Origin: Cyanophora paradoxa CCMP329
Lineage: Eukaryota; Plantae; Glaucophyta
Assembly (NCBI GenBank): GCA_004431415.1
Contig: QPMI01000441.1
Location: 1 to 64,000, forward strand
Length of the DNA stretch: 64,000 nucleotides
Reading direction: 5' to 3'
Part shown: positions 1-64,000 of the stretch, one piece after another
Position numbering within the stretch: the stretch's first letter is position 1
Layout of the letters: every line of letters begins with the position of its first letter
Program-made: the position numbers and the translations under genes
The notes under the pieces: model-generated
What the model was told of the DNA's origin: nothing
Seen by the model: only the letters and a program-made list of their open reading frames with translations
Databases searched by the model: none

Positions 1-278
1 GGCCGAAGGCGTGGTCGTGGGTCTCGGGTTGACTCGCGCTGTGGAGCGCCGGCGGGGGGTCGCGGTCTGCGGTTGCGGCGGCTCCTGGGTCGCGCCTCGG
101 TGCCTTTGTTACAGATATTGGAAAATATACAATTACAGTTATGGGTATCAGAACAGATATAGCTGCTGTCTCAGCTCTAAGAGGTGTTACTCCTGATACT
201 CTTTCTCAAACAGGGTTTTACCAGGAACCAGATGTGATTGATAACCCAACCCATAAATTATATATTACTTTAATGTAA

Positions 279-1102
279 ATGGCTGCCCAGTAGAGCGAAT
301 TATTACACCCCAACTCTCATTAGCAGCACCTGCAAATCACGTTTTGCAGCATGCTACTTTTGATGATGTAGAAGGTCTCCAATCCACAGAAGTACAACCT
401 ACAATGAATACCTTTGGTTCCACCCATAAACTGAGATTGCAGGAACTCAGATGTGATAAAAATAATGGTATAGTTAAGACAACGAAACTCCTTGTGACAA
501 ATGCGAACTTTTCTGCCCATTATGGAGACCCAGACAGTTATGGTGATCCTCTTTCTACTTATTCTTTTGAATCTCGGTCGGGAGCTATTAACTGCAAAAC
601 GGGGGGAGCATATATTGGTGATGGTCTTCGGATTGGTGGAGCTGTTGGTGCGCCTCTTTTCGTAAATGATCAACCAATCCCATTGATCCAACACCAGAAT
701 TCGCACCTATGTCCCCAGTATGAATGCACCATATATTATCAAGATCTTCCAATTGTTGTGAATGAGCAGACATCAGTAGTTGATTCTCTTGTTGAGATTG
801 GTGACCACTACAAGGTGGTCGTGGATATTCCACCAGATGTTTATGCTGTCTGTCAAGTAGAGGGTGGAACCCCAAATATTGCAGTTGTAATCACTCCATA
901 TGACAATTTCGGGATTGCTTATCATGGAGTGAATTTCGGTCTTGAAGATTACCAGTTTTTGGTGAGAGCCACCAGATTTGGTATCTACAAATGCATTCTC
1001 TATGCTGAGAGAACCGATGCTATTGCAAGACAGAATACATATGCAGAATATTACGGCACAAATCGATACTTCCCCATTTTCGGGCAGGATACTGCTCCAT
1101 AG
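279..1102 (+). CDS. Fibre-like paralog 1 (left copy; 1-nt frameshift near the start)
   Basis: The ATG at 279 matches MAAP.. of the right copy and the frame joins ORF 344..1102. Shares ELRCDKNxGxVKTT and GGAYIG motifs with paralogs at 7562-10797. The C-terminus (VVITPYDNFG...ILYAERTD) resembles phage-fibre C-terminal domains. Confidence 0.7.
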
Positions 1103-1127
1103 AAATCTCAGGTATATATAGAGAGGA

Positions 1128-1399
1128 ATGGATGATAAAACAAAGAAATTCATAGAATCTGCAATGATGGTTCATGGTGATGCTAAATTCGATTATAGTG
1201 AGACAGTGTATAAGAAAGCACAAGAGAAGGTCTCTGTTAGATGCCTTAAATGCAACAAGATCCTCCAAACCTACCCATTTAATCATGTAAGGGAAGTGGA
1301 TGCAGAGAGTGCAACAAGAAATCCTCTCATGCTTACAGAAAAAAGACTACATCAGGAATTGTGATAGATGATAAACCAGTGGTACTGTACTTTGATTAG
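1128..1399 (+). CDS. DUF723-like zinc-ribbon protein (left copy, frameshifted; intact copy at 6401..6673)
   Basis: FDYSETVY..VSVRCLKC..PFNHVRGSGCREC pattern, typical of viral endonuclease-associated Zn repeats. Confidence 0.65.
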
Positions 1400-1545
1400 A
1401 TCTTTGAGAGAGAAATGAGGATCTTTCCCCATTTTCCCTTTGTGATTATGCATGTGTCAAAGCAGTTTGGACAGGTCTTGTGGTAGTGCAGCAGAATGAT
1501 ATCCACCAACTCATAAGGTAGCACTCTTGCTAAGATGGTTCGCAT
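1396..1545 (-). CDS. 49-aa micro-ORF with an F-box-like LPYELVDIIL motif and CxxC
   Basis: Manual translation MRTILARVLPYELVDIILLHYHKTCPNCFDTC... It fills the gap between two genes and is intact in both arms. Confidence 0.4.
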   Translation of the reverse strand: MRTILARVLPYELVDIILLHYHKTCPNCFDTCIITKGKWGKILISLSKI

Positions 1546-1585
1546 TCTACCAATCGCGTTTTTAATTTTTCTAAATTATTCATAA

Positions 1586-1987
1586 ATGAATACTCATCGA
1601 GGCTTCCATGTGATGCTGGATTACAAATTCAGAACCCAATTAGCAGTAGGAGTGGAAGACTTGGAGACAACGACCAGGTGGTTAATGCAGTTCTTACAAA
1701 CTATTATTCAAGAGCAAGGTATTCGAGTAGTTCACAAGCATTGCGAGATTTTCGATGGTGGTATTTCTCCTCCTGGTTTTGCAATGGTTCTTCTGCTGGA
1801 TGAGAGCCACTGCACTGCTCATTGTTACTCAAATGAAGGTATGCTGGCGATTGATATATTCAGTTGTGGATTAGAAGCAGAGAGAAAAACCACGAGAGTA
1901 TCTCATGAGATAGATGAGAGAATAACAGGTGTGTTTTCAGGGTTGGAGAAATCGGAGAAACATAGAGTATTGCGATTTCCGAGTTAG
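1586..1987 (+). CDS. speD: S-adenosylmethionine decarboxylase proenzyme, prokaryotic class (pyruvoyl-dependent)
   Basis: GxH near the N-terminus, PPGF..VLLLDESHCTAH (ESH self-cleavage motif) and AIDIFSCG; 133 aa. Confidence 0.88.
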   Translation: MNTHRGFHVMLDYKFRTQLAVGVEDLETTTRWLMQFLQTIIQEQGIRVVHKHCEIFDGGISPPGFAMVLLLDESHCTAHCYSNEGMLAIDIFSCGLEAERKTTRVSHEIDERITGVFSGLEKSEKHRVLRFPS

Positions 1988-2044
1988 TTGACACTGAGAA
2001 ATTCAGAATTTCAGATGGTCTTACTGAAAATGGTCAGATAATCG

Positions 2045-2470
2045 GGTGTGACACCTATTTAATTGACTGTGACGCCTGTGACAGGTGTGACACCTATTTT
2101 CAAACTTTTTAAAATTCTCACAAATTACAGACTTCTGAAAAACACCTGTCACACCTGTCACACCCGTCACACCCAATTAACAAAAGACTCTATTTCTTAC
2201 TGAGATATTCAAGAATTTATTGTTGTCTTACTGAAAACAGTCTATGTGACAGGTGTGACACCTTCAAAATCCACCCAACAATAGTCGATTTCATGAATAC
2301 CTTTCTGTCTTACTGAAAATGGTAAGGAGACCAGGTGTGACAGGTAGTTTAATTGAGTGTGACAGGTGTGACAGGTGTGACACCTATTTTCAAACTTTCT
2401 AAATTTTTCAAAAATGACAGACTTCTGAAAACACCTGTCACACCTGTCACACCTGTCACACCTGTCACAG
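2045..2470. repeat. Subterminal array of 9-bp units (GTGTGACAG / CACACCTGT) in convergent clusters around AT-rich spacers
   Basis: Two similar blocks (~2045-2175 and ~2333-2470), each with GTGACA repeats, an AT-rich core and TGTCAC repeats. Mirrored at ~5340-5755. Confidence 0.9.
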
Positions 2471-2581
2471 ACATTCTACCCCTCTTACTGACTTTCTCAA
2501 AAACAAATATATCTATTACTGAATATCATTTGAATACTACCTGTCACACTTGAATTCAATTATTCTGTTTATAGAACATAT

Positions 2582-2850
2582 GCAATCTAATCGATTGTTC
2601 AATTGGAGACCATGCAACTCTGTGACACTTTTTCGATCTAAAATATAAATCCGCAATCTCATCGATTGTTTAATTGGACATAATGCAGTTCCGATATATT
2701 CCAATAGAAAATCCCGCAATCTAATCGATTGTTTAATGGGAGATAATGCAACTCTGTGACACTTTTTCGGTGCAAAAATGTACATCAGCAATCTCATCGA
2801 TTGTTCAATTGGACACAATGCAACTCTGTGACACTTTTTGCGTTTTTCGA
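2582..2850. repeat. Four ~65-72-bp tandem repeats (GCAATCTmATCGATTGTTyAATTGG...ATGCA)
   Basis: Units start near 2582, 2653, 2716 and 2788. Mirrored at ~4960-5228. Confidence 0.9.
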
Positions 2851-3159
2851 TACAGAATGGGCGGTGGTCTACTTCAATACATGAGAGATATATCGAGTTT
2901 ATGCGAATTTATGCAATTTAATCGCAATTATATCGATCTTTAAGCAGTTTAATGTTAATCTATCGCAGATTTGTATGTAAACAACAAAGTACATAATCAA
3001 TCGATATAAGATCAATTGAATCTATCGAAGTTTAATCGAAAATATGCATTTTGGTAAACGCGTTTTCATTTTTAATACAAAGTTTGCATTATTTTATACA
3101 AAGTTTGCATAAAAAGTTTAAGAAATTAATCGAAAAATATGTATTTTAGTATTAAATTA

Positions 3160-3254
3160 ACACATATTGAAAAACGAATTTAAATCCAGAGTGAATCGAG
3201 ATCGCGAAGCGATCGAGATGAACGAGGGATTTAAATTCGTTTTTCAATATGTGT
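3160..3254 (+). other. 95-nt fold-back (hairpin) terminus of the element, left copy
   Basis: ACACATATTGAAAAACGAATTTAAATCC (3160-3187) pairs perfectly with 3227-3254. The 39-nt tip pairs with only G.A mismatches and a GAA loop. Confidence 0.9.
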
Positions 3255-4554
3255 AACCTGGTCTTGGGATAAATTCGATGAAGCCCTGAAATCCGGTAAA
3301 TATACTGCTTGGGGCATTCTCGCTCGTAATATCCTGGTAATTGACTTCGACCAAGAGGAGGATTTCGCCAAATTCGAGGAGCAATTCCCTGATGATTTCG
3401 GTGGTGTTAATCCTCTTGCTAAAACCAAAAAAGGATATCATGCATTCTTCGCTCGACCTGCTGAATTCGACACCATTAAGATCTGGGATAAAGCGGGTGC
3501 ATTCAAAGGAAACCCCAAGATCGACTGCAAAACGATTGCATCCACTGGGACTGCTGGGGTGATTAATGTTTGCCCCAGTCCCAACAAAACATGGATCAGA
3601 GAGCCATGGGCATCTGAGTGTGAGTTAAATGAACCCACTGCTGAGTTGCAAAAGTGGATTGTTGAAAACTACGAATTCCCCAAAGGTGCACATTCTTATT
3701 ATGCAAGGTGCGCTGAGGAGAATTTGCAGAAACATATTCTTTCTAAACTCGAAGAATTCGGTTTCATCTTGCCCACAATCATCAATGAGACCAAGATGGG
3801 ATACAATTTCACTGCTGAGAACAAAGGTCTGGTCTGTCCCTGCTGCAAGGGAAGCCATGACTCAAACAATTGGTATATTATTCAAGGGAAGGAGAAAGAC
3901 AAGTACATTGTTTCGAGTTACAGTGCAAACTGCAAGAAGCGAAGCATCACTGTTCGTGTGAAGGAAGAGACAGATGTGAAGATCGAAAATCTGATTGATC
4001 GGTCTGCTGGATCTGATGGTGCCCATTATGATGTTGCACAGGTTGCCTATCTTGTTCTGCAAGACAAATACAAGTATTCCAACAAGACCTGGTTCAAGTT
4101 CAATGATATATGTGGGATTTGGGAGTTGGATGAAACTGGGAAGCGAATCTTTCTCTGTTTGAGCTGCAAGGTCTGTCCAGTTTATCTTCAACGTTCTGTT
4201 CAACTCGCACAGAGAGCTCTTCGTGATGAAGAGAACCGCAATTCCTTGGAGGAAAGGTCAAAGATTCTGCTGGGAATTGCTAAGAGCCTCAAACAGACTA
4301 CATACAGAACTGCACTTATGTCTGATCTTTCAGTTCTGTTCAGTGACAAGACCTTTTTCGAGAGACTTGATACTGTTCCCAACATCATAGGATTCACAAA
4401 TGGTGTATTTGACTTGAACTCCATGACTTTTCGACAGGGACTCCCAGATGATATGGTGAGCAAGACTGTTGGCTACGATTATACCACAGAAATCGACCAA
4501 GAGAAGGTTGCAAAGATTAAGTCCATCTATGCAGATATTATTGAATCGGATACA
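3255..4554 (+). pseudogene. Internal fragment of a Prim-Pol (AEP) / Zn-ribbon / D5_N primase-helicase gene, cut at both ends
   Basis: The frame is open upstream of the called ORF 3559..4578 and contains WGILARNILVIDFD, TKKGYH and IDCK..GVINVCPS, then CPCC..H..C and the D5_N-like IGFTNGVFDL..FRQGLPDDMVSKTVGYDY. There is no start codon and the helicase P-loop is absent. Confidence 0.85.
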
Positions 4555-4649
4555 ACACATATTGAAAAACGAATTTAAATCCCTCGTTCATCTCGATCGC
4601 TTCGCGATCTCGATTCACTCTGGATTTAAATTCGTTTTTCAATATGTGT
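4555..4649 (-). other. 95-nt fold-back terminus, right copy
   Basis: Exact reverse complement of 3160-3254. Confidence 0.9.
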
Positions 4650-5812
4650 TAATTTAATACTAAAATACATATTTTTCGATTAATTTCTTAAACTTTTTAT
4701 GCAAACTTTGTATAAAATAATGCAAACTTTGTATTAAAAATGAAAACGCGTTTACCAAAATGCATATTTTCGATTAAACTTCGATAGATTCAATTGATCT
4801 TATATCGATTGATTATGTACTTTGTTGTTTACATACAAATCTGCGATAGATTAACATTAAACTGCTTAAAGATCGATATAATTGCGATTAAATTGCATAA
4901 ATTCGCATAAACTCGATATATCTCTCATGTATTGAAGTAGACCACCGCCCATTCTGTATCGAAAAACGCAAAAAGTGTCACAGAGTTGCATTGTGTCCAA
5001 TTGAACAATCGATGAGATTGCTGATGTACATTTTTGCACCGAAAAAGTGTCACAGAGTTGCATTATCTCCCATTAAACAATCGATTAGATTGCGGGATTT
5101 TCTATTGGAATATATCGGAACTGCATTATGTCCAATTAAACAATCGATGAGATTGCGGATTTATATTTTAGATCGAAAAAGTGTCACAGAGTTGCATGGT
5201 CTCCAATTGAACAATCGATTAGATTGCATATGTTCTATAAAACAGAATAATTGAATTCAAGTGTGACAGGTAGTATTCAAATGATATTCAGTAATAGATA
5301 TATTTGTTTTTGAGAAAGTCAGTAAGAGGGGTAGAATGTCTGTGACAGGTGTGACAGGTGTGACAGGTGTTTTCAGAAGTCTGTCATTTTTGAAAAATTT
5401 AGAAAGTTTGAAAATAGGTGTCACACCTGTCACACCTGTCACACTCAATTAAACTACCTGTCACACCTGGTCTCCTTACCATTTTCAGTAAGACAGAAAG
5501 GTATTCATGAAATCGACTATTGTTGGGTGGATTTTGAAGGTGTCACACCTGTCACATAGACTGTTTTCAGTAAGACAACAATAAATTCTTGAATATCTCA
5601 GTAAGAAATAGAGTCTTTTGTTAATTGGGTGTGACGGGTGTGACAGGTGTGACAGGTGTTTTCAGAAGTCTGTAATTTGTGAGAATTTTAAAAAGTTTGA
5701 AAATAGGTGTCACACCTGTCACAGGCGTCACAGTCAATTAAATAGGTGTCACACCCGATTATCTGACCATTTTCAGTAAGACCATCTGAAATTCTGAATT
5801 TCTCAGTGTCAA

Positions 5813-6214
5813 CTAACTCGGAAATCGCAATACTCTATGTTTCTCCGATTTCTCCAACCCTGAAAACACACCTGTTATTCTCTCATCTATCTCATGAGAT
5901 ACTCTCGTGGTTTTTCTCTCTGCTTCTAATCCACAACTGAATATATCAATCGCCAGCATACCTTCATTTGAGTAACAATGAGCAGTGCAGTGGCTCTCAT
6001 CCAGCAGAAGAACCATTGCAAAACCAGGAGGAGAAATACCACCATCGAAAATCTCGCAATGCTTGTGAACTACTCGAATACCTTGCTCTTGAATAATAGT
6101 TTGTAAGAACTGCATTAACCACCTGGTCGTTGTCTCCAAGTCTTCCACTCCTACTGCTAATTGGGTTCTGAATTTGTAATCCAGCATCATATGGAAGCCT
6201 CGATGAGTATTCAT
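5813..6214 (-). CDS. speD: S-adenosylmethionine decarboxylase proenzyme (right copy)
   Basis: Identical to 1586..1987 except V9M. Confidence 0.88.
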   Translation of the reverse strand: MNTHRGFHMMLDYKFRTQLAVGVEDLETTTRWLMQFLQTIIQEQGIRVVHKHCEIFDGGISPPGFAMVLLLDESHCTAHCYSNEGMLAIDIFSCGLEAERKTTRVSHEIDERITGVFSGLEKSEKHRVLRFPS

Positions 6215-6254
6215 TTATGAATAATTTAGAAAAATTAAAAACGCGATTGGTAGA

Positions 6255-6404
6255 ATGCGAACCATCTTAGCAAGAGTGCTACCTTATGAGTTGGTGGATA
6301 TCATTCTGCTGCACTACCACAAGACCTGTCCAAACTGCTTTGACACATGCATAATCACAAAGGGAAAATGGGGAAAGATCCTCATTTCTCTCTCAAAGAT
6401 CTAA
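6255..6404 (+). CDS. 49-aa F-box-like micro-ORF (right copy)
   Basis: Mirror of 1396..1545. Confidence 0.4.
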   Translation: MRTILARVLPYELVDIILLHYHKTCPNCFDTCIITKGKWGKILISLSKI

Positions 6405-6673
6405 TCAAAGTACAGTACCACTGGTTTATCATCTATCACAATTCCTGATGTAGTCTTTTTTCTGTAAGCATGAGAGGATTTCTTGTTGCACTCTCTGCAT
6501 CCACTTCCCCTTACATGATTAAATGGGTAGGTTTGGAGGATCTTGTTGCATTTAAGGCATCTAACAGAGACCTTCTCTTGTGCTTTCTTATACACTGTCT
6601 CACTATAATCGAATTTAGCATCACCATGAACCATCATTGCAGATTCTATGAATTTCTTTGTTTTATCATCCAT
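6401..6673 (-). CDS. DUF723-like zinc-ribbon protein (intact, 90 aa)
   Basis: FDYSETVYKKAQEKVSVRCLKC...NHVRGSGCREC. Confidence 0.7.
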   Translation of the reverse strand: MDDKTKKFIESAMMVHGDAKFDYSETVYKKAQEKVSVRCLKCNKILQTYPFNHVRGSGCRECNKKSSHAYRKKTTSGIVIDDKPVVLYFD

Positions 6674-6698
6674 TCCTCTCTATATATACCTGAGATTT

Positions 6699-7518
6699 CT
6701 ATGGAGCAGTATCCTGCCCGAAAATGGGGAAGTATCGATTTGTGCCGTAATATTCTGCATATGTATTCTGTCTTGCAATAGCATCGGTTCTCTCAGCATA
6801 GAGAATGCATTTGTAGATACCAAATCTGGTGGCTCTCACCAAAACTGGTAATCTTCAAGACCGAAATTCACTCCATGATAAGCAATCCGAAATTGTCATA
6901 TGGAGTGATTACAACTGCAATATTTGGGGTTCCACCCTCTACTTGACAGACAGCATAAACATCTGGTGGAATATCCACGACCACCTTGTAGTGGTCACCA
7001 ATCTCAACAAGAGAATCAACTACTGATGTCTGCTCATTCACAACAATTGGGAAGATCTTGATAATATATGGTGCATTCATACTGGGACATAGGTGCGAAT
7101 TCTGTGTTGGGATCAATGGGTTGGGTTGATCATTACGAAAGAGGCGCACCAACAGCTCCACCAATCCGAAGACCATCACCAATATATGCTCCCCCGTTTT
7201 GCAGTTAATAGCTCCCGACCGAGATTCAAAAGAATAAGTAGAAAGAGGATCACCATAACTGTCTGGGTCTCCATAATGGGCAGAAAAGTTCGCATTTGTC
7301 ACAAGGAGTTTCGTTGTCTTAACTATACCATTATTTTTATCACATCTGAGTTCCTGCAATCTCAGTTTATGGGTGGAACCAAAGGTATTCATTGTAGGTT
7401 GTACTTCTGTGGATTGGAGACCTTCTACATCATCAAAAGTAGCATGCTGCAAAACGTGATTTGCAGGTGCTGCTAATGAGAGTTGGGGTGTAATAATTCG
7501 CTCTACTGGGGCAGCCAT
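6699..7518 (-). CDS. Fibre-like paralog 1 (right copy; several frameshifts)
   Basis: Mirror of 279..1102. It has the intact N-terminus MAAPVERIITPQLS, while the indels lie elsewhere. Confidence 0.7.
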
Positions 7519-7561
7519 TTTACATTAAAGTAATATATAATTTATGGGGTTGGGTTATCAA

Positions 7562-8386
7562 TCACATCTGGTTCCTGTAAAACCCTGTTTGAGAAAGAGT
7601 ATCAGGAGTAACACCTCTTAGAGCTGAGACAGCAGCTATATCTGTTCTGATACCCATAACTGTAATTGTATATTTTCCAATATCTGTAACAAACAGATCA
7701 TAGGTGAAATTGTTATTATAAACACAGAACCCTGTGCCGAAATGATCATATCCTTGAACACTGAAATTGTATCTGTGACCTGGCTGGTTATTGTTGGCTC
7801 TACATAAAGAAAGCATTGCAGAAGGAATGACCAGCCCTCTCATTACTCTTTTGGTTCCTTCAATCAATTCAGAGTTTTCAAGTGTGACAGTATAACCTTG
7901 GTAAAATTGAATAATTGGCTGTTGTGCAACTGGTATATATAATCGAATTCGTTGTGGGTCTTCAACATTCTGTTCAAGAGTATCTGGGACATCATTGTAT
8001 GCAATTGATGAGGAGAGTTGACCTGAAACTCTGCAACCACCACCAATAAATGCTCCACCTGATCTCACAGTTACAGCAGCAGAATTCTTATCGAAATCCA
8101 GGGCTTTCAGATCAACACTGTAAGCATCAGGACCTCCATTTGTAGGCTGGAAAAAGTTAGCATTTGTGACAAGAAGTCGAGTTGTTTTAACCACACCTGA
8201 ATTCTTATCAGCTCTCAGCTCTTTAACTCGAATAATCGAATTTTTATCAAAGGAGTTACCATTGGAATTGGGTCTCTCTGTGGATTCTAAACCACGAACC
8301 TCATCATTAACTTCATGCTGGCGAAAGTGCATTGCAGGGGATCCAAGGGAATATATTGGAAGTTGAACTCGATTATATTCACCCAT
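7562..8386 (-). CDS. Fibre-like paralog 2
   Basis: Likely start MGEYNR. Contains ELRADKNSGVVKTTRLLVTNANF and SGGAFIG, with a C-terminal GYDHFG...VMGIRTD resembling paralog 1. Its 3' end is also present at 105-236. Confidence 0.75.
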   Translation of the reverse strand: MGEYNRVQLPIYSLGSPAMHFRQHEVNDEVRGLESTERPNSNGNSFDKNSIIRVKELRADKNSGVVKTTRLLVTNANFFQPTNGGPDAYSVDLKALDFDKNSAAVTVRSGGAFIGGGCRVSGQLSSSIAYNDVPDTLEQNVEDPQRIRLYIPVAQQPIIQFYQGYTVTLENSELIEGTKRVMRGLVIPSAMLSLCRANNNQPGHRYNFSVQGYDHFGTGFCVYNNNFTYDLFVTDIGKYTITVMGIRTDIAAVSALRGVTPDTLSQTGFYRNQM

Positions 8387-8424
8387 TGCTTCTTTTACTA
8401 AGAAGGAAAGAAAAATAATGTACA

Positions 8425-8688
8425 CTACTCTTCTGTGACATTATTATACTCGATACCTTTCTTTACAGTTCCCCTTTGGAATGCCTGTAATACAATCGCT
8501 TCCTTTGAGGTTGGTATCTGAACTCCTGATGAGATGCAAGATTGGATCTCTTTCTGAACAATCTCATCAATTGCGATTCTTGCCCTGTTGTGGGCAGCAT
8601 TATCAATCCAGTCCTGAACAGAAGCAGCGCAATATTCCATTCCCAACTTTTCGGTATCAGTCAGAACTACTTGGTATATATTCGACAT
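8425..8688 (-). CDS. Small phage-like fibre-associated protein (87 aa)
   Basis: LTDTEK.GMEY.A.SVQDWIDNA.HNRARIA.DEI resembles small proteins I recall next to C1q-type fibre genes in marine phages. Recognised from memory, not searched. Confidence 0.6.
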   Translation of the reverse strand: MSNIYQVVLTDTEKLGMEYCAASVQDWIDNAAHNRARIAIDEIVQKEIQSCISSGVQIPTSKEAIVLQAFQRGTVKKGIEYNNVTEE

Positions 8689-8707
8689 TCTAAACTACTT
8701 GTAGAAA

Positions 8708-9728
8708 TTAAATTATGCTCAGCAATTCGCCACTAAACGTTGTGAATTCTGAAATGGAAGTATCAACAGCATAAATAGAGACATTATCCCGGCTCCAAGT
8801 CTGAGTATTGCGCTCAAAATGATTGTTTTGTTGGTTACTGTTTGTGAGTTGTTTACCCTGAAATTGAATTCTGTTGAAACATTCTGATCATTTACTTTCA
8901 GATCTACACTCACAGATGAGGTAACAATACTATAAGAATTAAGAGAGAATCTATAATCTCCACTTATAGGCGCTGTGAATTTCCCTTCTACTACATCAAA
9001 TGAGTTGGTATTATCAAAGAATTCATGCAACCAATTAGTAAGACGCCCATATACTCCACTTCTTGTTGCTACACCAAACCCAACACAAAATCGAGGTTGG
9101 GTTTCTTGCTTCAAATAAAAGTTTGCTGCGATTGTAAGACCCCCTGCATCAATTCGTGCGACTTCTGTGCTATTGCGTTTCAGAATGAGATCTACATTTG
9201 CTCCTGTATCTATTTCAGGTGTTTGAATCTTTGTGGTTGTGGTCATCACAGGGACTGTATAAGTAGGAACAAAAAGACCACCATTTGCATTCACAACACC
9301 TGTAAATGTCGTTGGCCTGAAATTGAGACGTTTGCAGCTGAGAGTGTTCCATTCACAAAAGCTCCCGAACCTATCCATGCTCCACCTGATTTAACTACAA
9401 GTGCTGCATTATTTTCTGTCCCATCAAAAGTAACAATCTGTGGTGTGGTCACCCCACCTGCATCATCATAAATAGCTGCATCAGCAACTACACCACCTGT
9501 TAACACCTGATTCTTGTTACTTACGATTAATTGTGTGGTTCTTATTTTTCCAGCATTTCTATCACATCGAATCTCCTTGCATCTGATAATCGAATTTTGA
9601 GTAAACGAATCTGCTCCTGTGGTTTCTGTGCAAATAAACCCGGGAATAGCATCTGTAACTGTGTGGTTCAGTTGATGCAATTTAGGTGCTGCATAACAGA
9701 AAACAGGAACTGCAATTTGGGTAGCCAT
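8708..9728 (-). CDS. Fibre-like paralog 3 with a C1q-like C-terminal domain (split by frameshifts into ORFs 9291..9728 and 8719..9378)
   Basis: N-terminal EIRCDRNAGKIRTT and ALVVKSGGAWIG; C-terminal FDNTNSFD...GKFTAPISGDYRFS. Confidence 0.75.
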
Positions 9729-9750
9729 CTATAAATTCCCAACAAAAAGT

Positions 9751-10797
9751 TTATAATCTACTGATGAGATGCCCCCCAAAACAGGTAATACCTTGTATTG
9801 TAGCATCATATTGCATGGACGATGTCCAGGTTTGTATAACATTCACAAATTCGTTCGCATATACAGCAAAAGAAGCCTCCATATGAACACTTCGCCTTCC
9901 ATTGTAAGTTGAAAATTCTTGAACCGATTGAGGGGAAAGAGCCAAATCATTCTTTCTAAATGCAACTCTACACTCCCCTGTTGATGAAGCTGTTGACATT
10001 TGAACAATGAAGAAGAATCTATAAATTCCGGACACAGGTGCTGTAAAGGTGCCTGTGGATAATGTGATATTATTGCTTGCATCCACAAGAGTTCTGTTAA
10101 AAGCGAATCTTCTTGCTGTTGATGTGGTTCCCACAGTAACTGCTGATGTTGAATAATTTACAATACAAAACCGAGGGTGAGGAGCTTTCAGATATTTAAT
10201 TAGATTTATTGAAGGGGAAACATTGTTTATGGTTGCTGTAACCACTGCATTTCTCTTGATATTGAGTGCATTCGATGATTCAATTTCAGGTGTGTTTAAC
10301 ATTGTGGAAAAGACACCAACACCAACTGAAAAACTACTCGCATTATAAGCACCCTCAAAATTTATTGGACTCTCAAACATTCCACTTCCAGCATTTAGTA
10401 TGGATGCTGTTACTGTTCCATTCACCTTTAATGCCTCTCCAAAGTATGCTCCTCCACTCTTGACTACAAGAGCGGAAGTATTACTTGTGTTACCAAAAGA
10501 AACTATCTGTGCTGTGGTAAATCCACCTACATTATCATATATTGCTGAATCTGGGACTACTTGACCTGCTTGAACCTGATTTGTATTCGAGATAATAATT
10601 CCTGTGGTTCTTATCTTGCCTCCATTCCTATCACATCGAATTTCTTTGACTCTGAGTATATTATTCTCTGTGAAAGAGGTATTACTTGAAGTTTCAGTAC
10701 AAATATACCCAGGGGTTGAATCAACTACTCCATGAGAGGTGCTGTGCAGTGATTTGGCTGCAAGTTCATAGTTTGGGATTTCTAATAGAGAGGTCAT
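9751..10797 (-). CDS. Fibre-like paralog 4 with a C1q-like C-terminal domain
   Basis: EIRCDRNGGKIRTT and ALVVKSGGAYFG; FAFN...GTFTAPVSGIYRFFF...CFGGHLI (C1q signature). Confidence 0.8.
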   Translation of the reverse strand: MTSLLEIPNYELAAKSLHSTSHGVVDSTPGYICTETSSNTSFTENNILRVKEIRCDRNGGKIRTTGIIISNTNQVQAGQVVPDSAIYDNVGGFTTAQIVSFGNTSNTSALVVKSGGAYFGEALKVNGTVTASILNAGSGMFESPINFEGAYNASSFSVGVGVFSTMLNTPEIESSNALNIKRNAVVTATINNVSPSINLIKYLKAPHPRFCIVNYSTSAVTVGTTSTARRFAFNRTLVDASNNITLSTGTFTAPVSGIYRFFFIVQMSTASSTGECRVAFRKNDLALSPQSVQEFSTYNGRRSVHMEASFAVYANEFVNVIQTWTSSMQYDATIQGITCFGGHLISRL

Positions 10798-10816
10798 CTT
10801 TATATTAATCAAATAG

Positions 10817-13388
10817 TTAAATTGCGACAGCAATGTAATGGATTGTTACAGTTTTGGATGAATTATTCATTGCATATGGATCAGTGAAAAGTTCACAAGT
10901 GAAATAGTTACTGTAAACATTCAACAGGTTCACAGTAAAAATGACGGGAGTTACTTGATAATTTGGTTCTTGTCCTTCATGCCTTACAGTTGCTGTAACA
11001 ACAGGAGGAGAAGCAAAGGCATTGGTAAAATAGATAGTAAGATTGAACACATATAGATTATTGTAATTTAAAACAGGAGTAGTGTAAACATACTTACCTG
11101 CTTGAATTTTCCCATTAAAATATGCATTGAGTTGACTGGAAAGATCTGCTTCTGTAATGCATCGACTGATGGTCGCATTATTTGAGGGGTTCATAGCATA
11201 GAAATTCCTTGCATATGCATTTCCACGAACAAGTAAGGTTTTATCAAAGTAATTCTGCGAATTGTGGAAGAACCATGTTTCTTCAAACATAGGTCCTGCT
11301 GGTTCTACAATCTGACCTGATCCTACATACATCGTGTTGTTGGCTCTAATAGTGGTTGCTGTGAATGGATCAAGAGTAGGTCGATCTGTAATATCTCCCC
11401 AAAGGTGTGTGTGAGCAAAATCTGTAATTTGAGACTTAGTATGAGTATGAGCAAAGTCTGTAATCTCACCTTTGGTGTGAGTGTGTGCAAAATCTGTTAT
11501 CTCACTCTTTACATGGGTGTGAGCAAAGTCTGTAATCTCTCCTTTGGTGTGAGTGTGTGCAAAATCTGTTATCTGTGACTTTGTGTGAGTGTGTGCGAAA
11601 TCTGTGATTTCAGATTTAAAATGAGTGTGAGCGAAATTCGTGATATCTGCTCTGGTGTGGAAGTGAGCAAAATCTGTTATCTGGGATTTGGTGTGAGTGT
11701 GTGCAAAATCTATAATTTCTGCCTTTGTGTGGGTGTGTGATCTATTATTCAGATCAAGGAAACTACCTGAGTATGCAACAGGGTGTAAATTGGATGGGTG
11801 GGTTTATTGAGGAGATCATTATAATCTCCTGTGAAAGAGATCGTTTTCAGTTCACCCCTTCCAACATAATCAGAAGGTAGGTCAATCTTAATGGGCATAA
11901 TAGCTGGATCATCTGGGATCTCATACTCACCTCCTGGATGTACAACTGGAAGGTTTGATTACTTTCAGTGTGGACAAAGAAGTTACATGCTGTCACTGTT
12001 CCATCAATTATTCCACCTGTGAGAGGGAGGTAATCACCTGTCACACCAATATTAATACCTGCAATAATTGTATTCAGTTCTGTTTCATCTATGTAGTTTT
12101 GGGCTTGAAGGTAATCCTCTGTTACCACTCTTGATATGGTCTCATTGTGAATATTCTTTGCTGCTGCCCTTTGATTGATTTCTAAAACTCCCTCACCAAC
12201 TCCACCATTATAATTCGTTTTTATCCATGAGATTTCGCATCTCTTGTAGTCATCTCGATTTCCAATGAGAGCATTGGGTAACAATCTCTCTCTGCTGAAT
12301 ATTAATTTGGGTCTTGAACTATCTAAGTCACTAACATCAGTTACATTAATTTGGATTGCTGCATCTTTGTCATCATAGTTTGCTGGATCAGATGGTAGAG
12401 AGATCAATCCTCCTGTCATTGGATGTCATCTGCATAGTAACTGGTTAAATAGATACCTGGTTTGGTGTCCATCAAACCGAAATTTCCGCCTGCTGCAATT
12501 ATCTGCATCCTTGTAGGGGTCTGATGTATAATTCACCCTGCATTTTGGTTCCTGCATCTATTCCTTTGAGATTCAGGTAATATTCATCTAATCTTAATCT
12601 CTCTGGTATGATATTACTTTGGTAGAGAGTAACACCATGTAAGGTGTCGAAATCATCACCTGCTGATGCGAATTTTGGTTGTTCATCTATTTCGCTCCAT
12701 TTATGTCTGTGATCTTCTGGTGGAAACTCTTCTGGTTTTCCATCAATATCACCCCAGTCATGCCTGTGATCCTCTGGTGGGAATTTGTCTGGTTTACCTA
12801 ATATCTCATCCCAGTCATGGTTGTGATCCTCTGGTGGAAATCTGGCTGGTTTATTGTTGATCTGCTCCCAATCTGGGAAGAATTCCCAAATCTCTGGGCG
12901 AAATCCATCTGGTAATAATTCTTCATGGGGTTCATATGGTTGCTCATAATCAACAACTGGTGGTTGGAGACCATCTGCTAAATATTCCTCATGGGGTTCA
13001 TAATTCTGTTCATACTCATACTCTTGTGGATCTAAACCATCTGGTAGATACTCTTCCTCATTGGGGTCATACTGATCATATTCATACTCTTGTGGGTCGA
13101 AACCATCTGGTAAATATTCTTCCTCATCTGGGACGAATTGGTATTCATCAAGCTCCAAAATATCGATTTCAGGAGGTAAATATTGCTCATCTATTTGCTT
13201 TCTTGGTTCAATTATCGGTTTATTTCGAACTTGCTCCCAACTCACAATGTGTTGCCCAAAGGGAACTGTCTCATCTGCTGTGTATTCTCTTCCTGGTTGC
13301 TTTTTTGGTGTTAAATCTGGTGGATCCCATGGAAGAGGGAAGGGAACTGGGACAGGTCCATAATACTCAAAGATCTCTCTGATGGTAC
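10817..13388 (-). CDS. Long repetitive fibre protein, 5'-truncated and frameshifted (ORF pieces 12499-13388, 11847-12419, 10817-11790)
   Basis: EEYLPDG and PPEDHxHxWxxIxxKP repeats, YLPLTGG, TGDYNDLLNKP, ~10x HTHTKSEITDFA, and a C-terminal IQAG..FTNAFASPPVV (H-type-lectin/gp53-like) domain. Confidence 0.72.
11380..11738 (-). repeat. 36-bp coding tandem repeat (HTHTKSEITDFA, about 10 units)
   Basis: Repeated GTGTGAGTGTGTGCAAAATCTGT units; not called by the ORF track. Confidence 0.9.
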
Positions 13389-13397
13389 TAGCCGCAG

Positions 13398-14790
13398 GAC
13401 GAGGTCCAGCTGGCCGGCCCGGACCGCCTCCGCCTCCTCGACCTCGCCGACAACAAATCTCGTCCATCCTCGGCGCGCCGCGCCGCCTTCGGTCCCGCCG
13501 CGTCGCGTCGCGCGCGGCCGCCAGCTGCAGCTGACAGGGCCCGTGGCGCCGGCGGGCCGGCGCGCAGGGAAGAGCCTGGCGCCGCTCGCGAAGCTGGATG
13601 TGCTGTTCCTCGACGGCAACGGGCTCAAGGCGCTCCCGCCGGAGATCGGGCGCCTCACAAACCTGCGCACCCTCGGCTTGAACCGGAACAAGTGCGCCGC
13701 CCGCCCGCCCTTTGCCCGCCTGCCCCCGACCGAGCGCGCCGCGCCGCGCCACAGGCTTGCGCACATCCCGTCGAGCTGCGGTGCGCCGCGCCGCCGCCGC
13801 GCCGCCACGCCCACCGGCGCGGCGCGCCTCACGGCGGCGCCGGCGCGGCAGGAAGCTGGGCGTGGAGCGGAACGAGCTGGCGGCGCTGCCGGCGTCGCTG
13901 GGGGCGCTGACGGAGGCGCAGCCCGCCGACGAGCCTGGAGGCGCAGCCCGCCGACGAGATCGCCGCCGTCGGCCCCAAGAACGTCCACGAGCTCGACGTC
14001 GGCGGCAACCTAATCCGCTCCCTCCCCGGCCCGCCCGCCCCGCCCCGCCCCGCGCCGCCCCGCTCCGCCCCGCGCCGCGCCGCCCTGCTGACCGGGGCGT
14101 GAACGTGCACGCGCAGGGCCCGAGCTCGCGAAGCTGGTCAACCTCACCTGGCTGCGCCTCACGCACAACCTGTGCGCGCCCGCCGCCCGCACCGCCCGCC
14201 CTCCCCGCCCGGCCCCTAGCTATAGGCCTCGCGCTGAAGCCCGGCAGGCTGACAGAGCGCTAGCTGCCGCCGGAGCTGGGGCGGCTGACGCGGCTGCGGA
14301 CGCTCCTGCTGCGCGAGAAAAAGCTTTTCAGCCTGCCCTGCGAGGGCGGCGCCCTGGTCAACCTGCGCGAGCTTCGCCTCTCCGGGAACGGCCTGCAGCT
14401 GCGGGCCCTGCCCCCCGAGCTCGGCCGGCTGCCCCGGCTCGAGGTCCTGCACCTGTACCCCAACGAGCTCCTGCGGCTGCCCCCCGGCTGCCGCGAGGGC
14501 GACCCGCCCGAGGCCCTCCTCGAGTGCCTCCGCTCCCTCGCCGCCTCGCCCCGTGCGCCGCGCGCCCTCCGAGGCCCCGCCCCCGCCCTCGCCCGCCCCT
14601 CACCGCTCGCCGCAGAGTCCTCCTCCGGCCCCTTCGGCTCCCGCCTTCCGAAGTTCTGGTACCGGTGCGCCCCCCTTCCCTTCCTTCCCGGCGTGCTGGC
14701 CCCCGCCCGCGGCGAGCCGCCGACGTGGCGCCAGCGCTAGCAGCGCGGCCCGGGGCCGCTGGAGCTCGCCCCGGGGCGCCTCCGCCTTGC
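13398..14790 (+). pseudogene. Host leucine-rich-repeat gene fragment (multi-exon, degenerate)
   Basis: LDVLFLDGNGLKALPPEIGRLTNLRTLGLNRNK and LGVERNELAALPASLGAL; short GC-rich introns. 14260-14780 is similar to 24820-25320. Confidence 0.7.
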
Positions 14791-15055
14791 CAATGAGTGA
14801 GTACTAGTTGCCATTTCGCTCGCCGGACCTTGTCGAAACGCTAAGAAACAGCTGTATGTACCCCCCCTACGCATTAAAACGCATGAATTCGGTGCCGCAT
14901 TAATAGCCATTACAGGGGTCCGGGTCCAAAAACGCATTGATTATCCTTAATATTACTACCTACGGGGGGTTCGCCGGGGAACTTCGCCCCACCGTAGTCT
15001 CTTAAAAACAAAACCCGCATTAATTACTGGCGTACCCGGTAGTGTTACTGGGAGT

Positions 15056-15076
15056 GTTAGGGTTAGGGTTAGGGTT
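15056..15076 (+). repeat. Interstitial (TTAGGG)3 telomere-like repeat
   Basis: GTTAGGGTTAGGGTTAGGGTT. Confidence 0.6.
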
Positions 15077-15149
15077 GAGTGCCTAGTGCACTGCCTACCC
15101 CTATAGCTAATTACTTAGTATACGGTAGCCTCGCCCCGGGCTTTAAGAG

Positions 15150-15551
15150 GCGGCCAGCTGGCCGGTGGCACTGGCTTGGGCGCAGGCTTGAGGCTAGAGG
15201 TGGGGCTTGAGGGGGAGACTTGATGACATCAACAGCGCTTGTTATTAACAGGGGTTAACCGGTTATAAACCAGTTAGAAATGCGGGTTTATGTCACGGCT
15301 TTGATTTAACAGGGCGGGCTCCAAGGCTGGCCGGCTGGCCAGCCTGGCCGACGAAGAGGCTGGCCGCCAGCTGGCCGGCCAAGTTTAGGCTGGAGGCTGG
15401 CGGCCAGCCCCGGCCCGGGCCAGCCCGGCCCAGCGGCCGAACTTCGGCGGCTTGCAATTGGGCTGGGCCGCCGGCCAATGCGAGACCCGGGACCACCTCA
15501 GACCCCCGCCGGGCCCCGGCCAGCCTGCGCCGGCCCTGCGGCAGTGCCCTA
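15150..15551. mobile_element. Degenerate copy of the hAT-like MITE family at 28144-28612
   Basis: Shares GTGGGGCTTGAGGGG..CTTGAT and CCAGCTGGCCGGCCAAGTTT blocks and ends in CAGTGCCCTA; no TSD seen. Confidence 0.55.
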
Positions 15552-15768
15552 AGCACTGCCCTTAGCTGCCCTATCGATATCATAGTATATAACTTATCCA
15601 GGCCTAGGTGGGCCGAATCGTCACGGCGTGCACGATGCAAAGAGGGCCATTGAGACTGATTGAGTCAGTGGCATGGACATTGGACACCCGGTGACCCATT
15701 GTCACTGATTTAATTTGTCAGAGCTCGAGGCTGCGCAGTGCGCATGCAGAGCTCCAAGCCTCCGAGGC

Positions 15769-16273
15769 TAGGGTTGCCAGTGACTTGCCACTTACGACTT
15801 ACAGACTTACGCGTAAGTCCGTAAGTGTAAGTGGCGACTTACACTTACGGGCCCCCGAAATGGGACTTACGGCCGTAAGTCGTAAGTCCCCATGGGGATA
15901 CCCCCTGCGAGCAGCAAAAAGAGCGTAGATTTAAGTTAAAATCGATCTAAATCGAGTAGATTTGCACATCTTACAGATTCAGCCGTGCTTTTAGGCCTCT
16001 GAACGGGGTGAGAAGATCCCGTAACGGGCCTCCGGTGGTCATGGTGTCTATCTGGGATGGCACTTTTACTGCTTAAACAAGCCCCATTCCTTCCCAAACA
16101 CACCGAAAAAGACTGAAGACAATCTATCTCGCAGATTGAGACGTGTTTTCTGTGGTTTCTGGCCGACTTACGGCCGACTTACGGCGGACTTACGACTTAC
16201 ACTTACACTTACACTTACACTTAAATAAGCTTACGGCGGGTTTTGGGGACTAACGCCGTAAGTGGCAACCCTA
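15769..16273. mobile_element. hAT-type MITE, family A, copy 1
   Basis: TIR TAGGGTTGCCA...TGGCAACCCTA, 8-bp TSD TCCGAGGC, subterminal ACTTAC/GTAAGT repeats. Confidence 0.92.
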
Positions 16274-19200
16274 TCCGAGGCTCCGCCGCTCCGACCGTCG
16301 GACTCAGCCTCCGAGGAAAAAAGGTAGTCGGCGCCTGCTCTTAGGAGGCCGATCGACTCTCATGTACGTGAATCCTCCACTCCAGTTGAAGGAACACCGA
16401 CTGTTGAGCCAATAGGAGCTCGAGATTATAAACCGCGCATCAATTAATATTCCGGTACCGTTGAACTTTCACGTTTTTAATTTCGGAACGGACGACTCAC
16501 GAACGTATACGTGTAAGTTACGGTGTAACAGGAAAATACCAGCTCGGAAATTGTACCGCGGCCGTGTAACACGACTACCGTGTACCGGTAGTACCGTCAC
16601 AGTACTACCGTGGCCACTACCACGTGTAACACGACTACCGTGTAGTACACGTCACAGTAGTAATTATTTTCAGGCCACTAAACAGGCGGGTTAAAGGCCA
16701 AACCCCGGGATTACGTATAATAATTAACAGGGTCTTAAATATTTCCCGACTATTAATTATAGTCGGTACTGCGGCAGAATCCGTGGAAGCATTGCCAAGT
16801 TGCCAAGTTGGAAGGACTCCCGGGATCCAATATTTAATTTCATCCAGATCATCGTCCCCAGTCCTGAATCACGCCGGCGGTCAGACGGACTCAGACCCCT
16901 GATATACCGTATACTATGATAGTTAGCGCATATACCGGTAGCTCCTTCAAGCCTCCTTGCAATCGGGCCCGGGTGCGCATGCTTTCGAATTCGCGCGACG
17001 AGGTAGAACTCGTAGGAGTATTAATATTGCCAGCTTGGTAGGATCCCCAGTCCTGATCGTTAGCTCCTTGTAATCGGGTGCGCATGCTTTCGAGTTCGCA
17101 CGAGATTTCGAATTCTCGTTGTTAGAATTAGCGATAGCGCGCTTCTTACACGTGCACCTTGATCAGCTACAGGAGCACGAGATGATCATGAATATGGACC
17201 AGGATCCCGCGCCATGCGACGCCCTCGAAGCGATGCCCGGCACCTTGATCGAGAAGGTAATCATATATAAACGCTTCGTTACAATCACCGCTGCTAGGCT
17301 AGATCTGCTGCACTTGCTGCTCGTGTTCTGCGCGCAGCTGATGCCGCCAACCCTCAGGGGACGTACGAGCTCCCATTCTCGTACGTATATATGCGCCGCG
17401 GCGCGTTTCTTGCGCACTAGAGGCATTTGTGGTGTATATATGCGTATACGTACGCGGCCGTGACTGTCGACGTCACAGGGAGGTGGGAAAGATCCGGTCC
17501 TCGGGCTCAGAGGAGGTGTGTCCATGCGCGCTTCCATGAAACCGTTGAACGCTTCGGATCTAGACAGCCGCCTGCGTCTTCTATAGCTAATAACGCCCTG
17601 GCCGCTCCTGAACTAACCGGCCCTCTCATCTGCAGTACCACGGCTCGGGCGCGTACAAGCTCCCCGCGACCTTGACTCAAACTTACACGTGCGTATATAT
17701 TATGGTAGCTATAGCCAGATTTAGACTTTGCCAAAAGTTGAGACGACCGATTGCAACTGCATATGCCCTGTACCTATCCATCCTGTGTCCCACATGCATA
17801 TGCATGTGCTACACGTGCACAGCGATAGGTCTTCGTATATATATTCGAAATCGCGGGATTCCGGTACCCCGGAAAATTGCGCGAAGGCCCGCGGGCGAGT
17901 AAGCCGGCGCAGTGGGGCTTCCCCAACGAGGGTGCCTGCCAGCACTGCACGTGGCCGGTCCCAAAACTCGCGGCGCCGACGCCCAACGACCAGCACGGCC
18001 CGAACGCGCAAAGTAGGTCCGCCGGGCGGGCAACGACAGCCGCAGCGACACCACAGACATCTAGAAGAGCAGCTGCGCCCCTGTTGGCGCCGCGACTCGC
18101 GCCAGCTCCCGCGGTAACGTGTTTAAACGGGCCGGTCCCCGCCGCCTTCTCCTGCCACTCCGAGCGCGCCCGAGAGACGCCACACAACATCTAGAGCCAA
18201 CATACGCTCGTTTAAGCTCCCGTCCTCGCTCCGCCCGCCTTCCCGCCAACGCATGCCACCCGCGCATGCGCGGCTCGCCTGAGCTCACGCCCACAGCGCA
18301 CGACGCACAACTCGACTCGACTCCGCGCAGTCGGACGCGCGGCTCCGCCAACGCACCCGGCTCCGCTGCCGCCGATCATGCGGGACCCTCCCCGCGCCCG
18401 TCGCTCACGCCCTCCGCCCGCGCCCCTCCTCTATGAACTCTGACGCCGGCCCCGTACGGCCACAGAGCACGCCGGCGCCGGCGGCCCGTGCGCGGGGCCG
18501 CCCACGCCAGCACGACACTCAAGAACCACGGGGCCGCGTCCCCCCGCTCACTTGGCTCTCCGTGACGCGTGCGCGACGCTCGCAGGCCTCTGGCGGGACG
18601 CGGAGCAAGCGCCCCAAGACGCGGCGGTGGACAGAGCCCCGAGCTGTGATGCCGCCTCTGCTGGCGCCGCTGGCGCCGGCATGCAAGCCGACGACCCCTA
18701 CGTATACCCGGGCGCATGAGCACTCAAACGCTCGCCCAGCTACCACCGCGGGGTCTGAGCCAGACGGCGCTCGCCTGCCTCAGGGCCCGGCCTCGCCGGG
18801 ACCCGCCCTCGTGGGGTCCGAGCCTGATGGCGCTCGCCCACCATCGGACCCGGAATCCCCGGGCTCCGTCGAAGACTTCCCAGCGGCGGGCAGTGCGTCC
18901 CCGGCGGTCGCTGCCAGGCCCCGCGCCGCCCGCCCCTCATGCCCGCCGGTCCCCCTCCCACGAGGCGACTGGTCCCCTTGACACCCCCCCGGGCCCGCGA
19001 TGCAAGCCTCCTATACGGTCGGCGAGCTTGAGGGGCGCCTGCGATATCGATATACACACGAATAAGTCGGCCCCCGTCTGCTTTGGGATGCCCTTAAAAG
19101 CGTGGCCCCCTAGTGGAGCAATTCGAAAGATTTTAACTGCACGAGGGAGCTGGGCACCCTCGCTCGAGCTCGAACTTGCATGCCAGTGCACAGGCCTGTA

Positions 19201-19429
19201 GCAGCCATTATGCAAATCTCTCAGAGTCTAAACGTTTAACAAGAGAACTAGGACAGGGTCCGCGTACGGTATATATATACTGCATGCGGACATCACCGCC
19301 CAGTCCCGCAAGCGCGCGATTGAGCGCTTCGGCCCCGACGCCGTCAAGAAGCGCAAGGGCGGTGCCGCCGCCCCCGCCCCCGCCGCCGCAGCCGCCGCGG
19401 CCGCCCCCGCTGCTGCCGCCAACGCCGCC

Positions 19430-19471
<42 letters not shown>

Positions 19472-20559
19472 CCGGCGCCGGCCGCCGCTCCCGCGCCCGC
19501 CCCGGGCCCGGCCCCCGCCCCCGGCCCCGGCCGGCCACCATCTCGCTCACCAACTACCAGGCGGCCCAGCGCGTGCTTGCCGAGCTCACCTCGGCCCTCG
19601 GGGGCCCCGCCGCCATCGAGGCCCTCCTGGCCGGCCGCCGGGCGGCCGCCGCCGACAACGCGGCAGCGTAGACCTCCCCTCTCTTTTTGATCTCAAAGGC
19701 CTCGGCCCCTTTACCCTTTCGGCCTCAGTTTTCTTTTCACCTTTCTCTCTTTACAATCCGCGGTAGCATGACTGCCGAAGAAGGGGGCTTCTTGACGAGC
19801 CCACCACCCCCTCTCTCTGAGTTAGATAGCTCCATGAAGCAATGTCACCTCCCTACCCCCCCCCCGCGTATAGTCCTGCCCACTTGCGGGCCCCCCCCCC
19901 CCCCCCCCCCCTAAAGCTCTTCCCCTGGCCCCGAGGCTAGCGACAGACTAGCCCCACGGCCGGTACCCCCGCCACGCCCCTCTGTCCCCCGACTTCACTA
20001 GGGCGCCTACCCCGCCCGAAACCGACCGCCCCCGCAGCCCCTCCCGATAATGCCTCTTCCCAGGACCACATAACCCCCGCGCCCCACACGCAATAAAAAT
20101 AAGGGGGCGCGCCCGCTACCCTAGCCCGCGTCGCCCCCACCCCCCCCTCCCCACCCCTCTCACCCGCCCGATAAGACTGGCCCCCTCGGCGCCGAACTCC
20201 ACGCACCTACCGTAGTACACTCAAGAACACGACAAACGACCCCCTACCACGCCTCCCCCTACAAGAGAAACGCTCAGCCGTAGCGTCGAAGCGCCTATCC
20301 CTGTGTTCCGGCCTCAGGTTATGCTCTGACCCAGAGTTCGGCCATTTCCGAACCGGTAGTGCGTACGATAATGTTACTGAACAAATACAATCGCCACCGC
20401 CCTTGATATGGGCTTTGTGAAAAAATATTCGAAATCGCGCCTACGCGTATATATACTTATATATATATATATCGAGCGACATATATATGGATGATCTTGA
20501 TTTGCGTCAATGCTGCGCGTCGACGTGCGAATGAGCTATGCATATGCTTGATGCGTGCG

Positions 20560-23500
20560 ACACGCATCGATATCGGATCCCGAGCGCAGGTACTCCGATC
20601 AGTTCAAGGAGGCGAGGACCCTCGAGGAAATCGACTCGGTGACGGAGACTGGTGCCAGGGTGCGTCCGCTAAGCTAAGGCGAGCCCGCGTTAAGCTCATG
20701 ATCATGCATATATTATATGATCCTGTATCTGAACAATCGTCGACGTCCGCAGGTAACTTCGTGCTCCGTCAGATCGTGAGACCCCAGAAAGTCTTGTACG
20801 GGGAGTTCACGAAAATTGCAGCCGGGTGCGATGCGCAGCCACGCGCACATGAACTTCAAATATAATTATAGATTCTCGCATCTAGCTAGCCGCTGAGCCG
20901 TGATCATGATCATGATTCACAAGAGCGAATCTTTCTGCTTTCTCTTAATGGGCTCTTACCCGTCATGTCAAATGCGTGTAGGTCGCCGGAGGAGAACCAG
21001 TCGCCCGGTGCGTCATCTGCGCATGCAGATCGCGAGCTGTCGCAGTGTATGCGCGTCTGATCTCGATGCGGCAGCCCCGGACGCGGTGCAGTGGACGCGG
21101 GACCCCGCCTCCGAATCCTATGTGGGAGCGGGAATCCCCCAGCAAGGCCCTCGCATTCCGGATGGGCCTCGCGTGCCGGTGGAAGGCCCCGCGGGCCAGT
21201 GGGCGCCGATCGCGCCGCCCCTCGTCAAAGCCAGCAACGCTTCCATCAGCGTCGCCGAGCCGGTCCAGGCGTGCGGCGACAAGCCCTGGTGAACATCTCC
21301 AGGCAGTGCCCTGTCCGGGCTTCCTAAAGCTTCATCGTTTAAGGCGATTGCGCATGCGCAGCTTCCAGTCGCATCTGGCATCACTCGCGGTGGAGAGCGG
21401 GGCGCCGATGGTGCATGTAGGGGCAGCAGACAGCACTGTCCAAGTGGAGCTGGCTGCCAATAACATCCTGCTCCAAGCTCTTGAACTTAATGTGCGCCGC
21501 AGCCTGCGCGTTCCCAGCTTGCGATTCCGCCGATTTCATGCGTAAAACGTCCGACGCAAGCAGGAGTCGTCTGACGCTCCGAAGAAAGAGCTGCTTCTCT
21601 CCGGGGACGCGCTCGTCAAGGTGTGATTCTATTCGCATTGGTGTGATTCTTATGTGTGTGAGGGCGGCTGAGAAGCTCGCAGGACGTCGGCCTGATCCCT
21701 TACACACTCCATTACAACTTGTCCAAGAATTCGCATGAGTCACGCGTGCTCGAGGAGAAAGGTGATTCATGCTTAGAAGTTATTTCAATACTCTTAGCTA
21801 TAGATCTCAGACGGGCCAGCCGTTAGAGCCCCCTTTCACGCGCGATAGCTTCCTGTCGAAATCATTCCGTAATAAGTGCCTGAACGAGTTTGCGGCTCGC
21901 AATTACAGGAACGTTCTCCGAAACACTGGTGTGTGCATGCGTCCCCGACCCGGGCCCGCGCGTTTGATTTTGTTTTCTTCGACCTCGCAGTCTGTCGAGG
22001 TCAACGGCCAAGGCACCTACATGTACTCGCACGGCGGCCTCTACGTCGGCGATTACGCCAAGCCCGGTCTCGAGGCGAGCGAACGACTTCAGATAAATTC
22101 AAACATGTGGTCAGAGAGACCGTCGGACGATCAGATGTGCTAACCAGACGGCGAGCTCAGGTCGGAACGTACGAGATCTATGCCCGCGACGTCAAGTCCT
22201 CAGCCGTCGAAACGCCGGTGCACTCATCGGAAAATGTGGACCCTAACCAGGTACGCTCACGCTCGCAACTGCAAACTTGTAGTTTAGGGTCTTCCGATAT
22301 CCAGCTGGATATCGCTCCTCGAAAGCTCGTCGCTGATGCAGTGCATATCCATGCTCTGCACGCAGGAGCAACTGCCCCGTGGCACCCTCAATCCGGCTGG
22401 GGACCCCATCATCACCCCGGACGGCGAGGCCACGGGCGACCGCGTGCGCATGCGCTGATCTGTCTGATCTCTCTCAGCTGAAATGCTGATGGACGGACCG
22501 GGTACCGGCACTATGTCACTCGCGCAGGTCCCCGCGTCGGAAGTTCTGGAGGCGTCGGACAGCACCGACCTGGAGCCGCGGCAGACAATCTCTGGGTCCG
22601 CGATCCGCTTTGCTATCCGATGTCCCTGCTTGACGCTACACTGTCCACGCTGCCGGCAGGGATCTGAAGCTCATTCCCGAGTTCAAATCGGACTCGATTC
22701 CAGGGCCCAAATCATGCCCCACGGTTCGCTTACGCGCTTCTCGCTTCGCTAAATTGAAGTGCTACAAGAAGAACATGCATATGCTTTCTCACGGCAAACT
22801 TCGTTTGTCTGTGTCATCGCAGGGAGAGTGCCTGGACGTCCAGGCCCCCATCCACAACGCTACGGACTTTCTCAAAACCGCCTGCGAGTGCGTTTCGCAT
22901 ACTTTAAACCTCACGCACAAATATATATATAGCATACATTTGCATATATACGATTTATAAACCAGCGTCGAGGTTCAAATTCGAATTCAGGGCCAGACGT
23001 TGAGATCGCGCGCGCGTGCGGTTTCGCAGCAGCGAGTCGGCCACCTGCGAAGTGCCCGTGGGCTTGAAGTGCCCGCTTGCGAACGCACAGCAGCTGATTC
23101 ACTGCGACGACCTGCTGCGAAACTTCGAAGCCCAAGGCATAGCCAACGATTTCGACGGATACCGGTGCGTACAAGTCTATATACAGCTCGATTCCAAATC
23201 AGAAGTCATCCGTGTGTTAGCTGCATGCACTTGGGTGCACGCACCCGTGTTCGATCCGTAGGCTGATCGAACTTGGCCTCAGGTATATGCTCACGAAGAT
23301 TATGCAAAGTACGAAGGAGATCCCAGAGCAGTTCGCGTTCTCCGGCAAGGAGGCAATCTGGGACACCCTGTTCGGCTATATGACGGCGGAGATGCCGAGC
23401 GACCTTATCTGGTCTAATGTTGTGAACAAGACCATGACGGAGAAGGACGTGCAAGCCGCCGTCGCCAAGTTCGATGCGGCCGGCGACAACGATGGGATGC

Positions 23501-23601
23501 TGGACAAGAGCGAGTTCCTGGCGTGCCACGAGCCCGTCATGTCTACATTCAACCCGAACTCGACCGAGGTGCTTGAGATACAAGGCTATATAGCTCGCTA
23601 G
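20560..23601 (+). CDS. Probable multi-exon host gene (possibly degenerate) with an EF-hand-like motif near the 3' end
   Basis: Alternating coding-like blocks and short GT..AG introns; last exon FDAAGDNDGMLDKSEF. Boundaries uncertain. Confidence 0.4.
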
Positions 23602-24644
23602 AGACCGATGCACGTGCAAGTGCACGTGCAAGCGTACATATATCAAACTTCTCTTTTTCCGCAGCTCACATACAGCGACGACCCTGCAGCGGTGCGTATG
23701 CGCATGTTCTTCATTTCTATCGTTTTCAGCCCAGAACAGCATGTATACCGCCTTCCTTCTAGATATAATCCCATTCAAACTTGACTTCCATGATTGTCAC
23801 TCGGCCGCGGGGTCCCTGAACGTGCGCGCGATCGCAGGATCGTGAGTACGAAATGCAACAGCAGAAGGTGGAGATGTTCAAGAAAATGTTCGGGGAAGAT
23901 TACATGTTGTATATGGATCGTTATTTCGTGCGCATATGCATATGCATGGGCCACTTTAAATTCTCATAATTATAACTTGACATGGGGCGCGAGCTCGAGG
24001 GCGCGAACCCCTCTGTACAGTGTCCCGCTAGCGCTACCCCAGCCGGCCGACCCCGACGCCTGTGTCGCCGGGCAGGTGGAGGAGCCGTCCGACTTCGAGG
24101 CGGCGGAGGTCGAGTTTGCTGAGAATGCTGCCGCCGACGAGGCCGCCGCCTCCGCTGCCGAAGTCGCCTGCGCGGACGAGCAGTGCCTGGCTTCTTGATC
24201 CCTCGCATCGCGTCCACGACTGTGCATCGCGATCACTTGCACGGGATCTGTCTCGGTCCTTGAGCAGTCGAATCATTGAATTCGCAGTTAAATATGCATC
24301 TACCCACTTGAGAATCCGAATCTCTCGACACATATATACGTGTCCCGATCCAGCATTAATATTAGCAATCGCAGCCTGGCGAGCCAATTCTCGGCGCGCA
24401 TGCATTGTCACGCTTAAGATCGCCTGCCAGCTGAAGGCTGAGGCCCTTCCGTTTGGCTCGGAGATCTAGATCGATATCTACATACATGATTTCGATCTAG
24501 ATACATGTAGATACTTTGACTAGTGATAAATGAACGCTGTATCAAAATAACGCGCCGAAGTCTTTAGATACCGCGTTAATTGATAAACGTACCGCGCTAT
24601 AGCTATATAGCTAACTCCCTGCTGCGATGTCGCCCATACATTAC

Positions 24645-27350
24645 ACTCCCGCGGGAACCTCGCGATCGGCGCCCTCCCGCACCTCCGCAAGCTCGTCGCG
24701 GACGGAAACCCGATCTCCAAGGCCGACCTGCCCCCCGCCGCCCGCCGCACCACACTGGTGGCGGCGCATCCCCTTAATGATCAGCTCATCAAAACGCGCG
24801 CCGTCGTCAGCCGGCGCCGCCGGAGCTGGGGCGGCTGACGCGGCTGCGGATCGGACGCTCCTGCTGCGCGAGAACAAGTTTTTCATGATCAGCCTGCCCC
24901 GCGAGGTGGGTGCCCTGGTCACCCTGCGCGAGCTCCGCGTCTCGGGGAACGGCCTGCGGGCCCTGCCCCCCGAGCTCGGCCGGCTGCCCCAGCTGGAGCT
25001 CGAGGACCTGCACCTGTACCCCAACGGGCTCCTGCGGCTGCCCCCCGACTGCCGCGAGGGCGACCCGCCCGAGGCCCTCCTCGACTGCCTCCGCCCCCTC
25101 GCCGCCTCGCCCCATGCGCCGCGCCTCCGCCCCCGCCCCCGCCCTCGCCCGCCCCTCACCGCTCGCCGGCAGAGTCCTCCTCCGGCCCCTTCGGCTCCCG
25201 CCTCCTCGTGCGCGCCCCTTCCCTTCCCTCCCGGCGCGCTGGCCCCCACCCACGGCGAGCCGCCGACGTGGCGCCGGCGCAGGCAGCGCGGGCTGGGGCC
25301 GCTGGAGCTCGCCCCGAGGGGCTACCTGAACCTCGAGTGCCGCGGCCTGATCGAGTGGCCGGCGGCGCTGATCGAGGCGGCGGGGCCGGCCCGCCTCCGC
25401 CGCCTCGACCTCGACCGCAACAGCATCGCCGAGATCCCGCCGAGCGGCGAGCGCAGGCGGGGCGCTGGCACGCCTCGCGGGCCTGCAGAATTCGAAGCTG
25501 CACCTCGGGGCAACCACCTGCGCCTCCGCTCCCTCCGCAACCTCACCGTCGACGTCCACGGCAATCTCATCCAGGCGCGCGCACCCCCGTATTCCCCCCC
25601 CCTTCCCTCCCCCCCCTCCCCCCTCCCTCCCCCGACCCCCGCCCTCGCAGGCGCTGCCGCTCGGGCTGGCGCAGCTGCCGCGGCTGGTGTTCCTGGCGGC
25701 GCTGCCGAACCCGGTGCAGGAGCTGCCGGCGGCAGCGCTCGCGATCGCCATGGCCAGCGACGAGGCGCTCCTCCGCCACCTCCCGCAGCGTGCGCCACGC
25801 CGCCCCGCCGCTCCGCCGCCCCGCCTTTCCCTCCTTGAAAATATTTACGCCTGCGGCAGTGTCCGACGAGCCGAGCGACGAGGCCGCCGCGCCCGCCGGC
25901 GGTCCGCCGCGCGAGGCCGGCACCGGCGGCGCGGAAAAGGAGCGGTCGCTCTCCGCCCGCCCCGCCCGCCACCGACGCCCTCGCCGCGCGGGAGGCGGGC
26001 GGGGCGGAGGGGACGCCCCGCAGGCGCCCCCAGCCCCGTCACCGTGCGAGGTGGTGCCGCCGCTGGATCCCGAGCCGGCAGAGGCGGCAGGAAAGGCCCC
26101 GCCGGAGACGCCGAGAGCAGCGGCCGAGGCGGCCCTAGCGGCGCTGCCGCTAACGCCGCCGGAATTCAAAACGGCGCGGATGCCGCCGGCCCGCCGCTGA
26201 CACCGACTCCGGGGGCGGGGCCAGCCCGCCCCGCCGGCCTCGCCGCCATGTCCGTCGACGACGTCGCCGTGTGGCTCCAGTGCGCGCCGGCCGCCTCTCC
26301 CGCCCCGCCCGGCCGTGCCGACGGGGCCGGGGCTGCAGGCGGGCGGGCTTCGGGGCGCTGGAGGGGGCCTTCCGCGCGAACTTCGAGCGGCGCGAGGCCG
26401 CCGGCCTTTCCCTGTGGTGCCGGCCTTCCGGCGGTACGTATACGTCGAGCGGCGCGAGGCCGCCGGCCTTTCCCTGTGGTGCCGGCGCCGCCCCCGCCCC
26501 GCCCGCCCGCCCCGCCGCGGCCCGAGCGGGCGGGCGCCGCGCGCGGCAGGGTGGACCGGGAGCTCAAGGCCGGCCAGCAGCGGCTGGAGGGCATCGCGGT
26601 GCGCCCCCGCTCCTCCCAGCCCGCGGCCCGGCCCCCTCGAACCGCCCTCGGCGTCGACGCGGGAGACGCCGGCGCAGGAGGCGGACGGCGTCTCAGCAGA
26701 CGTACGTCTGCTTCCTCTCGGCCAGCTACCTGGCCAGCAAGAACTGCGACGACGAGATGCAGGCGCGCTGAGGGCCAGTCGGCCCGGCCCGCGGCTCCGA
26801 CCGCGATCGCGGCCCGGCCCGGCCTGACCGAAGTCGGCGTCGCGCTGCGCAGTACGCGCACCTCAAGCTGCGCATCCCGAAGGTATCCGTCTGGCTCTGC
26901 GACCCCGCCTCCCCGGGGCTCAAGATGAAGAGGGCGCGCCGCCGTCTCCCCCCCCCCCCCCCCCCCCCCCTCCTCTTCCCCCGTTTTCGAGGCGGACCTC
27001 TGAGTAAATGGCGGGGGCAGGACTACGAAGTGATGCTGGCGGGGCTGACGCACACGGCGCAGCTGGGCCCCGAGGCGCCCCACGTCGACGCTGCCTGCCG
27101 CGCCCTCGCCGACGGCCTCCGGTCCGCCCGCCCCGCCCCCACCCCGGCCCGCCCTCCGGGCCTCCGCCTCAGGGGCTTGCGGTCGCTTGCGGACCAAACG
27201 CTTGCCGGCGCTCGCGCACAGGGCGTTCGGGCTCCCGGGACCCCGCGCCGCCCCGCACGGTGGCCGTGGGCCGCACCACGGACCGGCGACGCCTTGAAAG
27301 TTGAAACGACTTGGCGAGGCGATGGATTCGCTGACCACGCCCAATACTAA
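24645..27350 (+). pseudogene. LRR - SAM-like - TIR gene, multi-exon, partly scrambled
   Basis: LRRs (LPREVGALVTLRELRVSGNGLRALPPELGRL; LRRLDLDRNSI), SAM-like MSVDDVAVWLQ..GF, and TIR-like LSLW/VDRELKAG..., YVCFLSASYLASKNCDDEMQ/YAHLKLRIPKVSV. Confidence 0.65.
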
Positions 27351-27570
27351 TAATTGGATAATAAACGCTGCACAGTGGGGCGGCCTGCGCCGCTGCGCAG
27401 ATCTTATATATAAATGCATATGCCGGGCGCGGGCCCGCGACCGCAATTCCGAATTTCGAAATCGATCGGGATTAACATTCCGGATTTCCGACTATATCAC
27501 CTATTCCGGATTTCCGGATTTCCGGATTTCCGACTATATACTAATATATAATCATATACTATAGCTAATA

Positions 27571-27809
27571 CTGTAAACGTAGAAATGTTCGTCGAGACTA
27601 AATTTCGACAAAACCCGAAAATCGTGACGAAAATATGGTTCGACAGCATCAAATTTTCGTCAGCCCCGCGACTCCGCCATAGAAGGGTCAGCCGTTAGTA
27701 CCCCTGTCCATACAAAATTTCAGTTCAAGAGTATCAAATATTCGTCAAAGTGCAGGGCTGACGAATATAGACGAAATAAAGACGCTGTCGAAGATTCCTA
27801 CGTTTACAG
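27571..27809. mobile_element. Tc1/mariner/pogo-type MITE, copy 1
   Basis: TIR CTGTAAACGTAG...CTACGTTTACAG flanked by TA; second copy at 55411. Confidence 0.85.
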
Positions 27810-28143
27810 TATACTGTAACTACTAGTAGTCTGTAAGGCGAGAATGTTAGACCGTATATATGCCCTGCAGTGCCGCGGCCCGCGGCCCCGCGGGTCGAAT
27901 TCGCTTGCCAACGTTAACGTTAACAATGCCAAGTTGAATATTACTGGTGTTAACGTTAAACATGAATCGGATGGAGGCCCATCAGTGGGCCATCACGGCA
28001 TTTTGAGGGCTAGATCTAGTCTCATCTACTAGTACTCCGTACTAGACTCAACTAGAGTCTCAGTAGTACTGGTAGATCTGGAGTTCGCCGGCCTATACCG
28101 CCATAATACCGGGTAGCTAGGCCTAGGCCTCCGAGGCTCCGAG

Positions 28144-28612
28144 TAGGGCACTGGCCAGCGGCCCGGCCGAACAGCTGGCTGGCTGGTTTTGGACTTTTAG
28201 GCTGGCCCAGCCGGCCTAGCCGCCCGATTTGTTGACCAGCCGGGCCAGCCTTTTTCGGCTTTATCGGGCGACCAGCCGGTCGGCGACACTGGCTGGGGGG
28301 TCGGCTCCAGGCTAGGAGTGGGGCTTGAGGGGTGGCTTGATAAGATCAATAGCTAATATTCTTAACTGTGCATAATAAAACAGTTACAAAAGCGTTCCCA
28401 AGACACCGATTTCATTTAAGAACGTGGGCTCTGCGGCTGGTCGTCTGGCCAGCTGGCCTAGCCGAGTCTTCGGCTCCTAGCTGGAGGCTGGTTGCCAGCT
28501 GGCCGGCCAAGTTTTCGCTGGAAGCTGGCGGCCAGCCCCGGGCCGCTGGCAAGGCTTCGTCGACTTGGGCTGGCCCGCTGGCCAGAGGGAGACCTGGCTG
28601 GCCAGTGCCCTA
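28144..28612. mobile_element. hAT-type MITE, family B
   Basis: TIR TAGGGCACTGGCCAGC...GCTGGCCAGTGCCCTA; 8-bp TSD GCTCCGAG. Confidence 0.88.
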
Positions 28613-28690
28613 GCTCCGAGGCTCCTGGCAGGCTCGGATGAGGCTCCTGCGAGGTCAACGTCCGGCGCAAAGACAGTCGAATTTCAATTA

Positions 28691-28938
28691 CTGTAGGATT
28701 GCTTTTTTTAGCCGATGTTTTATATTGCCGCATATACTTTTTTTTGGCGCATATACCGCCGAGAGGCCAAATTCGGCAATTTTAAAGCCACGGCAATTCT
28801 CAGGGCGTAGGGCTAAACGGCCGCTTTTGTATGGCGCCATAGAAGAAATCCAGAGTTTCGGCAATTTATCGCCACGGCAATTTCGGTTTTGGTCGAATTC
28901 GGCAATTTAACTACGCGGCAATTTAAGCATTCCTGCAG
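28691..28938. mobile_element. TA-flanked MITE with CGGCAATT internal repeats
   Basis: Imperfect TIR CTGTAGGATTGCTT / AAGCATTCCTGCAG with TA on both sides. Confidence 0.6.
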
Positions 28939-29847
28939 TATCATAGTATGATCATGAAGAGCGCTCGAACGGTTGGCTTCTGAGACACATATTCGCGCAC
29001 ACGATTGGCGCGCCTTTATTTGAGCTATTACGAGGCTCAAGCTCCTAGGCCCTTTCTTTTTGTTGTTTTTGCGTTTTTCAACTCAAGCTCCGAGCCTCCG
29101 ACACCCACGACTCTGGGGCCACGAGCTCCGAGCCTCCCGGAGTCCGACCGCCCTCCGAGGCTCAGGGCCTCCGGAATCCGGATCCGGATCCGAGATGTCG
29201 ACGAGCCTCCGCCGGCGCCGGCCCTGATCCGGCGAGTCTCTGCAGACTGCAGCCGGGCCGGCGCCGCGCCGCGGCCGAGACTCCGCCGCCGCGGCGCCGC
29301 GGCCGCCGCCGGCGACTCGAGCTCGCGATCGCGCGCCGAGTCGAACTTCCGAAGTTCGGAAGCTCGGCGCCGAGTCGGCGGCGACTCGCCGCCGATTTCG
29401 ATCGCGACTTTAATTTCTGGAGAGTCCGGAATCCGGACGCGTACGGCGTCGCCGAATCGACCCGGCTCGCGCCCGCGCCGCGGCCGCCCGGCCGCAAGCT
29501 TAAGCTTGCAATTGCCGGAGTCGCCGCCGAGTCGGCGCCGACTCGCCGGAGTGCAGCAGCTGGATATGTACATGTATGCAGCCTGCGCACGGCGCAGCTG
29601 CATGCAGCATCCAGCCTGCAGTGCGACGTCGCCGGGGCGCGCGGCCGCCAGCTGCAGATATCGATGTATAGCTATAGCTAGATCTAGAGGAGCCTGGCAG
29701 CGCTAGCGTGCGCGTGGCGCTCTAAGCAAGTCGGTGCGCCGCGATCCGATCGCGCGCGGCTTTCTGCGACGTTCCGACGGTCGGACCTGCGCGCAAATTG
29801 AATTCGAAGACGCCGCCTGATTCCCGCGGGGGCGTGCGCAGGGCGGC

Positions 29848-30804
29848 ATGGAGTTCGTCAAGAAGAAACTGAATTTCGTGCAGAAGATACGGGAGGGGTT
29901 TTCGCGGGGCGCCGGCGGCCCCGGCAAGGCAGCGGCGCCCCCCTCCGAGCCGGAGCCCACAAAACGGCTGCAGCGGCCGTCGAAGCAGCGGGCGCGGGGA
30001 ATCCGGACGCTACCGCGGCTGGATGGGCGGGACGAGCTCGAGGATGGGGCGGGCCAGGGGCGGGGCCCGCGGCCGCTGGTTGTCGCCCTGGACGTCGACG
30101 TCGACGGCGATTCGCAGCCGAGCGCCGCCTCCGCCTCCTCTGAGGAGGAGGGTGCCCCCGAACTGCCCGAGCTCCGCCCCCCCTCCCGCAGCTCCGACTC
30201 CTCCTGCCGCGCCCCCTCGCCCCCGCCCCCTGACCGCCGCCTCTCTGTCTCGGCGGGGCCGCCCTTCGGACTTGGGCGGCGGCGGCGGCGGCCCTCGCTG
30301 CCGGCGGACGGAGAGGACACGGAATTCGAGTTCGAAGAGGCGGGGGCGGCGCGTGCTTCGCCGGCCTCGGCCTCCCGCGCCTCGCCTCCCGCGCCGTCGC
30401 GATCGTGCGCCCCGCCCCCCCCCCCTCCCCTCGCCCCCCCCCTTCCCCCCCCCCCCCTCCCGGCCCTGGCCCCAAGCTCGACCTCGTTTATCGACCTCCC
30501 CCGCTATATAATATAAGGTCGACTCATATATTATAAACGAGGCGCCGGCCCCCGGCCCCTAATTATAGCTCGACCTCTTTAGCATTGCGGCGCCCGCCCC
30601 CAGTTCCGCCGGGCCGCACAGCTGGACGCTCACGGTACCCCCCCGCCCCTCCGCAGATCTGGAGGGCTGCGCTCGCCGGGGAGCGGGGGGCCGGTGGGGC
30701 GGGCGATCCTCGCGGGGCGGCCGCGAGGAGCGCACGGCGGGTCGCGGCTGCGCCGGCCCTCGACTACGAGCGCTACGAGGCCTTCCACTTCGGTGCGGGG
30801 CCCC

Positions 30805-30835
<31 letters not shown>

Positions 30836-31588
30836 TCCTCCCCTCGGTCCCGCCCCCGGCCCCCGCCCCGGCCCCTGCCCCTCGCCTCACGCCCCGGCGC
30901 CGTCCGCAGCCCTGCACCGGGCGCTCACGCCGCTGTCGCGGGCCCCGCGTGGCGGATGGCGGATGCCCGGGCGCTGGCGGCGGGGAACTGGCTCTCGGAC
31001 GCGGGGCGGGAGCGGCACGGGATGACGCGCGCGGCGTTCGAGGGGGGACTCGTGGTCGTCGCCCGGGCCGTGGCGGAGGAGATGGGCCGGCGCGGCCTCG
31101 CCCCCGCCCTGCGCCTCATCGCCGCCGAGCACGGCCTCCCCGCCTGCCCCGCCTCCCTCGCCCTCCTCGCCCTCGCCGCCCGCATCACCACCGCCGGCCC
31201 CCGCGGCCTCGGCGGCCTCTTCCCGTGGCCCGCTGCTAGCGCCACGTGTAAAGGGCCTCGCGATCGCCAGTGGGCCCCCGCGGCCGGTCCCGCGACCGAT
31301 CGCGAGCCCGGCGTGGCGCTGCGGCCCTGGCACGAGGTCGAGTTCAACGCCTGCTCGCTGGCCGCCATCGCTGAGCTCCTCGGGCCCCCGCCCCGCTCCG
31401 CGCGCCCCGCCACGCTCCCCCGCCTCGCGATCGATCGCGACGTCGACCGGCCGCGGGAGGGGACGTCGGCGTCGACGCGGGAGCCGCTGGCCGCGTCCGT
31501 GGATGCGGACAGCCCCGGGGGCGCGGCGCTGCAGAAGCGCGCCCTCCAGAACCGCCTCTCCGCCCTCTTTGAGGGGCGCCGCCCCTGA
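29848..31588 (+). CDS. Probable host gene of unknown function (multi-exon)
   Basis: Plausible start MEFVKKKLNFVQKIREGF, non-low-complexity blocks (LDYERYEAFHF; GMTRAAFEGGLVVVARAVAEE), stop at 31588 followed by AT-richer sequence. Confidence 0.45.
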
Positions 31589-32284
31589 CGCCGTGACGGC
31601 CGGCCCTTGGCCGTCGCCCGGATTCCCCTTCGAATCACTTTCGCATTCCGGGATCCTTTTAATTGTAAATAATATTTAGTGCGAGATTGCTCGACTCGCC
31701 TTCTAGTGCTGCCTTCAGCTTGGCTTTGTATTTGTACATTTGCAATTGATATCGGTTCCTTATAGTCATACTGTATCGATATCCGCAGTTTCTATGGACA
31801 TGATCATGAGCGTTGCGATCGCTGTAAAACCTCAAATTTGAGTTCTACCTCCCATGATCATGAGTGTCGTCACTTGTACTACTACTTGCAAATGCAATAT
31901 TTATGTAATTGCAGATCCCGCTTGCCAAGTGGAATCCTCCCTCTCATGAATGTCGTCGACGTCTTTTACAAATGCGATATACTTAGTTATAAATAATTAC
32001 TGAAGACGCAAGCGGACACTTCGAAAAAAAAGGTTGACGTCGGACAGTGCACGTGTAACATGTGGAAACACAAGCTGTCAAGCGCACCGCGCCGCGCCGG
32101 CCCTGGCGGAGGTCAACGGGGCGGACGCGGAATTCGAGTTCGAGGAGCTCGAGGCGGGGGGCGGCCCGGCGGCGCGTGGTTGGCCGGCCTCGGCCTCCCG
32201 CGCCTCGCGCCCGCCACCTGTTTCACGCAAACGGACAACCGACACGCGTGAAATCTCTCTCCCTCCCGCCTCCTAAGGCAAATA

Positions 32285-33237
32285 CTAGTGGCCCGGCCGC
32301 GATTTTCGCGCCGGGGGGGCAAGGGGGGAACCGGGATCTAATGAAAGAGTCCTAGTGGCGCGCACATGCGCGCGGCAGAACGACCCCGGCCCAGTGCCGA
32401 GCGCAACAAGAGCGCCCGGCCCGGCCGGCGTGCTCGGCTGCGGGCAGCGGCGCACGCGGTTCTGCGGTATAAGCTCGATATCGGCAGCGTGCTGAGCGCA
32501 GCAAGAGAGCACGGTCTGGACGGCCGGGCGTGCTCGGCTGCGATCAGCGGCGCAGCTAGGCAGCGGCGCAAGCTTGATGCAGTGAAAAGTAGTCCAGGCG
32601 GCACGCGTACGGGTACCGTGCGGCGTACGCGGCGCACTGCGAGGAAGCGGAAATCTAGAGGAGACAGCTATGGAGTAGTGGTTCCATGCAGAACCGCGCA
32701 ACGAATTCGAAGAGCTAGTAATATAAACTAGTATTACAGTTACCACTTCTCCCTAGCTGTCTCCTCTAGATCTAGATTTCGGCTTCGTCGCAGTGCGCCG
32801 CGTACGTACGCCTTGCTCTTCGTTGCGCGGTTCTGCATGGAACCACTACTCCATAGCTGTCTCCTCTAGATTTCCCGGAGTCCGCTTCCTCGCACTGCGC
32901 CGCGTACGCCGCACGGTACCCGTGCAGTCTGGACTACTTTTCACTGCATCAAGCTTGCGCCGCTGCCTAGCTGCGCCGCTGATCGCAGCCGAGCACGCCC
33001 GGCCGTCCAGACCGTGCTCTCTTGCTGCGCTCAGCACGCTGCCGATATCGAGCTTATACCGCAGAACCGCGTGCGCCGCTGCCCGCAGCCGAGCACGCGT
33101 GACCGAGCCGAGGGGTCGCGCGAAGCGCGCGACCCCGAGGGGAGGACTCTGCGCATGTGCGTGCCACTAGGACTCTTTCATTAGATCCCGGTTCCCCCCT
33201 TGCACCCCCGGCGCGAAAATCGCGGCCGGGCCACTAG
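32285..33237. mobile_element. Foldback / long-TIR non-autonomous element
   Basis: CTAGTGGCCCGGCCGCGATTTTCGCGCC... is inverted at 33237, with further inverted blocks (~32430-32705 vs ~32820-33095); TA on both flanks. Confidence 0.88.
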
Positions 33238-33444
33238 TATCATTCGAAATTCCCACAAGTGATTCTTCATATATCATGTCCGCATCGATGTAACTGGTGG
33301 GCTACGAAGCGACATAGATCCAGTCGACTTCAAATTCGGAACAACATTATGGTGCACGATACTCCTGTTGACATCAGAATGGCGACTGCATCTAATATAA
33401 GAAGTTACACGGAAACGGTCGATCCAGCCTATTTCTGTATTTAG

Positions 33445-36400
33445 CTACACGGCAACTGCAGATACAACTGCCGTGAACCCCAGAGCGTTCTGAATATTAT
33501 CTGCTTTGAGAATGAGAGGTAGTAGTATAACCGTAAGAGCCGCTCGTAGTATTAGATCTAGAGGTAAAAAGTTCCGTACCGCTCGTGAACCGCACGTAGG
33601 CGTAGCGGCCAGTCGTTTGATATGAAAACGGCGTCGAAAGAGTCCCATGCCGCTCCGCAAGCATGGTGGCGCTCGTAGAAGTGCCGTCGTAAATCTGCGT
33701 TATTCACGCCGTCAACGCGCGCGCCACAAGTGCGCTATCGAACCGCGAGAAGCCCATACCCTCACGTAGTCATAGCCCTGCTCCCTGTGACCGCGGGAGA
33801 GACAAGGCGCAGTAAATTGAATGATGATCAGCGCGACTCAAAAACATTTTAGTACTTATGACTCACGTGTCGAAAAATGTGAACTGAATATTAACTCTGA
33901 AGCCGCTCGGTGCCGTGATCAACCTACCATGCCACAATCGCGAAGACAGTGAGCGACATCGATCATATGCATATCAGAACGTCTCACGGCATGCGCAGGC
34001 ATTCGCATTTGCTACAGACCGCCCTCGATCCCTACAGATTTTATACAAAAGGATGTATTCGAAGGACCCGCACCACTTTCGGTCAGTGTCAATCTCGTAT
34101 GGCGTATCCGGGATGCCATCTTCGAATGCCGTGGCATTCGCCGTCGCGTTGAGCAGGCACGGGTCGTAGTTAGATCCGGGGCATGCTGGATCTATAACTG
34201 GAGACATGGAAGAATTAAGAATGTGCGCATGCATGCATAGCACAGAATATGGAGGTCTTGCAGAATGTGCACCGGCGCCTGCAGCTGGTCCGGATGCGCC
34301 GGGTGTCGGAGTAGGGGTGGGAAGTGGCGTCGGAACCGCATCGCAAGGCACGACATAGGTGGAATTGTAGCGGCGGTCGGAGCACATGTCGTTGCAACTG
34401 TAGTCCATGCAGGGAGCATATGGAAATAGGCAGTCCTTGCGAGCTTGGCCGAGGTTGCACTCACAGTAGCCTGCTCGCAGTCATCGGTAGCTTGCAACGA
34501 TGCAGCTTGCGGTAGAAGGGAGGCTGCGAAGAAAAATCAAAGTTTCCGCACCGGATGCGTAAACATTTATGATTGCCGACCCAGCTTTGTCATTGTACGC
34601 TTCCCGCGTTCCACTCCACACGCAGCCTCCCGTCTGAGTTGTTCGCCTTAGACAATCGCAAGGCTTTTGGAAGCCAAAAGCACCTGCTTCCAGCACAAGG
34701 CTTCGCTTGGCTTGCACCCGCCGAGACCTGCCACGCGCACGCGCTGTGTGACACTTCGAATTCTGCGGACTTTGCGTACAGATTTACGGACCAATGATAG
34801 CGGCGGATCCGGATGTAGCTGCTGGCACTGATTTGATTGTTGCGTTGAACCCCTCCCCGATGATATCGCCGTCTGCACTCCCATCGGATTGCGAATGGTG
34901 GAAGCTAATAATTCAGTGAGGAAGCCACAGACTGCTCGTGAAAACAACGAAGGCGTATCGATCCGCTGTCTCGTATGAGAACGGCGTCGACGGGGAACCG
35001 CTCAGCTCCACAAGTTTTGCCGCGCTCACTGACTGGCCGTCGAAAATCTGTCGACCATGAACCATGAATTGAGTTTTCGTCGAATTCGAGAGTGTTCATT
35101 CGCATCTTTATAATTATACATATCGCACCTGCACGAAGTCGGCGCCGCTTTCACTGCACCCATTAGTCAGTACAACGATTTAAAGTTAACGTTCGTATGA
35201 CCTTTTGATCAGCTGAAGCTCGCGCACGTGTTAAATCGGGTGAACTGGATGACAATTTTCGAGCCGGCGGCGGCCGTTATTCTCCTGATTTCCGTGCGCA
35301 TCACTATGTGCTCGAATTTCTGCTTTCATATTATAAATGCGACTACAGACTCACCATTTTTTGTTTGCATTGTTAAAATAATGCCGGCCGGTAGGACCCT
35401 CCTCAAATGTTGTTGGATTCGCGGTTGCGGTGAGGTCGCACGGGTCGTAAGAATTGCATCGAGGATCGATAGCTAGGCTCAATGTTAGCGTCAGCTCCGT
35501 CTCGTGAGAGATTGGAAGGCAGAGTATATGCCTGCCGATGGAGAAATCGCCGAGATTTTAGCCGCAAATCCTTGTCTGACGACCGAGCCATCTATAACAG
35601 CATACGAATCAGCGCGATGCAAAAACAAAATAGTGGCAGCGACGGCCCGACCTGTGACGAAATGCACAAATGCGCTACTGGCTGATGTCTCAAAGGGTAT
35701 TAAAGTGGCGATTGCAAGAGCTCCGTGCAAGAAAGCAAGCCGATTGCCCGTGCAACTTGACGTGCAAGTCGCGGTGCCATCGTACACCTGCGTATACGTA
35801 GCGCAGAGGATCCCGATTTGAGACCGGAGACGAAGGCATTAATAAGCAGCACTTATATTATTATTTCGCGCACGGAAACAAAGTCGTAGCCTGCTTCGGT
35901 ATTGAATGTTGTGAACTGTACATGTTGACGGGAGTCAACTCCTGTGAATAATCTAAGGAATACTCATCGCTTAGCCAGACCTCGATGCGAACGTTCATGC
36001 CGCTCGGGGCAGTGATGCGCCTGAAGTTGTGCACGAGAGTTCAACGAATGTGAGCGAGAATTACACGATATCGATAACAAATACGTTGCCCACCATTTCC
36101 GATCGAGGCTGTTGCTGTAGTCTCCAGGGGGTCCTTCTTCAAACACCGTCACGGTTGTATTTACGCTAATTTCGCATGGGTTCCAGACCACGCAGGCTCC
36201 GTTTACCACTGGCGTTGCGCAAGCGAATTTCAATCAGGCTTGGGCACGAGACTCTGCCTTTGCATGTATGGAGCACTCACGTCCAGAGACCAGCGGGGTA
36301 GGCGACGGACTCGGGGTTGGAGTGGGCGGCGGCGTGCTTACAACGACTGCGAAAGGCAGGTTTGTGGCGTTCGCACCTGGGCGCCGACCTTCTAGCGTCC

Positions 36401-39400
36401 ATGACCAAAACGTGAGACGCACCCGTACCCGTTTTAGAAAGCTGGAGTCGCACGAACGCAGCACTGTCTCTACCCCAACTATCAACGACACCGTCGTCGC
36501 CTGTAGCGGCAAATCTGCGAGCGCGGTTCACAAGATCAGATCAAATCAGATTGATATTGATTGGAATGCAGGCGCACATGGTGCAATTGTCCGGATCACT
36601 GCCGTACACAGAGAATTGCAGGTTCACTGCAGTCAGCGCCGGGCTGGCCGTGGTTACGGCCGTTCCCTCTGTGCTTGGATGTTCAAGGCTGCATCTCTAG
36701 CTATAAATGGTGTCGTAGGGACGCCGGCAGACGCACCGGAAATGCTGAATATACGTGGTAGCGCTTCTTTGATTCCCAGCATGAGCACGTTGTGGACGAG
36801 ACACCCGCCCAGAATGGGTCCTTGCGTCTGAGACCCGCCCTTGCTGAATCCGGGTACCCTTCCGAGGAAGTTGTAAACCCGACTGCCGGCCATGGAAGGC
36901 GACAAATCCACGGAGCTGAAAACGAAATTCAAGATCAGCTACAATCTTACAGAACTCATAACCCATCTCCAAAGTGATCTGCGCGCGTACGCACAAGACT
37001 TCGGCGGTGGTTGGGAAGTTATTAGGATTTATCCAGCCAACACGCCCAGCTGAGATATAGAGCTTCGAGCCTGCATCCAAGGGCTCCGTTGACAGATTCC
37101 GGGAGACGGGGAACGAAATTAGCACTCAAATAGGCACCCATGCGAGCGCAGGCTGGAGCTTCCCGTGGGTTCAGTGAGTATGGGTTGGAATTTTGTTGTG
37201 CAATCTCTGTTCTCCAAGTGTTGTTTGCGATCGAGTAGCGGATAAGGTCGTTGCGGTATTCTTTCTCCTGGGTGAAAGGGTACGAGCTGACGCCAGGACA
37301 CAATTTCGAATTGGTGAACCCTCCAACGACCTATTTGGCGATTTAATTGGAAAGAATGCTTTAGCAGGCGGTCGAGGGAGGTCGAGGGGAGACAGAGTGC
37401 ACCCAGACAGAGTTGTCATACACGGTCAGGCAGTGGCTGTATCGGCCGCAAGGCAGTGGGGAGGGCATATCGTATCGCGAGTCCAGAGTAATTGGGAACC
37501 TCCAGAAATTCGCGTATATATTGTCCCAATTTGTCGCACCGCCCGCACAATAAATAAAGGATCCTCCATCCCAGTCACACGAGTGGGCTTGAAAGCGAGC
37601 ATGCATCTTTGCCGTTTGGTATTCCCATACGCTTGAAGCAGAGGCCGTCGGAGATGCATCTGCACGCGAGATTTAAGAGGCGCATGGAGTCTTTGAGACT
37701 GTTCCGTGCGCGTGTACATGTTCGGAGGCGAGCGTTGTAAATGAAATATGCGAGCTACATGTACACGCGCACCGACGTCAGCAGTCCAAATATCGTTGAA
37801 GCCATTGTTGTAAGCGTCTCTTCCTCCAGAAACCATCAGGTAGCGGCGGTTGTTCCTCATAAAAAGCGTTCCCGCAGCTGATATTCGAGGACTGAATCCA
37901 GTGGCCAAAGACGTAATGGCGATCGGCTCTGCAAAGCGGCTTTAGAGAGCTAGCGTTAGATATCGCGCTGAAGTAATTATAGCGCAACGCAATCCGGCAT
38001 TGGTTGGTGGGGGCGTAGGTGATGGGGTCGGCGACGCCGGAGCTGCGTATACGTCGCCGCGAAGATGTAAGGGCCGGGTGAGCGACGAAATGGATTTCCT
38101 ACTTTGCGATACTGACCTACAAAGTATGAGTAGTAGTTTGCGGTGAATCCAGGGAAGGTCGAGCTGGGGTTGCTTTGGAACTCTACAAGGATGTGGTTGG
38201 CCGTGGAAGTGAAAGGCGTGAGGGCGCTCGCTGGACTCTTTCCCGAGAGCGTTACGCCAAGCTGGGTTACATTTTGCCCTTGGGCGTTGGAGGCAAAGAC
38301 CTACGCGAGCTGCATGTAAATTTGTCGAGATCTGGCTGATGCTCAGAAGCTGCGCACTTTAACGGTATCCTGGATAGCCTCAGTGTCGAAGGTAGCGACT
38401 GGGAAAGTGATTTGGATGCGATGATTCAGTGGAGCGGCTATGAGCCTGCCAAACAAACGGAATCAATATCATGATTAAATTACATCTGAGGCCTTCAATT
38501 TTCATCGCCCGCCTGCAGCTGACCTCTAAATTTTCATCGCTCTATCGTCTGCGCACGCATTTGCATGCTCACCATCTCAAAGTGATGCTGTTGGAATATT
38601 CGGTACCAAGCCAATCGGCAGTGCCAAATACTTTTCTCGAAGCATCACTAGTACCGGTTGCATTCAACAGGCAGAACGATGAAATCTGCCACGGATCATA
38701 CGAAGAGCACGGAAGCTCTGCGTGGAGCGGGTCAGATTCGGGCGGCACACGTACGCGTGTACAGTGCGATGGGCACCGACAGCCTTCACGGTAGCTGTGA
38801 ACTTAGCGAATGGCCTAGGATCCGGAACAAGACTTGATCGCTTCTCGTAGGTAATATATGCATGGCTGCCAGTCGTCCGGTAGACGATGGACGCAGCGTC
38901 CGTAAGATCAGCTGCCAAATTCATGTCCAGTTCGTCGGAGTATGCTCTGGAGGCTCCTGATCCAAAAAGCATCTGTTCAAACGTCTCGATTTCGCGACTG
39001 ATCATGATGGATTAATTAAAATTTTTACCTTGAAGTTACCAATTCCCCGGACCCCAGACGTAGGAGCTATGGGTTGCAACGTCTCGAATTTGATCTCCAA
39101 GCCCATTCCTGGGGGTGCATTGAAATACCTAATCATGACATATTTTCAATATCAGTCAGATCGAGATCGAAAATCTGTTGAATGAAGCACCATCGAATGT
39201 CGGTGAAAGCTTGGTGGCTTTCATCAACTCCGAAAGAGAGCGCTGTTATTGTAACATTACGCATGCACTCTCTCTCCGATACGCACTCCAAAACTGGACA
39301 GACCCTCGTTGGAAGGCGGTGGCACTCCCTACAGAGCGCACGCGCACCGTCAAGAAGCGGAATTGCCGCGTATTCCGCGATGAATCCGTCGTCGACGATA

Positions 39401-42400
39401 GCATGATTGCTGGTGAAGCGCACAAGCACAGCGTTTGCAGCCGCCGTCGTTCTCACCGTACTTTGAATGATATCCGTGTTTAAAGATCCAGAAAAAATAG
39501 AAGGGACTTTGTAGCCTTCAAGATCCGACGACCTCGTTTCAACCGGTAACGTCGATAAACGTTGATAAACGTCTGTGAAATTTGACCAAAGGCCATCCAG
39601 GGATGTGAAAAACGGTCGGGATGTATTCAATGCGTATATCTGCACACGCACGGACGTCGACATGTACCGAAACCGAAAACGATTTAACCATACATGTACA
39701 ACGACAGTGCGCACCTCAACGAAGTCCCTACTCGGTTCAGTCGCCAAGTGGAGGAAACGCAGCCTGATGCGCTGGTTAAGAGGAGCCCCGATTAACCTGC
39801 CCGTATGGTCGTAATGATCAGAAGAAGAACCAGACACAGAAGGGACAGCGATCCAAGTCAGACAAGACGCGCACCAGTAGCGTTGCAAATTATTCGCGTA
39901 GGAGGTACTGGAAGGCCCCTCTTCAAACGTATCGTCGACGTCCGTTGCGATTAGCCGGCACGGGTTGAACAAAGCGCATCTCACATCTGCGCGGATATAT
40001 ATGATCATGACACACATATGAAGGCTGCGCCGAGCGCTAGCGCCGCCTGGTAAAATCAAATTGAATGCGCACTTTCAGCCCTGAACTGAGCTTTGAACCC
40101 GTGCCCTGAGCTGCGATTGTTGGACTGGAAGACCAGATAAGCCCGGCTGCTGCTCGACTTCAGAATTCGAACAGGAGGTATGTTCGCGATTGAGATGTCT
40201 GGATGGTCTTCAGACGAAAAGATCATCACGCCGCTCTCGGCATCCCCATCGTAAACCTGATAGCTCCAGATTTTGGTCCGATAATTTAAAAATTCGAATT
40301 CAGCATCGCAGGTTTGGACTCACGTGCAGTTTGTCTCCGGGCTGCATACTCCAGAAAATAAACTCAATGATGATGCCCTTCGGAAGAGCAGCCGTACTGT
40401 CTTCGGCGGTGATTGACCTGATTATGAGCGAGAGGGAGCGCGATGGGAGGCGTACGAGTCAGCTACGCAGCATGCGGGTTTGACATCTAGATCCTGTTGC
40501 GCACGCGAGCTTGTAATGCGCATGCTCACCATTGTCTTGTCACGTTTGTCGGGTACAGCATCCCAGTCGGGCCCTCCTCGAGCTCCTGGACTTCACTCGT
40601 AGCCGATAGCGGACATGGCGGGTTGTAGAAGTTGCACCGAGATTCTGCGCATGCGAAAGAGAATGAGATTTGTGGGGACTTGAAACTCGGGATCGCAACA
40701 CGAAGCGTGGGAAATCTCACCAACAGCCTTGAATACGGCTGCAAATCCGTCTGGTCTGCCATAGGCAGGCAGCACCGTCCGGTTTTCATAGACCAAAAAG
40801 GCATCCTTGCTCGTTCTATACCGCCCGCTTGGCAGATCCGGATTGAAAGGAGGCGGGAAGTCTCGACGACTCCAATCGGAAAATTGAAGGCTGGCTATCA
40901 AGGGTGCGGCGCTCGTGGTGCCGTCGTACAACTACGTTGCAAAATGCAAATCAGGTTTAATTATAAGCCAAACCTTGCATACGCATTCACAGCAGAAAGA
41001 AGGCCCACACGTACATGTACAGTATCGTTTGGTAGACCAATGTCAAAACGAGAGAAACTTATTTCAATTCCATAGCCGCTATCCGCTCTTATTAACCTGG
41101 GAACATTAAGGTCATGGTCGGTATCAGGCGCGTTCGCTTCCCAAAAAACTGTTTTGTTTAATCCTTTAAAGTTTGTTGGAATCACCGTGCACGCACCAGC
41201 TGCGAGTGACAGAGGATGCCGAGCCTCCTTCCAGAGTGGCAAGGGTTGCAGTTGCTTGCAGGCTGCATTGCAATTGGAAAGCGCACTGTGAGCTTGATGT
41301 GTTTCGATCAGATGGATCTGCACAAAAAGTGTGCATTGTCAAGCAGAGGAGCCACATATACAACACCACCATAACCCGCAATCACTGTGCAAACCCGCGG
41401 CTCGGAAACGCGCAACGAAGCCCATCCACGATAATTCACCAGAGCCAACAGATGTTATCTCAAACTGGCCGTCAGCTGCCATCTTTATATGGGCCCGGGG
41501 CCCAAGCGTTATTACGGATCGTGGCGTTAATGGGATGCCAGTGTCGTTGTTGGCCGATAGCTGCAGCCTCGCCAGAGGCTCTGAACTTTGCTCGAATCCA
41601 CCGCGGATCTATTAGCAAGGTCAGGACGGAATGTCGATGGCACTTGGCAAAACGCGCACCTCGACATAGAATTGACGGGGGAGATCGAAGCTCGATATTT
41701 CAATGTGAACGCTCTTTCCGGCAGGGGCCTCAAAGAACCTGGGCGCCAAATTGGATCGGATTGCTGACAATGATGGACCCGGTCAATAGATGTTCGCCGT
41801 ACCAGAACGTGGGTTGGAAATCTTCCAAAATTGCGTCTTGCAGCGACAGGCCATCCTCCACCCACCGCCAATTTGGCCGGGCAGAACAGGGCGGGTCGCG
41901 CGGGCATTCCGCTTCGAGAGGATAATCCATGAGCATCTTGCGTCCAGTGGGATGCGTGACCACTCGGTAACGCGCGTTAATCGTGACACCGGACATATCG
42001 CTGACGCTGTGCTGATGCCATTTGGTGCGGGAGACCGTCGCAGCGTCCACCACGAGGAAGTTGATAAACCTCGGCGACCGCCAAGCCGAAAAGTGGGTTT
42101 TAAAAGCGATGGGGAGCTTAGCCGCAGCATCTGCTGCACTCTCTATGACGACGCGATCTCTGTGCTCGCCTCCGTCTCGCAGAGCTGGCAGGCCAGTTCC
42201 GTAAATCCCTTCAAACTGTACGCGTGCAACAATAAGAGGTCGGACCCAGTGGACGCTGGATCGTCTAACTGGAAACGAATCTCGTAGCGCACAGTTATAG
42301 TCAAAGGGTAGTTCACAGAGCCCGAGAACAATATGCCAATTATCTCGAACTCGACTCTCGAGGCGTTCCACCCGTTCTCGATTTTGCTATATATATGGCG

Positions 42401-45400
42401 AAGGAAATCTTAACGAGTCAGTACCAGAGCGAGCGCAACATTGGAGCACAAAGTAAATGCGTCCGCACATTCTGGAGAGCTGTGAGTTCTCTCCCATCGT
42501 TATGTTCGTCCACTCCGTCGAACTCGGCAGCCAGCAAGTGTGAATTCGATCGACTTTGTGATGCGCAAGCTCGCAGTAGCGCCTCCGGATGGGACACGTC
42601 GGAAATTGAGCTGGAACCCTGTTGTCGAACGACGAGACGTTTAGCTCTCCGAAATACCCGGGGAGCACATTGGTCCCCAAGAAGTCGCCGCTGTCGGCCG
42701 CGGGCTTTGCCAGTTCGTCCGCTGCGTCAGATTGCTGGGCCACGCCGTTTGACGAAACGCGCCAGAAGAAATCACTGTAGAATCCAAACTCCAAGGCCGG
42801 CGTGGAAGGGCCAAGAGACATGAAGGACGGAGAGTCAGCCGCGAGCACAGTCGAGGCTGCGGGCGACTGCCGAGAGCCAGCTGCAACGAAAGCTCGGCAC
42901 TCGTAGGCTGTGAATGGGCTCAGGTTCACAAGACTAAATCTTGCCAGTGCAAGTTTTGGAAGTACTCCCTCGAATCGTTTCCCGCAAATTTGTAGCGCCT
43001 TCCGGGTCGGGCTGGTGCTGTCGCGCAGGAAGGGCTCCCCCGAAAAGCCAATATAATCAGTCATGTTGACGGCCAGCACGGAGCTGCCTTGCGGGTTGCA
43101 CTCGATCACTGCTGTTTCCGGAGCTGCGTCCCAGATGCGGGTGCTGTAAACGAAGGCTGTGGCGGTGGTGGCCGACGTGCGAACGAGCTGAAGAAGAGGC
43201 GCGGCAGGGTCCCATTCCACGGCGTCGACACCTGAGACCGGGCGCGTTGCAAAGTTCGCCGCGCTCGCCGAGGTGTACTTTTCACACAGCGTCTGCACAT
43301 TAGACGAGGCGTTGTTGTTTCCGTAAGTGCTTTCGAGCTCGCTGTTGCTGAACGTCCGACTGACGCGCGAACACGCCTCAGCAAGCAACGAGTCACGTGT
43401 AAGGTCGATCACGCGGATGGCGAAGTCTCCGTTTGGCTGCCTGTAGCGGATCGCCATGTAGTCGCTGAAGAAACGCGAGTTATTAAAATAAAATGGAAAA
43501 TAAGCGAGAATATTCTCACCCATTGTCGCTAGGAATCGGCACTGCTGGCAAGATATTGGTGCCGGACTCGTCGACGAAAGTCTCATCGACAGGGACCGTG
43601 CGAACGTTCTCGCTGGACTGAACTTGCGCGCCCTTTTCCAGATCGTACATGTTGAGCTCCGTTTGCGATTGCCACACAGCGATAAACCGTCCTGCCAATC
43701 GCGCGGTTTAGTGCAATTGCAACTGATCAGCGCGCGCGAGCTCGAGGCGCAAGAAAATGGCAAGGACGGATGGCGCTCGCACCGTTTTTGGAGGTTCTGG
43801 GAGCGTACAATCCGAACTTGAGCTTTAAACCCTTTGAATCCAAAGATGTTGTTTCATCTGCAGCTGGTGTACTAGTGCTGCCAACGCTAGAGCTAACAAC
43901 TCTGGCGGCATCCCATACGGCATCCTTTGAACTGTATCCGATGGCCGAGACGGAATCCACAATCCACAGTGTCGAGCCGTTCGAGGACAAATAAACAGAG
44001 CAGTCCGCTGTGAGGTTAACGTTGCAGTCAGCTAGGGCTAGCTATATAGCTCTACATATTCTTTTGGAGAACGGATGAAGATCAATGACAGACGAGCTCA
44101 CCGTATGTAGATCTGAGAAGAATTATTACGATCGAATGTACGTAGAATTCGAATGAGCAATCGCATAATGTATTAAAGCAAACTCACCCCCCGCGAGCAT
44201 TTTTGATGACACGATGCTTTGAGTCAACGTAATCGAAAAACCTGCGCACGATTCGATATGAACGGCACAGTTTGAACAGCTTGAAAACAGCTTGAACGAA
44301 CTTATTTCCTTCGATGGTCGACTGCCTGCTTGTTGTTGGGTTGTCAAGAACGTTGTCGGGCGATGGAATGCCTGCGAGAATAAAATAATCAGCGGCTTTT
44401 ATAATTATGAGAGCAAACATTACGGCGGCGCGCCTGGCCGACAACCGTAATTTTAAAAGCGTTTCATTGCAATTGCGTGTGTGCGCGTCACTCACAGATC
44501 CACGACGAGAAGACTTTGGCTTTCCCAATAGAAGATGCGTCGGCAGGAGCGCATAGATTTGGCGAGATTGGCCCAGTGCGGCTCAGGGACCTTCAGGGCA
44601 CCTCGGATGCTCCACATATTTTGCTAGACGCGCGGACCCATGAGTAGCGCTTAGAACAGACAAAACTGCACGTGCTCAGCGACGAACCATGCCCGAAGCA
44701 AGGGCCGAACGCTGGGCTGAGAGAAGCACAACCGTCTCGATGTCCTCTGCGTATCCCCCTTGCACGGAGCTGCAAGAGCGATGCAGGCAAATATAAGCTT
44801 CGATTGGCTGGTTGGATCACTTGACCAGCTGCAGGAATTCGGCACCTGATCGTGAAAGAATTCTGACTGTCCGAGCCTTCCGACGCGAAGAGGTCGTAGT
44901 CGAAGTCGTTCCAGTCAAACTTTCTGTCAGACACAACGCCATATGAGCTGAAGCAGAAGAAGCAGAGGGACGCGTCTCTGTTAAATCCGGCGGCGTGTTG
45001 AATGTCTGGGGCGAAAGCCCAATCAAGAACTCGCGATCGAAAGCACAACAATAAATAAAAATGAACACCGTATGCATGAAAGTAAGCTTCCTTCTCGGAG
45101 CCGGTGGCAGAATTCTTTAGAACCTGCTGTAAATCAAAGACATTCCGTTTGTACGCTGTGCAGTCCTCCAATTCTCGACTTTCTCGATCTGGTATGTCTT
45201 TGACCGAAGTAGAAGTCCGAATGAAACAAGTTTCTTTCATCCTGAAAAAGTTGTCGCTAATGCTGGGCTTGAAAAGCTCCTTCCGCACTGCGTCCATATT
45301 TTCAAAGATCGACCAGGACTTATCACTGCTTGAGACTGGTAGCCCCTGAGGACACATAGATTAATGCAGGAAGCGCGCCGAGCTGTCAAGCGCGCACATT

Positions 45401-48400
45401 TTCGTCGAGGGTGTAGACAATGCCAGCCAATGCCGCGTATCCCTGGGGGGCCGATGGTCCAAGGTTATCGTGCACGAAAGCGATTGGCTGCGCACGTAGC
45501 GTTCGCGATCGATTCGGCAATGGGATTGGGAGGAGAAATGTAGGGAGGGCGAGGTAAACCTGATAGTGCTCCGAAGGATGTGGGAAGAAGTTTGCCTCGG
45601 GTGGCCGAATAGGTAGGTTATTGGGCACGACGTGGCAGCTTGCAAGCAGACCGTTGCAATTTCTGTTGTTCTGGGTGAGAAAAGGCTGTCTGTTCGCGTC
45701 GGCAGTTGTGCAATTCGGACAGATTCCGGTAGTTGCAAACGGATAGAAGTTCAGGTTTGTGCGGACAGTTAGCGTGTATTCGCTGCCGTACTTCGACTGA
45801 ATGAGAGGAACGCGAGTAGCAGTCGACACCTGATACGTGAACTCGGTATCCCACGGCAGCGTTTCCGGCCCCCTACGCCAGGTCCTGCAATCGACCGCGA
45901 AGTCAAAGCGCAGCGTAATTTAAAAAAGATATGAATGGCGCTTGCCATGTATTTCTCGTTTGTAGAAGAGCCGGATGCTCGCATTTGTCGTTCCCAGAGT
46001 TGCTGTTCGTCAGCAGGCTCCCTCCGGTGGCGGACAGAGCCAAGAGCCCGCCGCTCAGCGGGTGCTCGCCGAGCCCTGGGAATGAAGAAGCCCCGGCATC
46101 AGCGACCTGTCTCGAGACGTACGACGGAGCCGCTGGTTTCAAAACTGACGCACAGCGGAAGCCCAGGCTGGGGTTGTTGCAGTCGGGGCACAGGTCAGAG
46201 GCAAACTCCGTCGCCGGGCGACCTCCCGGCTGCCTGCCGAGCGTGTGCTGCATAGAGACCAGCTGTGATCCAGAAATAATTTGCGTGGGTTGCATGAGGT
46301 TACGCAGATCTTGCTTGTCAACGTCCCAAACGGCGGTCTTTGCTTGTCCGACAAGAATAAAGTGGCACGACAAATTTTTTGTCAGGAAAATGCCACTGTT
46401 CGGTCCAAGCAAATCACCCTTTGACGCATCGGCATTCAAGTACTCCAGCGTTTCATCGTTGAGCGTGGTGAGCGTGCTGCCAAGATCGCCGTCGTACAAA
46501 GTCATGCCCTGTCCGAGTTCGATTGCAATTGGATCTGGAGTCAGCTGCAGCGATCGGGAATGCACATCAAGCTCTAAGTGCTCAAACATGTACTCACTTT
46601 TAGTAGGACGCGTGCGGAGCCGTATTCCCTCGCGTTTGCTGCTGCTAGCTTCATGCGGGCAAAATTGCCGCTTTTGTCTGCAAACAAAATCTGACGGTCG
46701 TCCTTTTGAAGAACAACCGTCCGGATTGCACTGGTAAGTGCTTTGACCTGGATCTACGCAAAATAAAAAACCATGAACGGCGACGTCGATCAAATACCGC
46801 GGTGAGGACCATCCATCGAGGAAAATGGTGAGGACATGTATGCACGCGCACCGCTTGCGTATCAAGAGGAATGTCCGCCAGGTTACGGATCTCATTGATT
46901 GCGGCATCCCCCTGATCGTTGCCAACCACTACAAGGCTTCCAGAACGCTCCCCGAGCAAAGCAATCTGAGAGCAACACTCGTTGCATCGCGCCAACCCCT
47001 GTTCTATCGGTAATGGACGGAGAACGAGCAGCGGCGCACCACACGGCGGCGACGGAGGAGGTCGAGTGGTGAGCCCGTGTAGGCGCTTCCGCATCCTGCG
47101 CGCAAGCTCATCAGAGAGCTCAAGAGAGCGTACACCACGAAGGGCTCAGCTTACCAAGCTCAGTGACAGGCCAGTATTCAAAGGGGTCCTCTGCACGAAG
47201 TGGGACGAACACAAGCTGCTGCCGCACGCAGGAGGCCGAATTCGATGGGCTGTTACGGAGAACGAGGGCGCCCAGCCCCGTCATGAACCGGTTGTTTTCC
47301 TGCGCGTAGCATCTATCAGATGGCTATTTTTAGAGCAGAACGTGCACATTCAATTAACGTCAGCCCTCCAAAAAATGTAGTGGAGAACGTTGCAATCAAC
47401 GTCGGCCCTTAAAATAACCGATACGCACAGTGCCTTCCGTCTGCTTGTAGAACGTAATGTCCACTAAGGCAAGGTCGGGGTCGCGAGCATTTTGAGGTGC
47501 GCTGTCGGAATCCGTGAACAGCGGATTTTTAAACTTCGAGAACTGCTTGGGTAAAGGCCGGCCACTCTGTCGCTCCCACACTGTAAGAGTCGCCAGGTTA
47601 CCGTCTGTTCCGCCCGCATCTCCGATTGTGATTATGCGCATCCCCTCGTTGACAGTCGAGCCGTCTGAGGCGTTGCGTTGCACAATCGCGTTCGTGTACG
47701 TCCCTGGAAGAATCGCAGCAGGTAAATGCACTTTGAAGAGTAGATTCCACGCGTATGGTGCGCTCGCCCTGCCGCCGATGTATTCCACCTCGCGTCCATC
47801 CTGCCGCAGAATGCCGACGAGCATTGAGCAGTCTTGCGCTGCGAGCAGATCCTGCGTCCCGAAGGCGAGGAACTGCGGCCCGCGGGGGTCGTAGAAGACC
47901 TCGAGCGCTGTGGTGTTTGCGAAGAAGGTTGTAATCAAGTCGATCTTCGCTTGCATGGTAACGCTGCGGGAAGCAAACTCTTCGATGGGGGCGAGCCAGA
48001 AGGCGCCTTCGCCGCCTGCGACAAGATACTCTTTGCCCGAACTCTTGCACGTCTTGGGAGAGAACGCAAAGCCCGCAGGGTACGGGTAATCCGCGCTCAG
48101 GCGGGAAATCGCGAACAGATCGGGGCCGAGATCGAAAGTTTCGTAGTTTGTTGGGTAGAACTCGCACAGGTCGGGACTGCTAGGAAGGTATCCTGCGCGC
48201 GGTAGCATGAGCTTAAGCTTGAAGCATGCATAAATACGCATGTGATTTTGACATCCTCGAAACATACCGGGGTAAGGCGTGGAAGGATCTACGCTGCTGA
48301 GGGTGAGGGGCCCGATAAACATGCGGATCGCCACGCGAGGCAGAGCGCTGCGCGAGGCCCAGTCGGAGCAGTCGTAGCAACCAAAAATTTCGGCGATTTT

Positions 48401-51400
48401 AAGTCGCTGCTGCTCCGTGTACTGATCCGCATCTTCCCAGCCTGCAACAGAAGAGCAGAAGCTCAAGATGAGCTACAGGAAACGAGTTTCTAGGGAGCGC
48501 ACCCTTCCATCCGGCGGTCGACTCGCCGACGAGTGCGGCGGTGAACCCTCTGCCGACGAAGACGTCGTGGACGTCGAGGAGGTAGTTTGAAGGGCTGCTT
48601 TGTTTTTCAAGGCAGCCACGCTTCCGAGACGCCGCTTGCTCCTTTGTGTACAAAACCAGAATGCCCGTCGTCGAAGGCAGGCATCCAATGGGAGCCCCGT
48701 AGTCGTACTCAACGCCTCGGTACTGGTGGTTCGGATTAGGTGTAGGCGTGGGCGATGGTGACGGCGGAGTCGTTGGTGCCGCTGTAACTGGCTCGGGCCC
48801 GGCTTCGGTCTCGCAGAGGAGGGGCTCGTGCCCAAGCCGCCTAACATGCGCAGCGTCGTCAGCAGCCTAGCATGTGCACATGCTGCCTGACTGGCGCACC
48901 GGACATGAACTATGAGGTCGCCGAAGTCGTCGACGAACACGCGAGTCGCGCCGAGGTAGAAAGCCCAGAAGCTCGTCTTGTTGACGCCAGACAAAAGAGT
49001 GTCCTTGATCGAGTACTCGATTTGCTGGTCTCCGTTCATGATGTGCGCAAGGAGCTTGGCCTGCGCAAGGAGAGGGGAATGCGCCGGGTGATTTTCAGCG
49101 ATCGAAACGTTTTAGGGGCTAGCGATATCGATTGTGCACCTGGTAAACTTCGGTTAGAGGGCTGTCGCCCTCTGTCGGAGCGACAATACCGATAGCTGCC
49201 ATCACAGTGAAGTTGCCGTTCGGAGACGATGCGACAAATGTCTGCAGAGATATGCATATGCGAGGCGTTAGCAGGTGCTGGTTTGGCTGATCCTGACTCA
49301 TGGCTTAGAGCTGTTGAATAGGAATCTTAGCTTGCCTTCTATCATATGGGGGCTGCGCATGCTTCATGCTCGAATGGGCATGCAGGTGCGACCGCGGACC
49401 TGAAAGTCGGAGAAGGTTTCTTGCTCAGCAAAGTCGGATATCGATTGCGATGGCGGCGTGGCTTCGGAGGAGGCGAGTGCTCGGCCTCGAGCTCGGCGGC
49501 GACGCGCAGAAATGGAGGATCCGGTAGCGAGGAACTCGCTGTTCGAAGCCTCGAGGACCTTTCGCAGCGTGCGCTCGGCGTCGGCGAGGACTGCTGGTGA
49601 ACCGAAGGCGCCGTTCATCGCCTCGATCGCGTAGAGCATGGCCTGCTCCGGGCTCGAACTGATCGCGGAGAGCGACGCCGCAATGCTGCGCACACAATTG
49701 CAAGCCGGTGCACAATCGCGTTAACGCGCTGTTCCTTTACATTTAATTTGGCGCACAGCGCTTGAAAAAGCGCAAGCACACCTTGTTCGAACCAGCGCGA
49801 CGGCTAGGGCGGCTTCAGTTGCCGCCTTCGCCTGAACAGCTGCATCCTTGGATTTCAAGGCATCTTCTTTTGCGGCAAGCGCTTCCTCTGCAGATGCCAG
49901 TGCTAACGCTTGGGCCGACAGTGCTTGTCCTTGCGCCACCAAAGCTTCGTCTCTGCTCTGAGTAGCATTGATTCTTGCAGCTTCCGCTAGGAGCTTTTGC
50001 GCCTCAGCAGCCTGCGCATGATCGAATAAATTAAAAAGGCAGCGCCGCTTACTTTTAGATGCTATCCGGACATTACGCACGTTTTTCTGCATTTCTGCCT
50101 CGCGCTGTGCCGAAGTTGCAGCGTCAGAAGCGTTTCTGGCCTTGTCGCGCTCTATTTCCGCTTGAATTGCCGCGTTTTGAGCGAGCTTCTCTTGAGCTTT
50201 AGCATTTGCCTCTTGCGCTCTAGCATTCTGTGTGCACGTGGATCCTGGTCAGCAAACGGGCCGGTCCACCTGGGTATAACATTAAAGCAGTAAGCAAGCT
50301 TGAAACAGACCTGTTCTTGCTTCAAAGCCTCGGCTTCTGATACCAATGCTTTGTCTCTCTGCACGAGTGCGTCTGCTTTTGCTGCGGCAGCGAGCGCCTC
50401 CTGCTGCCTCGCCTCTGTAGCAGACTTCTCCGCTGCAGCCTCAGCCTGTTTGGCTTGCTGCGGCCACGGCCATCGGCGGGCAATTGCAAAAGCAGCGCGG
50501 CCGGGGGTCATCATCGCGTACCGCTTCGGCTTCTCGTGCGTTGGTCGCCTCCTGTTCGGCACGCCGGCTTGATTCCTCTGCCTGAGCCTGTCGCTGGAGA
50601 GAGATAACTGCGGTTTCGCACTCGTTATTTCAGAGGCATCACACGCTGGCCATAGACAGCCGGCCTCGACGAGACACGCACCGAGCATGATGAACGCGAC
50701 GATGGTCAACGCGACCATAACTGCAGCGGCGAGCCGCGGCCCGCATTCAGCGCGTGAACGGTTCTGAACTTCACGCATTGATTATTCCGAGCGTACTCAT
50801 TGCGATGACAGTTGCGATTGCTGCTACCTTCCTCTTCTGGCGCATGGCAGCGTTAATGGAGTGCTTGACGAGCACCTGTCCGTGCAAGCCGAGTGAGCTT
50901 CAGCAGAGCACGCCCATGGCGGTCGCGGCATAAGTCATTCTCACGCACAATGTGCTCTGGAGTAGGCTCGAGCGAACGTTGTGCCGACGTCTTGACGGAT
51001 GCTTGCCGCTTGAGCTGAGTGTTGTCCGGATCCTCCGTCTGCTGAGGCTCTGTGTCCAATTTCTTGTTCTTCTTCGAACCCTTGTCGGATTTGACGATCT
51101 TGACCGAAAGGAAATTCTCGACTAGCGAATCGGAGTGGTGGTCCGGATCCACGATTTTGTACTGTGGTGCAGATCACGCCAAAAGCACTCGTGCTTGACA
51201 GCGGTCGCGCATCTCACGCACGTTTTTGACGCCGAAAATGCTTTGGAACACACTGAAAGGGGTGCGGGCGGCCTTAACGATGTGACCTGTCTCCTCCAGC
51301 CACTTTGCCCGAGTTTAAAAAATTAAATACTCGAGGGGGAAAAAAGAGTCAGAGAAGATACCTTCCGGCCCTCCTGGAGCGCGAATCCATGCAGCAGGAA

Positions 51401-54400
51401 TGCTTCTGCCTTTTTGCGCTTCTCCTTGTGGATCTGTTGTTCATGATCAGGCACGGGTGTGACAGATTGATATTAATATTAAATTTGCGCTGCAGCTGGG
51501 TCTCAGGTGACCTTGTCAATGTGTACCGCCCTCGGGTCCGGCCACCTTACAGAGACGTCGAATCCAAGTGCTGGGGACATCCCCGTCAAACCGGAAGCTC
51601 GCGCCCAGCAGGCGCGATCGCGTTCTTGAACTGACCCTCTTTGTACTTGTCGGCGCGCAGCGAGAGCTGCGTGTGCAGACGCGCCTTTTCCGCGTCGAAC
51701 TGGCGGCGCGCGATCTCATGCGCGAGATTTGTGGGAAACTCCGTTGAGATCTCGTGTGCGCACCCGGATGGCTTCTTCGAGCTCGCGAAGCGACTCCTTG
51801 AACAATGGGTCTTTTTCAGCTGCCTCCGCAATTTCGTCGGGCTTTACGCCAATCAGCTCCGGGAATGTCACTTTTTGCCTGAAGACAGATCATGATCATG
51901 ACCAGCGTTAGCGGCATGAGGACGGAAATCGAAACAAGAAGTGAAAGGGCGGCGCATACCAAGAATTGATTGCGTTGAGGCACATACGCTGCCGCCTGTA
52001 GTGTGCGCGCCACATTCGTGTCAGCACATACTCTAGTCAAAGGTCGCAATTGCAAGTAACGCAAGCGCCGGCGCCATATACATCACCTGTTGAAGCTGCG
52101 TTCCTTCTCGGTGCACGGGCCTCTGAGCGCGAGGTGGTGCTCCTCAACGGGAGTCACCTCGACGACAACAATACGCTTCTGGTTCGCGAGTGCGTAATCG
52201 AACTCTGCGGCCGATTGCGAGCGGTGACGGCTCATGATCAGCTAGCGCTTCTTGCAATTGAAAATTGAAGGGAGCTCGAGGGCCGGGGAGCGAATGCGCA
52301 CCGTCGATACTGCGCACCCAATCCGATTCAAATTCCACGAGAGGTTGGTGACGCGACGTGCATAAATGTAATCAGTGGGTAATAAACGGCTTATACATGG
52401 GCGATGTACAGTCTTCCAATACTGGTTCCGAAGACTATAGGCGCACCAGTATGTTGACTGAATCCAGTCAGGGGTGAGAATGACGAGAATGACAGACGCG
52501 CCCTTGATGCCCGCGGCGATGGCCTTCCCCCTGTGCCGCAGCGTGTGATCATGAGCGATGAACTGCTCAAGCTTAAGAGGGGCGTCTACAGCAGCGCACC
52601 ATTGAACACCCTTGAGGATTCCTGCGCATGTGTCTTACAGCGTCATGCAAAGGTGCAGATACGCAGAGATCTTATCGTATACGTAAGGCCCCGCACCGTT
52701 GTCGCCAGCAATGTCGAGCCAGTATGAGATCTTCCTGTCCTCCAGAATCTTGCAGAGCGTTTTCATCTCTAGGCGTGCTTGCGCGGTCAGAAGAGTCGAG
52801 CGCTGATAAGCGAATGCAGGTCGCACCGTCCGTGTTCTTCCTGCTCATCGATCAGGCCACCCCGATTAGAACGGAATCATTCAGCGGGGCGCCGGCCATA
52901 TGCATATGTATTGCAAGCGAATTCGAAGGCTTCAAAACCAATAGCTTATTGGTTGGCGGACCTTCGATACGAAATCATTACCTGCACGCAAGCGAAAAGC
53001 GTATAAGTTCACGTCCCGATATATATGAGGAGAAACGAAGACAACGTTGACACACGTCCAGAGCCTTGATGGGAGTTTTCGCGTCTGGCTCAACAACTGC
53101 CCCATGCGCAGTGCAGAAAGGTGTTCAAGTGATTGCGAGAGATACGGATACATATATACATATATATGTATCCAGGGAAGTGCCACGGTGCGCGAAGGAG
53201 CGTTTAACGTCTATGGCTAACGCACCGGAACTGCCTTCGGGGCGAATGATGGTTGACAGCTCGGAGACGCCGGTCACCAGCCCGTCCCCTGCTGTGAGTC
53301 AGGACCAAAGCCGATCAAGGCCTAGGAAGAGCCGGCGCAGCGTACCCTGGAAGCTCGAGACGTGTATCTCACTGTGAGAGGCGAGGAGCCGAAGGGCCTC
53401 GTCTACCTGCGCGGCGTCCGCTCCCGCGGCCTTGGCCTCTCGGGCCAAAGCCGCAGCGGGCTTGGCGTTCGTGCTGATGCAGGCGATGCGCCGCTCGAGC
53501 CAGTGCGCGTGGGCCAGCTCCGTTGCGCACATCCTGCGCAGCCGGGGGCGGGGGCGCCGCGCGCGTCACCGAGTTGGCCGCAACCGAACTCGAAACGTGG
53601 CGATCAAGCCCTCAAAAACGAGCAAACGGGCTCACTTTGACTTGAACCACTCTGCGGAAGGAGACGAGAATCAATTTAATTTTTACTCCAAGCAAACGAC
53701 AAAGCTAAAGAATATGCGGTGCCGCGTGCACTCGCGTATATATACATACCGACAGAGGCGAGGACGACAAAACACTCAGAGCCCTCGATCCCGGCCGACA
53801 GGCGGCGGCGATGCATGATGTTCTGGAAAGTGGCCTCCCCTTGAAGCTCGTAGAGGCACTGTGAACGACTTGCTAAGCGTGCGTGCATCGAGCCTGCTCC
53901 GATTGTAGTGGCGCACCTTGAGCCCCTGCTGCTCAATGGCGCTGACCAGGGTCTTCGCATTGAGGTTGTCTGCCCCCCGAGCAAAGCTGACATACCTGCG
54001 CGCGCGAAAATAAAAAATTCAATTACTAATCGCGGAGATGGAATGTTCGAGTTCGCATTGCAATATTAATTGAGCACGAGCGCACGCGTCATAGTACAGG
54101 ACGGAGCCTTGGGAAGGCTCCGGGAGCGGGGCGCTGCTGTAATCGCGCACGTCGTCGGAGACGAATATCGTTCCGGGTTCTGCGCATGTGGGCGGAAGTG
54201 GCCATGGGTCAGGATTGGATAGGTCCAGGGCCGGGACGACTGCCAAGGGCCCTCGAAGACTTGCAATTGTGCGCGCATGCGCGCACCTCCGGCCTCGACA
54301 CCGCCGGGGACGAGAGTGATGTTGCGTGGGTGTGCGCCCGCAGCAGGGTTCGCGGTTGCGAGCTGAGACTGGCCCCCGTCGCGGTCGGGCATGACAACGT

Positions 54401-54733
54401 CAACGTGCACCTGCGCATGCGGAAGTGACGCAGATAGTTCAGTATCGCAGTGATAAGTAAGAATTTCGAAGGCGTTTTTTGGCGGCGCCGCGTTGACTGG
54501 TTGACTGGTGCGCGTGCGGCAAGAGACAATGAACGCACCTGGACGTCGTTCTGGTCGACCCGTATGGCATCTTTTGGCCATGGGGCCTTCGCTGGGATGA
54601 GGGCGGGCGCGCTTGGTGCTGGCAATGGCGGGCCGGCCGCGTTCGCCGAGAGAGAGACTATGCGCGAGTCTCTCGCCGGGGACGCAGCTCTCGCGCGTGT
54701 GAATTTCTGGTACTCGCTGCGCGGGGAGGCCAT
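33445..54733 (-). CDS. Giant multi-exon receptor-like gene: TIR-TIR, helical linker, TM, coiled coil, putative beta-propeller, FN3, multiple CUB, Kelch repeats
   Basis: TIR1 YDA/YVSFARG..GIEGSECFVVLAS..CATELAHA; TIR2 VMISYR..ISYWLD..GIKGASVILVILTPDWIQSTY; TM at ~50680-50820; FN3 NLSPFTAYECRA; CUB motifs IYDG..RFTSD..GF; Kelch SGGRD..NDIW. A single transcript is inferred, not proven. Confidence 0.65.
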
Positions 54734-55410
54734 CTGGTCTGGGCCTGTAGCAGTGTTCTGCAAAATGCAGCTGTCTCCGCGCCGCTGACAGCGCTAGCCA
54801 CCGCCTTGCGCGCAGTTGTTCAGACTTGCGACTCAGAAGTTGCGAGCAGTTGCAGGTCGACAGCCCACTATAGCTAGTACTGCCCCGACTCGGGGGAGGC
54901 TTCTCGCACGCGTACGGCTGCTGCTAGGCTGGTCCAAACGTTGAGCGCGCAATGCGACGCGCCTGAGGATCGGAATAGCAAGCCTTGATCCGACTCTGAT
55001 CATCCGAGTGATCGAAGCCTCAAGGCTTCAGCTGCAGCCTTCAGGCCGGCCTAGGGATTCCGCAAGCTTGCCGTGCGGTCCGTGGGAGGCTGCGACGCAG
55101 CTGTGTATATATATATATATATACATGTAGCTATAGAGGCTCCATGCAGTGGGATTCTGGGAATCCGATGATCCTGCGGGGCCCCGGGAAAAAAAGATCC
55201 GGATGAGGAAGAAAAAGATCTAGGCACGCGTGGCTGCAGACTCTGAGATCTTCTACCCAATGGGCGTGGCTCTTCGCGATCGAATGCATATGAATTAGAG
55301 AAAAAAGAACGTTGCAGCTAATGCCAGCTATCCAATCCACGAGCGTCCATCCTGTCGTCGACGACGTCGACCTGAGAATCAGTGAATGCACGAATCAAGC
55401 TTGCGCCGTA

Positions 55411-55684
55411 CTGTAAACGTAGAAACTTTCGTCGAGCCGGCGCGGCGGAGACTTGATTTCGACAAAACACGAAAATCGTGACGAAAATATGGTTCGATCG
55501 CGACAGCATCAAATTTTCGTCAGCCCCACGACTGCGCCATTGTCTGGCCCATAGACGGGTCAGCCGTTAGTACCCCTCTCGATACAAAAATTCAGTTCAA
55601 TGGTTCAACAGTATCAAATATTAATATTCGTCAAAGTGCAGGTCTGACGAATAAAGACGCTGTCGAAGACTCCTACGTTTGCTG
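55411..55684. mobile_element. Tc1/mariner/pogo-type MITE, copy 2
   Basis: Homologous to 27571-27809, with TA flanks and a slightly decayed right TIR. Confidence 0.82.
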
Positions 55685-56276
55685 TAAGCCTGTAACGGTC
55701 GCGACTCGCGAAGCTCGCCGGCAGCGCTAGCGCTAGCTCAGGCTGTAGTGCGTATATTACCGCGTTTAAACAAACTTTTGACGCGGTAATTTGGTACGTA
55801 TACCGCGGTAATATTAATTAAGTGGGCGCGGTATTTATATAATTATGTGTTCTACGGTATGTATACCGGTATATACGTAGCCCGCCGGGCCGGGCCGCCC
55901 GGGCGGCGCGCCGGCGGCGGCCCGGGCCCGGCGGCGCCGGCCGCGGCGCCCGCCGCGGCGGCGGCGCCGGCGGCCGGCCGCGGAGAATCGGATCCGGAGC
56001 CTCGGAGTAAACTAGCTATAGTACTGGCTGTAAATTTCGCGATCCGAATTATCCGCGGCCGATCGCCGCGGCCGGCGATCGGATGCGTCACGAGAAAAAA
56101 GAATCTTGCGGCGATCCAATCCACGAGCGTACATCATGTCGTCGACGACGTCGACGTCTACCCGTGTTCCGTGCACGTGGAAACACTGACCGTGTTCGAT
56201 TCATGATCATGCGCATATGCAAGCGGACCGCAAGCGCCGGCTGGCAAAATCCTGCCAGGCAGCAACATCCTGTGAC

Positions 56277-56768
56277 TAGGGTTGCCACTTACGACTTACG
56301 GGACTTACGTGTAAGTCCGTAAGTGTAAGTCCGACTTACGACTTACGTGCCCCGACTCCCGAGATGGGACTTACGGCCGTAAGTCGTAAGTCCCCCTGGG
56401 GATACCCCCTGCGAGCGGCAAAAAGAGCGTAGATTCAAGTTAAAATCGATCTAAATCGAGTAGATTTGCACATCTTACCGATTCAGACGTGCTTTTAGGC
56501 CTCTGAACGGGGTGAGAAGACCCCGGAATGGGCCTCCGGTGGTCATGGTGTCTACCTGGGATGGCACTTTTACTGCTTAAACAAGCCCCCCTCACTCCCA
56601 AACACACAGAAAAAGACTGAAGACAATCTAACTCGCAGATTGAGAAGTGTTTTCTGTGGTTTCTGGCCGACTTACGGCGGACTTACGGCGGACTTACGAC
56701 TTACACTTACACTTACACTTACACTTACGGCGGGTTTTGGGGGACTTACGCCATAAGTGGCAACCCTA
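56277..56768. mobile_element. hAT-type MITE, family A, copy 2
   Basis: TIR TAGGGTTGCCAC...GTGGCAACCCTA, 8-bp TSD CCTGTGAC; highly similar to 15769-16273. Confidence 0.93.
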
Positions 56769-57073
56769 CCTGTGACTCCTGTCACGTCATCTTCTCCCGT
56801 ACGTATTTTAGTACCCGCGGCGCCGGCCACGGGAAGAGACCCTGCAGCTGCAGCTGGCCTGGCCTGACCCTGCAGCAACCGACGAGGGAGGCACACGAGG
56901 GAGACATATGATGCATCGAGAATGTCACGCTTACGTTGCAAGTGGCCCCCGGAATTCGAAAGCCGTCGCCCCCAGAAACTCGAAATTAAACTCGAAACTC
57001 AGGCTTCGAATTCGATCAAAAAGAGGGGCGGGCCGCTCGGGGGCGCGTGGGGCGCGCAGGGCGCTGGCTGCGG

Positions 57074-59516
57074 CTACAGGCGGACGGTGGAGGAGGCGGA
57101 GGGGGCGGACTCGAGGCGGGGCGAGTCGCTGCGGGGCGAGCCGGCGTCGAGGTGCGCGCCCCGAGGGATCCCCCGCGCCGACCCCGCGCCGGCGGCGGCG
57201 CCGGGGCCCCGGAAGGAGCTCGCGCCGTTGGGCGCGTCAGCGCCCGTGGAGCGCGGGGAGGAGGGGGAGAGGTCCCCGCGGAGCGCAGCGCGGCCCGCCC
57301 CGCGTCGCTCTGCAGCAGCTGCACGATCGCCGCGTTCCCTTTGAGGCTCGCCAGCTGCCGCCCCGCCCCGCCCCGGCTCAGGCCGGGCCCGGGCGATGGG
57401 CGGGGTGGCGGGGCGGGCCTGGACGGGGGTGCGCTTGCGCTTGTCGGGGGCGAATCGGTCGGCTCCGGCGGAGAGCAGCGCGCGCACCGTCGCCTCGTCC
57501 CCCCGCTCGATCGCTAGGTGCAGCGCCGACTGCGCCGCCGGCCGTCAGCGGCGGCGGCGGCGCGCGCCGAGCGGGGGGCGGAATTTGCATGCGCGCCTGC
57601 TCGAGCTGGTTCTTGGCGTTGACGTCGATGCGGGGGCCGTACTGCACCAGCACCTGCACCGTCGTCGAGTGCCCGTTCTGCCCCCCGGCCCCGCCGCCGC
57701 CGCCCCCGTCAGGCCCTCTCCCGCCCCCTCCCGTCAGGCGGGGCGCACGGCGGCGGCGAGGTGGAGGGCGGTGGAGCCGTCGGTGGTGCGGAGGTCCTTG
57801 GCGCAGCTGGCGGCGATCAGCGTGCTGCAGACGTCCGCGTAGCCGCCGACGGCCGCCAGGTGCAGGCTCGACGCCCCCGCCCGCGTCTGCTTGTTCTTGT
57901 CCGCCCCGTACTGGATCTGTCACGCCGCGGCGGCCGTCACGGGAGCGCGCGGTAAGGCGACCCGAACGCGAGCCGGCCGGCCGGGCGCACGAGGAGCTTG
58001 ACGACGGGGTTCTGGCCCTTGGCGGAGGCGGCGATGAGCGCCGTGGAGCCGTCCACGGCGCGCGCCTCCTTCTCGGCCCGCTGGTCGAGGAGGTAGCGGA
58101 CGACGGCCTCGTGGCCCTTGGCGCTCGCGATGTACAGCGGCGTCGCGTTCTCGTCGTTCCGCGCGTTCTTGTTCGCGTTCGCCTCGGCCAGCACCTGCAC
58201 CACCGCCAGGTGGCCCTGCGCCCCCGCCCCGCCCCGCCCGTCAGCGCCCGCGCGGCCGCCGGCCGCCCCGCCGCCCCGCCGCCCGGCGCGCCTCCTGGCT
58301 GGCGGTGTGGAGGGGGGAGAAGCCGAGGGGCCCCCGCGCGTTCCGGTCGGCCACGCCGACGAGGTACCTGCACCCCCGTCAGGTGACCCGAGGGGCGACC
58401 GTTTCCCCCGCTGCCCCCGCACCGGACGACGTGCTCGTGGCCCTGGACGGCGGCGAAGTGGAGCGGGGTCGCCTTGCGCGCCGTCGTCGCGTTCGGGTCG
58501 GCCCCCGACGCCACCAGCAGCCGCACCACCTCCTCCGCCCCCGCCTTGCACGCTGCCGCCCCCGACGCCTCAGGCGCGCGGCGGGGCGGGGCGCGGGGGG
58601 CGGGGGGCGCGGGGCGGGGCGGACCGAGGTGGAGCGGGGTCTGCTCCAGCTGGTTCTTCACGTTGGGGTTCTCGCCCCTGCGCCCGCCGCCCCGCGCTCC
58701 GTCAGGCGGGCCCGGCGGCGACAAAGCGGGCGGGCTGGCGGGCGCGCATGGAGAGTAGGACGCGGGCGACGTCGACGAGGCCCTTGCGCGCCGCGAGGTG
58801 CAGCAGCGAGTTCTGCTCCTTGTCCACGAACCCCTTCACCGTGTGCCGCAGCCGGCTGCCCCCGCCCCGCAGCGCGGGCCCCGTCAGCCCGCGGCGGGCG
58901 GGCGGGCCGGCCGGCGGGCGGGGGAACGGGCGACGGCGCACATCTCTTCTATCGCCGCCCGCTCGTTCCCTGCGTCGACGAGAGCCTCGGCCGTCCCCGG
59001 GAGGAAGGTGGACGACGCCGGCGCGGGGTCGGCGGGGACCGGGGCGGGGCCCGGGTGGGGCTCGCTGGGGCCGGGCGCCCTTAGGGGCGAGAAGTCTGTC
59101 TGAGAGCCCGAGTCCGATCCCCGCGGGCCCCGCACGCCAGGGCTCGTGTTCAGCCCGACGCTCGTGCGGCTCGAGTCGCCCGCAAAGCCGTCCTGCCGCG
59201 CGGCGCTCAGAAGGAACCGAAAGGAAACGGGGCGATCCGCGCCAGAAGGTACGATGTAGCGCTCGCAGAACGACTAAACGCGCTGGCGGAAAAGAGGGGA
59301 AGGAGCACCTCGTTGGTGGGGGTCTGCTTCTTTGGAGGCGGCGAAGGGAACTGCCGCGCAGAGGTGTCCTCCCGCGGGCTGCGCGTGCGCGCGTGAGGCG
59401 GCGATGCGCCGGGACCGAGCCGAGCCCGGCGCTCACTTCTGGGCCGCGCCGAAGCAGCTGGAGAGCCCGCCCAGGCAGCTGAAGACGCTGGGCCTACACG
59501 TCGACGATGATGCCAT
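57074..59516 (-). CDS. Ankyrin-repeat protein (multi-exon)
   Basis: NSLLHLAARKGLVDVARVLL, QTPLHL, ATPLHFAAVQGH, ATPLYIASAKGHEAVVRYLL, STALIAASAKG; start position inferred. Confidence 0.85.
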
Positions 59517-59838
59517 CTCAAGCTCCGCGCACGTCGCACAACACGGCAGTGGCATACAACTGCACACGGGAGAGCAGGGCGGGTCAGTGAGTGCGGGGCG
59601 CGGCACAAGGGCGGAGGTCCAGCGTACCGCCCGCAACCAGCAGCGGACGCAGACCGATCCACTTGCGAGGTATTTGCGTCGATATCTGCACAGACTGCGC
59701 TCGGAGCTAGCCTGAGAACGCAACCGCGTGCGAGGAGGGGCGCGAGGGCTGGCACGAACTTCGAACGCCTCGCCGTTCGGAGGGCGTTACTGCGCGACCC
59801 GATTCCAGCGGTCACCACCGGCCAGCACCGCCGAAGAG

Positions 59839-61476
59839 ATGCTGCGCCAGCTGCCGCTATGCCAAGCTACCCGGGCGGCGCGGCCGGTGGGCTCGCTGCG
59901 ACGTCTCGAAGCGCTCTCCAGCAGATCGCAGCCCTGACCAGCGAGGCTAGAGTTTGGGCGCAGCTGCAGTTTGGCGCGCGACCTGCCTGCACGTATCCCC
60001 CATGGACGCTTCCCCCCCACCTAACAATCGTGGGTCGGTGGCAACTTTGGCCCGCGGCCGCGGCGCCCGGCAGTCTCGTCGACGTCAGGCTGGTCGCCTC
60101 CTTGAAGACTCCTAGGCCTTCCCGGCGAAGTTCCCGCCGAGCGCTGAGCTTGAACCCGCGCGCGAGCTCCCCAGCTGCAGCCAGTAGCTATAGCCGCGGA
60201 GGCATGCAACCGCTAGCAGGAACCGCCAGCACCGGCGCCGGCGCTGCTCTCGAATCCCTTTCGATCAGCGACCACGCATGCGCAGATGCGACGAGTGAAG
60301 CTGCGGCGAAGCTCGATCGCTTCGTGCTTTGGATGCGGGAGAACGGCGTCGACTGCAGGCAGTTCGGCGTGGAACCGCACCTGTATCCGGGCATGGGCGT
60401 CGGGCTGCGCGCCACGCGCCCGTTTGCGGTGTGTGCGCCGCGCCGCCGCGCCCCGCACGCGCAGCCCGGGGCGACATTGGAGCCTCAAATCCGCGTTCGC
60501 AGAAGGACGACCTGCTGGTCACCGTTCCACTCAAGTTTCTCCTGCTAGGGCGCTCCTTCATTCAGATGTCTGCTCGCGCGCGCATGCCTGGCCTACTAGG
60601 CTAGGCCTTGCGCGAGGGCCCCGGGCCGCTCTGCTCACGAGGGCCCGCAGCCCGCAGTTGCCAACGAAGACGACCTTCATGGAAGCCACGGCCGGAGCCG
60701 CGCTGCGATTGCTGCAGGAGGATGCTAACCCTCAGTCCTTCTGGCGGCCGTACCTGGGTGCGTATTGCGCGGGCGGGGCGCGGGCCAGCGAGTAGGGCGA
60801 GATTTAGATGCCCGCCCGCAGATCTGCTGCCGCGATCTTTCACAACCCTGGACTTCTTTGGCGACCAAGACATCGAGCTGCTCGCCTGCCCGCTCCGGAA
60901 AGGTGCCGCGCTCTGCGATAGGTGCCAGTCCCTCGCACTGAGTCGGCCTCCGGCGACCCGCAGCCGCCGCCCGCAAAAGCCGCGACGCGAGCTTGCGGAC
61001 CGCGGCGGAAATGTACGAGCGCGCGAGGCCCGAGCTCGAGGTGCGAACGCGTAACCCCCGCGGGTCCTCGCTGCACCTGGCACCCCGCGGCTGAACCACG
61101 GTCGGCCCTGCGCAGGCCCTCCCCCCCTCGCACCGCACCCTCGGCGCGTTCCAGTGGGCCATGCGCGTACCCCCCCTCCCGCCCCCACGGCTCTGACAGT
61201 ACCCCCGAAACGCAGGCAAGCGGCGATGACGAGGGAGTTCGGAGTGGACCCCGCCGAGGGCTTCAACCCCGTCCAGCTGGCCCTCGTCCCCTTGGCTGAC
61301 ATGGCCAACCATGCGCCCCGCAACTCACACAAGCGCGCCCGCGCCGCCCCGCTCGCGATCGAGCCCGCGACCTGACCCCGCCACCCCCAGGTACGCTTTC
61401 GACCACGAGAAGGAGCACTTCTTCATCCGCGCGGGCTGCGAGGTCGCTGCGGGGGACCAGATCTTCATCGAGTGCG

Positions 61477-61511
<35 letters not shown>

Positions 61512-62582
61512 CCGGCCGGCGCCCCGAGCCCCATCCGCGATCGATCCGCGCCTGCAGGTACAGTCCCCTCCTCTGCAACTGGAGGCTCCAGAAGCGCTAC
61601 GGCTTCATCATTCCGAACAACCCCCTCGACCTCGTCAAGGCGGCGACCTCGGCCCTTTTCAGCGCGGACCGGGCCTGGCTAACGGGCGACGGCGCGCGCA
61701 GGTCAAAGCTTCCGACGTTCTCGCGGTCGTAGGGCCGGCGCTGCGCGCGAAGGAGATCGGAGAGGAGGAGTGGAAGAGGAGGGAGGCTCTGCTGCGCGAG
61801 AAGGGCTTCTGGAGGCGCCCGCGCTTTCTATTACCTGCCTGCGAGCTCGTGGGTAACAGCTAAGGTGCAGGGGCATGGCGATTGAAGCGGACGGAGCGCC
61901 GAACCCCATCCTGAAGCGGTGCATGCCCAGAATCGCAGCGCTCTCGCGAAGCTCTGGCTAAGTGAGGTTCGTGTTGTTGCGCAGGGCCGTCTGTGTGGCG
62001 AGCCTCCGGCGGAAGGTTCGTTGCAATTGGGGCCTTGGGACGACTAGGACTGGGGCGCACCGTACCGGACCGGTCTGCGCCGAGAGCCGCTGAGTCTCGA
62101 GTCGCAAAGGCGGAGGGAAGCGACGAGGAGTGGGCGGCCCGGCTGCAGGCGGTCTTGGACGGCAAGTTCTCGCAGGGCGTCACGCCCGACGATGCGAAGG
62201 TGAGGGGCCCCGGCCAAGGGTTGTCCGGCCGACCTCGCGTGACCCGTGGTGCAGCGCTCGGCCGCGCTCCTGACGCAGGTCTTCAAGCGGGCCCAGGCGC
62301 GGCTCGCTGGCTCCGAGGCGGTGCGCGCCGCGCTCAGACCCTGCCGACGCTCCTTTGCATAAACGACCGCCGCGCTTGTGAGCAGGAGGACGACCGGCTG
62401 CTGCGGGACGACTCGCTGCGGCCGACGGCGCGGGCGGCGGTCGAGTGGCGGCGCGAGCAGCGGCGGCTCGTGCAGGTGCGCGCGCGGGACCGGCCCGCGC
62501 GCTCCCGTCTCACCGCCGCAACCACAGCGCATCTTCGTCCAGCGTCAGCGGAAGGCTCCCCCGACGGCGGCGTCGAACTGAT
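59839..62582 (+). CDS. SET-domain protein methyltransferase, Rubisco-LSMT/SETD3-like (multi-exon)
   Basis: FVLWMRENG..GVGLRATR, SFWRPYL/DLLP, LVPLADMANH, GDQIFIEY, RYGF; ends approximate. Confidence 0.85.
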
Positions 62583-64000
62583 CATGAGGCCGTCGGCGGC
62601 CGTTCGTGCCGGTGTTCAACCCCCCGCCCCCCCCCTCCACCCCCCCCCTTCCCCCCCCTTCCCCCTCCACCCCCCCCTTCCCCCCCCCGCCCCCCCTTCC
62701 CCTGCTCCTCCATTTTCCTTTTCACATCGCCGTCTTCGGCCCCCCTTGAATTTAGACACCCACTGGGCCCTCCCTAGGCCTCTCCCCACAGAGCCTGGCC
62801 GGGGGGGGGGGGGGGGGGAGGGGAGGGGGAGGGGGGAAGGGGGGAGGGGGGAGGGGGGAGGGGGGAGGGGGGTTCCGGTCCGGCACCGCCCACGCCCTGT
62901 CTCTCTGTAGCCCCCCAGCTGCAGCAGCGCCCCCGGCTCGCACTCGGAGTCTCTGGCTTCATATTCCGATGCCAACGCACAATTTATTTCACTCGGTTCT
63001 GAGGAGATGATCATGAAACAGCACTGGCTGCATGCATCGACGCATGTGAAATTCTCTGAGGGCCATGGCCCGCGTCGCTCGCGAGCAGAGGGCTAATATT
63101 AATCCCAGATGACGGGCCCGCGGTGGACTCCAACCCCCAGGCGCGCCCTCTCCCCCTTTTGCTGTACCCCCTCGCCACGCCTCGGCGGAGTGGTTAGAGC
63201 GGGCTACGGGCTACGGGCCTCGCCGCGTCGACTCTCCACTTGCTGGCTACGGGTTCGATTCCAAGGGGAACGAATTTCCGATCCGTGTGGCGTGGCTGAA
63301 CGTGAAAAGGTTCAAATCCCGGAAACCGACTTCGATGGCTTCCGTGACATGCCCGGCCTCGCCGAGTCGAATCCGGGCGGACCCCGTAGCGGCACTCACC
63401 TTCGAGGTGCGGGCCGTCCAGTGCGCCATAGCTATAGTAACGCGCAGAGGGAGCAGGCTGCGGTTAAGGGTCACCATGCGCATGCCCGTCGCGGCCCGGT
63501 CCGATAACCCCGACAGGGGAGCAAAATGGGTTTTTTTGCTGTACCTCCTCTCACGCCCGCGCACTGCGGCAGGAGGCGAGTACTAGTGGGGAAAGCGGGC
63601 GGCCGCGGGCGGGTAGGGCGGGGGCGGAGGCCGCGGCTGCGGCGCGGGCCCGGGCCCGGGCTCCGATTGATAGTTTGCGAATTAGCGTTGCATTTGGGCA
63701 CGACAAATGCAGTGCGTGTGCACATTTGTTGCAGCTGATTTAATTTCGAATTCTCTGAATTCTGATTTCGAAATTGTTGCATCTCAGGCTTCGAATTCAG
63801 CAGGGGACCGAGACGTTGAAGGCGGAGGGGTACCACCGCCGGCGAATCCTTCCCAGCCGGCCACGATGGACCCTGCGCATGCGCCCGGCCCCCTCTCACT
63901 TGGCACTACAGTAATTTCCCCATCCCCCCTTCCCGATCAACTATATAGCCATGCGGGGCCTCCATTAAAAACCAAAAAACGGCCACCCTCACGCCTTCGT

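Follow-up and report, generated by a model that had tools for sequence, protein, structure and literature searches.

Polinton-like viruses (PLVs) and virophages without the protein-primed polymerase pPolB include an already described class with terminal palindromes, for which hairpin priming has been put forward (bioRxiv 10.64898/2026.07.28.741278). The main text of that preprint places such palindromes beside target-site duplications (TSDs) in endogenous virophages of Halocafeteria seosinensis (subtypes 1, 2, 5, and 6) as well as in subtype 4 of the PLVs, together with a hairpin-priming model. As with the element described here, the palindrome of the Halocafeteria type closes off an integrated virus's terminal repeat at its very end and goes with a replication gene of non-pPolB type. 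The proposal of an earlier note on this DNA, that the locus represents an undescribed hairpin-ended integrating virus, is therefore overtaken by the terminal palindromes and hairpin priming of the preprint's main text. The palindrome screen used there allowed four mismatches and a gap of 10; the 39-nt tip in our window, with its seven mismatches, falls outside these settings and, by our count, would be missed. The words 'mismatch', 'sheared', and 'loop' are absent from the main text, although figure 4B or the supplements may show such tips. TSDs and an rve integrase are shown for the Halocafeteria elements; for the present element, no integrase gene was found in the window and both outer ends are lost.

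Glaucophyte and cryptophyte PLVs share with the element an AdoMet decarboxylase, a D5_N/Prim-Pol primase-helicase, and fibers with phage-tail repeats (PTR), and a fiber combining PTR and H-lectin, as found here, is reported once in the same paper, in a glaucophyte PLV (PMC12220804). Table S6 of that paper, covering 156 glaucophyte PLVs, gives counts of 66 for AdoMet_dc, 40 for D5_N, 8 for Prim-Pol, 85 for rve, and 0 for tyrosine recombinase. Its main text mentions neither hairpin nor palindrome, and the likeness drawn here is one of gene content. A primase-helicase is listed as a usual alternative to pPolB (PMC10120064).

The architecture of the end itself has further resemblances. In Streptomyces telomeres, the 3' overhangs contain GNA loops that sheared G.A pairs close, and their fold-back serves as the template with which the primase Tap patches or repairs the end (PMC5449611, PMC4513846). 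GNA loops and sheared G.A pairs on the 3' terminal strand, as well as a primase-type enzyme, are common to these telomeres and our element; the telomeres differ in being bacterial, in consisting of several short palindromes, and in bearing a 5' terminal protein, whereas our element integrates. Tap and Tpg had no match among the window proteins, and the resemblance is put forward as a likeness of mechanism, not of kinship.

The genomes of autonomous parvoviruses are 5 kb long, single-stranded, and equipped with an HUH Rep protein, and the telomeres of pox-, asfar-, and chloroviruses are covalently closed, occur in flip and flop forms, and are not integrated by their ends. Autonomous parvoviruses resemble the element in that their 3' end is folded and contains purine pairs of a non-canonical kind (PMC4513846). 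The element differs from parvoviruses and other rolling-hairpin replicons by its extent (>8.8 kb), its genes of dsDNA-virus type, and the lack of an HUH match in the window, although unseen parts could encode one. Poxvirus, asfarvirus, and chlorovirus telomeres share with it genes followed by tandem repeats and an incompletely paired hairpin (PMC12085832), as well as a D5 primase-helicase; unlike these closed telomeres, the palindrome here is in extended duplex form and its junction with other DNA falls on a fixed base. In the literature searched, which covered few subscription papers, we found no report of G.A- or GNA-stabilized termini in PLVs or virophages, nor any earlier report of a fixed-strand sheared-G.A design resembling Streptomyces overhangs.

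Anatomy of the AT-rich element

The window, that is, the whole 64,000-nt stretch of Cyanophora paradoxa DNA analyzed here, contains an AT-rich virus-like block close to its left end (Table 1). Genes are cut at either outer edge of the block and neither edge is a natural end; AT-rich sequence continues beyond 13386 in other copies in all four sequencing runs compared, so that this edge is a truncation. On the right the block adjoins the first of the paralogous GC-rich leucine-rich-repeat genes at 13387-14779 and 24627-25838 (86% alike over ~510 bp), and the 104 bases preceding the block could be part of the leucine-rich-repeat gene of 13387-14779 as well. The surrounding host DNA also holds two ~90% alike copies of a 500-bp, hAT-like MITE (15769-16273 and 56277-56768), whose terminal inverted repeats measure 11 bp and whose 8-bp TSDs are perfect, a 950-bp fold-back element (32285-33237) with long inverted arms and TA on either side, and three TTAGGG units at 15057-15074.

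Table 1. Features of the virus-like block, in window coordinates.
Feature	Coordinates	Strand	Remarks
AT-rich virus-like block	105..13386	.	~39% GC, in GC-rich eukaryotic DNA
Arm A, truncated AdoMet-decarboxylase end of element	105..3254	+	99.1% alike to arm B
Arm B, same element end	4555..7693	-	runs on into fiber genes
Terminal hairpin, copy A	3160..3254	+	28-bp stem, G.A tip, GCGAAGC cap; 3' end at 3254
Terminal hairpin, copy B	4555..4649	-	exact match to copy A; 3' end at 4555
Putative true terminal inverted repeat, ~1.2 kb, non-coding	2047..3254	+	from repeats and one 36-nt joint
Putative terminal repeat, copy B	4555..5753	-	
Prim-Pol/zinc-ribbon/D5_N primase-helicase gene piece between hairpins	3255..4554	+	1,300 bp
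S-adenosylmethionine decarboxylase, copy A	1586..1987	+	ORF; family called on copy B
S-adenosylmethionine decarboxylase, copy B	5813..6214	-	Pfam AdoMet_dc E 6e-11
Small zinc-finger protein	6401..6679	-	copy A at ~1122-1400; resembles N-part of phage endonucleases
Paralogues with N-terminal R-x-x-E-x-R-x-D domain	6700..10797	-	two with C1q heads
Fiber gene region	10817..12419	-	PTR E 4.5e-6; weak C-terminal H_lectin E 0.014
Truncated gene with acidic repeats, phage tail-fiber similarity	12499..13386	-	PHROG tail families E ~1e-9

The two arms differ by 17 indels and 3 substitutions. Inward from the hairpin, each passes through an AT-rich spacer, four 63-72-bp iterons (2576-2839 in arm A), blocks of TGTGAC/GTCACA 9-mers (2047-2470), the AdoMet decarboxylase, the zinc-finger gene, and a gene of the fiber family; copy B extends further, into the C1q, PTR/H-lectin, and tail-fiber-like genes. 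The subterminal 9-mer blocks also form perfect stems of 22-26 bp around loops of 52-62 nt (2357-2469 and 5341-5444). The zinc-finger protein has a weak DUF4379 match in Pfam and matches a PHROG endonuclease family (E 6e-11). Arm A holds a single gene of the R-x-x-E-x-R-x-D family (290-1102), and these paralogues, two of which have C1q heads, are likely fiber or spike proteins. Several of the frames within 6700..10797 are disrupted by single-base indels that are absent from the short-read contigs, and single bases missing from the window at 6842-7190 and 11949 are present in these contigs; several of the frameshifts in the window are probably assembly errors.

The gene piece lying between the two hairpins matches Pfam D5_N (E 3e-10) and, weakly, Prim-Pol (E 0.029), and aligns with residues 37-472 of the 793-aa primase-helicase homologue P0008. 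It is cut at both ends; ~36 residues at the N terminus are missing, as is the helicase domain. The gene search, which the earlier note had suggested for a full-length copy, yielded here a primase-helicase, but capsid, ATPase, integrase, HUH, resolvase, and protelomerase genes had no match in Pfam or PHROG among the 12 window proteins scanned, in a block that is truncated. P0007 gave no capsid assignment, its AlphaFold model being poor (mean pLDDT 43.8) and its fold matches weak ones to tail proteins. A PLV-type replication gene (Prim-Pol plus a D5_N piece), multicopy occurrence, insertion as a GC-shifted block, and the AdoMet_dc, PTR, and C1q accessory genes (compared with Table S6) are all present, and the element is likely a Polinton-like virus, the gene set fitting this assignment in a window that contains no capsid gene.

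A mismatched hairpin at the element end

An exact reverse-complement comparison confirmed that the two copies of the 95-nt hairpin are inverted and identical (4555-4649 against 3160-3254) and that both terminate at the same base, after ...ATGTGT, with AACC.. following in copy A and TGTA.. in copy B. The pair table likewise bore out the fold that had been described. The stem pairs 3160-3187 with 3227-3254 over 28 bp with zero mismatches, and grows to 29 bp in the right-hand copy via the T of the flanking TGTA... The tip comprises 18+18 positions with 11 Watson-Crick pairs and seven mismatches, all seven of which are G.A: one AGA/GAG at 3188-3190 and two GA/GA tandems at 3193-3194 and 3198-3199; GCGAAGC at 3204-3210 closes the tip as a cap. 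Dinucleotide shuffling of the 13.3-kb block (100 rounds) gave longest perfect stems of at most 13 bp (mean 10.5) compared with the observed 29 bp, and the folding of the hairpin scored z = -13.75 with 0 of 200 shuffles equally good. The occurrence of G.A at 7/7 mismatches has p = 2.4e-6 under the assumption of independent positions, and p ~0.004 by hand arithmetic if the bias is scored as three motifs.

Both GA/GA tandems lie within a pyrimidine-GA-purine context, which is that of the stable sheared form of tandem G.A. Among 64 loops in the GC-NNN-GC frame, the mini-hairpin is reported to be formed by GNA alone and to resist exonuclease, and mini-hairpins are described at primase start sites (PMC13037366). 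The complement of GCGGAGC is, on the other side, reported to fold equally stably (PMC5449611). ViennaRNA gave -34.3 and -32.9 kcal/mol for the two hairpin strands. Because the computed difference amounts to merely 1.4 kcal/mol, the strand asymmetry rests on the published chemistry.

To compare other copies of the element we used public sequencing runs, of which 15 out of 24 contain at least half of the sampled words; these 15 are all labeled as one organism, maybe a single strain, and the best-matching run could be where the window comes from. Contigs of four runs were compared across 3130-13440 and those of two runs (X1 and X11) across 4470-4730. The element family is multicopy, its contigs ranging from less than 90% to more than 99% alike. 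The main primase contig, ~2% different from the window, continues in frame past 4554 (DREFMLGLIA) in both runs. In X11 this contig measures 1,257 nt, runs 1,052 nt beyond 4554, and contains 36 nt that match where the repeat block begins (2047 in arm A, at a distance of 1,208 bp from the terminus). Because of this match, the primase-helicase gene would naturally adjoin the other terminal repeat, and the terminal repeat would be ~1.2 kb long, a length that follows from one 36-nt joint, found in one of four runs and falling on a motif that recurs. The 3.15-kb arms were rejected as the element's own terminal inverted repeat, since the primase-helicase gene appears to adjoin the other end; the window appears to contain two copies of one and the same element end. 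The main primase contigs (3448-4554) have ~2x the depth of the nearest fiber-gene contigs (8999-10477) in all four runs, contig depth not being equivalent to copy number.

In X1, the hairpin is a single 94-nt contig (4556-4649) with 0 differences from the window. Depth rises at 4555/4556 from 1,466.5, which is that of the natural primase contig alone, to ~11,190. At 4515-4550 the depth exactly equals that of the natural primase contig, and in the bin across the junction just 88.6 depth-bases are left that could cross 4554, so 4555 is where the stem contigs begin. Among the X1 matches listed (12 of 19), none shows a loose end before 4555, though a match with a depth of 84 is listed; a common continuation should appear when that match does. 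Contigs fitting both stem arms number 25 of 37 in X1 and 23 of 66 in X11. The short contigs seem to branch into many flanks, as judged from the 16 of 105 contig pieces listed; one X11 contig passes from the stem into GC-rich, host-like sequence, the sole host-like flank among these 16 of the 105 pieces. With the stem cover starting at 4555, no constant continuation, and the primase gene continuing alone, the hairpin is an end and not an internal palindrome, as the earlier note had claimed, and we hold it to be very probably the true terminus of the PLV-like element.

Tip variants and strand polarity

The same stem carries other tips. A second tip type consists of tandem GCGAAGC units and is found behind 4585 in both runs and before 4620 in X1. 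The third, present on the outward strand in both runs, consists of GCGGAGC, GCGTAGC, and GCGTAGC between purine-rich spacers. Among the tandem tip units, variation is confined to the free middle base of the loop. The 57 loose letters of the third-tip contig divide into 29 of tip and 28 of stem, and by its length this contig likely stops at the same base as the window copies. A further variant retains ACACATAT-N10-ATTTAAA, in which ATTTAAA lies ten bases on from the terminal ACACATAT.

Since the third tip type is contiguous with subterminal sequence, its polarity can be read and is the same as in the window. The polarity of the second type is not readable, and flip versus flop of the main tip lies beyond De Bruijn contigs. 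All three readable ends (two window copies and one variant type) thus have an identical polarity, for which the chance is 1 in 4 to 1 in 8. GNA loops and sheared-G.A motifs on the 3'-terminal strand, a feature of Streptomyces-type telomeres, are present here at the level of sequence. The tip variants are the best evidence for selection acting on the fold of the 3'-terminal strand. The idea that the stable fold belongs to this strand gained from the retention of G.A and GNA there in a different tip type; the ViennaRNA calculation does not show the asymmetry, the two strands differing by the small amount stated above.

The loop motif alone is common, as three tandem GCGNAGC units occur at 74 unrelated viral loci in IMG/VR. 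These loci were rejected as relatives; the best outer stem is 15 bp long, internal, and on a phage-like contig (L046). At L046:2970-3050, an intergenic AT-rich 15-bp stem encloses three GCGNAGC units in the architecture of the variant tips, but internally. The exact hairpin 63-mer had 0 matches in metagenome contigs, the stem pattern 0 in viral contigs, and the primase piece 0 among phage records. Neither viral nor metagenome contigs yielded a confirmed relative with its genomic context.

Arrangement of the locus and proposed copying of the end

The window would represent a remnant in which two copies of the same end lie 1,300 bp apart, in opposite orientation, within the primase-helicase gene of a sister copy; the outer parts of the inserted copies would have been lost, or the piece captured as a fragment. 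The precise joins are best read as products of an integrase, encoded outside the window, acting on the sister copy's gene. The ends of the spacer (3255..4554) have no direct repeat, and both outer element ends are lost. A circle junction with TSD was rejected on the missing repeat at the spacer ends, microhomology on its extent of 0-1 nt at the right junction, and a simple fold-back duplication on the arms stopping at the hairpin end with no common flank. It is also conceivable that the hairpin is real and the arm-primase-arm arrangement an assembly chimera of collapsed repeats, which would bear on the arrangement in the window and not on the nature of the end. The window does have single-base indels of long-read type, and its right junction 4554|4555 is missing from the contigs in both runs examined (X1 and X11); yet contigs drop rare links, so this absence neither confirms nor excludes the junction. 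Against a chimera, one 9-bp repeat unit and a substitution at 1610/6190 set the arms apart, window-type primase alleles are present at lower depth in X1, X11, and X4, and both joints land on the exact terminal base. As a verdict on the arrangement by itself we consider a chimera unlikely, and as the explanation of the locus highly improbable.

The earlier note had suggested that the hairpin could self-prime or be an opened closed telomere. In a model of this kind, the 3' end would fold back and be extended along its own strand, a nick or a resolvase would regenerate the end, and the integrated copies would be the opened, extended form. The 3' end does pair flush with base 3160, ready for extension; bases matching a fold-back follow the end at the right junction (1) and at the host-like flank in X11 (4, TAAT); the order of gene, tandem repeat, and mismatched hairpin is that described for NCLDV ends (PMC12085832), and hairpin priming is proposed in bioRxiv 10.64898/2026.07.28.741278. 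Nevertheless, no fold-back joint occurs among the matches listed and at most ~89 of ~11,000 depth-bases in X1 cross 4554 into a continuation by fold-back bases, which integrated copies need not show, and HUH, resolvase, and protelomerase are unmatched among the 12 window proteins scanned. Ordinary terminal resolution, as in parvoviruses and poxviruses, inverts the tip in every round; the strand with T.C mismatches would then be found on half of the 3' ends and selection on a single strand would be removed, whereas one polarity was found in 3/3 readable ends. Asymmetric resolution, as at the left end of the parvovirus MVM, would escape this objection. The results do not show self-priming or an opened closed telomere; we take it as the main rival to our reading and regard it as rather unlikely. 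Still less probable is that the hairpin is just a protective cap, a packaging signal, or an integrase-binding end while the iterons start replication. Iterons and 9-mer blocks are found within 1.1 kb and are origin-like, the reported exonuclease resistance of GNA mini-hairpins (PMC13037366) would suit a cap, and the terminal ACACATAT is retained while the rest of the stem is variable. A linear genome without a protein primer must still fill its ends, however, and terminal palindromes occur preferentially with non-pPolB replication genes (bioRxiv 10.64898/2026.07.28.741278); a hairpin with no part in replication is very unlikely in our estimate.

We favor a structure of fixed polarity at the 3' end that would protect this end while it is single-stranded and on which the primase-helicase would prime or patch, and give this an even chance. 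A linear genome with ~1.2-kb terminal repeats would be copied by the Prim-Pol/D5 enzyme and not by a protein-primed polymerase, a process that may leave or displace a 3' single strand. This strand would fold and be guarded against nucleases by its GNA caps and sheared G.A pairs. Priming would begin at or near the end with the tip not inverted, and the perfect 28-bp stem could template lost terminal bases, as in the end patching of Streptomyces. An integrase, probably of the rve type and encoded outside the window, would attach this same 3' end (...ATGTGT) to the target. We infer the tie between primase and hairpin, as we do everything beyond the hairpin being the end.

It is an open question how linear ends are copied in PLVs and virophages that have no protein-primed polymerase, and the main text of bioRxiv 10.64898/2026.07.28.741278 calls for wider characterization. 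The present family offers a precise 95-nt substrate, natural variants of the tip in which the GNA loops stay on a single strand, and a candidate enzyme, which makes the question testable with one protein and a set of oligonucleotides. Screens for palindromes that set tight limits on mismatches are predicted to undercount ends of this kind. More broadly, and tentatively, primase-type PLVs that lost the protein-primed polymerase may have solved end replication in the fashion of Streptomyces, with a fixed-polarity G.A/GNA 3' end that would be read by their own Prim-Pol and double as the integrase substrate, the tip being a module kept for its non-canonical structure and not for its sequence.

Follow-up and report, generated by a model that had tools for sequence, protein, structure and literature searches.

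A very intron-rich glaucophyte locus appears to encode a type II membrane protein with tandem N-terminal TIR domains

We analysed a 64,000-nucleotide stretch of DNA from the glaucophyte Cyanophora paradoxa CCMP329 (QPMI01000441.1; the whole stretch is the window below) and found on its minus strand a gene model that runs from an ATG at 54733 to a stop at 33445 (~21 kb, ~80 exons). The locus is probably a real, apparently intact and very intron-rich gene, and its predicted product spans the membrane once in type II orientation and has two TIR domains inside the cell; it is a putative surface sensing or defence (immune) receptor. In bacteria, plants and animals alike, TIR domains serve immunity by signalling or by killing. 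If the model is continuous, the spliced gene encodes ~4,600-4,800 residues; we moderately favour this reading, in which the TIR part and the CUB/Kelch part lie on one transcript. The features of the locus are as follows.

54731-54733, minus strand: predicted start codon, the first ATG of the open frame
54100-54733, minus strand: low-complexity N-terminal region of three exons ending in RDYSSAPLPEP, a motif kept in the paralogues P0004, P0006, P0007 and P0008
53460-54099, minus strand: TIR1, from hand splicing with canonical GT-AG introns and tblastn to P0004 TIR1
52087-52981, minus strand: TIR2, from hand splicing and tblastn to P0004
51222-51995, minus strand: post-TIR helical module (FDAEKARLHTQLSLRADKYKE ... 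AEAFLLHGFALQEGRKWLEE), common to bacterial TIR-membrane-WD40 proteins
50683-50827, minus strand: predicted single transmembrane helix, VAAIATVIAM followed by IMVALTIVAFIML, from hydropathy; aligns with the P0004 helix
49782-50607, minus strand: Ala/Gln/Glu-rich stalk of ~200 residues, 31-36% Ala, no Pro
43783-49685, minus strand: family-specific outer region, colinear with P0004 residues 733-2076
42834-43463, minus strand: single-exon 'shared domain' comprising a beta-hairpin and helices followed by a predicted FN3-type beta-sandwich (~43211-42834), from alignment and structure prediction
42216-42833, minus strand: junction, the weakest link of the gene model
38117-42215, minus strand: first CUB-like array, U1-U6, from a curated chain and a CUB profile
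36737-37928, minus strand: candidate Kelch-type repeats spread over five exons, with at least four blades, from sub-threshold Pfam matches and Atlas look-alikes
34788-36376, minus strand: Pro/Thr linker (36376-36281), then CUB-like units U7 and U8, from phmmer
34273-34700, minus strand: Cys-rich segment, then a Pro/Thr linker; no Pfam match
33445-34185, minus strand: last CUB-like unit, U9, and the stop codon TAG (33447-33445), from hand splicing (all GT-AG) and a profile match

The coding signal exceeds chance, because a splice-aware path of ~4,500 codons scores 335 on the minus strand and at most 8 on the other strand and on random sequence. Hand curation of the N-terminal 27 exons gives 834 residues without a stop, spanning TIR1, TIR2, the post-TIR helical module, the basic patch, the membrane helix and the Ala-rich stalk. 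The 36 hand-checked introns are all GT-AG, measure 47-150 nt and share the donor consensus GTGCGC. They leave no stop or frameshift, and splicing them exactly restores motifs conserved in the paralogues, even through exons of 8, 16 and 20 nt; these micro-exons are flanked by consensus sites, and one required TIR2 acceptor is unusual (GGAAG). Two automatic dynamic-programming gene models contain wrong exons and served as scaffolds only. The plus strand reads as junk, and a variant genetic code for the single in-frame stops was rejected, as those stops fall in short introns. GC content and intron style are uniform along the locus, and all gaps between exons are at most ~250 nt. GC-rich spacers flank the locus.

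Judged by sequence comparison, the gene is one member of a Cyanophora gene family. The paralogues in the EukProt C. paradoxa set are P0004 (tig00020848_g14611, 2350 aa), P0006 (tig00020904_g15278, 3079 aa), P0008+P0003 (tig00001181_g7418/g7420), P0007 and P0001 (tig00000139_g8297). Colinearity of the locus extends to P0004, P0006, P0007 and P0008, reaching from 53861 to 42795 for P0004, and the curated 834-residue N-terminus shows 42% identity to P0004 (E 1.8e-145) and 47% to P0008. Over 11 kb of colinearity, at identities of 25-65%, the paralogues share the RDYSSAPLP motif, TIR1, TIR2, the post-TIR module, the basic patch, the helix, the Ala-rich stalk, the outer region and the FN3 shared domain, whereas this locus differs from P0004 and P0006 in ~9 kb of extra sequence with ~nine CUB-like units, Kelch repeats and a Cys-rich segment. 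The gene was not found in the public protein sets searched, which yielded no near-identical N-terminus and a best match of 42% identity (FN3 exon); since no listed paralogue is identical, this member lies outside the EukProt set. Family members in the public gene set are unnamed, and several are split or truncated. The extreme intron density, with exons of 8-20 nt, accounts for the splitting or loss of these genes in public gene models. The original prediction had proposed a candidate undescribed receptor, and we likewise found no paper describing Cyanophora or glaucophyte TIR receptors, or bacterial TIR-WD40 membrane proteins.

TIR1 is assembled from exons 54239-54086, 53995-53917, 53858-53750, 53651-53636 (16 nt) and 53533-53346, and its peptides at 54099-53460 read YYDA, YVSFARG...GIEGSECFVVLASV, EWFKSK and MCATELAHA. 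TIR2 is assembled from exons 52981-52962 (20 nt), 52836-52697, 52621-52600, 52530-52447, 52309-52302 (an 8-nt micro-exon) and 52204-52087, and its peptides at 52981-52087 read VMISYR...YWLD...AIAAGIKGASVILVILTPDW...STYC, IDE and FDYALA. Both peptides, as first proposed, are present on the minus strand after splicing, and a Glu occupies the catalytic position of the alpha-C motif (C-x-x-E) in each. Its codon lies at 53520-53518 in TIR1 (CATELAHA) and is split by an intron in TIR2, with g at 52302 and ag at 52204-52203 (STYCIDEFDYA). Pfam was run on 30 single stop-free stretches, and spliced models were compared locally with retrieved proteins only. On single exons of the window Pfam gave no TIR match, each TIR being cut into 5-6 exons; this, like the lack of a CUB match, results from the ~80 short introns that cut the domains. 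In the paralogue P0004, on the other hand, TIR1 (31.9 bits) and TIR2 (64 bits) both pass the Pfam TIR_2 model (PF13676; cut-off 28), and the window TIRs match those of P0004 by tblastn (TIR1 E 4e-4, TIR2 E 1e-13). The TIR identity of the window domains is thus partly confirmed, through homology to Cyanophora paralogues that pass Pfam.

Among solved structures, P0004 TIR2 lies closest to plant TIRs that cleave NAD+ and to a CRISPR-associated TIR. Among the best matches are plant RPP1 TIR NADase structures (5teb/7crc) and 7xoz as well as the SARM1 type; the Glu of the C-x-D-E-[LF] motif aligns, and the CIDEF Glu falls on the RPP1 catalytic Glu. These plant and SARM1-type enzymes are soluble and cytosolic, in NLR or ARM-SAM contexts, unlike the membrane receptor predicted here. 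Alternatively, the TIRs could be non-enzymatic scaffolds, not NADases, that recruit soluble TIR proteins as animal TLRs recruit adaptors. The divergence of TIR1, which reaches only 31.9 bits in P0004 and finds no match for that paralogue in the PDB, points this way, but the Glu kept at the catalytic position in both domains and the NAD+-cleaving nearest neighbours of TIR2 make it somewhat unlikely.

The original prediction placed the TIRs in the cytosol of a type II protein, and hydropathy and sequon distribution bear this out. No N-terminal signal peptide was found, the highest 10-residue Kyte-Doolittle value in the first 30 residues being 1.24. The membrane helix, which a 76-nt intron divides between exons 50875-50797 and 50720-50682, is preceded by RQKRK, which predicts an N-in orientation. 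It scores 3.16, and the next best segment in the N-terminal 834 residues (1.62) lies inside TIR2; the outer part holds one charge-interrupted hydrophobic stretch at 2.1-2.17. N-glycosylation sequons occur at 1.4 per 1000 residues inside and 8.8 per 1000 outside, a six-fold excess outside, and the large outer part is composed of modules of extracellular type. The proposed succession of a basic patch, a single hydrophobic segment and an Ala-rich region is found as RQKRK, the 3.16 helix and the stalk with 31-36% Ala, which is probably a coiled coil.

The family-specific outer region (43783-49685) is Cys-containing and beta-rich, with a Pro/Thr linker at ~48781-48730 and blade-like repeats at its end, and we suspect a beta-propeller in it. 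P0004 has a sub-threshold PD40 match (E 0.0013), and Pfam gave no WD40 or PD40 match on the window exons. An AlphaFold2 model of the 331-residue exon at 48421-47429, built with 4 sequences, was unusable (pLDDT 34), and the Atlas look-alikes of this exon were below 0.9. The search with the shared-domain exon that follows matched only Cyanophora proteins. The AlphaFold2 model of 43463-42621 reaches a pLDDT of 66-81 in the sandwich and 50 overall; FN3 domains make up nearly all of the best 50 Foldseek matches (E ~1e-5, TM by target 0.7-0.8), and the paralogue P0002 has a weak Pfam fn3 match. The model of 43211-42834 thus has an FN3 fold matching solved FN3 domains, in agreement with the FN3 domain foreseen in the outer part.

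Downstream of the junction, ~95 residues of unassigned beta-rich sequence precede the U1-U6 array, in which a CUB-like exon pattern recurs: an 'a' exon ends in a Trp codon split tg/g. The curated chain from 42215 to 40530 comprises 7 exons without a stop, and U2 scores 27 bits on the CUB profile. U9 is spliced from exons 34185-34074, 33923-33867, 33784-33766, 33694-33580 and 33500-33445. The CUB domain of P0001, validated by Pfam CUB (PF00431, E 1e-12), was used as a phmmer query against the local spliced model and gave 69 bits in total, with no match in the reversed control. Of the units, U8 is preserved best, matching over positions 15-112 of 115 with 34 bits; an iterated CUB profile detects U2, U3, U6, U7 and U9, finds only weak fragments of U4 (best 12.8 bits) and leaves U0 and U1 unrecognised. 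No stop-free stretch scores above the Pfam CUB gathering score, even one holding most of a unit. The CUB assignment is partly confirmed in that it rests on homology to a Cyanophora paralogue that passes Pfam. About six CUB-like units with Pro/Thr linkers had been proposed; the profile count of six to seven agrees with that figure, whereas ~nine are counted by motif and none has a Pfam match on single exons.

The Kelch repeats first proposed for the tail are a weakly supported assignment. Two exons match Pfam Kelch models below the cut-offs (E 0.0013-0.03), language-model (Atlas) look-alikes of the candidate Kelch exons reach 0.96 with 10/10 best named matches in the Kelch clan, and at least four blade motifs (GG ... 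W/Y ... R) are visible. The label 'attractin-like' goes no further than overlapping module content. Attractin and MEGF8 ectodomains have an overlapping module list (CUB, Kelch propeller, Cys-rich segments), but module order and number differ, attractin is a type I protein without a TIR, and no PSI, C-type lectin or laminin-EGF module turned up in this gene.

The continuity of the gene depends on the junction at 42.6-42.3 kb. Coding-like sequence runs ~60 residues past the point where P0004 and P0006 end, and its score stays high there; beyond ~42600 the score drops, with a low-scoring interval at 42575-42400 and an in-frame TAG at 42389-42387. A candidate 94-nt exon at the junction ends at 42293 (donor GTGCGC), and the frame can remain open across the join. 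The reading that competes with a single transcript is that of two genes on the same strand, a TIR-TIR-membrane-stalk-FN3 receptor ending at 42.6-42.39 kb and a secreted CUB/Kelch protein encoded at 42.4-33.4 kb. Such a division fits the full-length paralogues P0004 and P0006, which end right after FN3 (equivalent to ~42795), as well as the in-frame TAG and the drop in coding score. The acceptors available for splicing the FN3 exon to its successor are all poor (0.2, -2.4 and 1.6, vs at least 2.1 for all 36 curated introns), and a CUB unit spanning this junction, which would have proved continuity, found no support, its profile scores being negative in all four junction models. A possible signal peptide for the second gene would come from an ATG in frame at 42470 with CGRIYFVLQCCA behind it, through splicing of 42425 to 42354. 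However, this signal is weak (Kyte-Doolittle 1.28), the frame of exon 44 has no upstream Met, and no convincing start codon with a signal peptide was found downstream of the junction. The two genes would also overlap or leave less than 250 nt between them, and the GC-rich spacers of the locus flanks have no counterpart there. Strong coding continues for the 60 residues beyond the ends of the paralogues, and in the public model of P0001 the same shared domain leads into Pfam CUBs. On balance, a two-gene arrangement is unlikely. Met-initiated hydrophobic stretches at 41372 and 38505 were considered as starts of a second gene and rejected; they are translated pyrimidine-rich intron ends between consecutive CUB exons. 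It is very improbable that the locus is a decaying, unexpressed pseudogene with an open frame produced merely by the flexibility of the intron models: its absence from the public protein sets searched, the wrong exons of the automatic models, the GGAAG acceptor and the poor splice sites at 42.6-42.3 kb are outweighed by 36 introns that restore conserved motifs, micro-exons included, without stop or frameshift, by the path score of 335 against at most 8 in controls and by the catalytic-type Glu retained in both TIRs.

In the single-transcript reading, the protein would hold inside the cell a low-complexity N-terminus, two TIRs and the helical post-TIR module, followed by the basic patch and the membrane helix; outside it would expose the Ala-rich stalk, the family-specific beta-rich region and FN3, and would probably continue into ~nine CUB-like units, a Kelch propeller and a Cys-rich segment. 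A ligand bound to the outer part would gather receptors and bring their cytosolic TIRs together, and the associated TIRs may then either cleave NAD+, so that a signal molecule is formed or NAD+ runs short, or recruit further TIR proteins. Animal Toll-like receptors are likewise single-pass membrane proteins with a large outer recognition part and a cytosolic TIR. They are, however, type I proteins with a signal peptide, an N-terminal LRR outer part and one C-terminal, non-enzymatic scaffold TIR, while this gene has no signal peptide, no LRR and tandem N-terminal TIRs with a catalytic-type Glu. The gene is not a TLR family member, because it lacks an N-terminal hydrophobic segment, its TIRs lie N-terminal of the helix and Pfam gave no LRR match on single exons.

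The orientation opposite to that of animal TLRs stands, given the N-terminal TIRs and the predicted N-in helix, but it is not a protist invention, because the uncharacterised bacterial proteins P0010 and P0009 share the layout. P0004 matches P0010 by BLASTP (E 2e-16) in an alignment that extends 75 residues past the TIR, and the curated window model matches P0009 and P0010 (E 1e-8 and 1e-7). P0010 consists of a TIR, a helical module, a basic patch (RKNQRQQQKR), a helix at 211-229 and WD40 repeats. The bacterial TIR-membrane-WD40 proteins resemble this gene in the N-terminal TIR with a catalytic-type Glu, the post-TIR module (LLSG..A..W), the basic patch, one helix at the same relative place with N-in topology, a stalk that is short and helical, and a large outer part made of repeats. 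They differ in having one TIR, ~1,000 residues, no introns and a WD40 propeller; in this gene the TIRs number two, the stalk measures 200 residues, the outer region is far larger, and the modules are of FN3, CUB-like and Kelch type. Since the part from TIR2 to the membrane matches bacterial proteins of the same topology, the 'reverse' orientation is best read as inherited from bacteria. The family probably descends from such proteins and gained a second TIR, with different modules carried after FN3 in different members. As a eukaryotic family it keeps the full bacterial TIR-membrane-sensor layout (topology, post-TIR module and catalytic-type Glu), now remodelled by introns, an additional TIR and outer modules in eukaryotic style.

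If expressed and active, these proteins would be membrane receptors signalling by NAD+ chemistry in an early-branching alga, and a case of bacterial-to-eukaryote immune receptor inheritance with diversification by module addition. A bolder proposal, which we offer tentatively and hold to be doubtful, is that glaucophytes keep and have expanded bacterial-type receptors in which binding outside is coupled through one helix to tandem NAD+-cleaving TIRs, and that members diversify by exchanging what follows an invariant FN3: nothing, EGF-like modules, CUB x3 or, in this member, a CUB/Kelch array of 3,000 residues. If true, they would add to animal TLRs and plant TNLs a third type of TIR receptor, independent of both, and would link bacterial directly with eukaryotic TIR immunity. 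The P0010 gene, on a JGI metagenome contig, adjoins genes for a Clp-type ATPase (Clp_N/AAA/ClpB domains) and PMSR (methionine sulfoxide reductase).

The peptides quoted in the original prediction are all found on the minus strand of 33-55 kb, which holds many long stop-free stretches, including ones of 488, 358, 341 and 313 residues; the plus-strand reading of this interval translates into junk. A variant genetic code is ruled out, and the lone in-frame stops between neighbouring open stretches fall within short introns. The GC content across 33-55 kb is 0.46-0.63, with no GC-rich spacer in this interval. In the flanks it rises to 0.66-0.74, and the neighbouring DNA at 14-32 kb and 56-64 kb attains 65-80% GC, compared with 46-63% for the whole gene (33400-55000).

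Pfam searches on 30 stop-free stretches gave no TIR or CUB match, only sub-threshold Kelch matches at 37672-37364 and 37330-37025, because the intron density is too high for single exons to be recognized. A splice-aware dynamic-programming model requires about 80 exons (median about 125 nt) separated by introns whose median length is about 75 nt; their donor consensus is GTGCGC. With fixed parameters, the best minus-strand path scores 335 and contains 4,491 codons and 71 introns, whereas control paths on the other strand and on random sequence score at most 8 with zero introns. Since the parameters were trained on the same locus, this control attests to the presence of coding and splice signals and does not place the gene boundaries. 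Several conserved TIR motifs are recoverable only through three micro-exons, which have consensus splice sites on either side (GCGCAG acceptors, GTGCGC-type donors):

53651-53636, minus strand, 16-nt micro-exon restoring the conserved motif EWFKSK
52981-52962, minus strand, 20-nt micro-exon restoring the conserved motif VMISYR
52309-52302, minus strand, 8-nt micro-exon restoring the conserved motif C-IDE

Because of such small exons, public models miss or split genes of this kind. The inner half was set by hand with paralogues as guides, giving 27 exons from the ATG at 54733 to 50081, which encode 834 residues with zero stops; each of the 26 introns is of the GT-AG type, and their lengths range over 47-137 nt. 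This N-terminus shows 42% identity to the Cyanophora paradoxa paralogue P0004 (E 1.8e-145) and 47% to the paralogue P0008. TIR1 carries the motif CATELAHA and TIR2 the motif STYCIDEFDYA, with the catalytic-type Glu codon of TIR2 interrupted by an intron. In P0004, the same Glu lines up with its catalytic counterpart in the plant RPP1 TIR NADase, and further solved-structure matches to its TIR2 are plant TIR cyclase/hydrolases and one CRISPR-associated TIR; no solved-structure match was obtained for TIR1. Two in-frame acceptors 15 nt apart, 51714 and 51699, lie ahead of IARRQ-FDAEK and FDAEK, respectively, and the downstream one matches the paralogue spacing exactly; the pair may represent alternative splicing.

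The 488-residue stretch 43853-42390, used as query in an exhaustive profile search, recovered four proteins only, P0004 and P0001 among them and all from Cyanophora paradoxa (EukProt), and further searches added P0006 (3079 aa), P0007 and P0008. The window is colinear with P0004 (2350 aa, one strong helix) from 53861 to 42795 through TIR1, TIR2 and the post-TIR segment, where a 22-residue block reaches 86% identity, and on through the helix into the outer region. The predicted TIR domains, which Pfam did not match on the window stretches, are supported by homology to this paralogue, which passes TIR_2 twice (31.9 and 64 bits; cut-off 28). A TIR-TIR-helix-stalk-FN3 receptor gene is very probably real and apparently intact. 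No near-identical protein occurs in the public protein sets searched, so the window member, the largest variant of the family, is absent from them. P0008 and P0003 come from two genes of the same contig, g7418 and g7420, which indicates that public models split genes of this family. In the public model of the paralogue P0005/P0002 (tig00000630_g2734), the C-terminus shows a Cys pair and then a Pro/Thr linker (…TPLPTGVPTLTPSPSPPLLPEI), which suggests a truncated model with more modules beyond FN3 and fits exchangeable post-FN3 modules. We found no literature on Cyanophora or glaucophyte TIR receptors; the family is without a publication that we could find, yet is represented in public gene sets. 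Judged from sequence, its members would function as receptors.

The predicted type II topology with N-terminal TIRs inside agrees with the curated protein. An N-in orientation is well supported by inference, because residues 1-30 are not hydrophobic, the sole strong hydrophobic segment (VAAIATVIAMIMVALTIVAFIML; Kyte-Doolittle 3.16) immediately follows RQKRK, and N-glycosylation sequons rise from 1.4 per 1000 residues ahead of the helix to 8.8 beyond it. The stalk after the helix comprises about 200 residues with 31-36% Ala and zero Pro.

A search limited to TIR2 and the juxtamembrane part led to P0010, a bacterial TIR-membrane-WD40 protein of 995 residues; on its metagenome contig, the adjoining genes encode a Clp-type ATPase on one side and PMSR (methionine sulfoxide reductase) on the other. 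Its parts are, in order:

residues 1-100, TIR
residues 130-180, helical module
basic patch
residues 211-229, helix
WD40 repeats

P0010 aligns with P0004 (E 2e-16) across both the TIR and the post-TIR module, and the curated window model directly matches P0010 (E 1e-7) and P0009, a second such bacterial protein (E 1e-8). The reversed TIR-receptor layout is present as predicted, but it is not the protist's own novelty, since homologous P0009 and P0010 share it; with homology running through the TIR and post-TIR module, the "reverse Toll" layout is a bacterial inheritance. No literature on bacterial TIR-membrane-WD40 proteins was found; TIR effectors making ADP-ribose derivatives are noted in bacterial conflict systems (PMC7159879).

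In the outer part, the domain shared with the paralogues (43463-42834, within one exon) has a predicted structure with pLDDT 50 overall and 66-81 in its beta-sandwich, which matches almost exclusively FN3 domains. The CUB-like units (U1-U9) repeat a five-exon pattern whose 'a' exon closes with a Trp codon split tg|g; U1-U3a were curated as a seven-exon chain and U9, the last, up to the stop at 33447-33445. In the paralogue P0001 (1003 aa), a Pfam CUB (E 1e-12) comes after the shared domain, and this validated CUB matches the local spliced model with 69 bits and U8 with 34 bits along almost the whole unit; the reversed control gave no hit. An iterated CUB profile recovers U2, U3, U6, U7, U8 and U9, gives weak fragments only for U4 (best 12.8 bits) and does not recognize U0 and U1. 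The Kelch assignment is based on the sub-threshold Pfam matches and Atlas look-alikes at 0.96, whose ten best named matches all fall within the Kelch clan. No explanation was obtained for the large exon 48421-47429. U7 holds two neighbouring stretches, 36016-35948 (ITAPSGMNVRIEVWLSDEYSLDY) and 35921-35874 (HVQFTTFNTEAGYDFVS), each like a CUB 'b/c' exon, which may be duplicated or mutually exclusive exons or a decayed partial unit.

Whether the TIR part and the CUB/Kelch part form one gene depends on the junction at 42.6-42.3 kb. For two genes, P0004 and P0006 terminate at this point, the coding score is negative at 42575-42400, the frame runs into the TAG at 42389-42387, and no CUB unit spanning the junction was recognized. 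For the next exon, the available acceptors reach 0.2, -2.4 and 1.6 on a splice-site matrix built on 36 curated introns, every one of which scores at least 2.1. For one gene, the coding score peaks, at 5-8 per 25 codons, over the 60 residues past the P0004/P0006 end point, all exon gaps are at most about 250 nt, the shared domain is joined to CUBs in P0001, and no credible downstream start with a signal peptide was found. The frame stays open in 4/4 junction models. The two best downstream start candidates are intron polypyrimidine tracts between successive CUB exons. A single transcript is moderately favoured. Of the giant single receptor originally predicted, the TIR-TIR-helix-stalk-FN3 gene is well supported; the CUB/Kelch tail is probably part of it.

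Beside the gene, LRR matches at 24627-25838 (plus strand) and ankyrin repeats at 57378-58724 (minus strand) may mark further receptor-type genes. Positions 1-12000 form a block of 37-42% GC, against 55-74% GC in the remainder of the stretch; its ORF 3559-4578 gives a D5 N-terminal (primase/helicase-type) match and its ORF 9751-10833 carries a C1q domain. Lying about 20 kb away from the receptor gene, the block has the appearance of an inserted virus-like element.
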